Source of the DNA: an uncultured Gammaproteobacteria bacterium | GTDB taxonomy: Bacteria; Pseudomonadota; Gammaproteobacteria; GCA-002705445; GCA-002716945 | Reading direction: 5' to 3' | Assembly: GCA_905479195.1 (NCBI GenBank) | Contig: CAJQLO010000001.1 | Span: forward strand, 368,694 to 432,693 | DNA length: 64,000 bases | Shown: positions 1 through 64,000 of the stretch, piece by piece | How the letters are laid out: each line of letters starts with the position of its first letter | Position numbering within the stretch: the stretch's first letter is position 1 | Translations under genes and position numbers: made by a program | Notes under the pieces: generated by a model | What the model was told of the DNA's origin: nothing | The model's input: only the letters and a program-made list of their open reading frames with translations | Databases searched by the model: none

Positions 1-98
1 CTATTTACAATCACTAAATATAAGTTACTATATAAGAACAATATATTGATATATAACATTAATATATCAGTAAATACTAATAAAGAGGAGATAATGAT

Positions 99-371
99 AT
101 GGGATTTCTATTCGGTAAAACAGCTATGGGTACTTATGTGGTCGTGGCGTTCTGGGTAGCCTGTTACTACTTCTTCAGCGGTATGTTTCCAATGTGGCAT
201 TTTGCTGCTGGATCAATGCCTGGGTTAGCTGGTTGGCCTGTAGCACTATTAATAGGTTTTCTATTAATTGTTGCAAATATGATAAGTGTATACTTATTCA
301 TTAAGGTTGCTGGTAATCGACCATGGGAGTGGTTTGAAGATGGAGTCTACGGACCAGGAGATGAGGGGTAA
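99..371 (+). CDS. small hypothetical membrane protein (90 aa, two predicted TM helices, Trp/His-rich)
   Basis: A strong Shine-Dalgarno (AAGAGGAG) sits 8 nt upstream of the ATG, after an AT-rich non-coding leader. The protein has hydrophobic stretches VVVAFWVACYYFF and VALLIGFLLIVANMISVYLF. Codon usage is GC-richer than the bulk, like the neighbouring fadL-like/mtoX genes. I recognise no family. Confidence 0.45.
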   Translation: MGFLFGKTAMGTYVVVAFWVACYYFFSGMFPMWHFAAGSMPGLAGWPVALLIGFLLIVANMISVYLFIKVAGNRPWEWFEDGVYGPGDEG

Positions 372-575
372 ACGAATTTAACTATAGGTACTTAATTAGT
401 ACTTTATAGTTGGATCGTTTAATGTTTAGTTTACTAAGCGTTAAATGAAACAAACGATAAAAATGTTTTTATTGTAAATGGAATTATAGGGGGAAGGATT
501 GTTCTTTTATAGACATTGATGTCTAGTCCCCAAGTATAAACGTTATTTATTATATATATATAATGAGGAAAAAAT

Positions 576-2078
576 ATGAAAATTAATAGCAATTGGAAAC
601 TTGGAGCAGCGGTAGGTACAGCCTTATCGATGGGTTCAGGTGCAGCATTTGCCGGACCACATGGTTTCGATCTACACAACGTGTTTCACGGAGCATCAGC
701 CGCTATGGCCGGTACGAGTATTGCACATGTTGAAGATCCAGTATCAGCGGTTTTCGGTAACCCTGCAACATTAACAACTTACTACGGCGGTACTAACTTT
801 ATGTTTGGTGCTACGTTCTATATGCCGCGTGCTCGCATGTCGCATGATGGATCAGCTGGGTATGCAACAGGTGAAGCAACTAATTTAGTAAACATCACTG
901 GCGGCGCTACAGGTAACACTGCAGGGTCTTACCACTTTACTGCTACATCAAAAGCTGATGTATACGCAGTACCAACAGTGGCAGTAACTCAAGACTTAAC
1001 TGGTCTTGGTATTCCTGTCGTTCTTGGTGTTGGTGTATCAGCTACATCTGGTATCGGTGTGGATTATAAACATAATTCAAACTCTTTAGGTGCAGCGGCA
1101 GAGCTTATCAATTTAGGCGTTAACGCTGGTATTGGTATGTCTATGACGCCTAACTTAGATGTTGGTGTATCTGCAACAATTACTTATGCAATGTTAGAAG
1201 CTGGTTTAACAGGTTCTGGCGGCATGACTCATGACATTGGTTTCCGTGCAACAATGGGTGCGCGTATGAAAGTAATGCCTGGTTTAACAGTTGGTGCTTA
1301 CGTGCAAACTGAACAACCGCATGAATATGATAACTTACACGTAACATCTTTCCACGGCAATAATGCTTCGGCTTTAGGTGTAGCTACTGGCCTTGTTCAA
1401 AACCAGGCATATGTTAAATGTAACGGTACAGGTGGCAACGTTTGTAGACAAGATGTGAGAGTAGAGCAACCTATGAACATAGGTCTTGGTTTTGCTTTTG
1501 ACGGTCTAATGAACGGTAACTTGTTAGTTATGCTTGATGTAACACATAAAGCATGGTCTGACGCTAGATTCTTTAATGAATTCTACGAAGACCAAGAAGT
1601 CTACTCAGTAGGTCTTCAGTTAACTCAAGGTCCAATGAAATTTAGACTTGGATACGGTTATGCTGATGATCCTTTAAAGGATAAAGTTGCTGATGGTGTT
1701 CAAATCAAAACTATCGGTGGTGTAAACACTAATGGTAGTACTTATACATCTACAATGTATCCATTGTTTATGTCGTACTTCCAAGCTATGGAAACACCAG
1801 TAATTTATAAACATCGTATATCTGCGGGTCTTGGAATCGATGGATTCTTAGCTCCAATGTTAACGCTTGATACTCATGTTGCATTCCAACTTGAAGAAGA
1901 TAAGTGTTTCGGTGCTAATCAACTTGGAGTTGAATCAATCTATGCTGGCGGAAACGCAGCAGTAGCTGGTACAGCTTTAGCTGGCGGTTTAGTGGGTCAT
2001 GGCTGTGGAGCATTGGATCATACTAAAGCTACAGTATCTTCATTTCACCTTGGTGGATCTTTAACTTGGACTTTCTAA
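576..2078 (+). CDS. FadL/OmpP1/TodX-family outer-membrane channel for hydrophobic compounds (500 aa)
   Basis: The signal peptide ends in an AFA|GPHG cleavage site. The mature N-terminus (AGPHGFDLHNVFHGASAAMAGTSIAHVEDPVSAVFGNPATLT) follows the FadL N-terminal hatch pattern (AGFQLNE...AGxxxAADDASAxxxNPAxLT). The protein is Gly/Thr/Ala-rich with beta-strand periodicity and ends in a C-terminal aromatic residue (...SLTWTF). An RBS GAGGA lies upstream. Confidence 0.7.
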   Translation: MKINSNWKLGAAVGTALSMGSGAAFAGPHGFDLHNVFHGASAAMAGTSIAHVEDPVSAVFGNPATLTTYYGGTNFMFGATFYMPRARMSHDGSAGYATGEATNLVNITGGATGNTAGSYHFTATSKADVYAVPTVAVTQDLTGLGIPVVLGVGVSATSGIGVDYKHNSNSLGAAAELINLGVNAGIGMSMTPNLDVGVSATITYAMLEAGLTGSGGMTHDIGFRATMGARMKVMPGLTVGAYVQTEQPHEYDNLHVTSFHGNNASALGVATGLVQNQAYVKCNGTGGNVCRQDVRVEQPMNIGLGFAFDGLMNGNLLVMLDVTHKAWSDARFFNEFYEDQEVYSVGLQLTQGPMKFRLGYGYADDPLKDKVADGVQIKTIGGVNTNGSTYTSTMYPLFMSYFQAMETPVIYKHRISAGLGIDGFLAPMLTLDTHVAFQLEEDKCFGANQLGVESIYAGGNAAVAGTALAGGLVGHGCGALDHTKATVSSFHLGGSLTWTF

Positions 2079-2104
2079 GTTAACTAGAAGATAATAAAAA
2101 GAAT

Positions 2105-2136
2105 AGAGGGTCACTTGCTTCGGTAGGTGGCCCTCT
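2105..2136 (+). other. intergenic hairpin (10-bp stem AGAGGGTCAC / GTGGCCCTCT with one G-U) between the fadL-like gene and mtoX; there is no U-run, so it may be an RNA-processing or stability element rather than a terminator
   Basis: Inverted repeat read directly from the sequence. Confidence 0.3.
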
Positions 2137-2169
2137 TAAACTAAGCGAAACAAATAGGAGCGCGCAATT

Positions 2170-3540
2170 ATGAAAATAAGAAAACTTATGTCAACCGTAT
2201 ACGGTATGTTGATGTCAAGCTTTCTTGCTTTAGTGCTAGTCCCAACACATGTATTCTCTGATGAGACATGCATGTCACCATATATGGCTAAGATCGTGGG
2301 TCAAGAAGACTACGTCTATGTATGGACTTTAGGACAAGTAGGGGTAGGGGATGAACAAGATAAACTGGTAACAGTTGCTGTTAACCCTGCGTCGCCACAC
2401 TATGGCAATGTAATCGGACATACTTCTGTTGGTGGTCGTAATGAAGCACATCATTCTGGTTTTACAGATGATAGGCATTATTTATGGGCAGCTACATTAG
2501 ATACTGGAAAAATATTTATTTTTGATGTTCACACGAACCCATCTAAACCTAAACTTCATAAAGTTATAACTGACTTTACGAAAGCTAGTGGTGGTATCGT
2601 TGGACCACATACAACATATGCATTACCAGGAAGAATGATGATTTCTGGTCTTTCTAACAACCAAGACTTTGGTGGTAGAACAGCGCTTGTAGAATATACA
2701 AACGATGGTACATATGTAGCTACTTATGACATGCCAACTGACGGTAATTTAAACGGTGCTGTGAAAACAGGACAATTTGCTGACGGTTATGGTTATGACA
2801 TTCGTGCATTACCACGTAGAAATGTAATGATTACATCCTCATTTACTGGATGGAATAACTACATGATGAACCTTGGTAAATTAATGGGCGATGCAGATGC
2901 TATGGGACGATTTGGTAATACAGTCGTTGTTTGGGATCTTCATACTCGTAAACCAAAGAAAGTATTTGACGTACCAGGTGCACCTCTAGAAATTAGATGC
3001 GCATGGGGTTCATCAAACAACTATTGTTTCACAACAACAGCGCTTACTTCTCAAATATGGCTTATCTATGAAAAAGATAACGAATGGCATGCTGAGTCTG
3101 TAGGTACTATTGGTGATCCATCTAAAATTCCACTACCTGTTGATATTTCAATCACAGCTGATGATAAACATCTATGGGTAAACACTTGGAATGATGGAAT
3201 GACAAGAATATTTGATATCTCTGACCCACACAATGCTGTGGAAGTTAAAGCTCATAAAATTGGCGACCAAGTAAACATGCTATCTCAAAGCTGGGATGGA
3301 AATCGTATTTACTTCACAACTTCACTATTATCTAATTGGGATAAAGGTGATGTGCCAGATGTTGAGGGTCCACCACAATTTTTCAAAGCGTATGATCAAA
3401 AGGATAATGATTTAATTCATAAATTCACAATTGATTTCGCTGCAGAAAAACTAGGTATGCCTCATCAAATGAGATTCGGAGCATATTCGTTATATTCGAA
3501 AACAGCAGATAATAAAAATTTAGCAGAACTTAATCGCTAA
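2170..3540 (+). CDS. mtoX: SBP56-family selenium-binding protein / copper-dependent methanethiol oxidase, periplasmic (456 aa)
   Basis: Clear collinearity with SELENBP1/SBP56. LVTVAVNPASPHYGNVIGH...EAHHSGF matches LATVDVDPKSPQYCQVIHR...ELHHSGW. GKIFIFDVHTNPSKPKLHKVI matches [21 protein letters not shown]. There is a C-terminal RIYFTTSLLSNWDKG block. An N-terminal signal peptide and a good RBS (AGGAG) are present. Confidence 0.85.
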   Translation: MKIRKLMSTVYGMLMSSFLALVLVPTHVFSDETCMSPYMAKIVGQEDYVYVWTLGQVGVGDEQDKLVTVAVNPASPHYGNVIGHTSVGGRNEAHHSGFTDDRHYLWAATLDTGKIFIFDVHTNPSKPKLHKVITDFTKASGGIVGPHTTYALPGRMMISGLSNNQDFGGRTALVEYTNDGTYVATYDMPTDGNLNGAVKTGQFADGYGYDIRALPRRNVMITSSFTGWNNYMMNLGKLMGDADAMGRFGNTVVVWDLHTRKPKKVFDVPGAPLEIRCAWGSSNNYCFTTTALTSQIWLIYEKDNEWHAESVGTIGDPSKIPLPVDISITADDKHLWVNTWNDGMTRIFDISDPHNAVEVKAHKIGDQVNMLSQSWDGNRIYFTTSLLSNWDKGDVPDVEGPPQFFKAYDQKDNDLIHKFTIDFAAEKLGMPHQMRFGAYSLYSKTADNKNLAELNR

Positions 3541-3604
3541 ATTGTTGTCATAGTTATTAGACACCCTCATTGGTGGTAAATAACGTAAAATGGCTGTAAA
3601 CACT

Positions 3605-3638
3605 AGGTCGCTTACTTTGCTAAGCGGCCTTTTTTTTT
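3605..3638 (+). terminator. rho-independent terminator after mtoX
   Basis: Stem AGGTCGCTTA, loop CTTTGC, stem TAAGCGGCCT, then a run of nine T (followed by an A-run, so possibly bidirectional). Confidence 0.7.
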
Positions 3639-3692
3639 GGTAAAAAAAACTCTAAAAATTTACAATTAGTTGATTTGTGGTATGATTTTGAT

Positions 3693-5675
3693 ATGGAGAA
3701 ATTAAGGATATATTTACTACTTTTAGTAGTGTTTTTCATCAACCCGAGTTACGCACAAGAACAGAGTTATACATCGACGGTATTAGCACCTGGTTATAAC
3801 CAGCTTACCTTTGACGCACCTGTTCCTGGCTCATATGTAATACCGAGCTATATGCCTGCTTCTAATGGTGATGTAATAGATGTTGATGGCCTTACTAAGT
3901 CACTCCACGATATATATGATGATAAGATTGTACTATTGAATTTCATGTACAGTACTTGTACTGATGTTAATGGCTGCCCATTAGCAACAGCAGTGTTTCA
4001 TAAAATTAAAAATATACTTGATAAAGACCCTGTTATTGGAAAACAAGTAAGCATGATTAGCTTGAGCTTTGATCCTGAAAATGATTCACCTGATGTAATG
4101 AAACTCTATGGAGATGGAACAGATTCTGGCACAGTCGATTGGAAATTTTTAACCACTAACTCAATGAATGATTTGGACCCTATACTCAACAAGTATAGCC
4201 AGCGTATAATTAAAGAATATGATGAGAAAGGAAATTATATTGGTTCTATATCGCATATTCTCAGAGTGTTTCTGATTGATAAAGATAAGAATATAAGAAG
4301 TATTTACAGTGTTTCTTTTTTACATTCTGATGTTTTGATAAATGATATAAAAACACTTTTGCATCCCGAATCTCAAAACGGAACAATGGTAGTTGCTTCT
4401 ACTGTAAATGTTGTCCCATCCGGATCATCTCTTGCAAGGCCAGGTGATGCTAAAGAAGGTTATGAGAGCGGTGATTATGTTACAGATGCTCAGTCACTAG
4501 TAAGAACTGGTGTGGCAACAGATTTATATAAAATCGCTAATTCTCCAATACTGGGGCTGCCTGAATTAAAGATGAAAGAGGGTACTGACCTAACTAGAGA
4601 GAAAATTGCTTTAGGAAGAAAAATGTTTTTTGATAGAAGATTGTCTCACACAGATACAATTTCATGTGCAATATGTCATGTACCAGAAATGGGATTTGCT
4701 CATAATGAGCTTGCAACAGCCGTTGGTACCGAAGGAAGGTCTAATATAAGAAATGCGCCAACTATTTTAAACTCAGCATTATTAACACGTCTATTTCATG
4801 ATGGAAGAGAACACTCTTTAGAGAATCAAGTTTGGGGTCCTTTACTTTCGCATAAGGAAATGGCGAATCCTGCACCTGGATACCTAATTAAAAAGATTAA
4901 AAATATTCCAGACTATGATAATTTATTTGAAGAAGCATATAACACTGGTCCGTCTATTGATACAATCAGCAAAGCATTCGCTGCCTATCAGTATACGCTT
5001 CTAAGTGGCAATTCAGACTTTGATCGCTGGTATTATGGTGGTGAAAGAAATGCTATTTCTAATAGTGCTAAAAAAGGTTTTAAATTGTTTACTGGAAAAG
5101 CTGCATGTATTACATGCCATGTAATTGGGGATGATTATGCTTTATTTACAGATGAAAAACTGCATAACACAGGCATGGGTTTTAAAGCATCTATGCATGT
5201 AGAACCGCCTATGAAGAAAGTTACTTTAGTGCCAGGATTAACCATTGATATTGATACATCTTCCTATAGAGATAATGTGGCCTTTAAAGATGAGATTGCG
5301 CCAAATGATTTAGGTTTATATACAGTAACGCAAGATCCATATGATAGGTGGAAATTTAGAACAGCGAGTTTGCGTAACGTAGAGATTACCGGGCCATACA
5401 TGCATAATGGTGCATTACAGAATTTAAAAGATGTTGTGGAATTTTATAATAAAGGCGGGATTAAAGAATCTGGCAAGATGAAAAATGAGATGCTAAGTCC
5501 TTTAATGTTCCCTTTAAATTTATCTGAAAATGAGATGAATAATATTGTTGATTTCCTTAAAACTTTAACAGGTTCAAATGTTAATGAGCTTATCTTGGAT
5601 GCTAAGGCTGCACCTATTGGTGAGATATCACTAAATGATCCAAACTGGTTTCATGAAAATAAACCAAAATACTAA
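3693..5675 (+). CDS. fusion protein: N-terminal Sco1/SenC-like copper chaperone domain plus C-terminal MauG/di-haem cytochrome c peroxidase domain (about 660 aa; the start could be the upstream ATG at 3675)
   Basis: A signal peptide starts at MEKLRIYLLLLVVFFINPSYA. Residues ~80-230 carry the Sco1 pattern (LLNFMYSTCTDVNGCP...ISLSFDPENDSPDVMKLYG...HILRVFLIDKDKNIRSIY). The C-terminal half has two CxxCH haem motifs in CCP/MauG context (LGRKMFFDRRLSHTDTISCAICH... and GFKLFTGKAACITCH...YMHNGAL). Sco1/SenC and MauG genes follow mtoX in Hyphomicrobium as separate genes. Confidence 0.75.
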   Translation: MEKLRIYLLLLVVFFINPSYAQEQSYTSTVLAPGYNQLTFDAPVPGSYVIPSYMPASNGDVIDVDGLTKSLHDIYDDKIVLLNFMYSTCTDVNGCPLATAVFHKIKNILDKDPVIGKQVSMISLSFDPENDSPDVMKLYGDGTDSGTVDWKFLTTNSMNDLDPILNKYSQRIIKEYDEKGNYIGSISHILRVFLIDKDKNIRSIYSVSFLHSDVLINDIKTLLHPESQNGTMVVASTVNVVPSGSSLARPGDAKEGYESGDYVTDAQSLVRTGVATDLYKIANSPILGLPELKMKEGTDLTREKIALGRKMFFDRRLSHTDTISCAICHVPEMGFAHNELATAVGTEGRSNIRNAPTILNSALLTRLFHDGREHSLENQVWGPLLSHKEMANPAPGYLIKKIKNIPDYDNLFEEAYNTGPSIDTISKAFAAYQYTLLSGNSDFDRWYYGGERNAISNSAKKGFKLFTGKAACITCHVIGDDYALFTDEKLHNTGMGFKASMHVEPPMKKVTLVPGLTIDIDTSSYRDNVAFKDEIAPNDLGLYTVTQDPYDRWKFRTASLRNVEITGPYMHNGALQNLKDVVEFYNKGGIKESGKMKNEMLSPLMFPLNLSENEMNNIVDFLKTLTGSNVNELILDAKAAPIGEISLNDPNWFHENKPKY

Positions 5676-5681
5676 GGTTAT

Positions 5682-6203
5682 ATGAAAAAATTATTATCGA
5701 TATTTGTTTTACTGCCTACGCTTTTTTTTACATATAATTTAAATGCATCTGGCTACTTAATGGACCCTATGCCTAGCCATGAAAGAGCTCCAGAATTTAG
5801 TTTGATAGGCATGGATGAAAAAGTCCATACGTTAAAAAGCTTAGAAGGAAAATTCTTGTTAGTAAATTTTTGGGCTACTTGGTGTAATCCTTGTAAAGCT
5901 GAGATGCCTACCTTAGAAGCTATACACAAAAGATTTGATAATGAAAAATTCACTGTTATAGGAATTCATGTTGGACCAGGACCTGAAAATATTCGAAATT
6001 ATTTAGATATAAGCCCTGTGTCTTTTCCAATTTTTATTGATATGGATTTAGAGTATGACTGGGGAGTTCCTGGATTGCCGACAACATTTTTGATTAGCCC
6101 AGAAGGTAACATGTTATATAGAGCAGTAGGGAAAAGAGATTTTTCTTCTCCAGATATGGAATCATTTTTTATTAAGTTAGTAGATGAACACTTTGGAAAA
6201 TAA
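5682..6203 (+). CDS. periplasmic TlpA/ResA-family thiol:disulfide oxidoreductase (thioredoxin fold, 173 aa)
   Basis: Signal peptide plus the WATWCNPC active-site motif (a WCxxC thioredoxin motif in TlpA context). Separated by 6 nt from the upstream gene. Confidence 0.8.
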   Translation: MKKLLSIFVLLPTLFFTYNLNASGYLMDPMPSHERAPEFSLIGMDEKVHTLKSLEGKFLLVNFWATWCNPCKAEMPTLEAIHKRFDNEKFTVIGIHVGPGPENIRNYLDISPVSFPIFIDMDLEYDWGVPGLPTTFLISPEGNMLYRAVGKRDFSSPDMESFFIKLVDEHFGK

Positions 6204-6207
6204 TACT

Positions 6208-7005
6208 TTATAGTTTAAATAAAAAAACTTCTGAAAGATTATTACTATTTGTATTCCCATAATATCTTATTAAATTTTTATTTTCTAAAAATATTTTTTT
6301 ACTGATTACATTTGATATTTCTTTAAAGTAAAATTTTGTAAAATTATATTCAGCATCATTAGATCTGGCGTACTCTTTAACTACTTTCTTGTCTTTTGTA
6401 AAAATAGTTCCACGCTTTATGCCTTCAGCAAATATTTTACCTATCTTTCCCTTTATGATAATTGTCCCAGATAGCATATCATTACAAGCATAATCACCTA
6501 TATTACCCTCTATAATTACATTACCTCTCCGCATTCTCTCAATGGAATTATTTCCAACATTACCTTTTACATATAAGAAACCATCAACTATACCAACATT
6601 TCCATGATTAGTTTTCCCACCTGTATAGTCACCAGAGTTTCCATATATAAATATAGAGCCTCCTTTAATTCCAGATGCTGCATAATCTAGTGCATTACCA
6701 TATAATATAAGTTTTCCAGAAAGCATTTGTTCGCCAAATGAATAACCAACATTTCCATGAACGGTAATATTAATATTATTTAACTCTTTGCCGATATTAT
6801 CCATTAAATCAACTGAAGATTGGATAATAATGTTTTTTATATCATTACCCTTTATGCTGAAAAGCTCTTTAACTTTAAACTGTTTATTTCCATAAGATAT
6901 AATCTGAGATGAAAGCCTAGATATATCTTTATAAGAATTAGATAAGAATGACATATCTATCCTATATTTTATTTTCTTCTTTAGTTTTAGTATCACTGGA
7001 TTCAT
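6208..7005 (-). CDS. fhcC: formyltransferase/hydrolase complex subunit C (FwdC/FhcC-like beta-helix protein)
   Basis: Repeated GN(V/I)G..G beta-helix motifs (HGNVGYSFG, YGNALDYAASG, YGNSGDYTGG, KGNVGNN, EGNIGDYAC) typical of FwdC. 4-nt ATGA overlap with fhcD. Confidence 0.75.
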   Translation of the reverse strand: MNPVILKLKKKIKYRIDMSFLSNSYKDISRLSSQIISYGNKQFKVKELFSIKGNDIKNIIIQSSVDLMDNIGKELNNINITVHGNVGYSFGEQMLSGKLILYGNALDYAASGIKGGSIFIYGNSGDYTGGKTNHGNVGIVDGFLYVKGNVGNNSIERMRRGNVIIEGNIGDYACNDMLSGTIIIKGKIGKIFAEGIKRGTIFTKDKKVVKEYARSNDAEYNFTKFYFKEISNVISKKIFLENKNLIRYYGNTNSNNLSEVFLFKL

Positions 7006-7898
7006 TTCATGACTTTCCTTAAATGGAAATGATATTGCCCTAATTTACCACCATAATTTCCTGCAGATATGGCAACTATATCTTTTTTTATTTTCATTTT
7101 AGAAATACTTTGTATCGAAGTTTTTATTGCCTCATTGATATCATCAAATGTCAGTCCATTGATAACTATTTCCATCACACAATTTACATTAGCTGGTAGA
7201 GTACTCTTTGTAATACTCTTTAGTGTTGGACAAAAAGCGTCATTAGTAGATGCTATTAAAGCCTTGTATTTTGAACCAACTTTTGATCCAGACCTCACAA
7301 CCCCGCCAGGAAAAGGAGTTATAATATTTGGCTGATTTTTGATTGAATTTATTGCTGTCTCACAGGCAGACAAGCATGATTTTCTATTAGTACTCAATAC
7401 TAAAAAATTACCACCACCTATTGCTGGTACACGTGCAGTTGATTCTTCACAAAGAAATTCTCCATCCATGACTGGTATACGCCAAAATCTTCTGTCTTGT
7501 ATTTTTTTTGATATTTGATGGCCATCACCAAAGTATCTTAAGTTTTTACCTAAAGGAATTACATCTTCTCCGATCATCCCAGAAAATATAGCGGTTGTTG
7601 GGCAAGTGAGAATACACTGACCAACCCTGACCTCTAATTGCTTTTCTAGCTGACTTCTAGACATTGAAAATAGTAAGATTGAATAGCCTGGCCTGTTATC
7701 AGGTGTTTCTGACGATTTTAATTGTTTTTCGATGCCAGCTTCTATGCCGCATGCAATAACTGATGTAGCAAATCCAGTAAAAGAGTCACAGGCATGTTTT
7801 GCCCATTTTAAATTATCTGCTGTTACGATTATACGACTGGCTTTCATATTAAAAGCTTCGGCAAACGTATTATCTATTTTTATACCATTATAAATCAT
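7002..7898 (-). CDS. fhcD: formylmethanofuran:tetrahydromethanopterin formyltransferase (Ftr/FhcD)
   Basis: N-terminus MIYNGIKIDNTFAEAFNMKASRIIVTA matches the Ftr N-terminus (xINGVEIEDTFAEAFxMxGTRVLITA). Length 298 aa. Embedded in the fhc operon. Confidence 0.85.
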   Translation of the reverse strand: MIYNGIKIDNTFAEAFNMKASRIIVTADNLKWAKHACDSFTGFATSVIACGIEAGIEKQLKSSETPDNRPGYSILLFSMSRSQLEKQLEVRVGQCILTCPTTAIFSGMIGEDVIPLGKNLRYFGDGHQISKKIQDRRFWRIPVMDGEFLCEESTARVPAIGGGNFLVLSTNRKSCLSACETAINSIKNQPNIITPFPGGVVRSGSKVGSKYKALIASTNDAFCPTLKSITKSTLPANVNCVMEIVINGLTFDDINEAIKTSIQSISKMKIKKDIVAISAGNYGGKLGQYHFHLRKVMK

Positions 7899-9553
7899 TG
7901 CTTTCTTTTATATTTGCAATCATTAACATAAACAGGGCTGCCTACCAGGCTATTCATTTCATCATCGCTTAATATATAGTTATCTAATTTCATTGTATGA
8001 TATTTTTCAAAAAACTTACCTAAATCTTTTTCAATTGATTTATCATAATCTGGCTTAACAGTATGGGTTTTGCCCCAAACATATTCTTTTATTTTTCCAT
8101 TTTCTACAACTATTTTTCCATCTTTAATAACTAGAGATGGATGAGCAAACATCTCTTCTATATCTTTTTTATTTTTATCATAAACGGTTATGTCTGCATC
8201 AGATCCCTCAGATAGATTACCTTTCTCTTTTAACCCTAAAATTTTTGCGGGCGCTGATCTTGTCATGATGGAAATTTCGTTTAATGTATATTCTCTCTTA
8301 AGGGTGTGAAGAATAGTATGATTAAGAATTTCTTTTGGTAGTTGATTTAAAATATCATTACGAAAAGTTTTATCCATTAATAATTTAATCAAATGAGGAT
8401 ACGAGGTAAATGGTGCCCCATTAGGATGATCTGTAGTTAAAAAAACTTTCCAAGGATCTTCGGCTAATAAAAATATTTCTAAACCTATAGCCCATTGAAG
8501 AGCATTTACAAAACTTTTATCTTTATATTTAAAAGGAACTACGCCGCACCCTGCGTCACATTCTATGTCCATACACATCCATTTATTTGGATGAGCATGA
8601 TTATGGTTTCTATATTGAGACATACTATCACCAGACATAGTTACAGTTTGTCCAAACATTATTTGTCCTACATCACAAGTTAGATTCTCTATCTTATTTA
8701 AGTAGTTTGAAATTTCTACTGCTGCTGAAGAAAAACCCTTATCTCCATTATTGCCATAACTTTGAAATTGTATATGAGTTAAGTGAATTGGTAATCCATT
8801 CGCAGCTTTTATAGTTTCTATTGTCGATAGAAAATTTCCAGGAATACCTAAGTTACTGCAATGTACGTGTAATGGGTGAGGAACTCCCAAATCATATATT
8901 GCTCTTGTGAGCTTCTCCACTATTTCTCTTGGTGTTATACCATAGTATTTAGATTTCTCATCAACATTTAAGGCTCTTTGATTAAACTTAAATGCATTAA
9001 TGCCACCAGGATTAACAACTTTTATTCCCAAGGATTGTGTTGCACTTAAAATAAAAGCAACATAATCATTTATTGTTGATTGACTAGATTTCTTCCTTAG
9101 CAAATCTAAAAAGTAATCATCATTTCCTAGTAAAGCGTAACCGCCTTTATCAATAAATGGAATATCTGACATCTCTGCATGAGCTTGCCTTGCATTTATA
9201 GGTAGTAGAGCTGGTTCAAAACAAGTTGTATAACCCATTTCTATATACTTTAATCCAGTTTTAAGAGTAGATGGGGCAATAATAGCCGAAGAATCATATC
9301 CGGGTTCTTTTTCGTTATGAAATTCTTCCAGCATTAATCTTGCAATGTTAACCTTTCCTCCACCAATATGAGTATGAAGATCAATAGCTCCTGGCATTAT
9401 TATTTTATCTGAGCAATTTATGATTTTATCAACCTTAGACCTAACATTTTTCTTATCAATAATTTTTCCATCTTGAATAAAAATATCTTTTTTTACATTA
9501 GATATTTTGTTATGAGGGTCGTATACATTTCCAGATTTTAATTGTGTAATCAA
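7895..9553 (-). CDS. fhcA: formylmethanofuran dehydrogenase subunit A homologue (amidohydrolase superfamily; FhcA)
   Basis: 552 aa with an amidohydrolase metal-binding signature (PGAIDLHTHIGGG). Position between fhcB and fhcD. Confidence 0.8.
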   Translation of the reverse strand: MITQLKSGNVYDPHNKISNVKKDIFIQDGKIIDKKNVRSKVDKIINCSDKIIMPGAIDLHTHIGGGKVNIARLMLEEFHNEKEPGYDSSAIIAPSTLKTGLKYIEMGYTTCFEPALLPINARQAHAEMSDIPFIDKGGYALLGNDDYFLDLLRKKSSQSTINDYVAFILSATQSLGIKVVNPGGINAFKFNQRALNVDEKSKYYGITPREIVEKLTRAIYDLGVPHPLHVHCSNLGIPGNFLSTIETIKAANGLPIHLTHIQFQSYGNNGDKGFSSAAVEISNYLNKIENLTCDVGQIMFGQTVTMSGDSMSQYRNHNHAHPNKWMCMDIECDAGCGVVPFKYKDKSFVNALQWAIGLEIFLLAEDPWKVFLTTDHPNGAPFTSYPHLIKLLMDKTFRNDILNQLPKEILNHTILHTLKREYTLNEISIMTRSAPAKILGLKEKGNLSEGSDADITVYDKNKKDIEEMFAHPSLVIKDGKIVVENGKIKEYVWGKTHTVKPDYDKSIEKDLGKFFEKYHTMKLDNYILSDDEMNSLVGSPVYVNDCKYKRKQ

Positions 9554-9562
9554 GATTTCTTC

Positions 9563-10813
9563 CTATGCTAAGTTATCTAATATATTTTGCGTAGACGGTA
9601 ATTTAATATCTCTAATTTTTTTTAATGCGACAGAGACCACTTTATCAGTTCTAAACATTATACCTTCATAGTCAATTCCAGGTATACCTACAGGTATAAA
9701 AATATCAGGTGTCGAAGTAAAAGTAGTATTTGGATGACCTAAAACTATATTGGTAATATCGCTATTAATCTTTAATTTCCCAGAATTAATAGTTGAAACA
9801 TGAATTACCACATCCACATTTTTTTCATCTATTAATTTTTGGCTATTGAATGCATTACGGTCATGTTTAAAAGTCCCGTCCATATGTTTTATGCTAGATG
9901 GAAATCCAGTCATCCATGTTAATGCTTGCGAAGAAGTTTCGTCAGCGAGAATTCCTGATATTGGCATACATGCCGCTCTAGATGATACGTTAAGATCAAC
10001 AATATACTTACAAATAGCAGCAATTATTTTTTTTGGGTTAAGAGTTTTGATGAAATCTGAAGCAGTCCATGTTGCGACTATATATTTGGATTTATTAAGA
10101 ATATTTTTAATCTTAATAAGCTCGCTTTTTTTCAGTCCTTTTAATAACTTTAAGTCATCAGTAGCAAGTAATTTTAAAAAATCACCAACTAGATTTAAGT
10201 CTAGCTTGATGTTTGTGATATTACATTTTCCTTTCCCTTTAATATTTTTAACAATCTTTGCGGAAAAATTACCAATCAATATAATCTCTTTTTTGCTTGT
10301 AGGGAATAAGCTATTTTTGGGAGTTAATACTTTATCGATTAATCTTGGTGTTTTAGTCAAAACTTCATTACCAAATATAATAATGGCATCAGCCCGATTT
10401 TTAGTTTCAGTCAATGAGGTAGCCATATACCCAGTTCTTTGAACAACCCCAATATTTTGATATAAAAATTTAGAATTAACATGATCAACTATACAGTTTC
10501 GTTGTGATGCAAAACTTAATATTGATCTTAGTCCGGCTAATTCTACCCCATGATTTAAAATTAATGTTTCATTATGCCCTTTAATAAGATTTGAAATTTT
10601 TTTTAATGCTTCTGACAGCTTAACTACTTTTTTACCTACCATAGGCATGACTATACTTTTTGTATTTAGGTTATAAGATTCAATTTTTTTAGCACAAACA
10701 GTATTTTTTTGGTCAACCTTATATTGGTCATTTGTCGTTGTTACACTTATATCATCACAATGCATAGAGCAGAAAGGGCATGTTAAGTTTTTAATATTAT
10801 TTTGGCTAGTCAT
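9563..10813 (-). CDS. fhcB: formylmethanofuran dehydrogenase subunit B homologue (FhcB)
   Basis: The N-terminal LTCPFCSMHCDD...C motif aligns with the FwdB VVCPFCGTLCDD Fe-S motif, and a TKNRADAIIIFG block matches FwdB VKNRADVVVYWG. 416 aa. Confidence 0.8.
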   Translation of the reverse strand: MTSQNNIKNLTCPFCSMHCDDISVTTTNDQYKVDQKNTVCAKKIESYNLNTKSIVMPMVGKKVVKLSEALKKISNLIKGHNETLILNHGVELAGLRSILSFASQRNCIVDHVNSKFLYQNIGVVQRTGYMATSLTETKNRADAIIIFGNEVLTKTPRLIDKVLTPKNSLFPTSKKEIILIGNFSAKIVKNIKGKGKCNITNIKLDLNLVGDFLKLLATDDLKLLKGLKKSELIKIKNILNKSKYIVATWTASDFIKTLNPKKIIAAICKYIVDLNVSSRAACMPISGILADETSSQALTWMTGFPSSIKHMDGTFKHDRNAFNSQKLIDEKNVDVVIHVSTINSGKLKINSDITNIVLGHPNTTFTSTPDIFIPVGIPGIDYEGIMFRTDKVVSVALKKIRDIKLPSTQNILDNLA

Positions 10814-10896
10814 ATGGATATATTCTACATTATAACCATGTCACTTTGTACATAAAAGGTATAAAATATGGACGTGAATATACTATATCTATCACT

Positions 10897-11850
10897 ATGA
10901 ATAAGACTGTAAAAGAATTAAGTATCACTAGTCCATCCAGGTTACATCTTGGATTTTATGGTTTTGATGATAGCTATGGATATAAGTATGGGAGCATGGG
11001 ACTTGCAATTAATGCATATAAAACCTCTTTATCCATAAAAAAGTCAAAAATTTTTTCAAGCAATCTGCCAAAAAAGTTTACAACTCCAATTTTAAAATAT
11101 TTGAAGCTAAAAAAAGTTAGTAGTAATTTTGAAATTAACTTATTAAGTCAGCCGCCTAGCCATATAGGCTTAGGGTCTGGTTCACAACTATCATTATGTT
11201 TAGGAAAATCAATATTAATGCACCTTGGTATCAAGGCAAGTATCAGTGATATTGCTCGCATTTATGATAGAGGGGAAAGATCAGGCACAGGTATAAGAAT
11301 ATTTGAGAGAGGAGGTTTTGTTGTCGATGCTTGTAAAAAAGCAAACATGTTACCCGAGACAATGTTTAACTCTAAATTTCCTAGTAAATGGAAAATCATA
11401 CTTATTAATGATAATCAGCTAAAGGGAGCTTCTGGTGAGAAAGAAGTTAAATTTTTTAATAAGAATATTAAATTATCAAGACAGTATAAGGCCGAATTAT
11501 CACATATTGCCCTCAGAGGAATATTACCTTCAGTAATTTATAAGGATTTTGATAATTTTTCAAAAAATATTTCAGAATTTCAAAGGATCACATCTTTATT
11601 CTATAAGGATAAGCAGAAAGGTATTTTTTTAAGCCCTGATATCTCTAACATCATGGAATATATAGGAAATTATGATAATTTAGGGATGGGACAGAGCTCA
11701 TGGGGGCCAATGTCTTATATATTCGTTGAGTCTAGTTTGCATGCTAAAGAGCTTATAAGTATTATCCAAAATAAATTTAATGTGTATAATAACCTAACAT
11801 TTAAAATTGCAAGCTCATGGAATTCGGGCTATAAAATTAGTTACAAATAA
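10897..11850 (+). CDS. mptG: GHMP-kinase-fold protein, probable beta-ribofuranosylaminobenzene 5'-phosphate synthase (MptG-like; H4MPT biosynthesis)
   Basis: Start taken at MNKTVKEL (the ORF track extends to 10846). There is a GHMP-like Gly-rich loop (HIGLGSGSQLSL). The position is divergent from fhc, as for orf4/mptG in methylotroph H4MPT clusters. Confidence 0.55.
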   Translation: MNKTVKELSITSPSRLHLGFYGFDDSYGYKYGSMGLAINAYKTSLSIKKSKIFSSNLPKKFTTPILKYLKLKKVSSNFEINLLSQPPSHIGLGSGSQLSLCLGKSILMHLGIKASISDIARIYDRGERSGTGIRIFERGGFVVDACKKANMLPETMFNSKFPSKWKIILINDNQLKGASGEKEVKFFNKNIKLSRQYKAELSHIALRGILPSVIYKDFDNFSKNISEFQRITSLFYKDKQKGIFLSPDISNIMEYIGNYDNLGMGQSSWGPMSYIFVESSLHAKELISIIQNKFNVYNNLTFKIASSWNSGYKISYK

Positions 11851-11871
11851 ACAAGTAATGGAGATCTGATC

Positions 11872-12762
11872 ATGGAAAAACCTTTTTTATTACATATGAT
11901 AACACCTGAAAAGAACATCAGCCCTTTTGATGCGAATATGGCTTTTGACGCAGGTTGGGACTCTGTAATCCCATATACCAATATAGGAATGGATGAAATG
12001 CAAGGAATCGTTCAGGACACAATCTTTTCAAGATCCCCGTCTGCATTAAAGAGAACTGGAATTTTTATTGGTGGCAGAGATACACATATGGCGATGGATA
12101 TGATTGAAGAAGCAAAAAAGCATATGGTCCCACCATTTGAAGTACCTGTTTTTGCTGATCCTAGTGGAGCATTTACAACTGCAGCAGGAATGGTTGCCAT
12201 AACTGAAAAAGCTCTTAAAGACAAATTCTCTGAAAAATTTACAGGTAAGAAAATAGTAATCTTAGGTGGCACAGGACCTGTAGGTGTTGCCTCAGCTGTT
12301 ATCAGTGCTAAAGCAGGAAATAGTGTGTTATTAGTAGGAAGGAGTTTAGATAAAGCAGAGAGCATAGCAAAGATATGCAATGAGAAATACGGCTCAAAAT
12401 CTGTTACAGGAGCAGTTGACTCTGAGAAGAAATCATTTTTAATAGATGCTGATATTGTTTTTAATACTGGAGCAGCAGGCATTCAGTTGATGGATGACGA
12501 ATTAATCAAGAACGCAGTAAACTTAAAGATATGTGCAGATGTGAATGCTGTTCCTCCGGCAGGAATATCAGGAATAGATGCGATGGATAATGTTGTTCCA
12601 ATGAAGAACTCTAGCTCTGGCTGTTTTGGAATAGGAGCTTTAGCGATAGGAAACATTAAATATAAGTCTCAACATGATTGTCTAAAGCTAATGTATAGTT
12701 GCGATAAGCCGGTATACTTACATTTTGAACAAGCGTTTGAGTTTGCACAAAAAAATGTCTGA
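11872..12762 (+). CDS. mtdB: NAD(P)-dependent methylene-tetrahydromethanopterin dehydrogenase (MtdA/MtdB family)
   Basis: 296 aa. A Rossmann GxGxxG motif (ILGGTGPVGVASA) sits mid-protein and the N-terminal domain is typical of MtdA/B. Context is mptG upstream and mch downstream. Confidence 0.65.
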   Translation: MEKPFLLHMITPEKNISPFDANMAFDAGWDSVIPYTNIGMDEMQGIVQDTIFSRSPSALKRTGIFIGGRDTHMAMDMIEEAKKHMVPPFEVPVFADPSGAFTTAAGMVAITEKALKDKFSEKFTGKKIVILGGTGPVGVASAVISAKAGNSVLLVGRSLDKAESIAKICNEKYGSKSVTGAVDSEKKSFLIDADIVFNTGAAGIQLMDDELIKNAVNLKICADVNAVPPAGISGIDAMDNVVPMKNSSSGCFGIGALAIGNIKYKSQHDCLKLMYSCDKPVYLHFEQAFEFAQKNV

Positions 12763-13826
12763 TGATTAATGCTGTTGTTGTTATAAATTCAGACACAACA
12801 TATTTAGAAGAAAAATTTACATCCCTGGGGATCAAGGTTTTTGCTTTTGACCAATATTGTCATAATAACCTAGATAAAATTCAAGATATTACATATCTAG
12901 AATCATTTATAAACAATATCCTTATTGATTATCAGAATGTTGGCCTATTATATGGGTCTGGACTAGAAGACAAGCCTGAAATTTATGATTGCTTAAGACG
13001 AAAGTTAAGTATATTGGGTAATGATCCAAGAATTATTTCAAAGTGTAATGATTTAAGGCTGCTAACTAACACATTAGATGAGTGCAATCTCAAGTTTCCA
13101 GAATATGTAAACAATACTATAGGAATAAAAAAAAGATACCTATCAAAACCATTCAATAGTTCTGGAGGATATAATATAAACTTCAGTGAAAAATATAAAA
13201 AAAATCACTACCTTCAGGAGTATCTTGAAGGAGAAACATATTCAATATCATTCTTCAAGCATAAAGACAATTTTATTTTCTTAGGATTTAATAAGTTACT
13301 ACATCTTCGAAATTTTGACCCACATCCTTTTATACATGCAGGAGCATTAACGACTAATAAATTTTTAGAATCTACTAATATAATTAATTCATTTAAAAAA
13401 TTATCAGAAAAACTTTCAATGAATGGTTATAATAGTATTGATTTTAAAATACTAAATGAAGAAGTTTTTGTACTTGATATCAATCCGAGAATTACATCTA
13501 CATTCAAAATTTATAACGATACTTATAATAATGATTTATTGCATCTTATAATAAACCCTGGCCTTGATAAAAAACTAGAAAGTCATAATAATAATAAGTA
13601 TGCTTTCGTCCATATGTTTGTAAAAGAAGAGTATAAGTTTAAGAATTTTTTTATGGATGATCCTGAGTTTGTAAATCTCCCTAATGAAGGACAACATGTT
13701 GGGAAAAATCAGCCTTTATTATCAATATATCTAAATTCATTTTCAAATTTAGATTTAATGACAAGATTAAAAGAAAAAATTTCAATTACAACAAATCTTT
13801 ATAACTGCTATGATATAGATATCTAA
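12762..13826 (+). CDS. ATP-grasp family ligase (H4MPT/methylofuran biosynthesis, orf5/orf7/orf17-like)
   Basis: 354 aa with ATP-grasp architecture. Start overlaps the mtdB stop (ATGA). One of three ATP-grasp genes in the island. Confidence 0.5.
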   Translation: MINAVVVINSDTTYLEEKFTSLGIKVFAFDQYCHNNLDKIQDITYLESFINNILIDYQNVGLLYGSGLEDKPEIYDCLRRKLSILGNDPRIISKCNDLRLLTNTLDECNLKFPEYVNNTIGIKKRYLSKPFNSSGGYNINFSEKYKKNHYLQEYLEGETYSISFFKHKDNFIFLGFNKLLHLRNFDPHPFIHAGALTTNKFLESTNIINSFKKLSEKLSMNGYNSIDFKILNEEVFVLDINPRITSTFKIYNDTYNNDLLHLIINPGLDKKLESHNNNKYAFVHMFVKEEYKFKNFFMDDPEFVNLPNEGQHVGKNQPLLSIYLNSFSNLDLMTRLKEKISITTNLYNCYDIDI

Positions 13827-13829
13827 ATT

Positions 13830-14798
13830 ATGACTGAAAAAATAAGTATAAATAAGGTTGTTAAGCCACTAGTTGAAAAGCTCATTGAGACTGCAGATCA
13901 ATTAAATATCGGTGTCCATACTTCAGAAGGTGGAGCCAAGATTATTGATGCCGGCATTAATTATACTGGTTGTTTGGAGTCTGGACGGTTGATTACAGAA
14001 ATCTGTATGGGTGGGTTAGGTAGAGTATCCTTATCAATGACCTCTAATACCCCAAATTGGCCATTATCTATTCATGTGCATAGTACTAATCCAGTATTAA
14101 GTTGCTTGGCTAGTCAATATGCTGGCTGGAATCTTTCTTTTGTTAAGGAAGAAGATAACTTTAATGCACTTGGATCAGGTCCATGTAGAGCACTGGCACT
14201 AAAAGAAGATTTATTTAAAGATTTGGATTATTCAGATAAATTCTATTCAACAGTAGTTGTGTTAGAAGTTGATAAAAACCCACCACAAGAAATCATAGAT
14301 AAGATAACAAATGATTGTGGAATTAGTGAAAAGAATTTAACTGTTATTTTAACACCTACGAGGTCATTATCTGGCTCTGTGCAGGTTGTCGGAAGGGTTT
14401 TAGAAGTTGGTATGCATAAATTACATGAAATTGGATTCCCTTTAAACAAGGTCGTTGATGGATTTGGTTCAGCCCCAGTGCCACCACCCGCACCTGATTT
14501 TTTGATAGGAATGGGAAGAACTAATGATGCAATATTGTATGGAGGAATGGTCCATCTTTTTGTAGACGTGGATGATGATGAAGCATATGAGCTTGCCAAG
14601 AGACTACCTAGCTCAACATCGTCTGATTATGGAAAGCCATTTGCAGATGTGTTCAAAGAATACAAGTATGATTTTTATAAGATCGACAAGCTACTTTTTA
14701 GTCCGGCAAAAGTTATAGTCACAACAATTAAAACAGGAAAAACTTTTACAGAAGGATCTATAGATTTAGAATTAGTTGATAAATCATTTAATAAATGA
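13830..14798 (+). CDS. mch: methenyltetrahydromethanopterin cyclohydrolase
   Basis: 322 aa, the size and sequence character of Mch. Located in the H4MPT cluster between ATP-grasp genes. Confidence 0.8.
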   Translation: MTEKISINKVVKPLVEKLIETADQLNIGVHTSEGGAKIIDAGINYTGCLESGRLITEICMGGLGRVSLSMTSNTPNWPLSIHVHSTNPVLSCLASQYAGWNLSFVKEEDNFNALGSGPCRALALKEDLFKDLDYSDKFYSTVVVLEVDKNPPQEIIDKITNDCGISEKNLTVILTPTRSLSGSVQVVGRVLEVGMHKLHEIGFPLNKVVDGFGSAPVPPPAPDFLIGMGRTNDAILYGGMVHLFVDVDDDEAYELAKRLPSSTSSDYGKPFADVFKEYKYDFYKIDKLLFSPAKVIVTTIKTGKTFTEGSIDLELVDKSFNK

Positions 14799-15706
14799 GA
14801 AAAGTTCTTATCCTAACTGATCAAAAAGGTTGGCACTATAAGCAGCTAAAAAAATCTTTTGAAAATAGAGATATTTCTGTTGAGTCATCTAATTTAGATG
14901 ATCTCTCGATAGCTATTCAAGGTAAAAAAAATCAAATTATAAAAAATAATGGTGAGTTACTAACTAATATCACGGATGTCTTTGTTCGTCATATTCCTGG
15001 AGGAACCTTAGAAGAGGTGATTATCAATCTTAATATACTTAAGGTTTTTGAATCGCATAATATTAATGTAATGAATACATCTACAAATATTGAAACAACA
15101 GTTGATAAATCACTTACGTCTATAAAGCTAATGGAATCTGGTATTTTGACTCCAGACACCTGGGTAGTGAGAGGTAGAAGTAATTGTAAAAAAATTGTGA
15201 AAGATCTCCTCCCTAAACATGCTTTAATATATAAACCTTTATTTGGTTCTCAGGGTGATAATATAGTAAAAATTACAGCAGTTTCGGATTTTGATAAAAT
15301 TGTAAATGAAAGCAATATTTTCTATATACAGGAATTTCTTGAAACAAAACCTTCTCATGATTATAGAGTCTTGATAGCAAAAAATAAAAATAAAAAAATG
15401 GTCTATACTATGATGAGATATAGTGATTCTTATATCAATAATATATCAAAAGGAGCTATGTGTGTTTCGGTAAAGGCTGACAAAGATATAATTGAGACTG
15501 CGCTTAAGGCAGCATCAGTTATCAATATTCCATTCTGTGGCGTTGATATTATCAAACATAATAACAAGAATTATGTGATTGAATTAAACAGTATACCTGC
15601 ATGGAAAGGTATGCAGACCACACTTGAAAATAATATATCCGATGAAATCATAAATATATTTATTGGAAATACGATAAACAAATCATTCTTATCTGTTCTT
15701 AAGTAA
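14795..15706 (+). CDS. RimK-like ATP-grasp ligase (MptN-like tetrahydromethanopterin:glutamate ligase candidate)
   Basis: 303 aa RimK-family pattern. ATGA overlap with mch. Confidence 0.6.
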   Translation: MRKVLILTDQKGWHYKQLKKSFENRDISVESSNLDDLSIAIQGKKNQIIKNNGELLTNITDVFVRHIPGGTLEEVIINLNILKVFESHNINVMNTSTNIETTVDKSLTSIKLMESGILTPDTWVVRGRSNCKKIVKDLLPKHALIYKPLFGSQGDNIVKITAVSDFDKIVNESNIFYIQEFLETKPSHDYRVLIAKNKNKKMVYTMMRYSDSYINNISKGAMCVSVKADKDIIETALKAASVINIPFCGVDIIKHNNKNYVIELNSIPAWKGMQTTLENNISDEIINIFIGNTINKSFLSVLK

Positions 15707-15711
15707 GCCAT

Positions 15712-16590
15712 ATGTTTGATAACTTAAAATATCCAATCCTCAATGAAGATTCCAAAGAGTCTGTGCTTCGCAATGCTTACTTATATGCATGCCATAAAGA
15801 TATTGAAGTAATTAAGCCTGGAAATGTAAATATAAACTCATCTCATCATGATACTACCGCTAGTGACTATCTTATTAGTTCAATTAATAGTGGATCCGAG
15901 TTATTTCATGAAGAATATAGTTTGGGCGACCGAATCTTGAAAGCTGTTATTGCTACGAGAAATGAAACTTTAACCAATACTAACTTAGGTATTATCATGT
16001 TATGTGCACCCATCATACATGCGTTGGTGGAGTATAAGGGCTCAGACTTGAGAGAAGCTATCATAAAGACGATTGATGGTGCCACTCTCGATGATACTAT
16101 AAAAATATGCAAGGCGATTAATATCTCAAGCCCAGGAGGACTAGGTGACGCATCTAAGTTTGATACTAAATCTTTGCCTAATGTAAAATTAAGAGAAATA
16201 ATGAGTTATTCAGCTGGATATGATCGTATTTCATATCAATATCATAATAATTTCAAGGATATCCTTGATTTTATTCTCCCAAGTCTTGATAAAAATATGG
16301 TCAAGTATAAATCTACTGACATTTCAATATCCGTAACATTTCTCGAAATCTTAAGTAAAATCCCTGATTCGCATATTTCGCGTAAATTAGGTGAAGAAAT
16401 AGCAAAAAAGACTAGCAATCATGCCAATGATTTGTTAAAAATACAAGACAAGGATTGTAGTGAGGATTATCTGGTCAAACAGCTAAATGATCTTGATTAT
16501 GAATATAAGAAAAAAGGAATTAATCCGGGGACTACCGCAGATTTATTAGTCGCAAGTTTGATGATCCATAGGATTTTCAAAAGCGCATAA
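15712..16590 (+). CDS. CitG/MdcB-like triphosphoribosyl-dephospho-CoA synthase family protein (orf9-like, H4MPT cofactor biosynthesis)
   Basis: 292 aa. The family assignment comes from the pattern and from the conserved position of orf9-like genes in H4MPT clusters. Confidence 0.5.
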   Translation: MFDNLKYPILNEDSKESVLRNAYLYACHKDIEVIKPGNVNINSSHHDTTASDYLISSINSGSELFHEEYSLGDRILKAVIATRNETLTNTNLGIIMLCAPIIHALVEYKGSDLREAIIKTIDGATLDDTIKICKAINISSPGGLGDASKFDTKSLPNVKLREIMSYSAGYDRISYQYHNNFKDILDFILPSLDKNMVKYKSTDISISVTFLEILSKIPDSHISRKLGEEIAKKTSNHANDLLKIQDKDCSEDYLVKQLNDLDYEYKKKGINPGTTADLLVASLMIHRIFKSA

Positions 16591-16629
16591 TTCACGTATG
16601 AACCATTTAATATAAACAAGGAGATAAAA

Positions 16630-17148
16630 ATGGCAGTAATTGATAAAGTATTGGTCGGTGAAGGTTTGGTTGTTGAAGAAGGCGGAGACAATGAAATTGC
16701 TCATATCGATTTAATCATGGGACCACGTGGTTCTGCTGTAGAAGATGCGTTTTGTAATACACTTTGTAATAACAAAGATGGATTTACTTCGCTATTAGCT
16801 GTATGTGCACCTAATCTACCAACTAAACCAGCTACAGTAATGTTTAATAAAGTTACTATTAAAGGTGCTAAACAAGCAGTTCAAATGTTTGGACCAGCTC
16901 AAAGAGCAGTAGCTATGGCTGTTACAGATTCTGTGAAAGACGGAACAATTCCAGCAGCTGAAGCAAATGATATTTTCGTTTGTGTAGGTGTTTTCATCCA
17001 TTGGGATGCTAATGACGATGTTAGAATTTATGACTACAACTATAAAGCTACAATGATGGCTATTAAAGCTGCAGTTGCTGGCACGCCAACAGCTGAAGAT
17101 GTTGTTGCAGCGGCAGCAGATTCTTCTCACCCATACTCACCTAAGTAG
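16630..17148 (+). CDS. fae: formaldehyde-activating enzyme (condenses formaldehyde with H4MPT)
   Basis: Near-collinear identity to Methylobacterium Fae ([64 protein letters not shown]). SD AAGGAGA is present. GC-richer, high-expression-like codon usage. Confidence 0.92.
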
Positions 17149-17165
17149 TACTTAGAACAGTAAGA

Positions 17166-17864
17166 TTAACCAGCTCTATTTTTAGAGCTGGTTTTTTCTT
17201 TTTGGATCATATATTTTGTAATCTTATTCTGATGAATCATTGTTGAAACTAAAACTCCACTCGCACCAAAATGCTTTGCTCTTTTGATATCAAATATAGA
17301 TTTAATTCCACCAGCAATATAATAATCTTGGTTATTATTCCTAATAAATCTTCTAGCAAGTTTATAATTAATATTATTTTTTGAACCAACTTGAAGCAAG
17401 TCCATGAGTATAATTTTTGATGGGGATGCTTTTTGTTGTCTATATATAGGTTTCTCTCCTATATATTTTCCCATAAAATCAAATGAGCAGACACAATTAT
17501 TAAATTTATTTGATGAAAATTCATAGCCTTTTGATTTTTCACTGCAAAAAACAGGATAATAATTTCTATATTTCTTTTTTAATTTTATTTCTTTCAAACC
17601 AGAGTCAATCCAGAATTTAATTTTTGGAAATGAAGATAAGATATCATCATATATCTTCGGGTCTATGATGTTATGCATAATTGCATCTAAATCAGCAATG
17701 TATAATATCTTAGGAGAATACCTTTTTACAATTTGATCAATTATATCTCTTGGATCTGTACTATTGTATAATTTGTGGTTGATAGACTGATAATTATCTC
17801 TATCACCTTTAATTGCTCTAACCACTTGGTTATTAAGAATGTCTATAACAGGGATTATGTCCAT
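17166..17864 (-). CDS. HisA/HisF-like (beta/alpha)8-barrel protein of the H4MPT biosynthesis cluster
   Basis: N-terminus MDIIPVIDILNNQVVRAIKGD resembles HisA MIIPALDLIDGxVVRLxQGD. 232 aa. Confidence 0.5.
   Translation of the reverse strand: MDIIPVIDILNNQVVRAIKGDRDNYQSINHKLYNSTDPRDIIDQIVKRYSPKILYIADLDAIMHNIIDPKIYDDILSSFPKIKFWIDSGLKEIKLKKKYRNYYPVFCSEKSKGYEFSSNKFNNCVCSFDFMGKYIGEKPIYRQQKASPSKIILMDLLQVGSKNNINYKLARRFIRNNNQDYYIAGGIKSIFDIKRAKHFGASGVLVSTMIHQNKITKYMIQKEKTSSKNRAG
17169..17198 (+). terminator. rho-independent terminator after fae (perfect 9-bp stem ACCAGCTCT / AGAGCTGGT, then a T-run); it overlaps the last codons of the convergent minus-strand gene
   Basis: Inverted repeat plus TTTTTTCTTTTT, read directly from the sequence. 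Confidence 0.7.
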
Positions 17865-17867
17865 AGT

Positions 17868-18818
17868 ATGAAAAAGATATTAATATATGAATATATTACA
17901 GGAGGAGGGCTTTTAAATGAAGATTTAACTTCTGATCTTATGAGTGAAGCTAATATGATAACTTCCTCGGTTTACGATAGTTGTCGGAAATCAAAGTATG
18001 TCAAGCATAACTATTTTAGAGATTTTCGCCTTTCATCTATAAATGAGAAAGAATCTATATTCTTAAGAGATAATAGCAAAATTTATGATATAGATTTTTT
18101 AAGAAAATATGATTATGTATTACCTATATTGCCAGAAATAGATATGAGACTGTATCTTTATGTAGAATACTTAGAAAAGAATGGAGTTGATGCTGTAATA
18201 TCTAATTCACAAACGATAAAAACATGTTCTGATAAATTAAAGTTTTATAAATTTTGCCAGAAGAACTCTTTGCCTACTATTGATACATATCAGAAATATA
18301 GTAGTAATTTACATAATAAGTTACTTTTAATTAAAGATAGGTATGGAGCAGGATGCTCTCATATAGAAATTACTAAAAATAAAAAAAACCTTGAACTAAT
18401 TAAGGATGATAAAATAATCCAACCTTATATAACTGGTGATGATTATAGTATCTCAATTTATTTTACTAAAAATAATTTTTATATACTAACTATCAATAAA
18501 CAAATATTGGAGTATAAAAATAATAGAGCTAGGTTAAGTAGTATTATTGTTAATGTGGAACACCCTGCATATTTAAAAATAATAAATCTTATATCAAAAA
18601 TTAAAGATTCACTTCCAGGACTATATGGTTTTGTTGGTGTTGATATTATAACTAAAGGTAATGATATATTTATTATTGAGATTAACCCTAGATTGACAAC
18701 ATCATTTATTGGAATTTATGACACAATAGGGATAAATATTATTGATTTAATAATATCCAGAAAACCATTAAAAAATATTATAAGTGGAAAGAAGTATCAT
18801 ATAAATAATCATGGATAA
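17868..18818 (+). CDS. ATP-grasp family ligase (third copy in the island)
   Basis: Start taken at MKKILIYEYITGGG, since the ORF-track start at 17775 would overlap the divergent gene by 90 nt. Glycine-rich loop and ATP-grasp architecture. Confidence 0.5.
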   Translation: MKKILIYEYITGGGLLNEDLTSDLMSEANMITSSVYDSCRKSKYVKHNYFRDFRLSSINEKESIFLRDNSKIYDIDFLRKYDYVLPILPEIDMRLYLYVEYLEKNGVDAVISNSQTIKTCSDKLKFYKFCQKNSLPTIDTYQKYSSNLHNKLLLIKDRYGAGCSHIEITKNKKNLELIKDDKIIQPYITGDDYSISIYFTKNNFYILTINKQILEYKNNRARLSSIIVNVEHPAYLKIINLISKIKDSLPGLYGFVGVDIITKGNDIFIIEINPRLTTSFIGIYDTIGINIIDLIISRKPLKNIISGKKYHINNHG

Positions 18819-19860
18819 AAAAAAATTATATATTGGTTGGGACATAGGTGGTGCTCATACAAAATACACTATATCGTCAGACACTAGAGATACAGTAGAA
18901 TCTAGAATTATACTTTGTGAACTATGGAAATCTTTATCACGGTTAGAAGGTATAGTTAAAAGCATAGATATAAAATATAGAAAAAAATTTCATATAATAA
19001 ATCTAATTAGTATGTCAGCTGAAATGTGCGATATCTTTTCTTCCAGAAGAGAAGGTGTTAAAGCGATACTTTCTTTATTTGAGAATAAAGGTTTTATTAA
19101 CCATATATATTCTAAAGATAATGGGATATTAAAGTTTCAGGGTTTTAAAAAATATTCATCTCTAGCGTCAACAAATTGGATGGCTATTCCTGATTATTTG
19201 AAAAATATGGATAAAAATATAATAGCTATTGATATTGGATCTACTACTACTGATATAGTTCTTATCAAAAACCATATATGTATAAACAGAAGGCATGATG
19301 ATTATTCAGGCCTTAATACTAAAGAGTTACTTTATACTGGCGTTTTAAGAACTCCCATATACTCAGTAATAAAAACCCTTAATTTAAATAAGAGGGTATA
19401 CAATGTGATTCCTGAAAATTTTGCTACGATGTCTGATGTTTATCGATTACTATCAATTATCCAAAAAAAATCTGATTATACTAATACAGCTGATGGAAGA
19501 TTAAAATCAAAAAAAGATACTTTAAATAGGATTTCAAGAGTTTTTGGATTTGATTATTGTGTGGATAAAAACAAGACTATTCATATGTTGTCTAGAAAAA
19601 TCATGTCAGCGCATCTAGATCAAATAAGTTATACTATAAAAAGTCATATTAAAGATAACTTCTCTACCGTGAAAGATCTCAAAGTTATTGGTATGGGTGT
19701 TGGTAGAATGCTTATTAATATGATAAGTAAAAAAAATAATTGGAAATATATGTCTTTAGATAAGTATATTAATATTAAATATAATAAGAGATTGTGTGAG
19801 CCATCTGATGCAGCACCATCTTTTTTGCTTTCTTTGTTATTAAAAAAACATTATGAATAA
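18811..19860 (+). CDS. hydantoinase/oxoprolinase-like ASKHA-fold protein (H4MPT-cluster associated)
   Basis: N-terminal LYIGWDIGGAHTK and internal IAIDIGSTTTDIV phosphate-binding motifs typical of hydantoinase_A/ASKHA. Assignment is tentative. Confidence 0.45.
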   Translation: MDKKKLYIGWDIGGAHTKYTISSDTRDTVESRIILCELWKSLSRLEGIVKSIDIKYRKKFHIINLISMSAEMCDIFSSRREGVKAILSLFENKGFINHIYSKDNGILKFQGFKKYSSLASTNWMAIPDYLKNMDKNIIAIDIGSTTTDIVLIKNHICINRRHDDYSGLNTKELLYTGVLRTPIYSVIKTLNLNKRVYNVIPENFATMSDVYRLLSIIQKKSDYTNTADGRLKSKKDTLNRISRVFGFDYCVDKNKTIHMLSRKIMSAHLDQISYTIKSHIKDNFSTVKDLKVIGMGVGRMLINMISKKNNWKYMSLDKYINIKYNKRLCEPSDAAPSFLLSLLLKKHYE

Positions 19861-21214
19861 ACAACATAAAATTAGTTATGACTATTATGGTGATACTCGC
19901 GATATATTTGCAGTAATCAAAGATTCTGAGTGGTCAGTATTTTTATGTAGTAATCATGATAAGTTTCAAGATGAGAGATATGACATACTTAGTGCTAATC
20001 CAGTAGAAAAAATAATTTCTTATATAGATAAGACTACAGTAGAAAATAAAAATGGTATCCAGGAATATAAAGATGACCCAATAGATGTGGTAGGTATTGT
20101 CATGAAAAAGTACCCCTCCGATATTAGTGACTTGCCATTTACTGGTGGAGCGATTGGTTATTTATCATATGATTTAGGTAATCATTATGAAGGTATTGAA
20201 ATTAAAAAAAATGATCTTAATGTACCACTTATGGCATTTGGTATTTATGACTGGGCAGTTATTGTTGACCATCATAAGAAAAATACAACTTTAGTTTATA
20301 GAAATGAAGATTCCTTTATTGAAAATATAAAATTATGCCTTGAAAAAAAAATATTTGATAAGAATCAAGAAAAAAAATTCTTAATTAATTCAGCTTGTGA
20401 ATCGAACATTACCCATGATGAATATGAAAGTAAATTTAATAAAATACAATCATATATCCAGAGTGGAGATTGCTATCAAATTAACTTTTCACAAAGATTT
20501 TCTGCTCAGTATAGTGGGGACACTTGGGATATTTACAATAAGATAACACCTGCTTACTCATCACCTTACTCGGCATATATAAATATGCCTTTTATTAATA
20601 TAATGAGTTTTTCTCCAGAACGATTTCTCTCCTATGATGGAAATATTGTAGAGACCAAACCAATAAAAGGAACTCGTCCTGTTTCTGCTGATATACAGGT
20701 TAATAAACAGCTTATAGAGGAATTATCTACTTCATATAAGGAGAGAGCAGAAAACTTAATGATTGTCGATTTACTGAGAAATGATTTGGGAAAAAATTGT
20801 GAATTTGGTTCGGTAAAAGTTAAGGAGTTATTTAGTATCGAGACATTTGCAAACGTCCATCATCTTGTCAGTACTATTCAGGGTAAGATTGCCAGTAATA
20901 GTAATATTTACAAGCTTATTAAGGACTGTTTCCCTGGAGGTTCTATTACAGGTGCGCCAAAAATTAGGGCTATGCAGATTATAAGCGAGCTTGAGCCCGA
21001 CAATAGAAATATTTATTGTGGCTCTATAGGCTATATTAGCTTTAGCGGAACAACTGACTTAAATATTGCTATTAGAACTGTAATTGCCATGAAGGATAAA
21101 TTATATTTTTGGGGAGGAGGCGGGATAGTCTATGACTCTGAAATTGAATCAGAGTATAAGGAAACATTTGATAAAATCAAACCTCTATTAGATTTACTTA
21201 AAACTCCAACTTAA
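19853..21214 (+). CDS. pabB: chorismate-utilising enzyme, aminodeoxychorismate synthase component I-like (PabB-like; supplies the aminobenzoate moiety of H4MPT)
   Basis: 453 aa. The C-terminal chorismate-binding domain is conserved (SPERFL, G(T)RP, MIVDLLRNDLG, ETFANVHHLVSTIQG, FPGGSITGAPKIRAMQII.ELE). A pabB homologue is a known member of methylotroph H4MPT clusters. Confidence 0.75.
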   Translation: MNKQHKISYDYYGDTRDIFAVIKDSEWSVFLCSNHDKFQDERYDILSANPVEKIISYIDKTTVENKNGIQEYKDDPIDVVGIVMKKYPSDISDLPFTGGAIGYLSYDLGNHYEGIEIKKNDLNVPLMAFGIYDWAVIVDHHKKNTTLVYRNEDSFIENIKLCLEKKIFDKNQEKKFLINSACESNITHDEYESKFNKIQSYIQSGDCYQINFSQRFSAQYSGDTWDIYNKITPAYSSPYSAYINMPFINIMSFSPERFLSYDGNIVETKPIKGTRPVSADIQVNKQLIEELSTSYKERAENLMIVDLLRNDLGKNCEFGSVKVKELFSIETFANVHHLVSTIQGKIASNSNIYKLIKDCFPGGSITGAPKIRAMQIISELEPDNRNIYCGSIGYISFSGTTDLNIAIRTVIAMKDKLYFWGGGGIVYDSEIESEYKETFDKIKPLLDLLKTPT

Positions 21215-21881
21215 TTTTTTTTGAAACTTCTTTTGCTAGATTTATATTAAATTTATACCGTGCTTTCGATGAATCACATAATTGCCCTCTAAATCCTAAA
21301 AAATCAGGATTTAACTCTTTTAGCATTTGTATATGATCAAGTTTTAAAGATCCAGACAAGCCACAAATCATCCCATAAGATTTTACTATCTTTAAAAAAT
21401 CTTTTATCTCTTTCTGGCTCAATAGGTCTATTATTGATTTACTATTTTTATGACATGTATCAATCATTATGCCTTGATAACCCATACCGATAAGTTTTTC
21501 TACATTATTAAGATCGAAGTCTTGGTCAGCAAATATTACACAGATAGGTTTAGTATTTTTGAAATTAATTTGTTCAAGAATAATCCGATGTTCTGATAAA
21601 TATTTTTTATCAAACATTCCTATCTTTAAATAATTTATTTCTTTTTCTATAAGAATCTTTAAATTTTTTATATTACTATTATTATTTGGATTAATATCAT
21701 TACCCATAGTTACACTAAGAATATTATTGGGTAATAAAATTTTTACTTTAGAGATCAATTCAATGCCTACAAAACCTAATGCACCATCATTAATATTTTT
21801 TAAATCTAAAATATCAATATCAACTTTTGAAGCAATAGTTGCCTCATCAATATCTTTTACACTAGCAAGAAATCCTACCAT
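21198..21881 (-). CDS. mfnB: MfnB-like (5-formylfuran-3-yl)methyl phosphate synthase family TIM-barrel protein (furan moiety of methylofuran/methanofuran)
   Basis: N-terminus MVGFLASVKDIDEATIASKVDIDILDLKNINDGALGF matches the MJ1099/MfnB N-terminal pattern (LLVSPxDxEEAxEAxxGGADIIDVKNPKEGSLGA). 227 aa. Confidence 0.6.
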   Translation of the reverse strand: MVGFLASVKDIDEATIASKVDIDILDLKNINDGALGFVGIELISKVKILLPNNILSVTMGNDINPNNNSNIKNLKILIEKEINYLKIGMFDKKYLSEHRIILEQINFKNTKPICVIFADQDFDLNNVEKLIGMGYQGIMIDTCHKNSKSIIDLLSQKEIKDFLKIVKSYGMICGLSGSLKLDHIQMLKELNPDFLGFRGQLCDSSKARYKFNINLAKEVSKKIKLEF

Positions 21882-21882
21882 G

Positions 21883-22452
21883 TTATTTCATATTCTCTTT
21901 TTGGAATTCTTGGATCTTATCTTCTATCCATTTCCATGCTTGAGACTCTCTTGGCCCCGCGGTCTTTTTAATTCCTATCTTAAGATATTCTATTTCTTGT
22001 AAAATTTTTTCTATAGGTAGCATTCTCAGCCTGCTAACCAATACTGATGCCTCTATTACTGAAAACTGTGCCCTATTAAAACCCATAAATGGTTTATGAA
22101 TTACTTTTTTACTTATATCACATACTATATTAGGTCTTTTCTCATCATCTTTAAATTCTTTGGCTATTACATTATAATGAGTATTAGCTAATGTCAGCCT
22201 TGGGACCACACTCTTATCTTTAATATCTTCTAGCTCCCAATCTTTTTTATATTTTGTAACAATTCCTGCAAACACTCTTACATCATCAATAAAGTTTATG
22301 GTCGCTAGATTATTTTTAGTAATATTCTCTAATGTTTGAGATGGCCGAAAAGGTGAAATAATAACTCTATCGTCGATGAGTTGTATTCCCATAGGCGCTA
22401 TATGAACTATATTTTTTTCAGAGACGGTTGTGACTATAACTTCATGTATCAT
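21883..22452 (-). CDS. DUF447-like protein (possible MfnF-like methylofuran biosynthesis enzyme)
   Basis: 189 aa. The family is assigned from memory of DUF447/MJ0840-like proteins clustering with mfnB, and is weakly supported. Confidence 0.35.
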   Translation of the reverse strand: MIHEVIVTTVSEKNIVHIAPMGIQLIDDRVIISPFRPSQTLENITKNNLATINFIDDVRVFAGIVTKYKKDWELEDIKDKSVVPRLTLANTHYNVIAKEFKDDEKRPNIVCDISKKVIHKPFMGFNRAQFSVIEASVLVSRLRMLPIEKILQEIEYLKIGIKKTAGPRESQAWKWIEDKIQEFQKENMK

Positions 22453-23840
22453 TTTTTCTTTTTAAAAGTTGGACCTTGTTCTTTAAATTCAAGCTTATCA
22501 TCAATCTTTTCATCTACTAAGCAACCCCATTTCAATTCTTCATCTTGTTCATAAGTTTTTCCTAGTTGGTGTGCAATTTGAGCTCTAGCTAATTCCACCC
22601 CTAAATAAAAAGCATGACCAGTATCATCTCCAACGTCTATCTTTTCAAAGAAATCAAAAGGATCGATAGCAACTTGCAACCCTTTTTTATTAAACAAATT
22701 AACACCATCATCTGTATTCATTATTCTATAGCTAGAATCTTTAACTTGTTCAAACAATTCTTCAACTTCTTGCGCATTATATCTTATAGGATCTTCTTCA
22801 TGAGTTGTAAGTAGTCCTGAATTAATATGTTTTGGCGTGGTGTTTCCAAGACTTGCTGCTAGAATAATCCTTCGTGCTAAATCACTTTCTTTAATTACTG
22901 TTCTGCAATGTTTGCTAACTTCAGTAGTTAAAATATGATTAATTTTAAGTTCAGATATTATCCCCATCAGTATCATAGTCATTCCAGTTGTATCTGCATG
23001 AGTAAGCTCTGTTACATTACCAGTACCCATCATAATATGGATATCTGGATACCTTTTTCTTAATTCACTATACCTGGTAATTGATTGAGTAAAACCATAG
23101 TTTATTGGATCTAAAATAGGGTCTGCAATAAATATTCTTTTATTTTCAATACATCTATCAATGCAATCATATAGACTGACCATATCTCCATCCTTAGGTA
23201 TTAGGATAGGGTATGAATCTACTTCATCTAGGATATAAAAATTATCTGATTTTATACTCAAAAGATAGTCTGCTCCGGATTTTCCCCCAAGAATTAATTC
23301 TTTATCTAAATGAGAATCTATGCTGACATAAAAATCTTGACGTTTTAGCTCTTGTATAGTTTCAGATAAATGAGGAAATGGTTTATTAGGTAAACAGCCA
23401 ATATCAATTATATCTGCACCATTATCTCTATAATAATTAGCCATGCTGATAATTTCTTGTATTTTCATATTAGGAGCATCAGTTATTTCAGCAAATATAT
23501 GTACCTCGTACTTTGAGAGATCATATTTTAAAGGATTACCTCCAAACATAACTGGCAAGTCTTTTAATTCTTCTGGTCCGCGCTCAATTTTAATCTTAAG
23601 TTTTTTAGCCAACTCATCTATATCGCCTCTAACCTTCCCAGGCAATATAATCTTGCTGAAGTTATCCACATTTCCAATACGCCTATATATCATTTCTGTA
23701 GTAAGCAATGCAGCAACATTAATATTAAGATTCCTTATTTCATATGAAAAATCTTTCTCTTCTATGCAGTCTAAAATCTTCTTTAGATTTTTCTCAGCTA
23801 ATTTTCCCGTAATAAATAAAATATTCTTTTTCATACCCAT
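22449..23840 (-). CDS. dihydropteroate-synthase-like pterin-binding enzyme with C-terminal extension (MJ0107-like; H4MPT biosynthesis)
   Basis: 463 aa. The central region has a DHPS-like barrel pattern (DIIDIGC..., GTGNVTELTHADTTG). The size and extra C-terminal domain resemble the archaeal H4MPT-specific DHPS homologue. Confidence 0.6.
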   Translation of the reverse strand: MGMKKNILFITGKLAEKNLKKILDCIEEKDFSYEIRNLNINVAALLTTEMIYRRIGNVDNFSKIILPGKVRGDIDELAKKLKIKIERGPEELKDLPVMFGGNPLKYDLSKYEVHIFAEITDAPNMKIQEIISMANYYRDNGADIIDIGCLPNKPFPHLSETIQELKRQDFYVSIDSHLDKELILGGKSGADYLLSIKSDNFYILDEVDSYPILIPKDGDMVSLYDCIDRCIENKRIFIADPILDPINYGFTQSITRYSELRKRYPDIHIMMGTGNVTELTHADTTGMTMILMGIISELKINHILTTEVSKHCRTVIKESDLARRIILAASLGNTTPKHINSGLLTTHEEDPIRYNAQEVEELFEQVKDSSYRIMNTDDGVNLFNKKGLQVAIDPFDFFEKIDVGDDTGHAFYLGVELARAQIAHQLGKTYEQDEELKWGCLVDEKIDDKLEFKEQGPTFKKKK

Positions 23841-24361
23841 TTTTTTAGAGCTCGATTTAATTTCATAACATTGTCCACAACATCAACATTCTTAAATTTT
23901 TTTAATTTTTCATAATTTTCTAACTCTATATCACGTGGGTATAATGTCACAGACTTTTTTGGTGCTTGTGTTATTACCGTAGGCTCAGTATCACAGGCAA
24001 AGACTATTGAGTGTATTTTGCATTTACCAGCTTGTGCAAACATATTTGTCACCAAAGTATCTGATAATCCATAAGACATTTGTGCAATAGTATTAGATGT
24101 TGCAGGAGAAACTACAATTAGCTTATATACATTCTCATATAGTAAACTAACAGGAGCAGAGCTAGCTGTAATATCTTTAAAAACCTTAATTCCTTTTGAT
24201 TTAAAATCTTCAAGACTATAATTATACCATTTAAGAACTTCCTCGCCTGCTCCACTAAGAAATAAGTCTACATTTTTTAGAGTAAATATAATCTCTATTG
24301 ATTCTTTTAGATAATGACCAGAACCAGTAATACACCACGCTATTCTTTTTGTATTATCCAT
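23831..24361 (-). CDS. dmrA: AfpA/DmrA-like flavoprotein (dihydromethanopterin reductase candidate)
   Basis: 176 aa. The N-terminal IAWCITGSGH flavoprotein motif resembles the CoaC/AfpA family. Known partner in H4MPT clusters. Confidence 0.5.
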   Translation of the reverse strand: MDNTKRIAWCITGSGHYLKESIEIIFTLKNVDLFLSGAGEEVLKWYNYSLEDFKSKGIKVFKDITASSAPVSLLYENVYKLIVVSPATSNTIAQMSYGLSDTLVTNMFAQAGKCKIHSIVFACDTEPTVITQAPKKSVTLYPRDIELENYEKLKKFKNVDVVDNVMKLNRALKKWV

Positions 24362-24362
24362 A

Positions 24363-24965
24363 TTATTTTATGCTTTTATTTATTAGTGTTTTATATTCTA
24401 TCAAGTCTTCTTGGCTGTTTATATTAATAAATATATTTTTCTCATCTGAGAAATCTACTAATTCTAGGCTACATTGATTATACCATTTATCAATTTTTCT
24501 CTGACCAGTATCTATAAATGATTTTAAGTTATTCAATAGATCTTTTTTTATTAAGGAATATACGGGCTGTATCCTATCTCCATTATGAGCAGCTCTAACA
24601 TCAAAATGATTATTAATGTTAGTCATGCGCTCAAAGTATGTGTGACTAAGTAATGGACCATCACATGGTAGAGTTATTAGATATTTTGTTTTAGTATTAA
24701 ATAATGATGTATATATGCCTGACAAGGGTCCTTGATAATCCTTTAATATATCCTGCCAAGTTATTAGCCCCATTTTATTATATATATCAATATTTCTATT
24801 AGCATTAACATAAATTTCATTAGAGTATTCTTTGCAGATATCATACAAATGTTTGATAACATATTTTTTGTTTATCCGCATTAAACCTTTATCCTGGCCA
24901 TCCATTCTCTCGGATTTCCCGCCTGCTAATATTACTATTGTTATATCTTCTTTATTTATATTCAT
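24363..24965 (-). CDS. mobA: molybdenum cofactor guanylyltransferase
   Basis: N-terminal VILAGGKSERMDGQDKGL matches the MobA LAGGxSxRMG motif. 200 aa. First gene of a minus-strand operon. Confidence 0.75.
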   Translation of the reverse strand: MNINKEDITIVILAGGKSERMDGQDKGLMRINKKYVIKHLYDICKEYSNEIYVNANRNIDIYNKMGLITWQDILKDYQGPLSGIYTSLFNTKTKYLITLPCDGPLLSHTYFERMTNINNHFDVRAAHNGDRIQPVYSLIKKDLLNNLKSFIDTGQRKIDKWYNQCSLELVDFSDEKNIFININSQEDLIEYKTLINKSIK

Positions 24966-25021
24966 TTTATTAAAAGGTTATCATTAGATATTAAGTATCT
25001 TATATAATAGAATAACTCAGC

Positions 25022-25999
25022 ATGGATAATAAGCGTATATATTTAGCCCCTATGGTTGGCAGAACAGATGAACATTATAGGGCATTTGTAAGAATATTAT
25101 CAAAAAACATCTATTTATATACAGAAATGATTACATGCGACTCTTTTCTTCATACAAATAGGAAAGACTACGTGGTCAAAGAAGGAGAAAAAAATCTAAC
25201 AATTCAGTTGGCAGGATCAGACCCTAAGAAATATGGTCAATGTGCCAGTATTATTGAAGATCAAGGTTATGATGAAATTAATCTAAATATTGGATGCCCT
25301 AGCTCTAAAGTAGTGAGGGGGGAGTTTGGAGCTTGCTTGATGAATAATCCAGACAAGGTGGCTGAATGTGTTTACGAGATAAAACAATCGTGTGACTTAC
25401 CTATCTCTATCAAAACTAGGTTAGGATTGGGTTATGAAGAAAATCTTGACTTACTCTTTACTTTAATTAATAAAACAAAAGTGTTTGGATGCAGCAAGTA
25501 TATAATTCATGCGAGAAATGCAATATTAAATGGTCTCAGTCCAAAGAAAAATAGAAAGATACCGTTATTAAGATATGCTGATGTTACTACTGTCAAAGAT
25601 TCTTTTCCTGGTCTTGAGTTTTATTTAAATGGTGGAGTTGAAGATATTTCAGAAATTAGAAAAAATATTAATAAGTTTGACGGCCTGATGATTGGAAGAA
25701 GAATATATGATAACCCAATGTTCTTGAATCAAATTGAAAAAGAAATATATAATAATAATGAAACTTTATCTAGACAAGGTATTTTAAAAAAATATTTAAA
25801 ATATGCATTAAGTTTTCAAAATAAAAATACAAGTAATTATCTCTTGCTTAGGCATTTGTTTAGTTTATATTATAATACTAGCTCATCTAAGAAATGGAAA
25901 AAGTTTTTACATGACATTATTCAGTCAGATAAAGACATAGAGCTTATAACTAATTTTGAAGAATCAACTTATGACGAAGAAATTAAAGCTTACCGCTAA
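25022..25999 (+). CDS. dusA: tRNA-dihydrouridine synthase A
   Basis: N-terminal YLAPMVGRTDEHYRAFVRILS matches the DusA [20 protein letters not shown] pattern. TIM-barrel FMN enzyme. 325 aa. Confidence 0.8.
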   Translation: MDNKRIYLAPMVGRTDEHYRAFVRILSKNIYLYTEMITCDSFLHTNRKDYVVKEGEKNLTIQLAGSDPKKYGQCASIIEDQGYDEINLNIGCPSSKVVRGEFGACLMNNPDKVAECVYEIKQSCDLPISIKTRLGLGYEENLDLLFTLINKTKVFGCSKYIIHARNAILNGLSPKKNRKIPLLRYADVTTVKDSFPGLEFYLNGGVEDISEIRKNINKFDGLMIGRRIYDNPMFLNQIEKEIYNNNETLSRQGILKKYLKYALSFQNKNTSNYLLLRHLFSLYYNTSSSKKWKKFLHDIIQSDKDIELITNFEESTYDEEIKAYR

Positions 26000-26789
26000 A
26001 ACAGCTAATAAGTATGATTTATATGAGCAGTCAGTCCAAAATGTAGATTTTGAAGTTGAGTTTATCTCAAAAACTTTTAAAAAATATAATAAGTCAAAAT
26101 GTACAACTCTTAGAGAGGATTTCTGTGCTTCTGCAAAAATATCATCTGCTTGGGTAAAAAGTAACCCTGAAACTATTGCGTATGCGATTGATCTAGATGA
26201 TGACATTCTCCGGTTTGCAAAGAAAGAGTTTGCAGGATCTTTAGAAAAACATCAATTAAGCAGGGTTAAGTTAATAAAAGGCAATTCACTAATAAAGAAA
26301 ACGCCAAAAGTTGACTGCGTTTCTGCCTTTAATTTTAGTTATTGGGTATTTCAAGACAGAAAGGATCTTGTTAAGTATTTTAAAAATGCATATACAAACC
26401 TCAATTCAAAAGGTTTGCTAATGTTAGATGCTTTTGGAGGATATGAGGCGCACCAGGAATTAGAAGAAAAAACTAAATATAAAGATTTTACTTATTGTTG
26501 GGATCAACATAGTTTTAATCCAATAACGAACTCAATTACATGTTATATACATTTTGAGTTCAATGATGGTTCGGTCATAAAGAAAGCTTTTGAGTATAAT
26601 TGGCGACTTTGGTCCTTGCCTGAAATTAGAGAATGTTTGATTGAAGCAGGATTTAAGTCTATCGATGTATATATGCAAGGATGGGATGATAAAAAGAATG
26701 AAGAGACTGAAAAGTTCTATAAAATGACAAAATGTGATGCAGATCCAGGCTGGGTTGCTTATATCGTAGCCTCCAAATATAAACGATAA
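25956..26789 (+). CDS. class I SAM-dependent methyltransferase (hypothetical)
   Basis: Motif I-like LREDFCASA and an acidic post-I strand (AIDLDDDIL). 44-nt overlap with the dusA end, so the true start may be internal. Confidence 0.5.
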   Translation: MKNQLMTKKLKLTAKTANKYDLYEQSVQNVDFEVEFISKTFKKYNKSKCTTLREDFCASAKISSAWVKSNPETIAYAIDLDDDILRFAKKEFAGSLEKHQLSRVKLIKGNSLIKKTPKVDCVSAFNFSYWVFQDRKDLVKYFKNAYTNLNSKGLLMLDAFGGYEAHQELEEKTKYKDFTYCWDQHSFNPITNSITCYIHFEFNDGSVIKKAFEYNWRLWSLPEIRECLIEAGFKSIDVYMQGWDDKKNEETEKFYKMTKCDADPGWVAYIVASKYKR

Positions 26790-26826
26790 ATATTCCTATA
26801 TATATTAAAGTTCTCTATACTTATAT

Positions 26827-27164
26827 CGAGAGTCAACTATATGATCGCTGTGTAAGCAGAGGAAAGTCCGGGCTCCATAGGCAATAGTGCCAGGTAACGC
26901 CTGGGAAACGTGAGTTTACGGAAAGTGCTACAGAAAATAACCGCTAATATTTTATATTAGTAAGGGTGAAAAGGTGAGGTAAGAGCTCACCACATACGAG
27001 GTAACAAGTATGGTTGAGGCAAACCCCACTAGGAGCAAAGCAAATTTATAGCATTTTGTCAGCCTAAGACACGCTATATGGTAAGCTGCTAGAGGTTTTT
27101 GGCGACAAAAATCCCAGATTAATGATCATACATGACAGAACCCGGCTTATCGGTTGGCTCTTAG
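26827..27164 (+). ncRNA. rnpB: RNase P RNA (bacterial type A, M1 RNA)
   Basis: Contains the universal P4 sequences GAGGAAAGTCCGGGCTCCATAGG and ACAGAACCCGGCTTATCGG, plus the GGTAACGCCTGGG, GTAAGGGTGAAA.GGTG.GGTAAGAGC.CACC and GGCAAACCCCAC..GGAGCAA blocks in the canonical order. The 5' end GAGAGTCAAC pairs with the 3' GTTGGCTCT as P1. Confidence 0.9.
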
Positions 27165-27350
27165 ACTACTTTTTAATTATAAAATCACCATATCAAGATA
27201 AGCTCTTGTTAAATATAAGTATTTGATTAATATAGACTATTTTTAGTATATTCTATGTATTTATGAAGCTAAAGCCTTGCATACATCAATAAAAAGTCAT
27301 ATAGTGTTGATATATGGTAATTTATGTAAGATTGTGGGGAATAATGGTAA

Positions 27351-27803
27351 ATGTTTAAAGGTATCCATAACATAAACTTGGATGGAAAAGGCAGATTAAC
27401 TATACCAACCAAGTATAGAAATACTATTAGTGATCAGTCGAATGGCAATATGGTTGTTACGATTGATTCAGAAGAAAAATGCTTACTCCTTTATCCGGCA
27501 AATATTTTCTCTAATATTGAAACTAAAATCAATGACTTGCCAAGCTTTACTAAAAATACTAGAAGAATACAACGCTTACTAATAGGTCATGCAGAGGATT
27601 TAGAGTTAGATTCAAGCGGAAGAATATTATTACCTAAGCCTCTTAGACTCGTTGCTGAGATGTCTAAAAAAGTCACTTTAATAGGACAAGGTCAAAAATT
27701 TGAAATTTGGAGCGATGATATTTGGAATAATAAAGTCAATAAATGGAGATCTGAAGAAACAGATGAATCAGAGGAATCTGTTTTATCAGATATTAGAATT
27801 TAA
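27351..27803 (+). CDS. mraZ: transcriptional regulator MraZ
   Basis: MFKGIHNINLDGKGRLTIPTKYR... canonical MraZ with duplicated DUF-type halves. 150 aa. First gene of the dcw cluster. Confidence 0.9.
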   Translation: MFKGIHNINLDGKGRLTIPTKYRNTISDQSNGNMVVTIDSEEKCLLLYPANIFSNIETKINDLPSFTKNTRRIQRLLIGHAEDLELDSSGRILLPKPLRLVAEMSKKVTLIGQGQKFEIWSDDIWNNKVNKWRSEETDESEESVLSDIRI

Positions 27804-28000
27804 TGAAATTAGATAGATATTATAGAACATTGGGTGTAACTGGAAATGAAGACGTTAGAGTCATCAAACAGGCATTTATGAGAGTTGCTCAAAAATATCA
27901 TCCTGATAAGAACCCTGATGATATTAAGTCAACTGAGAAATTCATAGATGCAAGAAATGCATATGAACATATTATGAAATATAAAAAAGGTATTCAATAA
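27803..28000 (+). CDS. stand-alone J-domain protein (65 aa) inserted in the dcw cluster
   Basis: RYYRTLGVTGNEDVRVIKQAFMRVAQKYHPDKNPDD...ARNAYEHI is a canonical DnaJ J-domain with the HPD motif. Start overlaps the mraZ stop and the stop overlaps the rsmH start (TAATG both sides). Confidence 0.65.
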   Translation: MKLDRYYRTLGVTGNEDVRVIKQAFMRVAQKYHPDKNPDDIKSTEKFIDARNAYEHIMKYKKGIQ

Positions 28001-28944
28001 TGATTGCTCCGAAACATATACCCGTAATGCTTAATCAGTCTATTAATGCTATGAAGATTGTGCCTAATGGTACTTATGTTGATGCGACATTTGGATTTGG
28101 CGGGCATTCAAGAAAGATTTTAGATGCTTTAGATTCCGATGGTCGACTCTATGCAATCGATAAAGATACATATGCGATTAATATGATTAGAGAAGATATT
28201 ATTAGCGACAAAAGATTCACCCTTAAACATGGATGTTTTTCAGAATTAGAAAATTTTTCTAAAGAATGGGGTATACATGGTTCAATAAATGGAATTCTAT
28301 TTGATTTAGGAGTTTCCTCACATCATCTTGATGAAGCAGGTAGAGGATTCAGTTTTAATAAAAATGGACCTATAGATATGAGGTTTGATCAATCATCTGG
28401 TATTTCTGCTTGCGAATGGTTAGAAACCGTTGATGAACAAACGTTATCACATGTAATTTGGAAGTATGGAGATGAAAGGTACTCGAGACGTATCGCTAGA
28501 GCAATAGTATACCAGAGGGAGCAAGAAAAAATTTCAGATACTGGACAGTTAGCTAAAATAATAGATAAAGCTATGCCTAGAAATGAAAAGCATAAACATA
28601 ATGCCACAAGAACGTTTCAAGCCATAAGAATCTTCATGAATAAAGAGTTAGAGGTTTTAAAAGATGTATTGAGTAATAGTTATAATATTCTGGCTCCAAA
28701 AGGTAGATTAGTACTTTTAACATATCATTCTCTAGAAGATAGAGTAATTAAAAATTTTCTTGCTGTAACGGATGAAAATATTTCTACTCCAAGAAACTTA
28801 CCTATAAAAAATGAATTTTTAAAAAAAATGTTCAATATTATTGCTAAGTCAATTAAACCTGATAAGGATGAGATTGATTTAAATCCAAGATCTAGATCTG
28901 CGAAATTAAATATACTGGAAAAAGCTAATGAGGATTATGTTTAA
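28000..28944 (+). CDS. rsmH: 16S rRNA (cytosine1402-N4)-methyltransferase
   Basis: HIPVMLNQSI...YVDATFGFGGHS...LGVSSHHLD motifs of MraW/RsmH. 314 aa. Confidence 0.9.
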   Translation: MIAPKHIPVMLNQSINAMKIVPNGTYVDATFGFGGHSRKILDALDSDGRLYAIDKDTYAINMIREDIISDKRFTLKHGCFSELENFSKEWGIHGSINGILFDLGVSSHHLDEAGRGFSFNKNGPIDMRFDQSSGISACEWLETVDEQTLSHVIWKYGDERYSRRIARAIVYQREQEKISDTGQLAKIIDKAMPRNEKHKHNATRTFQAIRIFMNKELEVLKDVLSNSYNILAPKGRLVLLTYHSLEDRVIKNFLAVTDENISTPRNLPIKNEFLKKMFNIIAKSIKPDKDEIDLNPRSRSAKLNILEKANEDYV

Positions 28945-29197
28945 TTTATTTATATTATTTATTATTACAATATCAGCTTTTACTGTTGTTCATTTAAAGC
29001 ATAAAAATAGAACCATGAATATTAGTATTGAAAATATTGAGCAAGAATTATCTTTCGAATTAAATGAGCATAAGAGGTTGCTGGATACTAAGGGAAAACT
29101 AATTAATCAGAAGTTAGGAAATACTAATATTGAGAAAAGTCTTGGAATGGAAATTCCATCAAAAAAGAAAATAATTTATTTAGATTTGGTTGAATAA
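28928..29197 (+). CDS. ftsL: cell division protein FtsL (small bitopic membrane protein)
   Basis: 89 aa with an N-terminal TM helix then a coiled-coil-like region. Position after rsmH. Confidence 0.6.
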   Translation: MRIMFNLFILFIITISAFTVVHLKHKNRTMNISIENIEQELSFELNEHKRLLDTKGKLINQKLGNTNIEKSLGMEIPSKKKIIYLDLVE

Positions 29198-29211
29198 ACC
29201 GGAGGTGTAGT

Positions 29212-30381
29212 ATGTTTGAGTTAGTTAATGAGTATAATCAGAATGCTGTGATAAAGGTGATTGGTGTTGGCGGCGGCGGTGGTAATGCTGTCATGTCAAT
29301 GCTTGAATCTAAGATTCATGGTGCAGAATTTATTTTAGCAAATACAGATTCTCAGGCTTTGAGAGATGTGAAGGGCGCTACAATGATACAAATTGGATCA
29401 GAGATCACTAAAGGTCTAGGAGCAGGAGCTGATCCGGAAAAAGGAAGGCAGGCAGCTTTAGAAGCAAAAGAAGAATTATCTTCTGCTATTGAAGGTGCTG
29501 ATATGTTATTTATTGCTGCAGGAATGGGTGGTGGTACCGGCACTGGAGCCGCATCAGTCATTGCTCAAATCGCAAGAGATGCAGGAATATTAACAGTAGC
29601 TGTTGTAACAAAACCATATGAGTTCGAAGGAGCTAAAAGGATGTTGCATGCTGAGCAAGGTATAGAAGCATTGGGTGAGTGGGTTGACTCATTGATTGTA
29701 ATACCTAATGAAAAGTTATCTGAAGTGTTTGGAGGTGATAATTCAATATTCTCATCTTTTGAAAATGCAAATGATGTTTTGAGAGGGGCTGTAAAAGGTA
29801 TTGCTGAAATTATAACCATAAGAGGTTTCATTAATGTTGACTTCGCTGATGTTAAAACTGTAATGTCAGGCCGAGGTAAAGCAATGATGGGTTCTGGTTG
29901 TGCGACAGGTGATAATCGTGCCGAAGAAGCTGTTCAAGCTGCACTAAATAGTCCTTTATTAGATAATATAGACTTGCATGGTGCAAGTGGTGTATTAGTT
30001 AATATTACAGCTGGAGCAAATTTAACTTCTAATGAGTTTGGTGTAATAGGCGAGCGAGTTAAAGAAATTGCAAATGAAAATGCAACCGTTATTGTAGGTT
30101 GTATAAAAGAAGAAGATAGTTTAGGAGAATTAAGAGTGACTCTGATAGCGACAGGTTTTGAAGAATTTTCTGAAAATCCAGATGCTTTAGAAGAAAATAT
30201 ATCTCATAGTCAAACAGGCATATCTTCATCTAATGGAACAATGGCGGCAATGACAACAGCCAATGTTTCATCAACAGCAACTTCTAGCTATAGTAATCCT
30301 ATAACTAGCAATACAATTACAGAAAAAGAAAAGGCAGAGAATATAGATATACCTGCTTTCTTAAGGCAACAAGCTGACTAG
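29212..30381 (+). CDS. ftsZ: cell division GTPase FtsZ
   Basis: IKVIGVGGGGGNAV..., the tubulin signature GGGTGTG, and the conserved C-terminal peptide DIPAFLRQQAD. RBS GGAGG. Confidence 0.95.
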   Translation: MFELVNEYNQNAVIKVIGVGGGGGNAVMSMLESKIHGAEFILANTDSQALRDVKGATMIQIGSEITKGLGAGADPEKGRQAALEAKEELSSAIEGADMLFIAAGMGGGTGTGAASVIAQIARDAGILTVAVVTKPYEFEGAKRMLHAEQGIEALGEWVDSLIVIPNEKLSEVFGGDNSIFSSFENANDVLRGAVKGIAEIITIRGFINVDFADVKTVMSGRGKAMMGSGCATGDNRAEEAVQAALNSPLLDNIDLHGASGVLVNITAGANLTSNEFGVIGERVKEIANENATVIVGCIKEEDSLGELRVTLIATGFEEFSENPDALEENISHSQTGISSSNGTMAAMTTANVSSTATSSYSNPITSNTITEKEKAENIDIPAFLRQQAD

Positions 30382-30406
30382 TAAAAGTAATAGCTTAAGC
30401 AAATAT

Positions 30407-32092
30407 ATGTGGAGACAATATTTTATATTATTTATTGTCTCCATAACTTTTCTTCTCATCATAGCAAGAATTATTTTATTACAAGCATTTGACACCGATT
30501 GTTTTTTATTTAATAAGTCTGACTGCAAAGTTAATCTCAGCCATGTAGCAGATAAACGCCAAATAGATCATAGGATAATTAAAAAATATAGAGGTATGAT
30601 CTACGATAGAAATGGTGAAATTCTTGCAATGAGTCTACCTAAAAAAACATTATGCATTAATGTTTATAGAGTTAAACAATTACTAAAAATAAAGGATGTA
30701 AAATATAGCAAGTTACTCAAAATGATTGGATTGTCTGAAAAAGATTTTTCAAAAATATTGAAGAAACACTCGAATAAGAAAGAATATTATTTAAAAAGAA
30801 AGCTAGATGATAGTCTTGCATCAAAAATAATGGATCTAGATCTACCATATATTTATTTTATACCTGAATTTTCTCGTGTTTATCTTGGAGGATCATATTT
30901 TTCTAATATAATTGGATTTACAGATATTGATGACAATGGTCAAGCAGGTATAGAGTACTCAAAAAATAAAGAATTAAGTCCTACTCCAGGAATCAAAAAA
31001 GTTAGAAAAGATAATCTTGGACGCTCAGTTGAATTAATTGAACTTATTAAAAAACCAATATCAGGAAAGAACATATATCTATCTTTAGACAAAAGGATTC
31101 AGTTTATCGGATATGATATTTTACAAAAACATGTAGAGAGTAGTAATGCTGATAGTGCATCACTTGTTTTGATAAAAAATACAACAGGTGAAATAATTTC
31201 TATGGTGAATTACCCATCATTTAATCCTAATAATAGACAAGAGATGACTGGGCATAAAATAAGAAATAAAGTAGCAACATATACATTTGAGCCAGGGTCC
31301 ACCATGAAACCATTTGCAGTATACACGGCATTAGAGACAAAAGCTGTTGATTATAATTATACTATTAACACTTCTCTAGGTTTCGAATTAAATAATAAGC
31401 CTCTCGAAGATTATAAAGACTTAGGGATTCTAGACCTAACAGGAATCATTCAAAAATCAAGTAATATTGGAGCAGCAACCCTATCAAAAAAAACAAATAG
31501 AGAGGATATATATAATACTCTGAGAGATTTAGATTTTGGTGGCAGTTTATATATTGATTGGCCTGGTGAACAAAATGGAAATCTTCATCACTACAATCAT
31601 TGGTCTGAAGATGACCATGCTTCTATTAGTTATGGGTATGGAATATCAGCAACATTATTACACTTAGCTAATGCTTATGTCACATTAGCTAATTATGGAA
31701 AAAAGATTCAATTAACATATGAAAAAGTAAGCAAGAATGAGATTTATTATGATGAAGTTCTAAGTAAAAATATTTCAAAAGATATCATTGAGATGATGAG
31801 GTCTGTCGTTGAGATAGGAGGTACAGGAAGAAAAGCTAAATTAGAAAAATATTCTGTTGCTGGTAAAACTGGCACATCAAGAATGATAGATAGTGGTAAA
31901 TATAATATAAATAAACATAATGCAATATTTGTGGGTATTGTGCCAGCCTCTAAGCCTGAGTATGTAGCTGCAATTATTGTTCGTAATCCTAGAAAAGGTA
32001 ATGCATCAGGAGGAAGACATGCCGCACCTATATTTAAAGAATTTATGAGTCATTCATTAAATTTATTAAGAGTTTATCCAGATATTAAATAG
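30407..32092 (+). CDS. ftsI: peptidoglycan D,D-transpeptidase FtsI (PBP3)
   Basis: N-terminal TM helix, PBP dimerisation domain, and transpeptidase motifs STMKP, SSN and KTGT. 561 aa. Confidence 0.9.
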   Translation: MWRQYFILFIVSITFLLIIARIILLQAFDTDCFLFNKSDCKVNLSHVADKRQIDHRIIKKYRGMIYDRNGEILAMSLPKKTLCINVYRVKQLLKIKDVKYSKLLKMIGLSEKDFSKILKKHSNKKEYYLKRKLDDSLASKIMDLDLPYIYFIPEFSRVYLGGSYFSNIIGFTDIDDNGQAGIEYSKNKELSPTPGIKKVRKDNLGRSVELIELIKKPISGKNIYLSLDKRIQFIGYDILQKHVESSNADSASLVLIKNTTGEIISMVNYPSFNPNNRQEMTGHKIRNKVATYTFEPGSTMKPFAVYTALETKAVDYNYTINTSLGFELNNKPLEDYKDLGILDLTGIIQKSSNIGAATLSKKTNREDIYNTLRDLDFGGSLYIDWPGEQNGNLHHYNHWSEDDHASISYGYGISATLLHLANAYVTLANYGKKIQLTYEKVSKNEIYYDEVLSKNISKDIIEMMRSVVEIGGTGRKAKLEKYSVAGKTGTSRMIDSGKYNINKHNAIFVGIVPASKPEYVAAIIVRNPRKGNASGGRHAAPIFKEFMSHSLNLLRVYPDIK

Positions 32093-32095
32093 ATT

Positions 32096-33502
32096 ATGAA
32101 TAGCCATATTAGAAATATAATTAAATTTGCACAAGAGATTAATCCCAATATTGTAAACTTTACAAAAATATTTTCTTTTCATAGCAAAGATAACTGTAAA
32201 AATAAAATATTAGTACTCAATAATTTATCCAGAAAGGACATGTATGATTATATAAATGAGGCTATAGATAATGGAATTATTGGGTTAATTATTACAACTA
32301 CTATTGATATTAATTTCTTAAAAAAAGATATTCCGGTTTTTAAATCAAAATATTTAAATGATAATTTAAATATATTTCTTGATTATTTATATAATGAGCC
32401 ACTTAAAGATAAAAAAGTAATAGGTGTGACTGGTACAGATGGTAAAACATCAACCTGTCATCTTATTGCCGAGAGTTTGACTAAATTAGGCAACAAGGTT
32501 GGCCTAATATCTACAGAAGGTAATGGAGTATACCCAAGACTAAAACATAGTAATTATACAACACCAAGAAACGATATTTTATATAAAACATTTGACAGTT
32601 TTAGAAGAAAAAAAGTAGATATTATTGTAATAGAGTGTTCTTCGCAAGGTTTACATCAGGGAAGATTAAATCATATAGTTTTTAATGATGCTATAGTAAC
32701 AAATCTAAATAAAGATCATATTGAGTATCATAAAACATTTAAAAATTATGTTAAATCTAAACAAAAACTTTTAAATATGACTATAGGAAATATTTTCATA
32801 AATATGGATTGTAAGAATTCTATCTCTAAGTTTAGCAATATAAAAAAATCAAAAATAATACTTTATGGAAGTCATGTAGATAAGAATATTATGAGTGACT
32901 TAATTAAACCATCAAATATATTAGAAGATTATTTAATAAAATCCAATAAGTCTCTATTATATAAAATTCTCCTTAATGAGGGTTATTCTTTAAATAAAAT
33001 TAGATTCATCTTAAACAAGAAATCTAAAGTCATTAAAGGACGGATGAATTATTTTAATAATAAAATAAATAATGCTACATATATAATAGACTATGCGCAT
33101 ACAGAATATGCCCTAGATCTGCTCTTGAAGGATATAAAAATACAATCTGGAAAATCATTTTTAATAACTTTATTTGGCTGTGGCGGAAATCGTGATGTGA
33201 GCAAAAGGTCCAGGATGGGAATAGTCGCAAAGAAATATTCCGATCAAATTATTTTAACAGATGATAATCCAAGAAATGAAGATCATATTGCTATAATTAA
33301 TGATATTCACAAGAAAATAAAAGATAAATCTAATATATATATTATACCAAATAGGAAAGAGGCAATGAGGAAAGCATTTTCAATGTCTAAGCAAGACACT
33401 GTCATAGTTTTTGCCGGAAAAGGTAATGAAGATAATATTATTTATAATAATAAAGTTATAGGTCATAATGATATAAATTATTTAAAGAAATTATTGAAAT
33501 GA
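32096..33502 (+). CDS. murE: UDP-N-acetylmuramoyl-L-alanyl-D-glutamate--2,6-diaminopimelate ligase
   Basis: Mur ligase P-loop GVTGTDGKTST and DNPR motif (DDNPRNED). 468 aa. dcw order. Confidence 0.9.
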   Translation: MNSHIRNIIKFAQEINPNIVNFTKIFSFHSKDNCKNKILVLNNLSRKDMYDYINEAIDNGIIGLIITTTIDINFLKKDIPVFKSKYLNDNLNIFLDYLYNEPLKDKKVIGVTGTDGKTSTCHLIAESLTKLGNKVGLISTEGNGVYPRLKHSNYTTPRNDILYKTFDSFRRKKVDIIVIECSSQGLHQGRLNHIVFNDAIVTNLNKDHIEYHKTFKNYVKSKQKLLNMTIGNIFINMDCKNSISKFSNIKKSKIILYGSHVDKNIMSDLIKPSNILEDYLIKSNKSLLYKILLNEGYSLNKIRFILNKKSKVIKGRMNYFNNKINNATYIIDYAHTEYALDLLLKDIKIQSGKSFLITLFGCGGNRDVSKRSRMGIVAKKYSDQIILTDDNPRNEDHIAIINDIHKKIKDKSNIYIIPNRKEAMRKAFSMSKQDTVIVFAGKGNEDNIIYNNKVIGHNDINYLKKLLK

Positions 33503-34857
33503 ATATAACAATAGTAGAATTAGAAAATATCTTAAGATCAGAAGTAACTAATAGTTCTTCCATTATAGATTATAAGAATTCTATCTCTATTGATGGAATT
33601 TCCATTGATTCTAGAACAATTAATAAAAATGAATTATTTATTGCAATAAAAGGTGATAGCCATGATGGGCATTTATTTATTAATGACGCTATTAAAAATG
33701 GAGCATCACTTATTATCTCTGAACATAGAGTGGAAGACTTTCCATATATTTCTGTAGATGATACTACGGATTCTTTAGCTGAAATTGCTAAATTTTATGT
33801 TGATAAAATACATCCTATAGTGATAGGCGTTACTGGTACAAATGGAAAAACTTCTGTGACAAATATGACTTCCATGATCCTGCAGACATATAAGAAAACA
33901 TTAAGTACATATAAAAACTATAATAATCAAATAGGGTTGCCTTTATCAGTATTAAAAGCGACAAAAGATGATGAAGTTTTTGTTTTGGAAATGGGGGCTA
34001 GTAAAGTTGGTGACATAAAAGAATTAGTTCAAATTGCAAAACCAACTATAGTAGCTCTATTAAATGTTTCTCCAGCTCATATGGATAGTTTTAAAAATAT
34101 TGAAAATATCATTAAAACAAAGGAAGAGATTTTGTCATATCAAGGGTATCCAAAAACTGTCATACTAAATCTTGATGATCACAATTTTGAAAGGTGGTCA
34201 TTAAAAGCTAACAAGAATAAAATTATTACAATATCTATTAGTCAGCCAGCTGATTATTACATCTCTGGTTCAAATAACCATAATATATGGGTTAAAACAC
34301 CATATTCAGATATTACAAATTTACATGTAAATGATTTAGAGACCCATACTCTTAATAATATTCTATTTTCAATAGCACTTTCATATGAAGCTGGAGCTAG
34401 ATCCTCAAATGTTATAAAAGGACTCTATGATTATAATGATATAGATGGAAGATTTAGTATAAAGGAAGGGCAGCATGGATCTAGAATTATTGATAGCTCT
34501 TATAATGCTAATCCACAATCTTTTATAGCTTCCATTAATTCGCTTGTAAAATTAGATGGTAATCCTTGGCTTATTATGGGTGACATGGGTGAATTAGGTG
34601 ATAATTCTGAGTTATACCATAAGCAAGTAGTGCAACATGCATATGAGATGGGGATTAAAAAATTATTTGTAATTAGTAAGCATGCAAGCGCAATCCTTGA
34701 GGAATTTGGTAAAAATTCATATGATTTTGACTCAATTGATACATTAATTTCCTTTATCAAGCCACAACTCAATGATAATGTTAATATCTTAGTAAAAGCA
34801 TCGCGTTTCATGGAATTTGAAATTATTGTGAATGCATTAACTGAAAGGAAAGATTAA
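33499..34857 (+). CDS. murF: UDP-N-acetylmuramoyl-tripeptide--D-alanyl-D-alanine ligase
   Basis: Mur ligase P-loop GVTGTNGKTS. 452 aa. ATGA overlap with murE. Confidence 0.9.
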   Translation: MNITIVELENILRSEVTNSSSIIDYKNSISIDGISIDSRTINKNELFIAIKGDSHDGHLFINDAIKNGASLIISEHRVEDFPYISVDDTTDSLAEIAKFYVDKIHPIVIGVTGTNGKTSVTNMTSMILQTYKKTLSTYKNYNNQIGLPLSVLKATKDDEVFVLEMGASKVGDIKELVQIAKPTIVALLNVSPAHMDSFKNIENIIKTKEEILSYQGYPKTVILNLDDHNFERWSLKANKNKIITISISQPADYYISGSNNHNIWVKTPYSDITNLHVNDLETHTLNNILFSIALSYEAGARSSNVIKGLYDYNDIDGRFSIKEGQHGSRIIDSSYNANPQSFIASINSLVKLDGNPWLIMGDMGELGDNSELYHKQVVQHAYEMGIKKLFVISKHASAILEEFGKNSYDFDSIDTLISFIKPQLNDNVNILVKASRFMEFEIIVNALTERKD

Positions 34858-34864
34858 TAACTAT

Positions 34865-35950
34865 ATGCTTTATTATTTATTTGACTATTTAACTCAGTAT
34901 AATTCTGGGTTTGATGTTTTCCGTTATCTTACGTTAAGAATCATATTGGCTGCGCTAACAGCCCTGATAATTTCTTTGATACTTGGGCCCATAGTAATTA
35001 ATTATCTGAACAGTAAAAGTTTATACCAAAGCATAAGAAGTGATGGCCCAAAATCACATATTGAAAATAAATCTCAAACGCCATCGATGGGCGGTCTTGT
35101 CATAATAATATCTATAATATCTAGTACATTTCTTTGGTCTGACATTTTGAATAAAAATATATGGATATTATTGCTCACATTAATATCATTTGGGGCAATT
35201 GGTTTCTATGATGATTATCAAAAATTTATTCATTCATCAAGTGATGGAATAAGCGGAAAGAAAAAGTTAATACTTCAAATTATTATTTCTAGTTTCATAG
35301 CATATTTTATTTTTAGCACATCAACAAGTTTAATAGAGTTAGAACTAATGCTTCCCTTTTTCAAAGATTTCGCATTATATCTTGGAATATTTTTTATACC
35401 TTGGTCCATATTAGTTATCATTGGTTCTAGTAATGCAGTAAATTTAACTGATGGTTTAGATGGACTTGCTATTTTACCTTGTATATTAATTGCCGCAGCA
35501 TTTGTTTTATTTGCTTATGTTGAAGGTAATTTTAATATTGCCAATTACTTGTTAATTCCTTATTTGCCTGGAGTATCTGAGGTTGCAATATTCTCCAGCA
35601 CTATTGTTGGCGCAGGACTCGGTTTTCTTTGGTATAACTCATACCCAGCTGAAGTATTTATGGGGGACGTAGGATCTTTATCGTTAGGTGCTGTCTTAGC
35701 TACAATTGCGATTTTGCTAAGACTCGAAGTTGTATATGCGATAATGGGAGGTGTTTTTGTTATAGAAGCTTTATCTGTAATGATCCAAGTAGCCTCATTT
35801 AAATTATTTGGCAAAAGAGTTTTTAGAATGTCACCTATTCATCATCATTTTGAACTTAAAGGTTGGCCAGAACCAAAGATTATTGTTCGTTTCTGGATTA
35901 TAACCTTTGTTTTGGTTCTCGTAGCTTTAGCATCATTAAAAATTAGATAA
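34865..35950 (+). CDS. mraY: phospho-N-acetylmuramoyl-pentapeptide transferase
   Basis: Polytopic membrane protein with MraY motifs (NAVNLTDGLDGLA, HHHFE). 361 aa. Confidence 0.95.
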   Translation: MLYYLFDYLTQYNSGFDVFRYLTLRIILAALTALIISLILGPIVINYLNSKSLYQSIRSDGPKSHIENKSQTPSMGGLVIIISIISSTFLWSDILNKNIWILLLTLISFGAIGFYDDYQKFIHSSSDGISGKKKLILQIIISSFIAYFIFSTSTSLIELELMLPFFKDFALYLGIFFIPWSILVIIGSSNAVNLTDGLDGLAILPCILIAAAFVLFAYVEGNFNIANYLLIPYLPGVSEVAIFSSTIVGAGLGFLWYNSYPAEVFMGDVGSLSLGAVLATIAILLRLEVVYAIMGGVFVIEALSVMIQVASFKLFGKRVFRMSPIHHHFELKGWPEPKIIVRFWIITFVLVLVALASLKIR

Positions 35951-35951
35951 A

Positions 35952-37259
35952 ATGTCAAAAAATAAATTAATACTAGGTATTGGCGTTACAGGCATGTCAT
36001 GCGCAGATTTTTTTAAGTCTAAAGATATCCCTTTTAGGATATTTGATACTAGAGATCAAGATTATTTTCTTAATTATAACTTTAGAGGCATTAATCTTGA
36101 TTCTATTTATTTTAAAGAGTACCCGGTTGATCTTCTAAGCAATATTGATGAAGTAATAATTAGTCCAGGTCTGGATAAAAATCATAGGATATTTAAAGAT
36201 ATTAAAAGATATAACATTAACGTTATAACAGATATTGATATCTTTAAAAGATACTGTGATAGTAAGCTAATATCTGTTACCGGAACTAATGGAAAGACTA
36301 CCATGGTGACAATGCTAAAATATGCATTTAATAAAATAGGTTATAGCTGCATTGCATGTGGAAATAATGGAATACCTCCTCTTTCAATAATAAACAATAC
36401 TTATGATTACATCATGCTTGAATTATCTAGTTATCAGCTTGAATATATGTCAGATTTAAAATCATTTATTAGTGTGATTACGAACATTGAAAATGATCAT
36501 CTGGAGCGACATAAAAATATAGAAAATTACTCAAAAATAAAATTATCAATATATAATGACTCAGCTTTTTCCTTAGCTTCAAACTCAATTAATCATCTTA
36601 CTGATGGTACAAAAAAAATTAAGACTTATGGCATAACTGATGCTGAAGAAATTATTGTTAATGGCTCCATAATTAAAGATTTAAATTACGATGGCTCCAA
36701 GATATATTTTAAAAATGAAAATTTAGAATATAAAGGAAAGCATAATCTTGAAAACATATTAGGAGTTATCTCTATATTAGATATCATTAAGGTTAATATC
36801 AAGAATTCCTTAAGTGCTTTAAATGATTTTAATTATTTACCTCATAGAATAGAGTTGATTGAATCATCAAATAATATAAATTGGTATAATGACTCAAAGT
36901 CTACAAATTGTGCATCAACAAAGGCTGCACTAGAGTGTATCGATGAGAAAATTATTTTAATACTTGGTGGATCTATGAAGGATATGAATTATGAATCATT
37001 GAGTTCTTTGATAAATCAAAAGGTTAAACTTGTAATATTTATTGGCGAAAATAAAACATATATCAAGAACCAGCTAAAAATAACTACTAAAACGATAGAT
37101 GCCAAAAGTATTGAGTCTGCCGTTGAAATATCATTATCACACTCATTAATTAATGATAATGTTTTGTTATCTCCTGCCAGCCCAAGCTTTGACATGTTTA
37201 AAAATTATGAAGAAAGAGGTGCCGCATTTATTTCTGCGGTTCAAAATATTGTTAAGTGA
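35952..37259 (+). CDS. murD: UDP-N-acetylmuramoylalanine--D-glutamate ligase
   Basis: Mur ligase P-loop VTGTNGKTT. 435 aa. Confidence 0.9.
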   Translation: MSKNKLILGIGVTGMSCADFFKSKDIPFRIFDTRDQDYFLNYNFRGINLDSIYFKEYPVDLLSNIDEVIISPGLDKNHRIFKDIKRYNINVITDIDIFKRYCDSKLISVTGTNGKTTMVTMLKYAFNKIGYSCIACGNNGIPPLSIINNTYDYIMLELSSYQLEYMSDLKSFISVITNIENDHLERHKNIENYSKIKLSIYNDSAFSLASNSINHLTDGTKKIKTYGITDAEEIIVNGSIIKDLNYDGSKIYFKNENLEYKGKHNLENILGVISILDIIKVNIKNSLSALNDFNYLPHRIELIESSNNINWYNDSKSTNCASTKAALECIDEKIILILGGSMKDMNYESLSSLINQKVKLVIFIGENKTYIKNQLKITTKTIDAKSIESAVEISLSHSLINDNVLLSPASPSFDMFKNYEERGAAFISAVQNIVK

Positions 37260-38403
37260 TTTTATTAAAAAGAATATATTAATTAGTGAAAGCCAAGGTA
37301 TAGATCATACCTTAATCATATGCTTTGTTGCTTTATTATCTATAGGAATGATAATGATTACCTCGGCCACACTTGATTATGCATTAGATCAGAAATCAAA
37401 TCCCTATTATTTTATTACTAAACATTTAATCTATTTATCCATGGGAATAGTTCTTTCAGTAATAATTTCTAAAATTAAACTAAGTTTTTATTATGATTAT
37501 GGAAAATATTTTTTATTATTTTCTTTTATTATTTCATTGATAATATTTATTCCTGGGTTAGGAAAAGAAATAAATGGAGCAAAAAGATGGCTTGACTTAG
37601 GTTTTATAACTATACAGGTTTCTGAAGTTTCAAGATTATTTGTGATGTTTTGGATTTCTGGATTTATTGTCAAACATGATGTAACCAAGAGTTTTAATAA
37701 ATGCCTATTCATGATTATTGCATTATCTTTAATTATTCTTTATCAGAAAGACTTTGGTAGTACAGCGCTACTTGTTTTTACATTTTTTTCTTTAATGTTA
37801 GTAGCTGGGGCACATTTAAAATATTTATTTTCTTACATATCACTGGCTTTTCTAACAGCTGTCCCATTGATACTCTATGAGCCATATAGATTCAGGAGAG
37901 TCATATCTTTTATAAACCCTTGGGATGATCAGTCTGGGGGCGGTTACCAACTTATAGCATCACTCTTAGCGTTTGGAAAAGGAGGATTTTTTGGTTTAGG
38001 GTTAGGCTCCAGTGTTCAGAAACTTAGCTATTTACCTGAGTCATATAATGATTTTATATTTGCTTTAATTGCCGAAGAACTTGGGTTATTTTTTTCTTTA
38101 ATTGTACTTATCTTATTTGGTATTATTTTGTTTAGAATTATCAGGCTTGCTAATAAATCATATGATAATAATCTTATATTTGCAGGAAATTTAAGTTTTA
38201 CATTAGGTTTTTTTATTACTTATCAAGCTTTAATACATATAATGGTTAATACAGGTTTGGCTCCAACCAAGGGGATGGGATTACCGTTTATTAGCTATGG
38301 AGGAACTAATCTTTTAATGATGTTTATTTTTATTGGTCTATTGATTAGAATACAAATTGAAAATCGCCAACAAATTAGCCATGCTGTTAAAAGAGGGTAT
38401 TAA
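37249..38403 (+). CDS. ftsW: peptidoglycan glycosyltransferase FtsW (SEDS family)
   Basis: Polytopic SEDS protein. The ORF track starts at 37153 inside murD. I propose a TTG start at 37249 just upstream of the first TM segment. The conserved C-terminal ...GMGLPFISYGGTN motif is present. Confidence 0.8.
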   Translation: MLSDFIKKNILISESQGIDHTLIICFVALLSIGMIMITSATLDYALDQKSNPYYFITKHLIYLSMGIVLSVIISKIKLSFYYDYGKYFLLFSFIISLIIFIPGLGKEINGAKRWLDLGFITIQVSEVSRLFVMFWISGFIVKHDVTKSFNKCLFMIIALSLIILYQKDFGSTALLVFTFFSLMLVAGAHLKYLFSYISLAFLTAVPLILYEPYRFRRVISFINPWDDQSGGGYQLIASLLAFGKGGFFGLGLGSSVQKLSYLPESYNDFIFALIAEELGLFFSLIVLILFGIILFRIIRLANKSYDNNLIFAGNLSFTLGFFITYQALIHIMVNTGLAPTKGMGLPFISYGGTNLLMMFIFIGLLIRIQIENRQQISHAVKRGY

Positions 38404-38409
38404 TTTAAT

Positions 38410-39483
38410 ATGAAAATAATTGCAATTCTAGCTAGTGGCACTGGTGGACATGTATATCCTGCATATACTATTGCGCAAGAATATATCAAGCTTGGCTATA
38501 AGATTTTATGGATTGGAACTAAAAATGGTCTTGAAAATAAAGTAGTAAATAATTCATCAGTAATTATTGAACATGTAAGTTCTCAAGGGATACGAGGGAA
38601 ATCATCACTTAAAAAATTATTAGGCCTATTTAACTTTTTAAGATCCATATATGAATCATTTATGCTGCTTAAAAAATATAAGCCATCTCTGGTTATTGGA
38701 TTTGGAGGCTATGTTAGTGTTGGAGCCTCTGTAACTTCTTTTCTATTATCGATACCAATGGTAGTTCATGAGCAAAACTCAATAGCTGGTACAGCCAATA
38801 AAATTAATTATTATTTTGCTAGACGTGTCTACGAAACATTTCCTTTAAGTTTTAAAAAAAATAGTAAAAAAATAATACATACGGGTAATCCTGTTAGAAC
38901 ATCATTTGATAAAGTAAAGAAACCTGAAGAAAAATATATCGATAATAATCCTTGTATAAATATTTTAGTTATGGGAGGTAGCCAAGGTGCAGAATTTTTA
39001 AATAATACAATGCCTTTTGCTTTTTCTCATTTTCATAGTACTAATATCTCCATAAAACATATTAGCGGTCCTAATCATGCAGAGTTGGTACAAAATAAAT
39101 ATTTAAAATATTCTATAGACGCAACTGTGCTGGCATATTCTGAAAAAATCGAGGAGTTATATGATTGGGCAGATTTAGTTATATGTAGAGCTGGTTCAAC
39201 ATCTATATCTGAACTATCAAAAATAGGAATAGCGGCCTTGTTAGTTCCGTTTCCTCATGCAACAGATAACCACCAATTTTTTAATGCTAGTCATCTAGCT
39301 AAGAATTCTGCTGCTATTTTGTTAGAAGAAAGAATGGATTTTATTGAGAATTTTGTCACTATTGCTAACATTCTCTTAAATGATCAAAAGCGAATGTATA
39401 TGTTATCAAAAAATATACAAAATATATTTCCGTCAAATGCTATAAATATTATTATGGAAGATTCTTTGAAACTAATTAAATAA
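38410..39483 (+). CDS. murG: UDP-N-acetylglucosamine--N-acetylmuramyl-(pentapeptide) pyrophosphoryl-undecaprenol N-acetylglucosamine transferase
   Basis: N-terminal ILASGTGGHVYPA and GT-B fold. 357 aa. Confidence 0.9.
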   Translation: MKIIAILASGTGGHVYPAYTIAQEYIKLGYKILWIGTKNGLENKVVNNSSVIIEHVSSQGIRGKSSLKKLLGLFNFLRSIYESFMLLKKYKPSLVIGFGGYVSVGASVTSFLLSIPMVVHEQNSIAGTANKINYYFARRVYETFPLSFKKNSKKIIHTGNPVRTSFDKVKKPEEKYIDNNPCINILVMGGSQGAEFLNNTMPFAFSHFHSTNISIKHISGPNHAELVQNKYLKYSIDATVLAYSEKIEELYDWADLVICRAGSTSISELSKIGIAALLVPFPHATDNHQFFNASHLAKNSAAILLEERMDFIENFVTIANILLNDQKRMYMLSKNIQNIFPSNAINIIMEDSLKLIK

Positions 39484-39486
39484 ATC

Positions 39487-40356
39487 ATGATAATACAAAA
39501 AAATATGTCTCTAAAAAAATTTACAACAATTCGTATTGGCGGAGATTCAAATAAAATATATTTTCCAGAATCTCTAGAAGACATATCTAGCTTGAAAAAA
39601 ATATTCTTATTACCAAAAACACTGATTATTGGTAAAGGCTCAAATATTGCATTTTCAGATAAGGGGTATAAGCCTGATATTATTTCTTTAAGTAAATATC
39701 ATAATACGCATATTTCTATTATTGGTAATAAGTATATATCTGTTTCTGCCAGCATATCATGCGCGAGACTCGCAAAGTTTTGTCATAAGCAGTCTATAGC
39801 TGGTTTTGAGTTTCTTCATGGAATACCAGGAACAGTTGGTGGAGCATTAGCAATGAATGCTGGTGCGTTTAAACAATCAATATGGGATTCTGTTGATTCT
39901 GTCAATATCGTTAATAACGCAGGTGATATAAAAAATATTTCATGTAAAAAAGTTAAAACTTCTTATCGTCATGTTGATAAAAATAATATTTTATTATTTT
40001 TAGATGTTTTATTAGTTATAAATAAAAGAAAAGTATTTGATGTCAATATTCTTAGAGAGTATTCTGAGCATAGAAGCATCACTCAACCTGTAAAACAATG
40101 GTCATCAGGCTGTATCTTTAAGAATCCCTCAGAGAATACTCCAGCAAGTTCACTTATTGATTCTCTTGACATTAAAAAAAGAAAAATTGGTGGCATATAT
40201 ATATCAAAAAAACATTGTAATTATTTTATTAATGATGGAAGTGGTTCATGTAAAGACCTCATTCAACTAATCCAATATGTTTCAAAATTAATTAAAAATA
40301 AATATAATATCTCTTTAACTAGAGAGATTTGTATATACTCAAATAATAATGAATAA
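39487..40356 (+). CDS. murB: UDP-N-acetylenolpyruvoylglucosamine reductase
   Basis: Short-type MurB. LKKFTTIRIGGDS (FAD-binding), GKGSNI, GIPGTVGGALAMNAGA and the SYRHV motif. 289 aa. Occupies the slot where murC normally sits. Confidence 0.85.
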   Translation: MIIQKNMSLKKFTTIRIGGDSNKIYFPESLEDISSLKKIFLLPKTLIIGKGSNIAFSDKGYKPDIISLSKYHNTHISIIGNKYISVSASISCARLAKFCHKQSIAGFEFLHGIPGTVGGALAMNAGAFKQSIWDSVDSVNIVNNAGDIKNISCKKVKTSYRHVDKNNILLFLDVLLVINKRKVFDVNILREYSEHRSITQPVKQWSSGCIFKNPSENTPASSLIDSLDIKKRKIGGIYISKKHCNYFINDGSGSCKDLIQLIQYVSKLIKNKYNISLTREICIYSNNNE

Positions 40357-41284
40357 GTTATCCGGAAAAAATATTGGGGTATTATGTGGAGGTTGGTCTG
40401 ATGAAAGACCAGTGTCTTTAGATAGTGGTAAATCTGCTTATGAATCACTCCTAAGTAATAATTTAAACGCTTTTCTTTTTGATTTTCAATATGATGATAT
40501 TGGCCTACTTTCTAAATTTATTAAATCTAATAATATAGATCTTGTACTAAATTTAATTCATGGCTCTGGTGGCGAAGATGGTCTGGTACAAAGTTATCTA
40601 GATAGGTTATCTATTAAATATGTTGGCTCAAACTCAAAATCTTCAAAACTTTCATTCAATAAGGTTCATACCAAAGAAATTTGGCTAAGAAATAAATTGA
40701 AAACACCAAATTATCTAAAACTATCTGATAATATTTCTTCAAAAAAAATAGAGGAAATTTTTGATGAAAAATTTATTTTAAAACCATGTGAATCTGGGTC
40801 AAGCGTAGGTATAAAAATATTTAATAGCGCTAATTTTTATTCATCTAGCTATACTGATATATTAAAAAAACTTTCCCTTAATAGTGCTAATGTGCATAAT
40901 TATTTTATTGAAGAATTTATTGCTTCTCCAGAATATACTGCGCCTATTATCAATAATAAAGTTTTCCCAGTAATTAAAATAGAGACAAAGAGAGAATTTT
41001 ATAATTATGAAGCTAAGTATTTAGATAATGATACTATTTTCTCATTTCCTGAGTTTTCAAAAGATATTCATGAAAATATTAATTCAACTTGTATGAGGGC
41101 TTTTAATAGCATCGGATGTTTTAACTGGGGGCGTGTTGATTTTTTTATGGATAAAGATTTATCAATTAATTTAATTGAGATTAACTCTATACCGGGTATG
41201 ACTGATCATAGTTTAGTACCTAAGTCTGCAAAAAAGAATGGGTTTTCATACGATCAATTACTTTTATTACTTTTAGAATATTAA
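40349..41284 (+). CDS. ddl: D-alanine--D-alanine ligase
   Basis: N-terminal IGVLCGGWSDERPVSLDSGKS and ATP-grasp C-terminal domain. 311 aa. Confidence 0.85.
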   Translation: MNKLSGKNIGVLCGGWSDERPVSLDSGKSAYESLLSNNLNAFLFDFQYDDIGLLSKFIKSNNIDLVLNLIHGSGGEDGLVQSYLDRLSIKYVGSNSKSSKLSFNKVHTKEIWLRNKLKTPNYLKLSDNISSKKIEEIFDEKFILKPCESGSSVGIKIFNSANFYSSSYTDILKKLSLNSANVHNYFIEEFIASPEYTAPIINNKVFPVIKIETKREFYNYEAKYLDNDTIFSFPEFSKDIHENINSTCMRAFNSIGCFNWGRVDFFMDKDLSINLIEINSIPGMTDHSLVPKSAKKNGFSYDQLLLLLLEY

Positions 41285-41285
41285 T

Positions 41286-41948
41286 ATGAAAAGAACTATT
41301 ATCATTTTTAGTTTATTTTTATTATTTATTGGCATATATAATTATCCTATTTTTTTTGGCAAAAATCCTGTAAAACATATTTTTAAAGAAGGAATATTTG
41401 AGTATAGTAATGAATCTAGAATAGATGGTATTTTAAAAGAATATATTTCTAAAGAAATTTATCAAATTGATTTACGAAGATTAAAGAATGAAATAGAAGA
41501 AGACCTCTGGATAAGAAATGCACAAATTATATTAAATCCTCCAGATGAAATTATAGTTAAGATATCTGAATTCAAGCCTTTGTTTTTATGGAATAATACA
41601 TCATATGTAGATGAAGAAGGGTTTTTTATTGAAAGTGGGAAACATCCTATTAAAAATATTCTAGAGATATCTAGCAACCAAGATGACAAGGTTTTCATGT
41701 ATGATTTGTATTTAAACCTTAAAATAATATTATCTACAATTGATATTAATATTATTAAATTATCGAAAGATCGTGAAATGATTACTATACTAACTTCAAA
41801 ATATAGATTTTTTGTGCGTCATAGTGATTATGAATCAAAGATGAAAGAGTTTTTGTCTGTATATGAGCAATTTTTATTAACTCAAAAGTCTGGAAAAATA
41901 AGAAAGAATATTGATTTAAGATACCCTACAGGTTTTGCTGTACAGTAA
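41286..41948 (+). CDS. ftsQ: cell division protein FtsQ (bitopic, POTRA-containing)
   Basis: 220 aa with an N-terminal TM helix. Position between ddl and ftsA. Confidence 0.6.
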   Translation: MKRTIIIFSLFLLFIGIYNYPIFFGKNPVKHIFKEGIFEYSNESRIDGILKEYISKEIYQIDLRRLKNEIEEDLWIRNAQIILNPPDEIIVKISEFKPLFLWNNTSYVDEEGFFIESGKHPIKNILEISSNQDDKVFMYDLYLNLKIILSTIDINIIKLSKDREMITILTSKYRFFVRHSDYESKMKEFLSVYEQFLLTQKSGKIRKNIDLRYPTGFAVQ

Positions 41949-41966
41949 AAAATGATATTATAAAGC

Positions 41967-43217
41967 ATGGCAAATACTACAGTTAAAGATGAATTTATCG
42001 TTGCTCTAGATATAGGAACTACTAAGGTTTTATGTTTAGTTGCTGACTATGATGAAGATGGGGAGTTAAGATTAGTAGGCATCGGTCAAGAGTCATGTAA
42101 TGGGCTAAATAAAGGTGTTATTTCTGAAATTGATGCAACCGTAAGAAGTATTCGAAAAGCAAAAGATCAGGCTAGAGCCATGACAAATTGTAAATTTACT
42201 AAAGTAATTACCGGTATTGCCGGGAATCATATTCAGAGTTATAACGGCAATGCAGCCATTAATATTCTAAATGATGAAGTCACACAAGAAGATAAAGATA
42301 AGGTTATAGCAAGTGCAAGTGATATTAGCATACCTGCTGACCAAGAAATTCTTCATAGAATACCTCAATATTTCACCATAGATGGACAAATGGGTATAAA
42401 AGAGCCAATTGGAATGGCTGGTAAAAGGTTGGAGGCAAATGTCCATGTTATTACATGCTCAACAACTGCTAAGAAGAATTTAACAAAGTGTATAGAAAAT
42501 AGTTTTTTAGAAGTCGATGAATTTGTATTACAACCGGTAGCTTCTAGTTACTCAGTTTTAACAGATGAAGAGAAATCTTTGGGTGTATGTCTTGTGGATA
42601 TTGGTGGAGGAACTACAGATATTGCTATTTTTACTGATGGCGATATAAAGCATACTGCTGTAATCCCTCTTGCTGGTCAAATGGTCACCAAGGATATTCA
42701 AATAGGATTACGTACTTCATTTGAAGCAGCTGAAGATATAAAACAGAAGTATGGTAGTTTAATTAATGAGACGAATGACACTGCGGTTAATATACCAGTG
42801 CCATCAATTTCTGATAAACCTGCATCTGAAGTTAATAAACCAATTCTTACACATATGATTACTTGTAGAGTAGATGAGATATTCCAACAAATAGAAGAGG
42901 AAATTAATTCTAGTGGGTGGGTGTCAAAAATTAGAGCTGGCATTGTCTTTACTGGCGGAGGTTGCAAACTAAATGGTCTAGATACATATGCTGAAAATAA
43001 ATTACTGATGCCAACGAGAATAGGTAGTCCAAAAGAAATAACTGGAATACAAAACTTGAGCGGCAAGACAAGGTATGCAACAGCTGTCGGGCTATTATTA
43101 TATAAAGATGAAAAGCTTAATGAAATGCCTCATAGGCAAAAATCTGAAAATCCATTCCTAAGATATCTTGAAGTAGTTTGGAAAAAATTCTCAGTGTATT
43201 TTCAACGAGAACTTTAA
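41967..43217 (+). CDS. ftsA: cell division protein FtsA (actin-like ATPase)
   Basis: FIVALDIGTTKV (phosphate-1), VDIGGGTTDIAIF (phosphate-2). 416 aa. Confidence 0.9.
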   Translation: MANTTVKDEFIVALDIGTTKVLCLVADYDEDGELRLVGIGQESCNGLNKGVISEIDATVRSIRKAKDQARAMTNCKFTKVITGIAGNHIQSYNGNAAINILNDEVTQEDKDKVIASASDISIPADQEILHRIPQYFTIDGQMGIKEPIGMAGKRLEANVHVITCSTTAKKNLTKCIENSFLEVDEFVLQPVASSYSVLTDEEKSLGVCLVDIGGGTTDIAIFTDGDIKHTAVIPLAGQMVTKDIQIGLRTSFEAAEDIKQKYGSLINETNDTAVNIPVPSISDKPASEVNKPILTHMITCRVDEIFQQIEEEINSSGWVSKIRAGIVFTGGGCKLNGLDTYAENKLLMPTRIGSPKEITGIQNLSGKTRYATAVGLLLYKDEKLNEMPHRQKSENPFLRYLEVVWKKFSVYFQREL

Positions 43218-43307
43218 TATCAATATCCTGTCTAAGTCAATAAGGCCTAAAATGCTTGAAATTACTTAACATTTATCAAGAATTGCTATAAAATACATAC
43301 TAAATAT

Positions 43308-44225
43308 ATGCTTAAACAAAGAACATTATCCAGTAAAATTAAGGCTTCAGGAGTCGGGCTTCATACTGGGAAAAAAATAACCCTAGCTTTAAAACCAGCG
43401 CAAGTGAATACAGGGATTACCTTTATAAGAACAGATCTTAAGTCTGACCCAATTAAGGCGTCTCTAGAGAATGTACATGATACTAGACTCTCTACAACTC
43501 TCTCAAACAAAACTGCTAAAATATCAACCGTTGAACATCTACTTTCTGCTTTGGCAGGCCTAGGGATAGATAATGCTCTAATAGAACTTGATGGCCCAGA
43601 AGTCCCAATAATGGATGGTAGCGCAAGACCATTTGTATTCATGATTCAATCTGCTGGTATTCAAGAGCAAGATGATGCCAAGAAGTTTATTAAGATCAAG
43701 AAAACAATTGAAGTGAGACAAGATGAAAAATGGGCAAAAATTGAACCTTTTGATGGATTCAAAGTAGCCTTTACAATTGATTTTAATCATCCAGCATTCA
43801 ATGAAAGCTCGCAGTCGTCTGAAATAGATTTTTCTTCTGTATCATACTTAAGTCAAGTAAGTCGTGCCAGAACATTTGGTTTTGCCAAAGATATTGAGTT
43901 GTTACGTAAAAATAATCTAGCACTAGGTGGAAGTGTTAATAACGCAATAGTAATTGATGACTATAAGGTTATAAACGAAGAAGGAGTTCGTTTTCAAGAT
44001 GAATTCGTTAAACATAAAATATTAGATGCTATTGGTGATTTATATTTATTAGGACATGGATTAATTGGCTCTTTTTCTGCTTATAAGTCTGGACACCATT
44101 TGAATAACCTCCTATTAAGAGAATTAGTTAATAACGCAGATGCCTGGGAAGAGGCAACCATTGAAGATAATGAAAGGTCTCCAATATTTTATAGTACGCC
44201 TGAACCTCATATTATTCAGTCATAA
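43308..44225 (+). CDS. lpxC: UDP-3-O-acyl-N-acetylglucosamine deacetylase
   Basis: MLKQRTL...SGVGLHTG.K....KPA, TTLS...I.TVEHL, and the conserved C-terminal region. 305 aa. After ftsA as in the canonical dcw end. Confidence 0.95.
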
Positions 44226-44491
44226 TTAATAATAGTCACCTTAATATCATCAATTTTACAAATACTATTATCACTCAATAAATCAATAAATCTCTGTTTT
44301 TCAAATCGCATAAGTGTTGCAACCGAACTATTTTTGCAGCTAATTATGAGTACATTATCTTTAATAGAGCCTACTTCTATATTATCAAGTACATCCTCTG
44401 GAAAGACATTTGAAATATAAGAAGTTAAGCCTTTGATTAAGTCATTCTTATTGATAACATGCACAGGTATGAATGACGATATTTTTTTCAT
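44216..44491 (-). CDS. DUF721/DciA-like small protein
   Basis: 91 aa. C-terminal pattern [43 protein letters not shown] fits the DUF721 consensus (G.L.V.V.SS.WA.EL..K..IL..LN.....I..I). Lies between lpxC and secA on the opposite strand, as in pseudomonads. Confidence 0.45.
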
Positions 44492-44551
44492 AATCTATTA
44501 TAATGATTGTACGATAATTAACTCATTACATGCAAATTTATATAAAATATT

Positions 44552-47125
44552 ATGATATCTGGTTTTATTAAAAAAATTTTTGGAAGTAGAAATGGTCGTA
44601 TCCTTAAAGAATATGCGCCTCTTGTAAAAAAAATCAATCAATTAGAAGATAAGTATCAAAAATTTACTCAATCAGATTTTCAAGCAGAAACTAAATTATT
44701 AAAGGAAAAGTATAGAGAAAGTAATAATCTTGATAATATTTTACCCGAAGCATTTGCGTTGACTAGAGAAGCCTCTATTAGAACTTTAGGCCTAAGACAT
44801 TTTGATGAGCAGCTCTTGGGAGGAATTGGATTACATTTTGGTAAAATAGCTGAAATGAAAACTGGTGAAGGTAAAACACTGGTTTCTACATTACCTGCAT
44901 ATCTCAACTCATTATCTGAGCAACCAGTTTTTATTATCACAGTAAATGATTATTTAGCGGTAAGAGATTCTGAATGGATGGGTGAGATATTTAATTATCT
45001 TGGGTTATCAGTTGGAACTATTACAAGCTCTTCAGCACCAGAAGAAAGAAAGAAAGCATATGAATCTGATATTATATATGGAACTAATAATGAGTTTGGT
45101 TTTGATTATTTAAGAGATAATATGACTTATGAGTTAAGTCAAAAGGTGCAATGCAAATTAAGTTATGCAATTATCGATGAAGTTGATTCTGTCTTGATAG
45201 ATGAGGCAAGAACACCATTAGTGATATCAGGATCTGCAAAAGAATCAAGTGATTTGTATCTTAAAATTAACCAAGTTACACAGTCACTCATAACTAAAAA
45301 TAAAGATGATAAGCTGTTCTCAATTGATGAAAAACAAAAATCTGTTTCTTTGACAGAAGATGGTCATGGAGAGATTGAAAATACTTTTGTAAAAAATAAT
45401 TTATTAGGGAATAACGAAACTTTGTATGACCCTAAAAACATACAGTTACTACATTTAGTTGATGCAAGTTTAAAAGCTAATTTAATGTATCATAAAGATA
45501 TTGATTATGTGATAGAAAACAATGAAATTGTTATCATAGATGAGTTTTCAGGTAGAAAAATGCCCGGAAGAAGATGGTCAGAAGGTCTTCATCAGTCTGT
45601 AGAAGCAAAAGAATCTGTGAAAATACAAAATGAAAATTTAACATATGCATCTATAACTTTTCAAAATTATTTTAGATTATTCGATAAATTATCAGGTATG
45701 ACAGGAACTGCTGATACTGAAGCAACTGAATTTCAGCAAATATATGGTTTAGAAGTTATTGTTATACCATCACATAAAAAAATGATAAGAAAAGATCATG
45801 TTGATTTAGTATTTCTTACTGTCAAAGATAAATATGAAGCAATTATTAAAGATATAATAAACATACATGGTACTAAGCAACCTGTTTTAGTTGGAACAAC
45901 CTCTATTGAGTCATCAGAATATATTTCAAAACTTTTAAAAGCAAAAAAGATAAAACACTATGTTCTTAATGCTAAGCAACATCAGAAGGAAGCGGAAATA
46001 ATATCGCAAGCAGGTAAGTTATCTTCGGTAACAATAGCAACTAATATGGCTGGTCGCGGCACAGACATTGTTCTGGGTGGAAAAGATATCGAAAATGATG
46101 GGGTCAGATCATCTCTTGATAATCCGGATGATGTTAAAAAAATTGGAGGACTCCATATCATTGGGACAGAAAGGCATGAGTCTAGACGTGTTGATAACCA
46201 ACTAAGAGGACGCTCAGGTAGACAAGGAGATCCAGGAGAATCTAGATTTTATTTATCATTAGAAGATAATTTAATGAGAATATTTGCATCAGATAAAGTT
46301 ACTGAAATCATGAAAAAATTAGGTATGGAAGATGGCGAGGCTATAGAACATAAGTGGGTCTCTAGCTCAATTGAAAATGCACAGAAAAGAGTTGAAGCGC
46401 ATAACTTTGATATAAGAAAAACACTTCTTGAATATGATGACATCGCTAATGAACAAAGAAAAGTAATTTATAATCAGCGTAACGATATTTTATCAGCTGA
46501 TGATTTATCATCTATTTATAATAATATCCTTAATTTTACATGCGAGGATTTGATAAATAATTATATTCCATTAGATATACCATCATCGCAATGGGATTAT
46601 GAAGCAATTGATGAATTATTTAAAAGTGATTTTGCTATCGAGATTAAAAGTTCTGAGGTTATTAAGGATGGTGATCATGAGGGAAGGGTAACTTTTAGAA
46701 ATTATATACATAATATTATTTTTACATCAATTCAGTCTAATCTTGATATTTTATCTAAAGATGATAAAAATGAATTAGTTAGAAATATATTGCTGAGTGT
46801 AATTGATGAAGACTGGAGAAATCATTTAAATGCTATGGATTACCTAAGGCAAGGAATTGGGCTGAGAAGCTATGCTCAGAAAAATCCAAAAAATGAGTAT
46901 AAAAGAGAATCATTTGAAATGTTTGAAGAAATGTTATCTGTAAATAATCTGGAAACTATTAAAATCTTAACTAAAATCAAGGTAAATAATTCAAATCTCT
47001 CAGATAAATTAATAAAAGATAAGACCTTGAATGCTAATATGGATAATAATACTGATATTTCAAGAAATGCATTATGCCCATGCGGTTCTGGTAAAAAATA
47101 TAAAAGATGTTGTGGTAAATTATGA
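44552..47125 (+). CDS. secA: preprotein translocase ATPase SecA
   Basis: Walker A (MKTGEGKTLV), DEAD-like motor motifs, and the C-terminal zinc finger CPCGSGKKYKRCCG. 857 aa. Confidence 0.95.
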   Translation: MISGFIKKIFGSRNGRILKEYAPLVKKINQLEDKYQKFTQSDFQAETKLLKEKYRESNNLDNILPEAFALTREASIRTLGLRHFDEQLLGGIGLHFGKIAEMKTGEGKTLVSTLPAYLNSLSEQPVFIITVNDYLAVRDSEWMGEIFNYLGLSVGTITSSSAPEERKKAYESDIIYGTNNEFGFDYLRDNMTYELSQKVQCKLSYAIIDEVDSVLIDEARTPLVISGSAKESSDLYLKINQVTQSLITKNKDDKLFSIDEKQKSVSLTEDGHGEIENTFVKNNLLGNNETLYDPKNIQLLHLVDASLKANLMYHKDIDYVIENNEIVIIDEFSGRKMPGRRWSEGLHQSVEAKESVKIQNENLTYASITFQNYFRLFDKLSGMTGTADTEATEFQQIYGLEVIVIPSHKKMIRKDHVDLVFLTVKDKYEAIIKDIINIHGTKQPVLVGTTSIESSEYISKLLKAKKIKHYVLNAKQHQKEAEIISQAGKLSSVTIATNMAGRGTDIVLGGKDIENDGVRSSLDNPDDVKKIGGLHIIGTERHESRRVDNQLRGRSGRQGDPGESRFYLSLEDNLMRIFASDKVTEIMKKLGMEDGEAIEHKWVSSSIENAQKRVEAHNFDIRKTLLEYDDIANEQRKVIYNQRNDILSADDLSSIYNNILNFTCEDLINNYIPLDIPSSQWDYEAIDELFKSDFAIEIKSSEVIKDGDHEGRVTFRNYIHNIIFTSIQSNLDILSKDDKNELVRNILLSVIDEDWRNHLNAMDYLRQGIGLRSYAQKNPKNEYKRESFEMFEEMLSVNNLETIKILTKIKVNNSNLSDKLIKDKTLNANMDNNTDISRNALCPCGSGKKYKRCCGKL

Positions 47126-48297
47126 GCGATAAAGTTTTAATTGATATTTTTAATATAGGGATTAAGGATAAGAAAAAAGATGCAGTATGTTTCAAGTTAC
47201 CAGAACTTTCAAAAATTGCAGTCGTATCAACCAAGAATAAGTATGCAGCTGCACCTGTAATTTTATCCAAATATAATGCATCTAAATTTAACCCAAAGTA
47301 TATTTTAGTTAATTCAGGTAATGCTAATGCATGCACTGGAACTATGGGGATGTCAAATGCCATAAAATGTACAAAATCGATATCTAAGAAATTTAATTGT
47401 CTTAAAGAAAATATATTATTATCTTCAACAGGCATAATTGGAAGACAGCTCCCAATTAATACAATTATAAAATCTATAGAGAATCATGATTTTAAATTTA
47501 AATCTACTTGGAAGCAGGCGGCCTCAACTATTATGACTACTGATAAATTTAGTAAACATATAACGAGATCTTTTTTATTAAATAAAACCAAGATAACAAT
47601 AAATGCAATATGTAAAGGTGCGGGAATGATTGAGCCTAATATGGCAACCATGTTATCATTTATATCGATAAACGTTAATCTGAAAAAAACACTTTTGTTG
47701 AAAATCTTAAAAAAATCAGTTAACTCTTCATTTAATACAATTTCAGTTGATGGTGATATGTCGACCAACGATACTGTGATGTTAATTTCAACAGGTGAGA
47801 ATAAAGAATTTAATTTTAGTGTTAATACTAAAATTTTGAGAATATTGGAAAATGAGATAACAAAGGTATGTCATGATTTATCTAAAATGATAATTGAAGA
47901 TGGAGAGGGTGCAACAAAAATTATCAAAATAACCGTGCATAAATCATATAATATGTTGCAAGCTAAAAAAATCGCCTATAGCTTGGCAAATTCTAATTTA
48001 ATTAAAACTGCAATGTATGGGGCTGACCCCAACTGGGGAAGAATTATTGCAAGAATAGGATCAATTAATAATATTAATTATGATCAAAATAAGGTTATTC
48101 TAAAAATTAATAATAAAATAATATTTGAAAATGGTTTGCAATCTAAAAAATGCAATCTAAAGCAACTCAATAAGTCTATGATGAAGAAAAATATAAGTAT
48201 AGATATTTATATGAACTCCGGGACGGATATGCATACAGTTTTGACATCTGATTTATCTCATGAATATGTTCATATTAATTCTGCTTACACAACATAG
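47122..48297 (+). CDS. argJ: bifunctional glutamate N-acetyltransferase / amino-acid acetyltransferase (ornithine acetyltransferase)
   Basis: ArgJ autocleavage-site region (PNMATMLSFI, ATML motif) and DGDMSTNDT. 391 aa. Confidence 0.8.
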   Translation: MSDKVLIDIFNIGIKDKKKDAVCFKLPELSKIAVVSTKNKYAAAPVILSKYNASKFNPKYILVNSGNANACTGTMGMSNAIKCTKSISKKFNCLKENILLSSTGIIGRQLPINTIIKSIENHDFKFKSTWKQAASTIMTTDKFSKHITRSFLLNKTKITINAICKGAGMIEPNMATMLSFISINVNLKKTLLLKILKKSVNSSFNTISVDGDMSTNDTVMLISTGENKEFNFSVNTKILRILENEITKVCHDLSKMIIEDGEGATKIIKITVHKSYNMLQAKKIAYSLANSNLIKTAMYGADPNWGRIIARIGSINNINYDQNKVILKINNKIIFENGLQSKKCNLKQLNKSMMKKNISIDIYMNSGTDMHTVLTSDLSHEYVHINSAYTT

Positions 48298-48300
48298 ATA

Positions 48301-49224
48301 ATGAACAATAATATTGAATGTTCAGTCGCCCTGATAAAAAATAGTGTTGAATATTTATTTTCAAAGAGAAGAAAAGAGCCATTTAATGATTATTATGAAT
48401 TTCCTGGTGGGAAGATAGAGGGGTCAGAAACTCCAGAAGAATGTTTGGCTAGAGAGTGCTATGAAGAATTAGATATACAGATTAATAAAAGTATATATCA
48501 TGGTGAAATAATCCATCTATACAAAAATCTATCTGTAAAATTACATATATTTGAAATTATTGAATATAGTGGAAAAATCAAAGCTAAGGAGGCACAGAAT
48601 CTTTTGTATGCTAACCCTTCCACATCTAATCATTTATTTCTTGAGTCAACTACTAGAATATTAAATAGGTTGAGACTCAGGGAATTATTTTATATTACTC
48701 CAGTGAATTTTGATAATATACCTCAAAAATTGAAAAATACTAATAGTACTAATTCTTTTATTAGATTAAGATCATTTGGGTATTCTGTATCAAATTATGT
48801 TCTCGCAGCAGAAAGATTAGCTCAGTTTTGTTTTAAAAAAGATATACCTTTAATTGTTGATAAAAAATTTAGTAATGATTTAGGTGATATTAATATAGAT
48901 GGAATTCATTTCACCTCTCAAAATCTAAATAAAATTGATAATTATGAGCATATAAAAGAAAAAAAATTAATTTATTCTGCATCATGTCATAATTTGAGTG
49001 ATGTCATGATTGCTAATAAATATAATTTTGATTTTATAATTTTATCTCCAGTAATTTCTACAAAGTATACTCAAGAGATACTTGGATGGGAGAAGTTTAA
49101 AATTATTTCAGATAAATCAAATATGCCAGTGTTTGCATTAGGTGGAATAAAAATTAGCGATCTTCAGTTATGCAAGAAGTTTAATGGTTTTGGAGTATCA
49201 GGTATAAGTAGTTTTTGGAATTAA
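48301..49224 (+). CDS. mutT: Nudix hydrolase (MutT-like 8-oxo-dGTP diphosphatase) fused to a ThiE/TenI-like thiamine-phosphate-synthase-fold domain
   Basis: N-terminal Nudix box (FPGGKIEGSETPEECLARECYEELDI). C-terminal ~200 aa TIM-like domain (SPVISTKYTQ...ALGGI). Immediately after secA, the same placement as E. coli secA-mutT. Confidence 0.65.
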   Translation: MNNNIECSVALIKNSVEYLFSKRRKEPFNDYYEFPGGKIEGSETPEECLARECYEELDIQINKSIYHGEIIHLYKNLSVKLHIFEIIEYSGKIKAKEAQNLLYANPSTSNHLFLESTTRILNRLRLRELFYITPVNFDNIPQKLKNTNSTNSFIRLRSFGYSVSNYVLAAERLAQFCFKKDIPLIVDKKFSNDLGDINIDGIHFTSQNLNKIDNYEHIKEKKLIYSASCHNLSDVMIANKYNFDFIILSPVISTKYTQEILGWEKFKIISDKSNMPVFALGGIKISDLQLCKKFNGFGVSGISSFWN

Positions 49225-49227
49225 TGC

Positions 49228-49995
49228 TTAAAGAGAACAAGTGGTTAGTATGAAGCTCAAGTCTTCTTGGTGTGGAACCAGGTTATTCTTATCATCTTTA
49301 GTCATGAACATTATAGTTAATCTCTGTTTACCTACACTGATTTGAGGATAATAATATAAATCAGAAGTAAGTGTTACTCGAATAAGAAGAATATTTTTTT
49401 TTGGATCAAGTTTCTCTATAAAAAAACCTTTTTCTGCCATTCTATCTTCAAATCTACCAGACTTTCTTATTACTTCTAAGATGAAATCAATTGATCGTTT
49501 GATAAACACCAGTGGTTCAAGCCATAAATCTATTTGTGTTTCTCTGATCAATATATCTCTTGATAACCAAAATTCAATAGAAGCTGGCTGTAATTGAGTA
49601 AAACAGTTTTTTAGTATCGTCTTAAAAAGAATATCATGTTCCAGATAGTCTAGATAATTTGACTCAATATTATGAATTAATTTTAAAAGAAGATTTTGCT
49701 TTTCTAAAACTGAATTTAATTTGTTACTATCTGCTTGAGGCATTTCTTTTATCTTTTGAAAATAACTATTTTGTGTTTCAATCTCTCTAATCAGTTCAGA
49801 TTTTATATCACTTCGTGATAAAATTTCATACAGCTCACAAAATGCTAATAGAGCAATATAATTTTCACTTTTATTATCTTTACTTTTAAAATAGTAAATC
49901 TTATTTAACAAAAATTCAATTTTAATAAATTTTCTAATTTTTTCTTGGACAGGCTCTTCATATAATGAGACCTGATTATCTGATAAGCTATTCAT
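49228..49995 (-). CDS. zapD: cell division protein ZapD
   Basis: YEEPVQEKIRKFIKIEFLL aligns with E. coli ZapD FEHPLNEKMRTWLRIEFLI. C-terminal LYYYPQISVGKQRLTIMFM aligns with QLYPQISGHKSRFAIRFM. Confidence 0.85.
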   Translation of the reverse strand: MNSLSDNQVSLYEEPVQEKIRKFIKIEFLLNKIYYFKSKDNKSENYIALLAFCELYEILSRSDIKSELIREIETQNSYFQKIKEMPQADSNKLNSVLEKQNLLLKLIHNIESNYLDYLEHDILFKTILKNCFTQLQPASIEFWLSRDILIRETQIDLWLEPLVFIKRSIDFILEVIRKSGRFEDRMAEKGFFIEKLDPKKNILLIRVTLTSDLYYYPQISVGKQRLTIMFMTKDDKNNLVPHQEDLSFILTTCSL

Positions 49996-50570
49996 TCTTT
50001 TAATTTACTATATACTTCATTAAATTTTATTTGTAATATTTCCATAGTATCATTATTAGATATGACATAGTCAGAATATTTTGCATAATACTCTGAACTT
50101 CTTTGATATTTGTTTAAGATTATAAAATCTTCAACTTTAGATTTAGATTGAGATAAGTACCTTTTTTCTCTTATTTTTAAACTTGTTTTAATGGAAATTA
50201 TTTTAAAATTAAATTTAATATTATTCCTTGTTTCAATTAGTGGTAACTCAAGAACTATCTTGCTATCTTTAGACTCATTAAGTATAAAATTTAATTCTTT
50301 ATAAAAAAAAGGATGGACTATTGAGTCAATCTTATTTTTATTTTCTTCAGAAGATAGAAGTATAAATTTTAAATTTTTTAAAGATATTTTTCCATCATCA
50401 CTTGAAATATTAAATTCTTTATTCAACTCATTTATAACAAGTTTATTATTTTGAATAATATTCTTGGCAAGAATATCTGAATTTATATAATGATAACCTT
50501 TTCTTTGGAAGCATTTGCTTAAAGTTGATTTACCAGATCCTATTTTCCCAGAAATTATAATTAGCTGCAT
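49992..50570 (-). CDS. coaE: dephospho-CoA kinase
   Basis: N-terminal IIISGKIGSGKST P-loop. 192 aa. zapD-coaE order as in E. coli. Confidence 0.8.
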   Translation of the reverse strand: MQLIIISGKIGSGKSTLSKCFQRKGYHYINSDILAKNIIQNNKLVINELNKEFNISSDDGKISLKNLKFILLSSEENKNKIDSIVHPFFYKELNFILNESKDSKIVLELPLIETRNNIKFNFKIISIKTSLKIREKRYLSQSKSKVEDFIILNKYQRSSEYYAKYSDYVISNNDTMEILQIKFNEVYSKLKE

Positions 50571-50659
50571 AGTTTTATCGTAAAAAAGCTGTCAGCAGTA
50601 TTCCTATAAACATAATTATAGTTAATGTTAACAGTAACGGTCTTCTTTTCATTTTAATC

Positions 50660-50857
50660 TCACTTATAATATTTGCAGTTTTGATAATCAATATTATTAT
50701 TTACGCAATACTCTTCATTTGTTATATAGGAATTACAATGTCGGCAGTATTGGGTTTTATTGGCTTTCTTTTTCATGACCTTTGTTTTTTTTACCAGCAA
50801 TGATTTAGCTATCATATAGGCTAAAAATATTACTAATAGTATTATAATTATACGCAT
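50660..50857 (-). CDS. hypothetical small membrane protein with Cys-rich tail (65 aa)
   Basis: N-terminal TM helix (IIIILLVIFLAYMIA) followed by a lysine-rich stretch and CRHC...C...C. No family recognised, and it could be spurious. Confidence 0.3.
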   Translation of the reverse strand: MRIIIILLVIFLAYMIAKSLLVKKTKVMKKKANKTQYCRHCNSYITNEEYCVNNNIDYQNCKYYK

Positions 50858-50963
50858 ATTTAAATTTTGAATGGTATTCTTTTATTATTATAGACTATAA
50901 TATATGATTCTAGATTAAATATTAACCAATGATTGGTTTTTAATTATACATAAGGCCTTATAT

Positions 50964-51707
50964 ATGAACAATAGTGAAGTGACATTACATATAGTTAAAT
51001 GGATTAAAGATTATGTTAAATCGTCTGATTGTAATATAAAAAGTTTAATTGTTGGTGTATCTGGAGGTATTGATTCTGCCTTAACAAGTACTTTATGTGC
51101 TATGACTGGAATTCCTACTATAGTAATCAAGATACCACTTAAAACCAAAGATTTTTCTTTAAGTAAATTACACTGTGATTTTTTATTATCTAAATATAGT
51201 AATATTAAAGTTTATGAAGTTGATCTAAGCGATACTTTTGATAAATTTCATGAAACATGCGTGAAATCTGATTTTATTAATGATTTAGGTTTTGCTAATA
51301 GTAAATCTCGATTAAGAATGATGTTGCTTTATCAGGCATCAGCTTCTTTTTCAGGAATAGTTGTTGGAACAGGTAACAAGGTTGAAGATTTTGGTGTTGG
51401 TTTTTTTACTAAGTATGGTGATGGAGGAGTTGACATATCTCCTATTGCAGATTTAACTAAATCTGAAGTGAGATCTTTATCAAAAGATTTAAATATTTCT
51501 AATGATATATTAAGTGCTCCTCCAACTGATGGTTTGTGGGATGATGATAGGACAGATGAACAGCAACTTGGTCTGACATATGAAGAATTAGAAGAGGCCA
51601 TGTCAAACAAAGATAGTGTTCACAGAGAAAAATATTTAAGCATCAGAAAAAAGAATATACATAAAATGCAAAATATCCCTGTCTGTATTATAAAAAATAA
51701 AAATTAG
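50964..51707 (+). CDS. nadE: NH3-dependent NAD+ synthetase
   Basis: PP-loop VGVSGGIDSAL. 247 aa. Confidence 0.8.
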   Translation: MNNSEVTLHIVKWIKDYVKSSDCNIKSLIVGVSGGIDSALTSTLCAMTGIPTIVIKIPLKTKDFSLSKLHCDFLLSKYSNIKVYEVDLSDTFDKFHETCVKSDFINDLGFANSKSRLRMMLLYQASASFSGIVVGTGNKVEDFGVGFFTKYGDGGVDISPIADLTKSEVRSLSKDLNISNDILSAPPTDGLWDDDRTDEQQLGLTYEELEEAMSNKDSVHREKYLSIRKKNIHKMQNIPVCIIKNKN

Positions 51708-52579
51708 AAATAATTATATATATTTAAAAAATCAAACCAACTTGAACCATTATCTTTCTCAATCTCTATTTTCTTCGCTGCTTTAATATTTTTTTTGGCT
51801 GTCACAATCCCGTTTCTACTTGTTATTATGTAGTCAGGATAATTTTCTTTTAAAACTCTAGATGTATCGGCAGCCAAATCATTCATCTTTAAATATGTGT
51901 AACTCTCTATTAACATTAATAAACCCTCTTCTGTACTAGGGGTGCCATTATAATTAACTAATAGATATTTTATCCTTTCTATTGCTGCTATATGAGCTGA
52001 TCGCTTAATATAATATTTAGCTATATATAGTTCATTGGCAGCCATCTGGTTCTTAATGTATATTAATCTGTTTCTTGAGTCCTTGGCATACTTACTATCT
52101 GGAAATTTATTTATTATCACAGAAAAGTCATCAAAGGATTGTCTTAGTTTTGATACGTCATATTTTGATTCATCTTGACCAAATAGTTCAGTTATAAAAT
52201 TTTGGTCCATATTAAAATTTGATAACGCACGCAGATAGTATGCATATGAAACATTTGGATGATTTGGATATAGTCTAATAAACCTATTACAGCCAACTAT
52301 TGCTTCTTCTTTTAAATTTGACTGATACGATGCATATGCTAAATCAAGCATTGATTGAGTTGAATATATCCCAAATGGGTACCTAGCTTCTAATATATCA
52401 AAATATATGATGGCATTTGGATAATCCTCGGAATCAAGAAAGAATTTTCCTTCTCCATATATTTGGGCAGCTGACATGCCTACAGTAGGGTCTGGCTCTT
52501 TAAAAACGCCTTCCCAGTATGAGCAGCTTGATAGTAATGCGCCAAAGATAAGGTTTATAAGGAGTATTTTTGCTTTCAT
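51704..52579 (-). CDS. bamD: outer membrane protein assembly factor BamD (TPR lipoprotein)
   Basis: Lipoprotein signal with lipobox LLSSC. TPR-like repeats. Divergent from rluD as in E. coli bamD/rluD. Confidence 0.8.
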   Translation of the reverse strand: MKAKILLINLIFGALLSSCSYWEGVFKEPDPTVGMSAAQIYGEGKFFLDSEDYPNAIIYFDILEARYPFGIYSTQSMLDLAYASYQSNLKEEAIVGCNRFIRLYPNHPNVSYAYYLRALSNFNMDQNFITELFGQDESKYDVSKLRQSFDDFSVIINKFPDSKYAKDSRNRLIYIKNQMAANELYIAKYYIKRSAHIAAIERIKYLLVNYNGTPSTEEGLLMLIESYTYLKMNDLAADTSRVLKENYPDYIITSRNGIVTAKKNIKAAKKIEIEKDNGSSWFDFLNIYNYF

Positions 52580-52614
52580 TTTGTTATTATAGATTAGTTA
52601 CGTGAGATTACACC

Positions 52615-53571
52615 ATGAAAAATGTCACTTTTTATAAGTTTGATATTGAGCCAGAGAAAAATCTGAGGCTAGATCAGATTATATCATCACGCTTGCCAGA
52701 ATATTCAAGATCAACTATTAAAAACTGGATTAATGCAGAAAAAATATTAGTTAATGGCAAGACTTGTTCTCCGAAAGATAAGATTGCAATTAAATCTGAA
52801 ATTGAGATAGAAGTGCATCCTAATGAAGAGATAGATATTATCTCAGAAGATATTGCCTTAAACATACTACATGAGGACGATAATCTTATAGTTGTTAATA
52901 AAAATAGTGGAATGGTTACTCATACCGCAGTTGGAAATTATTCAGGTACACTGCAAAATGCTTTATTATTTAGATATCCTGAATTAAAAAATGTACCTAG
53001 GGCTGGAATAATACATCGTCTAGATAAGCAAACTTCCGGACTATTAATTATAGCAAGGTCACTTCAGTCACATAATTATTTAACGCAACAGATCCAGGAT
53101 AGATTAATAACCAAAAAATACTTAACCATCACATCTGGAATTTTAAAAAATATAGGCATAATAGATGAAAAAATAGGCAGACATAAAATTAATCGAAAAA
53201 AAATGGCAGTAACTTTCTCTGGAAAAGAGTCTATTTCAAAATTAAAAATTTTACGTAGGTTTGACAAGGCATCATTAGTTGAAGTTGAGCTTGTAACTGG
53301 AAGAACACATCAGATACGCGTCCATTTATCATTTGTTGGGCATCCAGTTTTAGGCGATAGACTATATGGGTTTAGAAAATCTATTTTTAGCAAAAACTCT
53401 GAATTAATTAAATTTTTAGATCTATATAATGGTCATGCATTACATGCGATGTCATTAGAATTTAAGCATCCAGCCACAAAAGAAAAATTCTTTATAGAAT
53501 CTTCGCCGCCAGATGAGTTTTTGAAAATCCAATCATTGATTGAGAAATATAGTTATGCCGATACAAATTAA
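52615..53571 (+). CDS. rluD: 23S rRNA pseudouridine synthase D
   Basis: S4 domain N-terminus (RLDQIISSRL), catalytic HRLDKQTSGLLIIAR motif. 318 aa. Confidence 0.9.
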   Translation: MKNVTFYKFDIEPEKNLRLDQIISSRLPEYSRSTIKNWINAEKILVNGKTCSPKDKIAIKSEIEIEVHPNEEIDIISEDIALNILHEDDNLIVVNKNSGMVTHTAVGNYSGTLQNALLFRYPELKNVPRAGIIHRLDKQTSGLLIIARSLQSHNYLTQQIQDRLITKKYLTITSGILKNIGIIDEKIGRHKINRKKMAVTFSGKESISKLKILRRFDKASLVEVELVTGRTHQIRVHLSFVGHPVLGDRLYGFRKSIFSKNSELIKFLDLYNGHALHAMSLEFKHPATKEKFFIESSPPDEFLKIQSLIEKYSYADTN

Positions 53572-54280
53572 ACCAGTAATTTGGGAAGTACCTGAAAATA
53601 TAAAAGCTTTTTCTACAACGCGTATAGGAGGTTATAGTAAAGGTGAGTATAAAGATTCTAACTTAAGTCTAGATGTAGGCGACGAACAAACTCATGTTAG
53701 GAAAAATAGGAAAGATATAAAGAAAACTTTAAATTTAATAATGGAACCTTGCTGGATGAAGCAAATACATAGTGCAACTATAAGAAAAGTTAACCAGTCA
53801 ATATCAGGTTTAGTATGTGATGGGTCTTATACGGATACAGTGGGCCTTCCATGCGTTGTTTTGTCGGCTGACTGTTTACCTATATTGGTCTGCAATAAAA
53901 ATGGAACAAAAGTTGGGGTAATTCATGCGGGCTGGAGAGGTCTGCATAGTGGTATAATTACAAAATTTATTAAAAGGTTTTCAAAGGATCCCTCTGAACT
54001 TATATGTTGGATTGGCCCCTCTATCAGTCAAAATAGCTATTTAGTCCGAGAAGATGTTTATAATAAACTATCCGTAATATCTTCGACAATATTTAATAGA
54101 ATTGATGAAGAACACTGGGGGCTTGATTTAAAAAAAGCAGCTAAAATTTTCTTAAAAGATGCAGGTGTTAAAAAAATATTTACAGATGAAATGTGCACTT
54201 ATCAAAGCGCAAACTTATATTATTCATATAGAGGTGAAAATAATACTGGTAGAATTGCTTCGTTAATATGGATAGAATAG
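53540..54280 (+). CDS. pgeF: YfiH/PgeF-family purine nucleoside phosphorylase/laccase-domain protein
   Basis: QIHSATI, LSADCLPIL and HAGWRG motifs of the YfiH family. Follows rluD as in E. coli. Confidence 0.8.
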   Translation: MRNIVMPIQIKPVIWEVPENIKAFSTTRIGGYSKGEYKDSNLSLDVGDEQTHVRKNRKDIKKTLNLIMEPCWMKQIHSATIRKVNQSISGLVCDGSYTDTVGLPCVVLSADCLPILVCNKNGTKVGVIHAGWRGLHSGIITKFIKRFSKDPSELICWIGPSISQNSYLVREDVYNKLSVISSTIFNRIDEEHWGLDLKKAAKIFLKDAGVKKIFTDEMCTYQSANLYYSYRGENNTGRIASLIWIE

Positions 54281-54304
54281 GCAATAACATGGATGAGTTG
54301 AGAA

Positions 54305-55219
54305 ATGCTGACTAAAATCATACATTATGTAAAATCTTTAAGTGTATTTAAGGTTTTTATATTCATCTTTATTGCTGGTCTTCTTTATGGCGGAATATCT
54401 TTATATTTAAAATATACTGGTTTCGCTCAATTTATGAATAAGACAAGAATTATTGCAGTAAAAGCTATGCCAGTAAAAATTGATACTATACAAAAAACAT
54501 ATCGGGCATTATCTGTAATTGAAGCACGTGAATCAATTGATATCACCTCCAAAGTTAACGGTCTCCTGGATAATATTCACTATAAAGAAGCTACTACTAT
54601 TAAGAAAGGTGATTTACTTTTTTCTATAATTTCTTCTGACACTATTGGCTTAACTCAGATACATGCTCCTTTTTCAGGAATGATAGGTCTTAGTGAGAAA
54701 AACATAGGAGACGCAGTATCTAAGGGAGAGCTCCTTACTTCATTAAATGAGCATAGTTATATGAAATTACCAATTGATTTGCCAGAGCGCATACTAGGCT
54801 ATTTAACAAATAAATTATCATTTGTTGCTATTACAGACAGTATTCCAGGTACTACATATGAAGGTACGTTAGAATATGTGAACACTAAAATAGATGTTAA
54901 AACTAGAACCATCAGCGCTTATGCTTTACTAGATAATAAAAATAATATGTTAAAGCCTGGTTTATTAATGAAATTGGATATTTCTCTAGAAGAGACAGAT
55001 GGCGCAATTTTGATACCAGAAAAATCATTATTAAGTATTAATAAAAAACACTATGTTTATGTTGCAGACAATGATGTTGCTAAATTAACAGTAGTACAGA
55101 CAGGCATTAGAAATAATGCTTTGGTAGAGATTAAATCTGGGCTGAATACTTTTGATAAAGTGATATTTATGGGTCATGAAAAGCTTAAAGATGGATCTAA
55201 AATAAAAATTATAGAGTAA
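54305..55219 (+). CDS. RND efflux membrane fusion (periplasmic adaptor) protein
   Basis: N-terminal TM/signal, HlyD-like lipoyl/beta-barrel pattern. Immediately precedes the RND permease. Confidence 0.7.
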   Translation: MLTKIIHYVKSLSVFKVFIFIFIAGLLYGGISLYLKYTGFAQFMNKTRIIAVKAMPVKIDTIQKTYRALSVIEARESIDITSKVNGLLDNIHYKEATTIKKGDLLFSIISSDTIGLTQIHAPFSGMIGLSEKNIGDAVSKGELLTSLNEHSYMKLPIDLPERILGYLTNKLSFVAITDSIPGTTYEGTLEYVNTKIDVKTRTISAYALLDNKNNMLKPGLLMKLDISLEETDGAILIPEKSLLSINKKHYVYVADNDVAKLTVVQTGIRNNALVEIKSGLNTFDKVIFMGHEKLKDGSKIKIIE

Positions 55220-55222
55220 TAG

Positions 55223-58200
55223 ATGCATATATCAGATATAACAGTTCGAAGACCTGTTCTTGCAGCAGTAATAAGTATGTTTTTAGTGCTCATAGGATTA
55301 GTTTCCTATGACAAATTATCAATTAGAGAATATCCGGATATAGATAAGCCAGTCGTCACCGTATCAACAGTATATCGTGGAGCTTCATCTGAGATTGTTG
55401 AGAGGGATATCACTCAAGTACTCGAAGATTCATTATCTGGAATCTCAAATATTAAAGAAATAAAATCTACAAGCAAAGATGAAATTTCACAGATAAGAGT
55501 TGAGTTCAACTTATCGCGAGACATGGAGTCTGCCGCTAACGATGTAAGAGAGAAAGTATCACGTGCTATTCCTAGATTACCAAAAGATTCCGAACAACCA
55601 AGAGTTGCAAAATCTGATACTGATGCAAGAGCAATCTTATGGATTGGTTTTACAAGTGAACAACTTGATAGTATAGCTCTCAATGATTATTTAGATAGAA
55701 ATATTATTGATAGACTATCTATTTTACCAGGGGTGGCCTCTATTACTGTTGGTGGAGAGAGAAAATATGCCATCAGAATCTGGCTTGATCCAGACAAAAT
55801 GTCATCAAGGCAGATAACAGTGGATGATATATTAAATGCTATAAATAAAGAAAATATTGAAAAACCAGCTGGACGTCTTGATTCAGTTGATCGAGAAATA
55901 GGAATACAGGTAAAATCAAAATTATCTGACATGAATATGTTTAATGACATAGTGATCAAGACTTATGACGATAGAAAAATAAGGCTTGGTGATGTGGCAG
56001 AAATTATTATTGGTGCAGAAAGTGATAGAGGTTTCTTGAGAGCGAATAATGAGAATGCAATTGGACTTGGCGTTGTGAGACAGACCAAATCTAATGTATT
56101 AAAAGTTGCCTCAGCTATAAAAAAAGAATTAGATTTAATCAGACCTACATTACCCAGCAACATCGACATGTTTGTGGGTTATGATCAATCAGTATTTGTT
56201 AACGAATCAATTTCTGAAGTTAGGTTTGCATTATTGATTTCAATGTTAATGGTGATCGGGGTAATATATTATTTCCTGACATCTCCTGCGGCAACATTTA
56301 TTCCTACAATTACTATACCAGTTTCATTAATCTCAACATTTTATGTCATATATGCATTAGGGTATTCATTAAATGTACTTACATTTTTAGCATTAGTACT
56401 AGCCATAGGGTTAATTGTTGATGATTCAATTGTTGTTTTAGAAAATATAAAAAGAAGAATTGAGAATGGTGAAAAAGCATTCGAGGCATCGATTGAAGGT
56501 GCTAAACAAATTACATTTGTTGTAATAGCGACAACACTTGTGCTTGTTGCTGTATTTCTTCCATTATCTTTCATGGGTGGAAAGACAGGGAGACTATTTA
56601 TTGAATTTGGAGTAGTTTTATCTTTTGCTGTAATTTTTTCAAGTATTGTTGCTTTAACATTAACTCCAATGTTATGTTCAAAGCTAATTAAAAATAAAGA
56701 AAAGATAGACAAAGAACCTGTTCTTATTAGAAAATTTAGAAAATTTTATAGAGAGTCTTTATTAGAATCACAAAATAATCCAAAAAAGGTTTATCTTTTT
56801 TCAATTATGATGATAGTTATATCTATACTATTATTTCAAGTAGTACAAAAAGAGTTAGCTCCAACAGAAGATAGAGGGATATTTATTATTTCTATTACAG
56901 CTCCGGAGGGATCTACTCTTAGCTATACTGACTCAATAGTTCGTCAAGTTGAGAAAACTTTAAAACCATATGTAAAAAATAAAGAAATTAATACTGTATT
57001 TTCAATTGTTGCTCCTGGATTTTCAGGAAAACCAGGTGAAGTTAATTCAGCTTTTATGTTTACCACATTAACTGACTGGGGTAGTAGAAGACATCAAAAA
57101 GATATTGTCCGAGAAATTTTTCCTCAATTATTATCTATTCCTGGAGCCAGAATATATGCTATTAACCCGCCAAGTCTCGGTGGTAGTCGCTTTACGCCGC
57201 CTGTTCAGCTAGTAATTGGCGGAGGAAATTATGAGGATGTTAATGAATGGGGAAATACTTTAATAAAGGAGTCTGCTGGTCTTAAATTGAGAAATGCCAA
57301 TATTGATTATAAGATTACAAGTCCACGGTTAAATTTAAAAATAAACAGAGACAAGGCTTATGAGTTAGGAGTGTCAGCTGATTCTATCACTAGAACAATG
57401 GAGATATTGTTAGCTTCAAATCAAGTCACAACTTTTTCTAAAGACGGCTTAACTTATAATGTAATCTTGCAAGCTGATAAATCATTTAGAATTAACCAAA
57501 ATAGCTTAGATAATATATTTGTTAAATCCTCAAACTCATCTCTCATACCTTTATCAAATCTAGTTACATATGAAGAGACATCTACCAGTCAAAGCTTGAA
57601 GAGAATTAATAGATTACCTTCGACAATATTTTCCGCATCTTTAGCTCCAGGCTATCCATTAGGTGATGCATTGAAAGATTTAATTGGCGTTACAGATTCT
57701 GTATTACCAGCTAATGCTAAAATATCGTTTAGCGGTCAATCAAAAGAATATTATGAGTCAGGCAGTAGCTTAGAAATAACAATTTTATTTGCTATATTAA
57801 TTGTTTACCTAGTTTTGGCAGCTCAGTTTGAAAGTTTTAGAAAGCCACTAGCCATAATATTAACGGTACCTATAGCTCTAACTGCTGGACTTTATACTTT
57901 GTTTTTAACTGGAACCTCTATAAATGTATATAGTCAAATAGGATTTCTGATGTTAATTGGATTAATTACTAAGAATGGAATATTAGTTGTAGAATTTGCA
58001 AATCAATTAAGAAAACAAGGGATGAGCGTAGATGAAGCAATCTTTGAGTCATCTTTAATAAGATTGAGACCAGTTTTAATGACAACTATATCCACTCTTT
58101 TAGGAGCTGTTCCTCTTGTAATGAGTAGTGGTGCAGGAGCTGAAAGTAGGTATTCTATGGCAATTGTTGTTTTAGGGGGGATCACTTTATCTTCTTTAGT

Positions 58201-58249
58201 TACACTGTATCTAGTGCCTGCATTATATAGATTGATAGAAAATAAGTGA
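55223..58249 (+). CDS. RND-family efflux permease (AcrB/CzcA-like, 12 TM)
   Basis: 1008 aa. Two large periplasmic loops between TM1-2 and TM7-8. N-terminal RRPVLAAVISM.LVLIGLVSY typical of AcrB. Confidence 0.9.
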   Translation: MHISDITVRRPVLAAVISMFLVLIGLVSYDKLSIREYPDIDKPVVTVSTVYRGASSEIVERDITQVLEDSLSGISNIKEIKSTSKDEISQIRVEFNLSRDMESAANDVREKVSRAIPRLPKDSEQPRVAKSDTDARAILWIGFTSEQLDSIALNDYLDRNIIDRLSILPGVASITVGGERKYAIRIWLDPDKMSSRQITVDDILNAINKENIEKPAGRLDSVDREIGIQVKSKLSDMNMFNDIVIKTYDDRKIRLGDVAEIIIGAESDRGFLRANNENAIGLGVVRQTKSNVLKVASAIKKELDLIRPTLPSNIDMFVGYDQSVFVNESISEVRFALLISMLMVIGVIYYFLTSPAATFIPTITIPVSLISTFYVIYALGYSLNVLTFLALVLAIGLIVDDSIVVLENIKRRIENGEKAFEASIEGAKQITFVVIATTLVLVAVFLPLSFMGGKTGRLFIEFGVVLSFAVIFSSIVALTLTPMLCSKLIKNKEKIDKEPVLIRKFRKFYRESLLESQNNPKKVYLFSIMMIVISILLFQVVQKELAPTEDRGIFIISITAPEGSTLSYTDSIVRQVEKTLKPYVKNKEINTVFSIVAPGFSGKPGEVNSAFMFTTLTDWGSRRHQKDIVREIFPQLLSIPGARIYAINPPSLGGSRFTPPVQLVIGGGNYEDVNEWGNTLIKESAGLKLRNANIDYKITSPRLNLKINRDKAYELGVSADSITRTMEILLASNQVTTFSKDGLTYNVILQADKSFRINQNSLDNIFVKSSNSSLIPLSNLVTYEETSTSQSLKRINRLPSTIFSASLAPGYPLGDALKDLIGVTDSVLPANAKISFSGQSKEYYESGSSLEITILFAILIVYLVLAAQFESFRKPLAIILTVPIALTAGLYTLFLTGTSINVYSQIGFLMLIGLITKNGILVVEFANQLRKQGMSVDEAIFESSLIRLRPVLMTTISTLLGAVPLVMSSGAGAESRYSMAIVVLGGITLSSLVTLYLVPALYRLIENK

Positions 58250-58258
58250 TAGAAGTTA

Positions 58259-58585
58259 TTATTTCATTGGCAATACTTTCAAGCCATCTTGCTTAGAAAA
58301 GTATTCTGATAAATCTTCTATATCTTGATCAGATAACCCAGCAGCAAAACCACTCATGATTGCATTTTTTCTAGATCCAGATTTATATGCATGCAAAGTA
58401 TTCATAAGGTAATTTTTGTATTGTCCGGCTAATTTTGGGTATATTGTTATTTGTGAATTTCCATCTGAACCATGACATGCAGCACAAACTTCCGCTTTAG
58501 CTTTCCCTGCATTATAATCAGCATAAACTAATTCTGTCGAAATTAAATTTAAACCAATAATCATTAATAGTTGTATTATTTTCAT
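58259..58585 (-). CDS. monohaem class I cytochrome c (c4/c5-like half)
   Basis: Signal peptide, CAACH haem-binding motif, downstream Met ligand region. 108 aa. Confidence 0.7.
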   Translation of the reverse strand: MKIIQLLMIIGLNLISTELVYADYNAGKAKAEVCAACHGSDGNSQITIYPKLAGQYKNYLMNTLHAYKSGSRKNAIMSGFAAGLSDQDIEDLSEYFSKQDGLKVLPMK

Positions 58586-58896
58586 TTCAATAACTCAAAA
58601 TACTGTGCTATATCGTTTATATCTTGATCACTTAATCCTATAGCATTTGCATGCATTGTTTTATGATCTCGATCTTTGTTACGATATGCTTTTAAAGCAG
58701 AGACTATATAGTCTGCATGTTGACCTGCTAACTTAGGAACCTTATATGTAGGGTAAACATTATTATAACCAGGAATTGCATGACAGCCAGCGCATGTTTC
58801 TGATTTTATTTTCCCTGGATGAATTTCATCTGCAATCGCATTCGAGGCAAATAATATTACAAAGGTTGTGGCAAGTAATTTATTCATTGATTTCAT
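58582..58896 (-). CDS. monohaem class I cytochrome c (c4/c5-like half)
   Basis: Signal peptide, CAGCH motif. 104 aa. 4-nt overlap with the downstream cytochrome gene. Confidence 0.7.
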   Translation of the reverse strand: MKSMNKLLATTFVILFASNAIADEIHPGKIKSETCAGCHAIPGYNNVYPTYKVPKLAGQHADYIVSALKAYRNKDRDHKTMHANAIGLSDQDINDIAQYFELLK

Positions 58897-58954
58897 AGTC
58901 TATTTAAGCCAGGATTATACACTATATTTATTAGAGATAAAACTTCATTTTTTT

Positions 58955-58962
58955 TGTATAAT
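58955..58962 (+). promoter_or_regulatory. candidate extended -10 element (TGTATAAT) for fmdB-aspS
   Basis: TGnTATAAT lies 30 nt upstream of the fmdB ATG with a weak -35. Low specificity in an AT-rich genome. Confidence 0.25.
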
Positions 58963-58992
58963 AAAACCTAATATTACGCTGTGAATTGAATT

Positions 58993-59229
58993 ATGCCTAT
59001 TTATGAATACAAATGTGATGAATGTGGCGCAATTTTTGAAAATTTTCAAAAAATAACCGATAAAGACCTGGATATATGTCAATCTTGCAAAAAAAGTGGA
59101 ATAAAAAAATTGATATCTTCGTCTGGATTTAGACTTAAAGGGTCCGGTTGGTATGAAACAGATTTTAAAGGAAAGAAGGTTAAGGAGGATAAGTCGTCAC
59201 CGAAATTAAATGCAACTGACAAATCTTAA
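58993..59229 (+). CDS. FmdB-family zinc-ribbon putative regulatory protein
   Basis: MPIYEYKCDECG...C.SC. canonical FmdB N-terminus. 78 aa. Upstream of aspS as in many proteobacteria. Confidence 0.75.
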   Translation: MPIYEYKCDECGAIFENFQKITDKDLDICQSCKKSGIKKLISSSGFRLKGSGWYETDFKGKKVKEDKSSPKLNATDKS

Positions 59230-59252
59230 TGTTGAGTGGAATTATATAAATA

Positions 59253-61019
59253 ATGAAAAATTACCATTGTAATGAAATAACTGAAAACATATTAAACCAA
59301 GAAATCAAGTTGTCTGGGTGGGCTGGCAAGCGCAGAGATCATGGTGGAATTATCTTTGTTGATTTAAGAGATTATACCGGTATTGTCCAGCTTGTTTTTA
59401 ACCCTGAAGATAAAGAGCTTTTTATGAAAGCTGAATCTATTAGATCAGAGTTTGTCATAGAAATAAGAGGAATGGTTAATCCTAGATTAGAAGGCACAGT
59501 TAATGATGACTTGGCGACAGGCAAAATCGAAATTATAGTATCTTCTTTACAAATATTAAATAAGTCTGAAACTCCGCCATTCAAAATTAATGATGGCAAT
59601 GTTAATGAAGATCAAAGACTTCAGTATCGTTATCTAGACATGAGAAGCGATAAGATGCAAAAGACTATACGTTTCAGATCAAAACTTATTCAAATAATTA
59701 GAAATTATTTTTATTCTAAAGAGTTTGTTGATATTGAGACTCCTATTTTAACAAAAACAACTCCAGAGGGTGCGAGAGACTACTTGGTTCCTAGTAGAGT
59801 ACACCCAAAAGAATTCTTTGCTTTACCTCAATCCCCGCAATTATTTAAACAAACCCTGATGATTGGTGGATTAGATAAATATTTTCAAATTGCAAAGTGT
59901 TTTAGAGATGAAGATCTAAGGTCTGATAGACAGCCTGAATTTACACAGCTTGATGTTGAATTATCATTTACTGATGAAGAAGAAATCATTCAAATAGTTG
60001 AAGAATTATTCACGCTAATCTTTAAAGATATTATGGATTATAGTGATGATTTAAATTTTGAACGTATGTCATACCATGATGCATTGCAAAACTATGGCTG
60101 TGATAAACCAGACCTAAGAAATCCATTAATTTTAAAAGATATTAAAGAATTAGTGAAAGGAGTAGACTTTAAAGTATTTTCTGATCATGTAAATAATTCA
60201 ACCTCCAGGATAGCTGCTTTGAGAGTGCCGGGTGGCATCTCCTTGTCTAGGAAAAATATTGATGATCTCACGGAACTTGTGAAAAATTTTGGAGCAAAAG
60301 GTCTTGCGTATTTTAAATGTGAAGATATTTCTGACATAGAGAATGGAATTGCTTCTCCAATTAAAAAATTCTTAAACACCGAAGTTATCCAAAATATTCT
60401 TAATGAAGTTAATGCGGAAAATGGCGACCTAATATTTTTCTCTGCAGATTCTACCGAAATTGTTAATAGTTCTATGTCAGCACTCATGAAAGAGTTGGGT
60501 TCAAACTTAAATCTTTTATCTGGTGGGTGGAAGTTTTTATGGGTTCTGGATTATCCTCTTTTTGAGCAAGATTCTGAAGGAAATCCTACTTCTATACATC
60601 ACCCATTTACTTCTCCAAAGAACTTCAGTGATTTATCAGAAACTGATGTTTATAAAATTCCGTCAAGAGCATATGATTTAATTTTAAATGGTAATGAGAT
60701 TGGTGGCGGATCAATAAGGATACATTCCAGAGATATACAGATGAAAGTATTTGAGCTACTTAATATCAGCGAAGAAGAGATGAATAAAAAATTTGGATTT
60801 TTCTTAAAAGCATTATCTTTTGGTTGTCCACCTCATGGCGGGATAGCTTTTGGAATAGATAGATTGGTTATGTTGTTATTGGAATTAGATTCTATACGAG
60901 AGACAATTGCTTTTCCAAAAACACAATCTGCGTCATGTTTACTTACTAATGCCCCATCTAGTGTAGATGAGAAACAGTTACGTGAATTATCTATCAATAC
61001 AATCAAGTCAATAAAATAA
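59253..61019 (+). CDS. aspS: aspartate--tRNA ligase
   Basis: Class II aaRS motifs (FRDEDLR, GGSIR, GFDRL), N-terminal OB fold, GAD insertion. 588 aa. Confidence 0.95.
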
Positions 61020-61022
61020 AAT

Positions 61023-62003
61023 ATGGAATATAACGAATATCTTTTAAAAACAAAGTCTTTGTTAGAGAGTAATAACGCTAAAATAATAGCGCATTACTAT
61101 GTTGATGAATTAGTCCAAAGATTAGCAGAAGATACTGGCGGCCTCGTTAGTGATAGTCTTGAAATGGCAAGATATGGCGCAAAACAACAAGAGTCTACAT
61201 TGATAGTTGCCGGTGTAAAGTTCATGGGTGAAACAGCCAAGATTCTCAGTCCGGATAAGAAAATATACATGCTAGACATGGAGGCAACATGTTCTCTTGA
61301 TATTGGTTGTGATTATGTAAATTTTAAAAAATTTTGTGATGAGCATCCAGATAGAGAAGTTGTAGTATATGCAAATACAAGTGCAGAAGTTAAGTCAATT
61401 GCTGACTGGGTAGTTACATCTAGTATGGCAGTATCGCTTGTTGAGCACCTAACCTCTTTAGGTAAGAAATTAATATGGGCCCCTGATAAATATCTTGGCA
61501 ACTATATTTTAGAAAAAACTGGTGCAGATATGCTGTTGTGGGATGGATCTTGCATAGTTCATGAAGAATATAAAGCCCTTGAATTAAGAAATATGATTAA
61601 GCAGTATCCAGACAGTGATGTTCTTGTGCATCCAGAATCTCCGCGAAGTATAATACAAATGGCTCAGGTAGTAGGTTCAACAACTAAATTAATAGAAGCG
61701 TCCAAGAATAGTAGTAAAAAATATATTATCGTGGCTACAGAAAAAGGAATTTTTTATCAGATGAAAAAATATTCACCTGAAAAAATATTTTTAGAGGCGC
61801 CCACGGAAGGTGAGGGCGCTACATGCAAGAGTTGCGGGAGATGTCCTTGGATGAATTTAAATACTGCTAAGAAAGTTTTAAACGTATTTAAATCAAAATC
61901 TAACGAAATAATTTTAGCGCATGATATAATAACTAAAGCCAAGATTCCAATTGATAGAATGGTTAATTTTCGCTTAAATAATGTTACACATAAGGCATCT
62001 TGA
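61023..62003 (+). CDS. nadA: quinolinate synthase A
   Basis: IIAHYYV, FMGETAKIL, and a Cys triad across the three-domain fold. 326 aa. Confidence 0.8.
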   Translation: MEYNEYLLKTKSLLESNNAKIIAHYYVDELVQRLAEDTGGLVSDSLEMARYGAKQQESTLIVAGVKFMGETAKILSPDKKIYMLDMEATCSLDIGCDYVNFKKFCDEHPDREVVVYANTSAEVKSIADWVVTSSMAVSLVEHLTSLGKKLIWAPDKYLGNYILEKTGADMLLWDGSCIVHEEYKALELRNMIKQYPDSDVLVHPESPRSIIQMAQVVGSTTKLIEASKNSSKKYIIVATEKGIFYQMKKYSPEKIFLEAPTEGEGATCKSCGRCPWMNLNTAKKVLNVFKSKSNEIILAHDIITKAKIPIDRMVNFRLNNVTHKAS

Positions 62004-62004
62004 T

Positions 62005-62718
62005 ATGGCAGGACATAGTAAATGGGCGAATATCCAACATAGGAAAAAAGCTCAAGATAATAAAAGAGGTAAAACCTTTACAAAGGTAATAAGAGAGATC
62101 ACCGTTGCTGCTAAAATGGGTGGAACAGATGTTGGTAGTAATTCGCGATTAAGATTAGCTTTGTCTAAGGCTAACGCAGCAAATGTTCCGAAAGATACGG
62201 TAAAAAGAGCAATTGATAAAGCCTCTGGACAAAATAATGATAACTTTGAAGAAATAACATACGAGGGTTATGGCCCTAAAGGCATTGCTGTGATAATTGA
62301 ATGTCTAACAGATAATAAAAATAGAACAGTTTCTGACTTACGGCATGCATTGACAAAGCATGGAGGAAGTCTTGGAACTAATGGTTCTGTATCTCATTTA
62401 TTTCGAAAAGTTGGAATAATGAAATTACTAAATATTACCGAAGATGATCTTCTGGAGCATATGGATTTTGTAGATATTGAAGATTTTGAAATGATTGATA
62501 CTGACTGTATTATTTTTACAAAACCTAATGAATTATTTAATACCAAAAAATATTTTGAATCTAAAACTGTCCAAGTAGCTGATGAAGAAATAATTATGGA
62601 TGCTCTAACAACAATAGAAATGAGTAAAGATGATGAGGAACAGATTTCCGACTTATCTAGTAAAATAGAGGAGTTAGATGACGTTCAAAATGTTTATATG
62701 AACGCTAGTCTTTCATAG
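62005..62718 (+). CDS. yebC: YebC/PmpR-family transcriptional regulator
   Basis: MAGHSKWANIQHRK canonical N-terminus. The ORF-track start at 61981 is an upstream in-frame extension. Confidence 0.9.
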   Translation: MAGHSKWANIQHRKKAQDNKRGKTFTKVIREITVAAKMGGTDVGSNSRLRLALSKANAANVPKDTVKRAIDKASGQNNDNFEEITYEGYGPKGIAVIIECLTDNKNRTVSDLRHALTKHGGSLGTNGSVSHLFRKVGIMKLLNITEDDLLEHMDFVDIEDFEMIDTDCIIFTKPNELFNTKKYFESKTVQVADEEIIMDALTTIEMSKDDEEQISDLSSKIEELDDVQNVYMNASLS

Positions 62719-62723
62719 GATTT

Positions 62724-63221
62724 ATGACAATTATATTAGGAATTGATCCCGGAACAAATATTACTGGATTTGGATTAATTAAACTTATAGATAATAATTT
62801 TACCTACGTACATCATGCAGTCATTAAGACTGGTTTAAAGAATAAATATACAACTAAACTTGGGCTCATTAACGAGGCTACAAATAGTATTATAGATGAA
62901 TATAGCCCATCACATGTGGCTATCGAATCAGTATTTTTTAGTGTAAATGCAGGAACAGCTATAAAGCTTGGCCAAGCAAGAGGAGCTGCTATTTGTGCAT
63001 GCAGTAGAGCAGCTTTAGAAGTTTTTGAGTATAGCCCTAGAACGGTAAAAATGGTTGTAACAACAAGTGGCGCATCTGATAAAGAACAGTTGCAAAAAAA
63101 AGTTAAAAACATCCTTAAAATTAGGCGTAAATTAGAAATAGATGCTTCTGATGCCCTAGGTGTTGCTATATGTCATGCAATGACATACATAGATAACCCT
63201 AATAATGTCAAAAGCATTTAG
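62724..63221 (+). CDS. ruvC: crossover junction endodeoxyribonuclease RuvC
   Basis: ILGIDPGTNITGFGLI N-terminus (catalytic Asp), RNase H fold. 165 aa. Confidence 0.9.
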   Translation: MTIILGIDPGTNITGFGLIKLIDNNFTYVHHAVIKTGLKNKYTTKLGLINEATNSIIDEYSPSHVAIESVFFSVNAGTAIKLGQARGAAICACSRAALEVFEYSPRTVKMVVTTSGASDKEQLQKKVKNILKIRRKLEIDASDALGVAICHAMTYIDNPNNVKSI

Positions 63222-63224
63222 ATT

Positions 63225-63866
63225 ATGAATACGTTAATCATAAATGAAATATTTTATTCAATTCAAGGGGAAAGCTTATCATCTGGAATGCCTACAGTCT
63301 TTATCAGATTAACCGGTTGCCCTTTAAGATGTCAATATTGTGATACAGCTTATGCCTTCACGGAAGGATCTAAAAAAAATTTTGATGAGATAATCGGTGA
63401 GGTGCGAAAGTTTAATTGTAATAATATTACAGTAACTGGCGGGGAACCATTATCTCAAAAAAATACAATCGATTTTTTAACTCTCTTGAATGGTTTATCA
63501 TATAATGTCTCTATTGAAACAAGTAATGCTGTTTCAATAAAAAAGTTAGATAATAAAACAATTATTATATTAGATGTTAAAACACCAGCTTCAAAGGAAT
63601 CTGATAAAAATATTATAGATAATTATAAATATCTAAAATCTATAGATCAGATTAAATTTGTTATTTGTGACTTAGATGATTATATATGGGCAAAGGATTA
63701 TATTTTTAAATATAATTTACATGAAAAATGTACTGTTTTATTTTCCCCTAGCTATAACCAAATGGATATAAAGATTCTTGCTGAAAATATGCTAAAAGAT
63801 AATATTCCAGCCAGACTGCAGACTCAGTTACATAAAGTTATATGGAGTGATGAACGTGGGAAGTAA
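63225..63866 (+). CDS. queE: 7-carboxy-7-deazaguanine synthase (radical SAM)
   Basis: [10 protein letters not shown] radical-SAM motif. 213 aa. Confidence 0.85.
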
Positions 63867-63867
63867 T

Positions 63868-64000
63868 TTGAATGCTTTAGTCCTTTTTTCTGGTGGTTTA
63901 GATTCTACAACATCATTAGCTATTGCTAAATCTATGGGATATAAAATTACAGCCCTCACCATTAACTATAAACAAAGGCATGACTATGAAATAATGGCTA
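63868..64000 (+). CDS. queC: 7-cyano-7-deazaguanine synthase, N-terminal fragment (runs off the window end); start TTG 63868 or GTG 63856
   Basis: [20 protein letters not shown]-loop typical of QueC. Follows queE. Confidence 0.7.

Follow-up and report, generated by a model that had tools for sequence, protein, structure and literature searches.

The region analysed here lies close to the beginning of a 64-kb stretch of DNA (hereinafter the window, with positions counted from its first nucleotide) that comes from a clade of uncultured low-GC marine gammaproteobacteria. All five forward-strand open reading frames (ORFs) between positions 99 and 6203 were confirmed, and an intrinsic terminator and a convergent set of C1 genes complete the arrangement (Table 1). 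A first-pass annotation had taken this segment for a complete and self-contained unit for the uptake and oxidation of a volatile organosulfur substrate, in which a methanethiol oxidase is provided with its own outer-membrane channel and maturation genes.

Table 1 Features of the locus, with coordinates in the window
Feature	Coordinates	Strand	Basis or remark
p90, 90-aa two-TM protein with C-terminal PWEWF motif	99..371	+	Ribosome-binding site, two hydrophobic segments, codon differences
FadL/TodX-type outer-membrane channel for small hydrophobic molecules (predicted)	576..2078	+	Fold of AF2 model and homologues
mtoX	2170..3540	+	Predicted periplasmic copper-dependent methanethiol oxidase, SBP56 family
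Hairpin (intrinsic terminator or attenuator) separating mtoX from the maturation genes	3605..3638	+	Terminator scan
Secreted Sco1/SenC-like and dihaem bCCP/MauG-superfamily fusion (predicted)	3693..5675	+	Pfam, haem motifs
TlpA/ResA-like periplasmic thiol:disulfide oxidoreductase (predicted)	5682..6203	+	Pfam AhpC-TSA/Redoxin
fhcC, fhcD, fhcA, fhcB (H4MPT formyltransferase/hydrolase complex)	6208..10813	-	NCBIfam

The third ORF is mtoX as judged from its sequence, with catalysis and copper content predicted. It scores 693.1 bits against the NCBIfam equivalog NF052453 (MthilOxMtoX; cut-off 650) over residues 29–443 and 161 bits against Pfam SBP56 (threshold 34), and it belongs to the clade of characterised MtoX, not to the eukaryote-like selenium-binding clade. 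A Sec signal peptide is recognizable by eye at the N-terminus (MKIRKLMSTVYGMLMSSFLALVLVPTHVFS/DE, the slash marking the cleavage point). In an alignment with 2ECE, H94 and H95 (EAHHSG), H147 (GPHTT) and H432 (MPHQMR) match the histidine contexts of that structure. These residues would correspond to H89, H90, H140 and H412, the proposed copper ligands of Hyphomicrobium VS MtoX (PMC5739008), so that all four proposed ligands are matched. Enzymes of this periplasmic family are established to convert CH3SH and O2 to HCHO, H2S and H2O2, and the protein is 83–98% identical across the clade. The SBP56/MtoX identification made in the first-pass annotation is thus upheld.

The Sco1/SenC–MauG-like fusion and the TlpA thioredoxin proposed for the two ORFs downstream of mtoX are borne out. 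The mechanical fusion ORF spans 3675–5675 from a TTG at 3675, but relatives align from residue 7 and the signal peptide begins there, so the true start is likely the ATG at 3693, 152 nt 3′ of mtoX. The protein matches Pfam SCO1-SenC (51 bits, threshold 22.8, residues 80–206) and CCP_MauG (160 bits, residues 309–456), and carries two haem c motifs, CAICH at 325 and CITCH at 472. Its scores against the NCBIfam models MbnH (TIGR04039, 208 bits, cut-off 363) and MauG (TIGR03791, 205 bits, cut-off 444) both fall below cut-off, and its best PDB sequence matches are bCCPs (E 5e-38), ahead of MauG (E 7e-23), with MbnH also found. We therefore assign the dihaem domain by homology to the bCCP/MauG superfamily and use "MauG-like" as a label from the literature. 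The Sco domain has C-x5-C-P (CTDVNGCP), invariant in 30 of 30 relatives, in place of the canonical CxxxC, and a downstream His in ISHILRVFLID; it is therefore treated as a variant that may bind copper. A stand-alone Sco encoded upstream carries the canonical CPDICP. The tlpA-like gene begins 6 nt past the stop codon of the fusion gene. Its product matches AhpC-TSA (69.9 bits) and Redoxin (62.5 bits), with WCNPC at 67–71 and an N-terminal signal or anchor, and lies below the cut-offs of both ResA (92 bits against 170) and TlpA (70 against 230); on these scores it is classed as TlpA-like only.

The terminator that had been noted after mtoX was recovered by the scan as a hairpin at 3605–3630 whose 10-bp stem contains five G-C pairs and precedes a T9 run. 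In 14 of 14 relatives the equivalent position holds a hairpin built on the same GGCCGCTTA/TAAGCGGCC stem; the loops vary, about half of the 14 have a weaker T-run, and the stem in one relative (L004) shows one compensatory change, G:C to A:T. The accompanying proposal, that mtoX is expressed above the maturation genes, agrees by analogy with published RNA-seq of Methylophaga thiooxydans, in which mtoX reaches 17350 and 4064 and sco1/mauG 1428 and 1543 (PMC6548844), mtoX transcripts there being several-fold above those of the fusion gene.

That organism also supplies the closest precedent. The order mtoX–sco1/mauG (fused)–tlpA has been published for M. thiooxydans (PMC5739008, PMC6548844), and mto clusters 1 and 2 of strain DMS010 (Kroeber & Schaefer 2019, PMC6548844) share with the present locus the same order of mtoX, SCO1/SenC-MauG fusion and TlpA-like gene, the last encoding a thioredoxin-fold protein of ~165–173 aa, with all products predicted to be periplasmic. 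The operon of Hyphomicrobium sp. VS and Ruegeria pomeroyi (Eyice et al. 2017, PMC5739008) comprises mtoX, SCO1/senC and mauG and has in common with ours the SBP56 copper-dependent oxidase with its four His and the Sco and MauG-like functions; there, however, Sco and MauG are encoded by two genes, neither a TlpA nor a channel has been reported, and in R. pomeroyi an IclR regulator lies upstream, whereas none was seen here. The core trio was thus already known, in this order and with the fusion. Its novelty had been overestimated, and the mtoX unit by itself adds just one more member to a known family. What sets the locus apart is an AlkB-type cassette with a FadL channel directly 5′ of mtoX, which is absent from the described Methylophaga clusters.

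The channel is FadL/TodX-like by its modelled fold and through its homologues, not by a direct Pfam match: the window protein has no Pfam (Toluene_X included) or NCBIfam match even at E ≤ 10, nor does its sequence match a PDB entry. In Foldseek searches with an AlphaFold (AF2) model of moderate confidence (pLDDT 63, pTM 0.66), the best matches were TodX (3bs0), FadL, TbuX and CymD (E 5e-18 to 1e-13). The top 24 PDB matches are all TodX, FadL, TbuX, CymD or a P. aeruginosa FadL homologue (E 5e-18 to 7e-13; TM 0.47–0.58 on the query) and include CymD entry 6z34 and the "delta NPA" FadL mutant 2r4o. Homologues with 39–41% identity do match Pfam Toluene_X (PF03349): that of locus L014 (39%) scores 52.9 bits, those of L020 and L022 have precomputed matches, and a protein 70% identical to the channel (P0117) scores 30.0 bits against a gathering score of 29.7, so that PF03349 membership of the window protein follows by transitive homology. 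The NPA motif in the N-terminal hatch is a signature of the FadL/TodX family. The protein has FGNPATL at 60–66 (NPA at 62–64), a signal peptide ending AAFA/GPHGF and a C-terminal LTWTF with the final Phe. The channel gene is the least conserved of the cluster (62–87%), with a hypervariable stretch near 1345–1419. The FadL/TodX-type nature proposed in the first-pass annotation therefore stands, on fold matches and homologues.

The small two-TM protein with a ribosome-binding site and the same orientation, also noted earlier, is a real gene, as indicated by the AGAGGAG sequence that precedes it, the two hydrophobic segments that it encodes and an excess of synonymous codon differences (324 against 57 nonsynonymous in 11 pairwise comparisons). 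It is 83–97% identical within the clade, belongs to no Pfam or NCBIfam family, and a phmmer search against 1.84 billion representatives returned matches from its own clade only. Proteins of 64–77 aa with the same topology and an invariant W-x-W are nevertheless encoded in six other loci (L014, L020, L022, L077, L087 and L107), in each case after a GST-like or reductase gene. Its product is, in gene order, the last of the inner-membrane proteins of an AlkB-type oxygenase cassette.

Six genes make up the cassette. Only those for p90 and the channel lie in the window; the other four, which encode an AlkB-type membrane oxygenase, a ferredoxin-like protein of 59 aa, a GST-like protein and a Fer2-FNR reductase, sit just past its 5′ end, and a locus with 96% DNA identity to the window (L030) carries this upstream part. 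The AlkB-like protein matches PF00487 (FA_desaturase) at 99 bits and aligns to the AlkB structures 8sbb and 8f6t (E 4e-28) over HELSH, HVYNHH, LEHYGL and ADHHD, and the reductase combines Fer2, FAD_binding_6 and NAD_binding_1 in the BenC/MmoC manner. No rubredoxin was seen in the cassette, which has the ferredoxin-like ORF. Terminator-like hairpins 3′ of the AlkB-like and GST-like genes suggest several transcription units and not a single operon.

Loci of other lineages, with no mtoX nearby, show p90 and the channel in the company of the oxygenase cassette. Four of them (L014, L020, L022 and L023) contain AlkB-like, GST-like and p90-like genes, an orthologous Toluene_X outer-membrane protein and a SCO4226-like gene, with no mtoX within ~10 kb. 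In L077–L107, AlkB-like, GST-like, reductase and p90-like genes stand beside housekeeping genes, although the AlkB-like gene was not detected in some of them (for example L107). Beyond the four loci with a channel, a p90-like gene follows the reductase in ~30 loci that have neither channel nor mtoX. The order in L087 is AlkB-like, globin, GST-like, reductase and p72. Sulfur- or redox-type regulators (ArsR-rhodanese, MerR), MsrB and a truncated globin occur near the cassette in L077 and L087, with the ArsR-rhodanese regulator and MsrB immediately upstream of it in L077. Stand-alone AlkB-like homologues (73–80% identity) exist in other low-GC genomes; together with the housekeeping settings, they are compatible with a more general role of the cassette.

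These distributions bear on the reading in which MtoX has the channel and p90 as dedicated accessories, with methanethiol or another volatile organosulfur compound imported through the channel for MtoX and positions 99–6203 being self-contained. While the channel gene does lie 91 bp 5′ of mtoX, reads in the same direction without a predicted terminator in the gap, is adjacent to mtoX in every clade member and has a FadL-type counterpart co-induced with mtoX on dimethylsulfide (DMS) in M. thiooxydans, the mtoX-free loci above pair it and p90 with other partners, and the published Methylophaga and Hyphomicrobium mto clusters are described without a channel. We consider this reading improbable. 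That the segment is a complete unit is not supported, nor is the channel's being MtoX's own: the channel and p90 are conserved partners of the AlkB-type cassette, which begins 5′ of the window and which other lineages carry, with the channel or p90, but with no mtoX within ~10 kb.

The junction between cassette and mtoX was followed through 18 GTDB species representatives and ~48 metagenome contigs, of which only those long enough were judged. All of these have the order Sco (−), AlkB-like/GST-like/reductase/p90/outer-membrane protein/MtoX/Sco-dihaem/TlpA (+), fhcCDA (−), the cassette being joined head-to-tail with the mtoX unit. Conservation of an identical order on this scale is far beyond chance, and the junction is strictly kept across species in which orthologues of the neighbouring genes have diverged to 45–70% identity. 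Positions 99–6203 are thus probably the 3′ two-thirds of a ~10-kb nine-gene cluster, in which an AlkB/XylM-type di-iron oxygenase cassette is joined to, and would be functionally coupled with, a second unit of mtoX, the sco1/senC-dihaem fusion and tlpA.

As to what the oxygenase acts on, the cassette shares with XylMA/XylN, CymAaAb/CymD and AlkB/AlkL an integral-membrane eight-histidine di-iron hydroxylase, with XylA and CymAb a Fer2-FNR reductase and with TodX and CymD an outer-membrane channel; XylN, CymD and AlkL are the partner channels of these hydrocarbon oxygenases. An ordinary alkane, hydrocarbon or lipid hydroxylase, whose adjacency to mtoX in a streamlined genome means nothing, would account for this classic architecture, the alignment of all His boxes to solved alkane 1-monooxygenases, the name "alkane 1-monooxygenase" that JGI gives to the homologues, and the stand-alone and housekeeping copies. 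The cassette differs from hydrocarbon systems, however, in possessing the GST-like protein, the 59-aa ferredoxin-like protein and p90, in being physically joined to mtoX in this clade, and in that none of the loci examined places genes for alcohol or aldehyde dehydrogenases or for beta-oxidation beside it. The strictly kept junction, the regulator and MsrB upstream of the cassette in L077, and an induction by DMS rather than by a hydrocarbon (below) also argue against an ordinary hydroxylase, which we regard as rather unlikely.

Among the biogenic sulfur gases that leave the ocean DMS is the main one, and bacteria consume most of it. For Methylophaga and related marine Gammaproteobacteria, texts of 2019, 2022 and December 2025 list the enzyme that converts DMS to methanethiol as unidentified; M. 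thiooxydans has no known primary DMS enzyme (PMC6548844), and Boden et al. 2010, as cited there, did not detect NADH-dependent DMS monooxygenase activity in this organism. Gene families of the cassette type in M. thiooxydans are 29- to 136-fold up on DMS (from PMC6548844), four of the five genes concerned (MDMS009_226, 61, 199 and 906) being likened to the cassette by annotation or Pfam-type names only. The RNA values on DMS and methanol are 1359/10 for a protein with an FA-desaturase domain, 618/12 for an NAD-binding oxidoreductase, 601/21 for an HbN globin and 1469/18 for a FadL-type protein (PMC6548844 Table S6), whereas GST-like and p90 motifs were not found in Table S9 of that study. At the protein level MDMS009_82, an orthologue of a cassette protein, is 9.3-fold up on DMS (PMC6548844 Table S5), and its sequence is 74–76% identical to the SCO4226-like gene directly 3′ of the channel in L014, L020 and L022.

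The DMS-induced families, the identity of MDMS009_82 and the missing primary enzyme together make the cassette a candidate DMS or thioether monooxygenase feeding MtoX. The specific proposal, that it is an unrecognised membrane-bound DMS/methyl-thioether monooxygenase producing methanethiol and formaldehyde, is put forward tentatively. DmoA of Hyphomicrobium sulfonivorans, an FMNH2-dependent DMS monooxygenase, forms methanethiol and formaldehyde from DMS, O2 and reductant, but it is soluble, depends on flavin, belongs to the luciferase family, is unrelated in sequence and fold to AlkB-type membrane di-iron enzymes, and resembles the cassette in proposed function alone.

In the view of Kroeber and Schaefer (PMC6548844), induction of the desaturase and the reductase serves to maintain membrane-lipid homeostasis when cells are stressed by H2O2. 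More broadly, the cassette could answer sulfide, methanethiol or H2O2 stress by lipid repair or modification or by detoxification of DMDS/DMTS, and it would then be co-regulated with mtoX because methanethiol oxidation produces such stresses. The regulators, MsrB and globin found with the cassette in L077 and L087 fit this view, as do its wide occurrence and frequent housekeeping neighbourhoods. It is nonetheless hard to see why an enzyme that acts on lipids of the cell itself should have a dedicated FadL/TodX-type channel, the induction is comparable in fold to that of mtoX, and M. thiooxydans would still want its primary DMS enzyme; we hold the stress reading to be the least probable of those weighed here.

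If the cassette is instead a thioether monooxygenase, the channel would let in a small hydrophobic volatile compound, and the AlkB-type oxygenase would convert it and feed MtoX with its product; methanethiol formed from DMS or from another methyl thioether is the most plausible such product. Within the mtoX unit, the Sco domain would deliver copper while TlpA keeps its cysteines reduced, the dihaem domain may perform an oxidative maturation step, and the conserved terminator 3′ of mtoX would hold the maturation genes at a lower level. As a DMS monooxygenase, the cassette would supply the first step of DMS catabolism for which an enzyme is missing in M. thiooxydans and in abundant uncultured marine Gammaproteobacteria, and the clade would possess a DMS-to-CO2/sulfide gene island in which the cassette is hard-wired to MtoX and the H4MPT pathway. 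Two independent associations, the physical junction with mtoX here and the DMS-induced families in M. thiooxydans, nominate a clonable candidate and a set of marker genes by which DMS consumption could be traced in ocean metagenomes. Should the candidate fail, the cluster is an ordinary case of the known methanethiol oxidase operon.

Downstream, the locus departs from Methylophaga, in which pdo, sqrB and sulP come after the trio. No sulfide-oxidation genes occur within the 64-kb window, and tlpA here meets the convergent fhcCDAB genes, identified by the NCBIfam models one_C_dehyd_C, one_C_fhcD, one_C_dehyd_A and one_C_dehyd_B. They form the first part of a C1 island reaching ~24965, which continues with mch, fae, mptN, RFAP synthase and MfnB-like genes and whose Fae/H4MPT pathway would consume the formaldehyde released. 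This H4MPT formaldehyde-oxidation neighbourhood is kept in every relative with enough sequence.

The cluster comprises five ORFs in a single orientation (see table), of which the third encodes methanethiol oxidase. The MtoX product exceeds the curated cut-off of the NCBIfam equivalog, begins with a signal peptide and carries H94/H95, H147 and H432 in contexts that match the copper ligands H89, H90, H140 and H412 proposed by Eyice et al. (PMC5739008), the histidines being placed by alignment to 2ECE, a Sulfolobus SBP56 structure. The first-pass annotation had tied its mtoX reading to a significant SBP56 match and to a clade related to characterised MtoX; both hold here and the assignment stands.

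The two maturation genes it had proposed are likewise recovered by domain searches, as a Sco1/SenC-dihaem fusion and a TlpA/ResA-like protein. The true start of the fusion gene is likelier to be ATG 3693, since relatives align from residue 7 and the predicted signal peptide begins there. Instead of CxxxC, the Sco domain of the fusion (residues 89-96) carries a C-x5-C-P motif, C[TQA]D[IV]NGCP, that is invariant in 30/30 relatives; the stand-alone Sco, whose gene lies upstream of the cluster in divergent orientation (2986-3543 in the clade locus L001), retains the canonical CPDICP. The dihaem domain reaches the cut-off of neither MbnH nor MauG, against which its scores are equal; its best PDB matches are bacterial cytochrome c peroxidases.

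Features of the mtoX cluster, its upstream neighbourhood and the adjoining island (window positions unless stated otherwise)
Feature	Position	Strand	Evidence or remarks
FA_desaturase-family membrane protein, 431 aa	upstream of window	as p90	
Ferredoxin-like ORF, 59 aa	upstream of window; L001 5257-5436		between AlkB-like and GST-like genes
GST-like protein, 216 aa	upstream of window	as p90	
Reductase	upstream of window	as p90	Fer2 + FAD + NAD domains
Stand-alone Sco1	upstream of AlkB-type cassette	divergent	
p90, 90 aa	99-371	+	two TM segments
Outer-membrane channel	576-2078	+	FadL/TodX-type (predicted)
MtoX	2170-3540	+	Pfam SBP56 161 bits; NCBIfam MtoX equivalog 693.1 bits, cut-off 650
Terminator	3605-3630 plus T-run		terminator scan
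Sco-dihaem fusion	3675-5675	+	SCO1-SenC and CCP_MauG domains, two CxxCH motifs
TlpA/ResA-like thioredoxin-fold protein	5682-6203	+	WCNPC motif; starts 6 nt past fusion gene stop
H4MPT-linked formaldehyde oxidation and H4MPT/methanofuran cofactor island	6208-24965		contiguous

The mtoX-sco/mauG-tlpA core is an already-known arrangement. SCO1/senC and mauG follow mtoX in many bacteria and are fused in Methylophaga thiooxydans (Eyice et al., PMC5739008), where both mto clusters consist of mtoX, the sco1/mauG fusion, tlpA, pdo, sqrB and sulP, the first three encoding products with signal peptides (Kroeber and Schaefer, PMC6548844). Unlike those clusters, the unit described here directly contacts an H4MPT/methanofuran C1 island; no pdo, sqr or sulP occurs anywhere in the window, and the ORFs scanned in it yielded none for sulfide oxidation (sqr, pdo, sox).

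The terminator that the first-pass annotation had placed after mtoX is detected by the scan, and 14/14 relatives have a hairpin at this position that shares its GGCCGCTTA/TAAGCGGCC stem, with variable loops and, in one relative (L004), a compensatory G:C to A:T change. The accompanying proposal that mtoX is expressed above the maturation genes agrees, by analogy, with RNA-seq figures from M. thiooxydans (mtoX 17350 and 4064, sco1/mauG 1428 and 1543, TlpA-like gene 454; PMC6548844), a pattern that would fit a terminator lowering maturation-gene expression. Rfam and tRNA scans give no match in window 1-6203.

The putative outer-membrane channel has no Pfam or NCBIfam match, even at E<=10, and a profile of 35 channel homologues retrieves no FadL among PDB sequences, its sole match, to Pex5, being spurious. 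The 24 best Foldseek matches of the channel's AlphaFold model (pLDDT 63, pTM 0.66) are confined to TodX, FadL, TbuX, CymD and a FadL homologue from Pseudomonas, its homologues at 39-41% identity match Pfam Toluene_X, and its sequence shows a predicted signal peptide, NPA at residues 62-64 and Phe at the C-terminus. Because of these fold matches, homologues and features, we accept the predicted protein as a divergent FadL/TodX-type channel, so that the type named in the first-pass annotation is borne out by fold search and distant homologues rather than by a direct family match. Within the cluster, sequence conservation is lowest for the channel gene (62-87% identity). The related locus L030 matches window 2-1345 and 1419-8679 at 96% DNA identity, leaving unaligned a stretch of ~75 nt in the channel gene (1345-1419), probably a hypervariable surface loop.

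In a scan of one genome per species, the channel was found at 19 loci, and the order p90, channel, mtoX, Sco-dihaem gene, tlpA and convergent fhcC-fhcD-fhcA is the same in every locus long enough. Upstream of p90, beyond the window and on the same strand, all these genomes of a low-GC marine gammaproteobacterial clade carry FA_desaturase-family, ferredoxin-like, GST-like and reductase genes (with p90 and the channel, hereinafter the AlkB-type cassette). The FA_desaturase-family protein aligns to the alkane 1-monooxygenase AlkB structures 8sbb and 8f6t (E about 1e-28), and the alignment takes in every histidine box. This upstream part is found in L030, and the window's own genome almost certainly has it too. 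The short ferredoxin-like ORF has a homologue in the same gap between AlkB-like and GST-like genes in L077, a locus from a 42% GC lineage, and in the high-GC locus L022 a Fer4_19 protein adjoins the reductase. In L001, the AlkB-like and GST-like genes are each followed by a terminator-like hairpin, at 5105-5129 and 6171-6200 respectively. Two clade members carry a second, inverted AlkB-like copy adjoining the first and 82% identical to it (L013 2208-3458 and L042 1051-2301).

The distribution of the cassette bears on whose channel this is. Four loci from high-GC lineages (L014, L020, L022 and L023) encode AlkB-like and GST-like proteins, a 64-77-aa two-TM protein, a Toluene_X channel and an SCO4226-like protein, with no mtoX within ~10 kb of the cassette. 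A metagenome scan with the GST-like protein retrieved ~48 further contigs of the window's clade, identical in order as far as each reaches, along with ~30 from other lineages, at 32-61% GC, that carry GST-like, reductase and p90-like genes, usually with an AlkB-like gene 5' where the contig extends far enough; in these ~30 the genes are followed by housekeeping genes (gluQ-RS-like, dksA, xseA, guaB, guaA), and both the channel and mtoX are absent. Since p90 and the channel accompany the cassette in loci without mtoX nearby, synteny assigns them to the AlkB-type cassette and argues against a channel specific to MtoX; among these loci, their adjacency to mtoX is a feature of the window's clade only. 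The first-pass annotation had read the five genes as a complete methanethiol unit with its own outer-membrane channel. Its observations and the known mtoX-sco/mauG-tlpA part of its interpretation hold, but the channel goes with the AlkB-like and GST-like genes, and p90 and the channel are components of a cassette that extends upstream of the window.

An AlkB-like gene is not always part of a cassette: stand-alone copies at 73-80% identity occur in other low-GC (31-33%) marine genomes (L024-L027), with no GST-like, p90 or channel gene near them, and in L026 and L027 the copy lies beside a DsrC-family gene. Directly upstream of the cassette in L077 (6617-8014) lie an ArsR-family HTH-rhodanese fusion and then an MsrB-like gene, a placement suggestive of control by sulfur or redox state. 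In another locus, L087 (3371-6131), the AlkB-like gene is divergent from a MerR regulator that weakly matches a B12-binding domain, and heads a run that continues with truncated globin, GST-like, reductase and p72 genes; this truncated bacterial globin has a parallel in HbN, which DMS induces in M. thiooxydans.

p90 is conserved about as well as MtoX (83-97% versus 83-98%), and its codons differ from those of orthologues by 324 synonymous and 57 nonsynonymous changes (11 comparisons). It has no match in Pfam or NCBIfam, and phmmer against 1.84 billion representatives returns 11 matches: p90 relatives or fragments at 84-95% identity make up nine, and the other two are weak and probably spurious. 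More distant p90-like proteins are recognised solely by position, topology and a W-x-W motif; the small cassette proteins align to p90 across two TM segments with the W-x-W invariant near the C-terminus. The hydroxylase complex may contain p90 as a small membrane subunit or as its anchor.

Cassette-type gene families are among the most DMS-induced transcripts of M. thiooxydans (DMS versus methanol), including the HbN globin MDMS009_199 (601 versus 21) and the FadL/TodX-family membrane protein MDMS009_906, annotated for aromatic hydrocarbon degradation (1469 versus 18); MDMS009_199 shares one strand with genes for a FA-desaturase-domain protein (1359 versus 10) and an NAD-binding oxidoreductase (618 versus 12), and at the protein level DMS raises MDMS009_82 9.3-fold (Table S5) (PMC6548844). 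Full-length MDMS009_82 is 74-76% identical to the SCO4226-like gene directly 3' of the channel in the four high-GC loci; it is the one of the five M. thiooxydans genes compared by sequence, MDMS009_226, 61, 199 and 906 being matched by annotation. A search of Table S9 of the same study (PMC6548844) for GST-like and p90 motifs gave no match. The study's authors interpret the desaturase as lipid repair and report neither a primary DMS-degrading enzyme nor dmoA or ddh; texts of 2022 and December 2025 still call the M. thiooxydans-type enzyme unidentified. Our literature search found no paper that assigns this enzyme, and none describing a DMS monooxygenase that is AlkB-type or membrane-bound. Enzymes of the AlkB type frequently prove labile once extracted. 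For extracts of M. thiooxydans, a lack of detected DMS monooxygenase activity has been reported (PMC6548844).

That the AlkB-type cassette is a DMS monooxygenase is a tentative reading, and judged by the regulators near it (ArsR-rhodanese with MsrB, and MerR/B12-binding) a sulfur-stress response would fit equally well. The link to DMS is further qualified by the stand-alone AlkB-like genes, by the many cassette copies among housekeeping genes and by the hairpins after the AlkB-like and GST-like genes. The DMS monooxygenase reading draws on two independent associations, the cluster fusion here and the co-induction in Methylophaga, because of which channel and hydroxylase may supply the MtoX substrate: a small hydrophobic volatile compound would enter via the FadL-type channel, and the hydroxylase, fed by reductase and ferredoxin, would convert it. 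Hydroxylation of a DMS methyl group would yield a hemithioacetal and then methanethiol and formaldehyde. Pseudomonas AlkB is reported to perform both O-demethylation of methyl ethers and sulfoxidation of thioethers, so both demethylation and sulfoxidation of DMS are chemically possible; only demethylation would explain the link to MtoX.

The MtoX family is established as periplasmic and converts methanethiol and O2 to formaldehyde, H2S and H2O2. In Bradyrhizobium, TlpA reduces ScoI. From this case and from domain content, we infer that the Sco domain inserts copper, that TlpA holds its cysteines reduced and that an oxidative step of maturation falls to the dihaem domain. Gene order suggests that the hairpin after mtoX sets a high enzyme:maturase ratio and that formaldehyde passes to Fae and the adjoining H4MPT pathway. 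The new element is the conserved fusion of the mtoX unit with an AlkB-type oxygenase/FadL-channel cassette in an abundant uncultured marine clade, which together with the published expression data nominates a candidate, open to testing, for the enzyme still missing between DMS and methanethiol.

The adjoining island identifies the organism as a C1 oxidiser; it comprises fhcCDAB, RFAP synthase, mch, mptN, fae, ATP-grasp ligases, an MfnB-like 4-HFC-P synthase, DUF447 and pterin-binding proteins. Beyond it lie a bacterial RNase P class A RNA (26829-27165; Rfam RF00010, 295 bits) and then mraZ and mraW (27351-28944), which, judged by the sizes of the following ORFs, resemble the beginning of a dcw cell-division cluster. 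At 54305-58249, an HlyD-type membrane-fusion protein is paired with a 1008-aa AcrB-family pump as an RND efflux system.

Follow-up and report, generated by a model that had tools for sequence, protein, structure and literature searches.

H4MPT islands of methylotrophs such as Methylobacterium extorquens carry fae, mtdB, mch and fhcABCD together with genes for H4MPT and methanofuran biosynthesis. Methanethiol and DMS hold a central place in the marine turnover of sulfur and carbon. In Hyphomicrobium sp. VS and Ruegeria pomeroyi, methanethiol oxidase (MTO) is encoded in the arrangement mtoX-SCO1/senC-mauG (PMC5739008), and the locus analysed here shares with these an MTO of the SBP56 family, its signal peptide and His ligands, and downstream SCO1/SenC and MauG. 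The mto clusters of Methylophaga thiooxydans (PMC5739008; PMC6548844) likewise have a fused SCO1-MauG, in an organism with a complete H4MPT pathway and formate dehydrogenase (FDH). For the order GCA-002705445, published work describes 1.1-Mb genomes that have a complete H4MPT pathway and neither a RuMP nor a serine cycle, and finds SBP56 in metaproteomes (PMC8371827). MTO, H4MPT and sulfur oxidation were proposed together for GTDB genus GCA-2705445, 'Thiotrichaceae' (bioRxiv 10.1101/2022.08.12.503524), and MtoX peptides are abundant in Pacific surface water (PMC9477243). A methanethiol lifestyle through MTO and H4MPT has thus already been proposed in print, probably for the very group to which this DNA belongs.

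Within the window, by which we mean the whole 64-kb stretch of DNA analysed, mtoX (2170-3540, plus strand) is followed on the same strand by a SCO1/SenC-like and MauG-like di-haem fusion gene (3675-5675, likely start 3693) and a gene for a TlpA/ResA-like periplasmic thiol:disulfide oxidoreductase (5682-6203). The minus strand then carries fhcC-fhcD-fhcA-fhcB for the formyltransferase/hydrolase complex (6208-10813; TIGR03122, TIGR03119, TIGR03121 and TIGR03129, respectively). Scores for TIGR03122, TIGR03119 and TIGR03121 exceed their cutoffs. FhcB scored 193.7 against TIGR03129, under the cutoff of 327.8, so this subunit is divergent and its identity comes partly from position. On the plus strand follow, by profile matches, RFAP synthase, mtdB (11872-12762), an ATP-grasp gene, mch (13830-14798), RimK-like and CitG-like genes and fae (16630-17148), the whole group spanning 10846-17148. 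Further H4MPT/methanofuran cofactor genes occupy 17166-24965: His_biosynth-like, ATP-grasp, hydantoinase_A-like, pabB, mfnB, DUF447, DUF6513/pterin-binding, flavoprotein and MobA-like. Profile searches thus recovered the full set for H4MPT-linked formaldehyde oxidation (Fae, Mtd, Mch, FhcA/B/C/D). The claim of the preliminary description that mtoX and a complete formaldehyde-to-formate route form one contiguous block was borne out, with the annotated Fae-Mtd-Mch-Fhc and cofactor genes reaching 24965. The genes for NAD-formate dehydrogenase (fdsA, fdsBG) are found ~5 kb before the window start in contigs near-identical to the window, so that FDH, mtoX, fhc and the H4MPT genes all fit inside ~30 kb. 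Just past the window end are soxXYZA, TusA and a YeeE-like transporter (contigs near-identical where compared, or with identical proteins).

The product of 2170-3540 is, on sequence grounds, a periplasmic Cu-dependent methanethiol oxidase, MtoX. It scored 693.1 bits against the NF052453 equivalog (NCBIfam; cutoff 650) and 161 bits against PF05694 (Pfam SBP56). Its His94/95/147/432 align with conserved His of 2ECE (HH, H, H); the Cu ligands proposed for the Hyphomicrobium VS MTO are His89/90/140/412 (PMC5739008). The N-terminus, MKIRKLMSTVYGMLMSSFLALVLVPTHVFS, is signal-peptide-like by eye, and such N-termini occur on four proteins: the outer-membrane channel described below, MtoX, SCO1-MauG and TlpA. 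An identical MtoX sequence occurs on 84 contigs, and 1,677 members make up its 90% cluster. The fusion protein matches Pfam SCO1-SenC, CCP_MauG and Cytochrom_C, with CxxCH motifs at residues 331 and 478 and the SCO1 Cys pair C95-x5-C101. A SCO1-MauG homologue adjoins mtoX in 77/80 loci, and a TlpA-like gene, here recognised by profile matches and its WCNPC motif, is near mtoX in 15/80.

Two further genes precede mtoX on the plus strand. The first, orf90 (99-371), encodes a membrane protein of 90 aa that is clade-specific and has two hydrophobic segments. It is 86-96% identical in relatives, and a remote search of 1.84 billion representatives found no homologues beyond its own cluster. Its fraction of C-ending codons is 0.41 in the window and 0.48-0.70 in relatives. 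A promoter-like site (TTTACA, 16 nt, TACTAT; 4-31, plus strand), found by consensus scan, lies 5' of orf90, with which the unit begins. The scan as a whole is uninformative in such AT-rich DNA (59 sites found, 57.6 expected); the TTTACA hexamer is invariant in eight aligned contigs, one near-identical to the window and seven from related species.

The second gene (576-2078, plus strand) encodes a 500-aa protein with a Sec-type signal peptide that we assign, from homologues, motif and fold, to the FadL/TodX family of outer-membrane channels. The earlier 'fadL-like' call was right, though the assignment is indirect. The channel protein itself has no Pfam or NCBIfam match, PF03349 included, even at E<=10, and neither single-sequence nor profile searches gave a PDB sequence match. 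Homologues at 37-40% tblastn identity scored 31.3 and 50.6 bits against PF03349 (gathering threshold 29.7), a 70%-identical homologue carries PF03349, and the IMG label in relatives is 'long-chain fatty acid transport protein'. The FadL NPA motif is present as invariant N62-P63-A64. Foldseek returned TodX, CymD and FadL as the top 19 PDB matches (E 1e-9 to 1e-6), which count solely as support because the AlphaFold model used is of low confidence (pLDDT 49).

Between the channel gene and mtoX is a 14-bp hairpin with a UUCG loop (2105-2136, plus strand; -26.8 kcal/mol, z=-4.0), whose stem shows compensating changes across species in an alignment inspected by eye. As it has no T-run, it more probably stabilises or attenuates the transcript than terminates it fully. 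Downstream of mtoX, an alignment of 10 sequences revealed a near-invariant 50-nt element in the 3' UTR (3547-3597, plus strand). It occurs once in the window and has no Rfam match; RNase P RNA was the sole match in a scan of 1-27400. It is followed by an intrinsic terminator found by scan (3605-3640, plus strand), consisting of a 10-bp GC-rich stem and nine T. The terminator is kept in 9/9 relatives, and six of its stem pairs show compensatory changes in the alignment.

Codon usage was examined because the preliminary description had read GC-richer, CGT-containing codons in the channel gene, mtoX and fae as a sign of high expression. All three genes are indeed GC-richer (42.3, 37.8 and 39.5%, respectively, against 31% for the window), but the excess falls mainly on codon positions 1 and 2 and so reflects mostly amino-acid composition, not synonymous bias. 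GC3 was 0.264 for the channel gene, 0.241 for mtoX and 0.192 for fae, with a window mean of 0.214 (sd 0.037). GC3 alone was rejected as an expression proxy, since it mixes amino-acid effects with drift and points in the wrong direction for fae. A Y-index was used instead, defined as C/(C+T) at the third position of Phe, Tyr, Ile, Asn, His and Asp codons and computed for 60 genes; no ribosomal-protein genes for its calibration occur within 10 kb of the window ends. Against 0.163 for the window, the channel gene reached 0.46 (p=1e-14), the strongest value observed, and mtoX 0.32 (p=9e-6). The values for mtdB (0.29, p=0.006) and fae (0.30, p=0.015) are nominal, that for fae not being significant across 60 genes. 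No bias was found in fhc or mch, with Y-index at background, nor in the SCO1-MauG fusion gene, whose codon usage is likewise at background. Among Arg codons, CGY is enriched in mtoX (6/15, p=0.009) and the channel gene (5/9, p=0.003), but fae, with 1/3, shows no such rise. GGT makes up 46/71 Gly codons of the channel gene, and G-ending Lys, Glu and Gln codons are lower, not higher, in the codon-biased genes. The rise of C over T, of CGY and of GGT without a rise of G-ending codons shows translational selection, and the same pattern recurs in nine related species. As a sign of high expression, the bias is thus strong for the channel gene and mtoX and only nominal for fae. By this measure, the channel gene and mtoX would rank with the region's most strongly expressed genes.

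The composition of the left end, from orf90 to tlpA, might instead come from the donor of a recently acquired foreign island. GC falls from 0.43 to 0.33 over these genes, GC3 exceeds the window mean in 5/5 of them, and an integrase N-terminal fragment lies a few kb upstream in one relative (L001). A difference in donor composition fits poorly with a bias that is codon-specific (C over T, CGY and GGT up, G-ending down) and with sco1-mauG and tlpA at background on the Y-index. Moreover, the block is at the same place in 9/9 related species, and the window holds no tRNA gene. We therefore rejected horizontal acquisition, which appears highly improbable, and regard the bias as selected.

The preliminary description emphasised that the mtoX operon ends 4 nt from fhc. 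The distance and the convergence are correct (last base of the tlpA stop at 6203, nearest base of the fhcC stop at 6208), but mtoX is itself followed at 3605-3630 by the strong conserved terminator. The main transcript would accordingly stop at ~3640, short of fhc. Because mtoX and fhc are convergent, they are not co-transcribed, and a single operon of the two was rejected given their opposite strands and the terminator between them. Nor is the 4-nt gap significant, as tiny gaps are the norm in this DNA: neighbouring genes are separated by a median of 3 nt at a coding density of 95.6%, and 6/6 convergent gene pairs in the window are spaced -17 to +17 nt. We propose that the junction is a by-product of genome compaction, and that the clustering represents a functional neighbourhood without co-transcription.

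The junction is kept in the 9/9 closest species and the codon bias is present. Neither of the outcomes named beforehand as counting against the preliminary description, namely lack of expression-linked bias or unlinked blocks in related genomes with mtoX missing from methylotrophic members, was found. Synteny extends from orf90 through mtdB in 9/9 closest species representatives, as far as contigs reach. Relative to the closest of these, L001, identities are 96% for orf90, 87% for the channel and 88% for MtoX, against 45% for FhcC and 47% for FhcB; the first three proteins appear to evolve slowly relative to the last two.

Conservation of this extent bears on whether the adjacency of mtoX and the H4MPT island has any meaning. 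It could be incidental and due to descent in a compact genome that seldom rearranges, with MtoX detoxifying methanethiol or scavenging sulfur while the island serves other formaldehyde sources. Clade synteny spans the whole 21 kb examined per locus and not the junction alone, so the junction may simply be inherited, and the convergent genes and 4-nt gap are typical of the window. Most mtoX loci elsewhere have no C1 neighbours: fhc was absent within 10 kb of mtoX in 68/80 loci, those of Methylomonas and Methylococcaceae included, and the linkage occurs in only ~2 of the many mtoX-bearing lineages sampled. The background codon usage of fhc and mch also speaks for this reading. Set against this are two other lineages. 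In L039/L051/L063, fhcB-A-D-C comes after mtoX-SCO1-mauG-tlpA on one strand and folD lies upstream, and in L033/L040/L049, fdsA/fdsBG adjoin mtoX. Gene orders differ there, and these lineages placed mtoX beside fhc or beside NAD-formate dehydrogenase independently. The gathering of FDH, mtoX, fhc and H4MPT genes in so short a segment also argues against chance, and a minor scavenging role misfits the very high inferred expression. Finally, formaldehyde from MtoX needs removal whatever the role of MtoX, and no route other than the adjacent one was seen. An incidental adjacency is thus unlikely, and a functional grouping of mtoX with formaldehyde oxidation is preferred.

A contiguous gene order runs from upstream of the window into its left end: SCO1, an AlkB-family membrane di-iron oxygenase, a 59-aa ferredoxin, a GST-like protein, a BenC-like reductase, and then orf90, the channel and MtoX. 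The channel gene and orf90 might serve this module, in uptake and hydroxylation of alkanes or fatty acids, and precede mtoX by chance. FadL-family proteins are the usual uptake route for hydrophobic substrates, and the fold matches named above belong to such channels. The AlkB-like gene, ferredoxin and reductase are directly upstream, and the order GCA-002705445 has the top 'alkB' transcript levels in the photic zone (PMC13488336). However, the gap between channel gene and mtoX contains no terminator-like site, its hairpin lacking a T-run, whereas the conserved promoter-like site sets orf90 apart from the reductase gene. Other mtoX loci, those of L013 and L056, have FadL-like genes nearby too, and in Methylophaga thiooxydans DMS induces a FadL-like porin along with mtoX (PMC6548844). 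A chance position before mtoX is therefore quite unlikely for the channel gene, which we assign to the unit with mtoX.

Identity of the AlkB-like protein across the clade is 85-91%, on a par with MtoX. An AlkB-like/reductase pair that shares its His-box pattern adjoins mtoX in an unrelated lineage of 5.8 Mb, beside genes for a type III SQR-like protein and a BisC-family S/N-oxide reductase. The conserved module, found near mtoX in another lineage too, is an unreported lead; our literature search found no published link of AlkB to DMS or methanethiol. For the step from DMS to methanethiol, a 2026 review names DmoA alone. When M. thiooxydans grows on DMS, induction extends beyond the porin and mtoX to a desaturase and a flavin reductase, and the first DMS enzyme is unknown (PMC6548844). 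As a tentative and on balance doubtful candidate, the AlkB-like enzyme could be a DMS (thioether) monooxygenase making methanethiol and formaldehyde, not an alkane hydroxylase, and the left end of the window would then be the downstream half of its module. If this held, the first step of marine DMS degradation would have its missing enzyme, and the 'alkB' transcribed most highly in the photic ocean would take on a new meaning. The AlkB-like neighbour is in any case a concrete, testable candidate for the unknown marine DMS-degrading enzyme. The 'DMS-derived' C1 units of the preliminary description are unsupported, as the 64-kb window holds no known DMS-to-methanethiol enzyme.

From the gene identities, anatomy, conservation and codon bias above, we infer substrate flux, expression level and compartments as follows. 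The region would form the centre of a C1-oxidation block that is chromosomal and passed on vertically, in a marine, sulfur-oxidising gammaproteobacterium with a streamlined genome. The orf90-channel-mtoX unit, between the conserved promoter-like site and the conserved terminator, would be strongly expressed, sending a hydrophobic-solute channel to the outer membrane and the Cu enzyme MtoX to the periplasm. The weakly expressed SCO1-MauG fusion and TlpA would mature MtoX by copper insertion and cofactor formation. MtoX would convert methanethiol to formaldehyde, reduced sulfur and H2O2; the sulfur product of some MTOs may be sulfane sulfur, not H2S (PMC10936201). Formaldehyde would enter the cytoplasm, be bound by Fae and be oxidised to formate through MtdB, Mch and FhcABCD encoded alongside. 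Formate would pass to CO2 by the NAD-formate dehydrogenase encoded upstream, and sulfur to Sox encoded downstream. We hold this pathway as a whole to be likely. Methanethiol use is probably dissimilatory, for energy and sulfur. That methanethiol is a 'major substrate' goes beyond what 64 kb can show, and would draw on codon bias and the published metaproteomes of a clade to which the window probably belongs. If an abundant, uncultured, streamlined group does live largely on methanethiol, it would be a sink controlling the passage of volatile sulfur to the atmosphere.

Compared with the Hyphomicrobium and Ruegeria operons, this locus has SCO1 and MauG in one fused gene, a TlpA-like gene after it, and orf90 and the channel gene ahead of mtoX. 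There is no adjacent IclR regulator, and a strong terminator parts mtoX from the maturation genes. M. thiooxydans has a DMS-co-induced FadL-like porin, 'fatty acid desaturase' and flavin reductase; its genes are described as lying at separate loci and a RuMP cycle is present, whereas here such genes are contiguous, in a genome with a largest contig of 870 kb (~1.1 Mb is reported for members of the order). The reports on GCA-002705445 (10.1101/2022.08.12.503524; PMC8371827) concern gene presence only. Circumstantial signs that this DNA belongs to that order are its low GC, the 870-kb contig and the joint occurrence of H4MPT, SBP56, an alkB-like gene and sox. Added here are the physical block, with FDH, mtoX, fhc and H4MPT genes linked and sox nearby, the anatomy of its transcription units and the evidence from codon bias. 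Unlike islands of the Methylobacterium extorquens type, the present one is flanked directly by a primary C1-generating oxidase, mtoX, with FDH close by.

Annotation of the window (GC 31.0%, coding density 95.6%) confirmed, from gene identities and order, that mtoX lies beside genes for formaldehyde oxidation. After a short non-coding stretch at the left end, the forward strand carries orf90, a 90-aa ORF (99-371), the gene for a 500-aa outer-membrane protein assigned as FadL/TodX-like from homologues, motif and fold (576-2078; the channel gene), mtoX (2170-3540; NCBI equivalog, 693 bits against a cutoff of 650), a SCO1/SenC-MauG fusion (3675-5675; start placed 18 nt later by gene callers on near-identical contigs) and, downstream of it, a TlpA/ResA-like thioredoxin (5682-6203). 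On the reverse strand follow fhcC, fhcD, fhcA and fhcB (6208-10813), with FhcA, FhcC and FhcD above their own cutoffs and FhcB divergent in sequence. Genes for RFAP synthase, mtdB, ATP-grasp, mch, RimK-like, CitG-like and fae then occupy 10846-17148 on the forward strand in that order, and further H4MPT and methanofuran cofactor genes extend up to 24965. The spacer between the divergently transcribed fhcB and RFAP-synthase genes is only 32 nt (10814-10845), so both promoters must overlap or sit inside coding sequence. The remainder of the window is housekeeping (dcw cluster, secA, argJ, RND efflux pump, aspS, nadA), indicating core chromosome; a mobile element was ruled out by these surrounding genes. 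An FtsZ-family gene lies between mraW and ftsI (29212-30381), no ftsZ occurs in the interval from ftsA (41967-43217) to lpxC (43308-44225), and murC and ftsL were not seen in the dcw cluster as ORFs of at least 100 aa. A bacterial class A RNase P RNA was found at 26829-27165 on the forward strand (294.8 bits).

The flanks were known from a metagenome contig that matches the window at 100% identity over a compared stretch of 3 kb, and from contigs with identical proteins. Upstream are fdsA and fdsBG (NAD-formate dehydrogenase), pterin carbinolamine dehydratase and a canonical SCO1, followed directly 5′ of the window start and orf90 by an AlkB-like membrane oxygenase, a 59-aa ferredoxin, a GST-like protein and a BenC-like reductase (6311-9839 of L081, the contig extending past the left end). 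Oxidation of methanethiol, formaldehyde and formate is thus all encoded in ~30 kb. The separate upstream SCO1 has the canonical CPDIC (L081 5479-6036), whereas in the fusion the SCO1-like domain carries a Cys-x5-Cys pair at residues 95-101 in place of the canonical CxxxC. In the closest species representative, a related single-cell genome, an integrase N-terminal fragment (Arm-DNA-binding domain) forms an in-frame fusion upstream of fdsBG (L001 544-2766). Downstream, about 0.8-7.3 kb past the right end and roughly 70 kb from mtoX, are a YeeE/YedE-like sulfur transporter, soxX-soxY-soxZ-soxA and TusA (11393-17903 of L085, the contig extending past that end), pointing to oxidation of reduced sulfur by the organism.

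The preliminary description had stressed that the mtoX operon ends 4 nt from the fhc operon. The gap between the tlpA and fhcC stop codons is indeed 4 nt, but genes in the window are spaced at a median of 3 nt, and each of the six convergent pairs falls within -17 to +17 nt, so the abutment carries no mechanistic meaning. The two operons are convergent, making a shared transcript impossible. A scan further identified a terminator-like site right after mtoX (3605-3640), a 10-bp GC-rich hairpin followed by nine T, which was kept in 9 of 9 related species; six of its pairs show compensatory changes. The abundant transcript therefore most likely stops there, with the maturation genes expressed less. 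At the 5′ side of orf90, a TTTACA hexamer was invariant in 8 of 8 aligned contigs. The spacer between the channel gene and mtoX holds a 14-bp hairpin with a UUCG loop (z = -4.0) and no T-run after it; its stem appears to co-vary between species, the alignment being judged by eye. Separately, a ~50-nt element in the mtoX 3′ UTR (3547-3597) was near-invariant in 10 sequences (the window and nine related species representatives), despite just 66-71% protein identity for the gene that follows. It folds as a two-part hairpin, occurs once in the window and gave no match in an Rfam search; it may act as a small RNA derived from the 3′ UTR, or in stability or regulation.

High expression had been proposed for the channel gene, mtoX and fae from their GC-richer codon usage. 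All three are GC-richer, but the excess is mostly at codon positions 1 and 2, and in GC3 fae falls short of the mean for the window (0.192 against 0.214). At two-fold codons ending in a pyrimidine, translational selection in bacteria generally favours C over T, a preference on which Sharp's S is built. The 60 ORFs of the window were ranked by C/(C+T) at pyrimidine-ending codons (0.163 for the whole window). The first five were the channel gene (0.46, p = 1e-14), orf90 (0.41, p = 0.005), mtoX (0.32, p = 9e-6), fae (0.30, p = 0.015) and mtdB (0.29, p = 0.006); only the channel gene and mtoX were significant after correction for 60 tests. Background levels were found for sco1-mauG, tlpA, fhc, mch, ftsZ and secA. 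CGY for Arg and GGT for Gly were elevated in the channel gene and mtoX. G-ending Lys, Glu and Gln codons were rarer in these two genes and fae, the opposite of what would be expected for GC-rich foreign origin. The ranking of orf90 over the channel gene, mtoX and then the neighbours was broadly repeated in nine related species, with few local exceptions, and these three are the slowest-evolving of the locus (83-96% identity vs 38-53% for FhcB, FhcC and RFAP synthase). Sequence evidence thus supports the prediction that the channel gene and mtoX are strongly expressed in this genome. The orf90 product contains two hydrophobic segments; at 86-96% identity it is the best conserved of the locus, and its gene is among the most codon-biased. 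No homologue outside its own cluster was found among 1.84 billion representative proteins.

No direct profile match was obtained for the channel protein itself. Homologues near mtoX in two other orders (L013 and L056; 37-40% tblastn identity) matched PF03349 above threshold, and relatives are labelled 'long-chain fatty acid transport protein' in IMG. The FadL NPA motif is invariant, and when a low-confidence model was compared with PDB folds, the best 19 matches were TodX, CymD and FadL. By these sequence and model criteria, the protein is a channel of FadL/TodX type, predicted to serve small hydrophobic solutes. Compared with a contig evidently of the same species (L082 10478-11980), it is only 88-89% identical, whereas neighbouring proteins are mostly 94-100% identical. 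The mismatches lie at about residues 101-122, 260-285, 370-395 and 450-480, four patches that probably represent surface loops under diversifying selection.

A single scan across genomes of species representatives yielded 80 loci with mtoX. The nine closest, from uncultured marine gammaproteobacterial SAGs and MAGs (MtoX 83-88% identical), all keep the order orf90-channel-mtoX-sco1-mauG-tlpA, convergent fhcCDAB, RFAP synthase and mtdB as far as contigs reach. The upstream stretch from formate dehydrogenase to reductase is conserved to the same degree, and the junction therefore belongs to general clade synteny. More telling are independent linkages elsewhere. Three loci (L039, L051, L063) carry folD, mtoX, SCO1, an unfused MauG, tlpA, an unknown ORF, an FmdD-like gene and fhcB, fhcA, fhcD and fhcC, all on one strand; in three others (L033, L040, L049) fdsA and fdsBG are divergent from mtoX. 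By rough estimate rather than computation, chance would give well under one such linked lineage in the sample. When genes up to 7 kb from mtoX were clustered without bias, SCO1/MauG came up in 77 of the 80 loci and TlpA in 15, all other neighbours being lineage-specific; fhc was absent within 10 kb in 68 loci. Linkage of mtoX to C1 oxidation is thus a recurrent but minority pattern.

A DMS origin of the C1 units was unsupported within the window, where no known DMS-to-methanethiol enzyme was found. The upstream AlkB-family oxygenase (motifs HELSH, HVYNHH, NYLEHYG and ADHH), accompanied by ferredoxin and reductase, is 85-91% identical across the clade. In an unrelated 5.8-Mb gammaproteobacterial lineage (L025, L053), a related oxygenase-reductase pair with 30% and 44% identity and the same motif pattern adjoins mtoX (L025 4949-9741), beside a BisC-family S/N-oxide reductase and a type III SQR-like gene. 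In Methylophaga thiooxydans, whose first DMS enzyme is unknown, a 'fatty acid desaturase', a flavin reductase and a FadL-like porin are up on DMS with both mtoX genes (PMC6548844). Photic-zone 'alkB' transcripts, assigned by annotation only, are highest in order GCA-002705445 (PMC13488336). A 2026 review lists DmoA as sole entry for the DMS-to-methanethiol step, and our literature search found no paper linking AlkB to methanethiol. That the upstream enzyme demethylates thioethers is speculative and rather improbable, but testable.

Eyice et al. 2017 (PMC5739008) described the mtoX-SCO1-mauG operon and the fused version found in Methylophaga, along with the signal peptide and His ligands. Some MTOs release sulfane sulfur, not H2S (PMC10936201), and MtoX peptides are abundant in productive Pacific surface water (Saunders et al., PMC9477243). 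Priest et al. (bioRxiv 10.1101/2022.08.12.503524) reported a 'Thiotrichaceae' population of GTDB genus GCA-2705445 with MTO, complete H4MPT and sulfur oxidation, suggested that methanethiol supplies its carbon, sulfur and energy, and detected this gene set in all species representatives of the genus. The gene block of the preliminary description is real. Its central claim, methanethiol-derived C1 units as a major substrate, is partly supported and essentially published already; physical linkage, transcript anatomy and codon evidence are modest additions here. For order GCA-002705445, Francis et al. (PMC8371827) described 1.1-Mb genomes with complete H4MPT but lacking a recognisable RuMP or serine cycle, and reported SBP56 from metaproteomes of spring blooms; the window's features are consistent with membership of this order.

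Follow-up and report, generated by a model that had tools for sequence, protein, structure and literature searches.

The mtoX locus and its gene neighbours

The window, by which we mean the whole 64,000-nucleotide stretch of DNA that was analysed, carries a SCO1/MauG fusion gene directly downstream of mtoX and on the same strand, followed by a gene for a TlpA-like thioredoxin, and the three genes are in tight synteny. The genes and intergenic features of the locus are as follows.

99-2078, + strand: two conserved upstream ORFs, one of 90 aa for a membrane protein (99-371) and one for an OMP-like protein of 500 aa (576-2078), recognized by synteny with loci L005-L008
2170-3540, + strand: mtoX, methanethiol oxidase of the SBP56 family (NCBIfam NF052453), the presumed client, with Trp228 and Trp390
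3548-3603, + strand: near-invariant unclassified element in the mtoX 3′ region, its core identical in six related loci
3605-3638, + strand: intrinsic-terminator-like hairpin with T9, between mtoX and the fusion (terminator scan, RNA fold)
3693-5675, + strand: sco1/mauG fusion gene (ORF list, sequence, Pfam SCO1-SenC and CCP_MauG), with an alternative in-frame TTG at 3675
5682-6203, + strand: TlpA/ResA-like periplasmic thioredoxin with the motif WCNPC (Pfam, NCBIfam), starting 6 nt past the fusion stop codon

The mtoX product scores 693 bits against the NCBIfam methanethiol oxidase equivalog NF052453, above the cut-off of 650, and the preliminary description of this DNA was right to place the fusion beside mtoX. 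The TlpA-like gene matches the AhpC/TSA and Redoxin models of Pfam and is syntenic in close relatives. H4MPT formaldehyde-oxidation genes adjoin the locus, which fits an MtoX that releases formaldehyde. The genes read in the surroundings of the fusion, from 99 to 16590 of the window, include no methylamine dehydrogenase (mau) genes, and no MbnP-like gene is directly adjacent to the fusion, its neighbours being mtoX and tlpA. Searches of Pfam, NCBIfam and PDB sequences gave no match to the upstream 500-aa OMP-like protein. The host of this fusion copy is an uncultured low-GC marine gammaproteobacterium, and the closest MAGs to it encode MtoX proteins that are 83-88% identical.

The window has a single copy of the conserved element that lies between mtoX and the fusion (3548-3603), and an Rfam search of this intergenic region gave only sub-threshold chance matches, with no family for the element. 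The adjoining hairpin folds at -15.9 kcal/mol, and compensatory changes in relatives preserve its stem. Because an intrinsic-terminator-like hairpin stands between the two genes, co-transcription of mtoX and the fusion is not guaranteed.

One polypeptide with a Sco domain and a MauG-type domain

The fusion ORF runs without interruption on the + strand from either TTG 3675 or ATG 3693 to position 5675, giving 666 or 660 aa. The ATG is the start matched by a 660-aa homologue (P0001), which points to a protein of 660 aa; the frame of 666 codons given in the preliminary description is unbroken as claimed, but that count begins at the TTG. Pfam finds both a Sco1 fold and a MauG-like di-haem domain in the single polypeptide (SCO1-SenC PF02630, E 1.9e-13; CCP_MauG PF03150, E 8.5e-47), in agreement with the earlier reading, and the motifs quoted in its favour (FDPENDSPDV, HILRVFLIDKD, CTDVNGC and two CxxCH) are all present. 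The parts of the protein are listed below.

3693-3755, + strand: Sec-type signal peptide (MEKLRIYLLLLVVFFINPSYA/QEQ), read by inspection of the translation
3780-4382, + strand: Sco1/SenC thioredoxin-fold domain, about aa 30-230 (PF02630, PDB sequence matches to Sco proteins, AF2, Foldseek)
3957-3977, + strand: Cys89-x5-Cys95 (CTDVNGC), putative metal/redox site, from alignment to B. subtilis Sco and 4hde
4254-4256, + strand: His188, equivalent of the third Cu ligand of Sco proteins, aligned with the conserved His of B. subtilis Sco
4383-4547, + strand: low-confidence linker and N-terminal extension of the MauG-like module (pLDDT <50 for aa 232-270)
4548-5627, + strand: MauG-type di-haem cytochrome c peroxidase-family domain (PF03150, PDB matches to bCCPs, MbnH and MauG)
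4665-4679, + strand: haem 1 (peroxide-binding) attachment motif C325-A-I-C328-H329 (CAICH), aligned with MauG C31/C34/H35
4797-4799, + strand: His369 at the inter-haem Trp position (MauG W93, bCCP W94), FHDGRE against FWDGR in alignments to bCCPs and MauG
5106-5120, + strand: haem 2 attachment motif C472-I-T-C475-H476 (CITCH), aligned with MauG C201/C204/H205
5445-5447, + strand: Tyr585, equivalent of MauG Tyr294, axial ligand of the six-coordinate haem, from residue-level alignment to 3L4M

Hydrophobic N-terminal signal sequences can be read by eye from the translations, and in the AF2 prediction of the fusion an N-terminal helix (residues 2-15) gives way to a stretch of low confidence. Of the whole single-chain model, only the Sco domain is predicted with confidence (pLDDT >90), the haem regions being poor in a model without cofactors. 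Foldseek matches the Sco domain to human SCO1 with a TM of up to 0.86; the TlpA–ScoI complex 4txo is also present among the fold matches. Alignment to the Sco proteins of B. subtilis and B. anthracis (4hde) places a 2-residue insertion, NG, inside the CxxxC motif. The preliminary description had read the site as Cx5C and the alignment upholds that reading, the motif of the fusion departing from the CxxxC of canonical Sco proteins. His188 does not vary in alignment A2, and 137/137 aligned relatives have His at this position.

The linker and N-terminal extension contain the motif PGDxKxGYExxDYxT (nt 4440-4496), which is invariant or nearly so in A2. We considered this motif as a docking element specific to fusions and rejected the idea, as it also forms the mature N-terminus of many unfused MauG-like partners.

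The residues of the di-haem domain were compared with those of MauG using the 3L4M sequence, which was checked to be 100% identical. The alignment equates H329 with H35, N354 with N66, Q379 with Q103, P383 with P107, E389 with E113, H476 with H205, T566/P568 with T275/P277 and Y585 with Y294, and the Ca site and distal pocket are conserved. Tyr585 aligns with the Met ligand of bCCPs; it is invariant in A2 and Tyr in 111/115 relatives, and judging from these alignments it would ligate the six-coordinate haem as part of a His–Tyr pair. The distal His position of bCCPs is Thr in the window protein and mostly Ile or Val in relatives, and neither the His–Met electron-transfer haem nor the distal His of the peroxidatic haem that typify canonical bCCPs is found here. 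The inter-haem position is His in 113/122 MtoX-linked relatives. Among NCBIfam models, the MbnH model TIGR04039 scores 207.8 bits (cut-off 362.85) and the MauG model TIGR03791 scores 205.3 bits (cut-off 443.85), both below their thresholds.

The fusion is genuine and of a described type

A missed stop codon or a frameshift near 4380-4560 could in principle have merged adjacent sco1 and mauG genes, and the separate sco and mauG genes of R. pomeroyi, which overlap by 4 bp, show how a single-base error might do so. An independent ENA metagenome contig (L093) contains the same 1983-nt ORF at 96.5% nucleotide identity, differing by 63 synonymous and 7 non-synonymous changes and by no indel, and it keeps the frame through the junction, where six substitutions fall. 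Both domains are present at full length in 120/120 homologues among the matches listed. Across 80 sampled species genomes, the fusion is found at 48 mtoX loci, in some cases on complete chromosomes, and separate genes are found at 31. With the fusion also already published, we regard an assembly artefact as so improbable that we reject it: the ORF is a genuine, selected single gene. Two of the checks proposed in the preliminary description, an inspection of the junction and a search for the same fusion in related genomes, both came out in favour of the fusion.

The preliminary description had also stated that described mtoX loci keep Sco1/SenC and MauG as separate genes, and this does not hold. 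SCO1/MauG fusions downstream of mtoX have been described (Eyice et al., ISME J 2018, Table S7; Kröber & Schäfer 2019), and mto-clusters 1 and 2 of Methylophaga thiooxydans have the order mtoX, SCO1/MauG fusion, tlpA and are induced on DMS (Kröber & Schäfer 2019), with signal peptides reported on the fusions (Kröber & Schäfer). The window gene is an ordinary member of this SCO1/MauG fusion type, published in 2017-2019 and common; the fusion itself is not new, but documented and frequent, and it is widely conserved across Gammaproteobacteria. Separate arrangements, even divergently transcribed ones, are common too, and the covalent link therefore cannot be essential. Joining the two genes is convenient in evolution but is not required by the mechanism. 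A single ancient fusion event was rejected, as a neighbour-joining tree of Sco domains, a rough tree with no support values, needs at least eight switches between fused and unfused states.

The Cx5C motif and co-variation with MtoX Trp228

We considered whether Cx5C is a peculiarity of the window gene and rejected this. The motif occurs in 120/120 homologues among the matches listed, in 78/80 genome loci and in 132/150 cluster representatives, and distant stand-alone Cx5C Sco proteins (35-37% identity) are also found in SBP56–SCO–MauG triads. By comparison of these sequences, Cx5C is the mark of the whole MtoX-linked Sco subfamily, fused or unfused, including the unfused SPOA0270 of R. pomeroyi. 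The motif had been called unusual, which is correct relative to the canonical CxxxC, but within the MtoX-associated Sco subfamily it is the rule. We found nothing relevant on a Cx5C Sco variant when we searched the literature.

Trp228 and Trp390 of the window MtoX map to W223 and W386 of R. pomeroyi, and W223 is one of the two Trp residues proposed for a TTQ-like cofactor, a proposal that is itself indirect. In the genome loci scored with MauG, MtoX has Trp at the SSFTGW position, the one that corresponds to W223. Scans of each collection turned up roughly 550 or more mtoX loci. The counts that follow come from loci that are phylogenetically related and therefore not independent: 44 metagenome loci with MauG have Cx5C wherever the motif is readable and Trp at the SSFTGW position of MtoX in 43, with one unscored, while in 14 loci whose MtoX lacks this Trp (K, L, F or M instead) the Sco is of the canonical CxxxC kind and the available sequence shows no MauG. 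The reciprocity is imperfect: the Trp is also present in three CxxxC loci, and several Trp-bearing mtoX genes have no Sco or MauG within 5 kb.

A proposed role in MtoX maturation

We propose that the fusion is probably a periplasmic two-domain accessory protein of the MtoX cluster, of the described SCO1/MauG type, that acts in MtoX maturation. The TlpA-like thioredoxin next door would keep the Sco domain reduced, and the Sco domain would bind copper and pass it to newly exported MtoX. The di-haem domain would react with H2O2, which MtoX is reported to produce, and generate a high-valent haem oxidant; this oxidant could convert MtoX Trp228, possibly with Trp390, to a Cu ligand or a protein-derived cofactor. 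Fusing the genes may fix the stoichiometry at 1:1 and bring the two maturation steps to one place. Purified MTO contains Cu according to the literature. Coupled copper insertion and oxidative maturation of MtoX, as suggested in the preliminary description, is plausible, is an already published hypothesis and finds indirect support in the co-variation described above, and we infer MtoX maturation as the function of the fusion. Our literature searches found no paper on MtoX maturation and no methanethiol oxidase/MauG structure paper. In MauG and bCCPs the inter-haem Trp is believed to relay electrons from haem to haem; since the fusion has His at this position, bis-Fe(IV) chemistry like that of MauG cannot be assumed.

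Two other functions were weighed against maturation. The di-haem domain could instead be a peroxidase that clears periplasmic H2O2 made by MtoX, with the TlpA-recharged Sco domain feeding it electrons or serving as a thiol peroxidase, and with no maturation involved. By raw sequence score the best PDB matches of the domain are canonical bCCPs (134 bits, against 82 for MauG), but the individual residues point the other way, as Tyr585 stands where bCCPs have Met, a published discriminator between MauG-type and canonical enzymes, and the distal His of bCCPs is absent. MtoX is reported to make H2O2, DMS induces catalase and peroxiredoxin (Kröber & Schäfer 2019), and the gene downstream of the fusion has its AhpC/TSA and Redoxin matches; however, MtoX loci without MauG exist and would produce equal H2O2, and MauG tracks a specific MtoX Trp and a specific Sco variant, neither of which a general detoxifier would need. 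We therefore consider detoxification quite improbable.

Somewhat less improbable, although still unlikely in our view, is that the Sco domain works as a redox switch or thiol:disulfide oxidoreductase instead of chaperoning copper, acting for example on the invariant DETC Cys of the mature MtoX N-terminus or on oligomerization cysteines, with Cx5C representing a lost Cu site. The fold of Sco proteins is that of thioredoxin, a disulfide switch is known in them (title of 1xzo), the canonical CxxxC spacing is not kept, and a TlpA-like reductant is encoded next door, yet the Cu-site His conserved in all 137 relatives is a residue that a pure oxidoreductase would not need. On the client side, DETC is invariant in MtoX alignments A1 and A4, and cysteines of R. 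pomeroyi MTO are reported to matter for oligomer formation; against this, the purified enzyme contains Cu, and the Sco of MtoX loci that lack MauG is still the canonical CxxxC type, as would fit a Cu-delivery role shared by both variants. Maturation of MtoX, with copper delivery by the Sco domain, is the reading that we prefer.

A more specific form of the maturation hypothesis can be built on the co-variation, which we offer as a tentative and rather doubtful possibility. The MtoX-linked MauG-like enzymes, fused or not, may be a distinct clade with His for the inter-haem Trp and an obligate Cx5C Sco partner, building the MtoX copper site through oxidation of Trp228, in the manner of the kynurenine Cu ligand that MbnH makes in MbnP and not of a classical TTQ, while MtoX lineages without the Trp might dispense with MauG and revert to, or retain, a CxxxC Sco.

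This analysis adds to the published picture that the haem domain belongs to the MauG type, with a Tyr ligand and without a distal His, but has His between the haems, that the Cx5C Sco co-occurs with MauG, and that no MauG is nearby in the scored MtoX loci without Trp228. As a 'Rosetta stone', the fusion supports the view that Sco and the MauG-like enzyme share a client. Three features seen across the family, namely the Cx5C hallmark, the inter-haem Trp-to-His change and the co-variation of MauG, Cx5C Sco and Trp228, could guide work on MtoX maturation, as they name a specific target residue and mutants. The question they touch is how a globally important methanethiol oxidase, and by extension the human SELENBP1-type enzymes, gains copper and any protein-derived cofactor.

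Comparison with known systems

MbnH, the MauG-like enzyme that makes the kynurenine Cu ligand of MbnP (6E1C), resembles the haem domain as a di-haem enzyme of the MauG type that acts on a periplasmic copper protein. Among NCBIfam models it matches the fusion best (208 bits), as it does among PDB entries in the C-terminal haem region, and it has the same Tyr; the fusion differs in falling below the family cut-off of 362.85 and in having mtoX and tlpA as neighbours. In a search with a chimeric query for a residue alignment around the inter-haem position, MbnH (6e1c) was absent among the alignments listed. The literature names BthA as the exception among MauG-type enzymes, which otherwise conserve the inter-haem Trp; the window fusion has His. 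Paracoccus denitrificans MauG, which acts in TTQ biosynthesis (3L4M), shares the di-haem c fold, the His–Tyr second haem, the lack of a distal His on the first haem, the Ca2+ site and the Gln/Pro/Glu distal pocket. In contrast to MauG, the fusion has His369 for W93 and Ala470 for W199, its partner is an SBP56 protein, and its haem domain is joined to Sco.

Canonical Sco1/SenC/ScoI proteins (B. subtilis Sco, human SCO1, B. japonicum ScoI–TlpA) have in common with the fusion the thioredoxin fold, two Cys and one His, and a TlpA-like thioredoxin. They differ in having CxxxC where the window protein has Cx5C (CxD[VI]NGCP), and the client of the fusion is presumably MtoX and not cytochrome oxidase CuA; the window protein is also soluble and fused to a haem enzyme.

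The modules of the fusion are orthologous to separate genes in Hyphomicrobium sp. VS and in R. pomeroyi DSS-3, where they are SPOA0270 (SCO) and SPOA0271 (MauG-like). R. pomeroyi shares the Cx5C motif (CGDVNGCP), the inter-haem His, the Tyr ligand and the position downstream of mtoX, but has two polypeptides, each with its own export signal, from genes with a 4 bp overlap, and its MauG-like protein is without the PGDxKxGYE N-terminal motif found in the fusion. Closest in kind are the SCO1/MauG fusions of M. thiooxydans, each a single gene directly downstream of mtoX and followed by a TlpA-like gene, with signal peptides and a presumed role as MtoX maturation factors. Compared by description, they show no difference in kind from the window fusion, which stands beside H4MPT genes, whereas the M. 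thiooxydans clusters are listed with pdo/sqr genes.

The sco1/mauG frame and its surroundings

The fusion gene lies in a cluster with mtoX, its presumed client, and the features used here are as follows.

2170-3540, + strand: mtoX, methanethiol oxidase (SBP56 family)
3548-3603: near-invariant ~55-nt element (GTCATAGTTATTAGACACCCTCATTGGTGGTAAATAACGTAAAATGGCTGTAAAC), directly 3′ of the mtoX stop codon
3605-3638 (3605-3630 plus T9): intrinsic terminator between mtoX and sco1/mauG, 10-bp stem, -15.9 kcal/mol
3675 (TTG) or 3693 (ATG) to 5675, + strand: sco1/mauG, a single frame with no interruption
5682-6203: TlpA/ResA-like thioredoxin gene (Pfam, NCBIfam), 6 nt 3′ of the fusion
6208-16590: H4MPT set comprising fhcC, fhcD, fhcA, fhcB, a beta-RFAP synthase-like gene, mch and an MptN-like ligase gene

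The preliminary description had placed a Sco1/SenC copper chaperone and a MauG-like di-haem peroxidase in one uninterrupted frame of 666 codons. The frame is uninterrupted, though the figure of 666 counts from the upstream TTG, and the ATG start gives 660 aa, the same length as the 99% identical database homologue P0001. All of the quoted motifs were found in the ORF, and Pfam places both domains in the same polypeptide (SCO1-SenC, E 1.9e-13; CCP_MauG, E 8.5e-47), with a weak cytochrome c match at the C-terminus. The N-terminus, MEKLRIYLLLLVVFFINPSYA ahead of QEQ, is by inspection a candidate Sec signal peptide. No frameshift or indel was found at the domain junction (~4380-4560): in L093, an independent metagenome contig from ENA, the 1983-nt ORF recurs with its frame intact, at 96.5% nucleotide identity and with 70 differences (63 synonymous, 7 non-synonymous, no indels), and six of its substitutions fall within the junction. 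Both Pfam domains, full length and two CxxCH motifs are present in 120/120 listed homologues (50-99% identity), and a fusion sits directly 3′ of mtoX in 48 of 80 species-representative genomes sampled via their MtoX, complete chromosomes such as that of Methylotuvimicrobium sp. KM1 among them. Because these three lines agree, the fused frame is real, and an assembly or sequencing artefact is excluded.

The mtoX product scores 693 bits on the NCBIfam methanethiol oxidase equivalog (cut-off 650). Its predicted mature N-terminus opens with DETC (2260-2271), a motif that does not vary across our MtoX alignments and that served as the search pattern for both collection scans. Past the tlpA-like gene come fhcABCD, mch and other H4MPT-pathway genes, sensible neighbours for a formaldehyde-releasing enzyme, and the closest MAGs show the same synteny. 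The genes for H4MPT-linked formaldehyde oxidation and for cofactor biosynthesis form a full set at 6208-16590, directly beside the mtoX cluster. On the other side, 5′ of mtoX, are a 90-aa membrane ORF (99-371) and a 500-aa protein (576-2078), both syntenic in the related loci L005-L008. The 500-aa protein had no match in Pfam, NCBIfam or PDB; its C-terminus resembles an outer-membrane barrel (…SLTWTF), which makes it a candidate for an uncharacterised methanethiol or DMS channel. The window also holds a bacterial class A RNase P RNA at 26829-27165 (Rfam RF00010, 294.8 bits).

Between mtoX and the fusion, six related MAG loci (L003-L008) share the core of the 3548-3603 element without a change, though their proteins are only 64-88% identical. 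The element occurs once within the window, matches no Rfam family, and may be a structured 3′-UTR or regulatory site. The terminator that follows differs among relatives through compensatory changes that keep the stem. Its position would uncouple or attenuate the expression of the enzyme and its presumed maturation factors, and suggests that mtoX transcripts are abundant while the maturation genes are expressed at lower read-through or separately. A promoter-like site at 3659-3686 (TTTACA-16-TATGAT, extended -10 TG) ends 7 nt 5′ of the ATG at 3693; promoter-like matches across the region were no more frequent than in shuffled sequence. The site is statistically indistinguishable from background, and its use would leave the sco1/mauG mRNA nearly leaderless.

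Fused and separate arrangements

Separate sco and mauG genes were found in 31 of the 80 genome loci, in some as sco then mauG on the same strand, in others with mauG divergent 5′ of mtoX and sco 3′ of it; in R. pomeroyi the two genes share a 4-bp overlap. A rough NJ tree of the Sco domains requires at least eight fused/unfused switches, and the fusion is thus evolutionarily labile. Given this repeated switching and the separate loci, the covalent link is a sign of functional partnership and cannot be a mechanistic requirement. The linker (residues 232-270) has low confidence in the AF2 model. A conserved inter-domain motif, PGDxKxGYExxDYxT (aa 250-264, window 4440-4496), was considered as a fusion-specific element and ruled out, since many MauG-like partners that are not fused carry it at their mature N-terminus; it is absent from R. 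pomeroyi SPOA0271. In effect, the fusion swaps the MauG-like protein's own signal peptide for a Sco domain and a short spacer.

The Cx5C motif of the Sco domain

The Sco domain is modeled with pLDDT >90 by AF2 and matches human SCO1 with a Foldseek TM of up to 0.86. When aligned to the Sco proteins of B. subtilis and B. anthracis, it reads CTDVNGCP where these have CETI--CP and CQTV--CP, a two-residue insertion within CxxxC, with the His ligand kept as His188. The Cx5C spacing called unusual in the preliminary description was therefore read correctly, but it is not special to this gene: a CxD[VI]NGCP-like Cx5C occurs in 120/120 listed homologues and in 78/80 genome loci, and because fused and separate relatives share it alike, including SPOA0270 of R. 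pomeroyi, which is unfused (CGDVNGCP), the spacing characterises the family. The Sco domain was also searched exhaustively against 1.84 billion cluster representatives, which gave 514 clusters at E<=1e-10; Cx5C is present in 132 of the best 150, the majority of them stand-alone proteins of 220-290 aa. Two distant stand-alone Cx5C Sco proteins (35-37% identity) also lie within SBP56–SCO–MauG triads.

The di-haem domain

By sequence score, the di-haem domain is closest to canonical peroxidases (134 bits), followed by MbnH (117) and MauG (82), and it falls below the NCBIfam cut-offs for both MbnH (208 against 363) and MauG (205 against 444). Published work separates MauG-type from canonical enzymes by His–Tyr as opposed to His–Met ligation. 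We aligned the domain with MauG, after checking that the sequence used matches the 3L4M PDB chain at 100% identity. Tyr585 aligns with MauG Tyr294 and with the Met ligand of bacterial cytochrome c peroxidase (bCCP), while the bCCP distal His position is Thr. The Ca site (N354, T566, P568) and distal pocket (Q379, P383, E389) of MauG are also kept. Two tryptophans differ: substrate-facing MauG Trp199 is Ala, and the inter-haem Trp (MauG W93, bCCP W94, FWDGR) is His369 (FHDGRE, window 4797-4799). A cited review describes this Trp as highly conserved in MauG-type and canonical enzymes, with BthA the known exception; among MtoX-linked MauG-like relatives, fused and unfused, the position is His in 113 of 122 and Trp in one only. 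Since the ligand and pocket residues match, the scores lie below the NCBIfam cut-offs and the inter-haem Trp is His, we class the domain, from its residues, as MauG-type, yet neither MauG sensu stricto nor MbnH. With His in place of Trp, MauG-like bis-Fe(IV) chemistry should not be assumed.

Co-variation of MauG, Cx5C and MtoX Trp228

At four alphaproteobacterial plasmid loci (two Skermanella, two Microvirga), SCO lies after mtoX, and no MauG gene occurs within 4-5 kb. The Sco motif there is canonical CxxxC (CGDVCP, CGDLCP, CGDICP), and in place of the Trp of MtoX SSFTGW stand K, K, F and L. This residue is Trp228 in the window (2851-2853) and Trp223 in R. pomeroyi, one of two Trp proposed in the literature for a TTQ-like cofactor. 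Two further CxxxC representatives follow this pattern: P0209 adjoins SBP56, MauG was not found within 6 kb, and the neighbouring MtoX carries Met at this position; P0215 accompanies an MtoX that has Lys there, but its contig is too short to tell whether MauG is present. When Trp-less MtoX proteins were used as seeds for a scan of metagenomes, 44 loci with MauG came up, in which the motif is Cx5C wherever readable and the SSFTGW Trp is present in 43 (one unscored), along with 11 CxxxC loci, in which MauG is found in 0/11 and the Trp is absent in 8 and retained in 3. Phylogenetically, these counts are not independent, and some of the contigs involved are short. MauG implies Trp and Cx5C, and Trp loss implies no MauG; the three CxxxC loci retaining Trp mean that the relation is not perfectly reciprocal. 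Of the computational evidence, this co-variation (noted at loci L002, L083-L085, L091, L092, L094, L101-L104, L109, L114, L138, L161) most directly supports the view of Trp228 as the target of the MauG-like module and of the Cx5C Sco as a variant adapted to MauG-containing systems.

A proposed model for MtoX maturation

Our literature search found no experiment on MtoX maturation. We consider it most likely that MtoX is matured by the TlpA-like, Sco and di-haem modules together. All three proteins would be exported, and the TlpA-like thioredoxin would hold Cys89 and Cys95 in the reduced state, for which TlpA–ScoI (PDB 4txo), among the fold matches, is a precedent. The Sco domain would then bind Cu and deliver it to MtoX, and the di-haem domain would use H2O2, a product of MtoX, to turn Trp228 by oxidation into either a quinone-type cofactor or, as in MbnH/MbnP, a Cu ligand.

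The di-haem domain could instead detoxify peroxide, a role that we disfavour given that it has the Tyr ligand, that it lacks the distal His, and that MauG co-varies with Cx5C and Trp228. Similarly, a Sco domain acting purely in thiol redox is made less likely by the invariant His and by the Cu present in methanethiol oxidase.

Comparison with described mtoX clusters

The fusion itself is confirmed, and the interpretation given in the preliminary description is partly supported. The premise that described mtoX loci keep the two genes separate is incorrect, because fused loci had already been published. SCO1/MauG fusions were described by Eyice et al. (ISME J 2018) and restated in their Figure 2 legend, and in their Supplementary Table S7 the column "SCO1/MauG fusion?" is answered "yes" for many entries, among them Leucothrix mucor, several Methylobacter, Alteromonadaceae and Dechloromarinus. 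The gene, from a marine gammaproteobacterium that is uncultured and low in GC, is thus of an ordinary kind already published among the accessory genes of mtoX clusters, and the residual interest is modest: the family-wide Cx5C, the His in place of the inter-haem Trp, and the co-variation with Trp228. M. thiooxydans has two clusters in the order mtoX, SCO1/MauG fusion and tlpA-like, identical to that of the window, with reported signal peptides and induction on DMS, and pre-MtoX, once exported, is proposed there to be processed by the fusion (Kröber & Schäfer 2019, PMC6548844).
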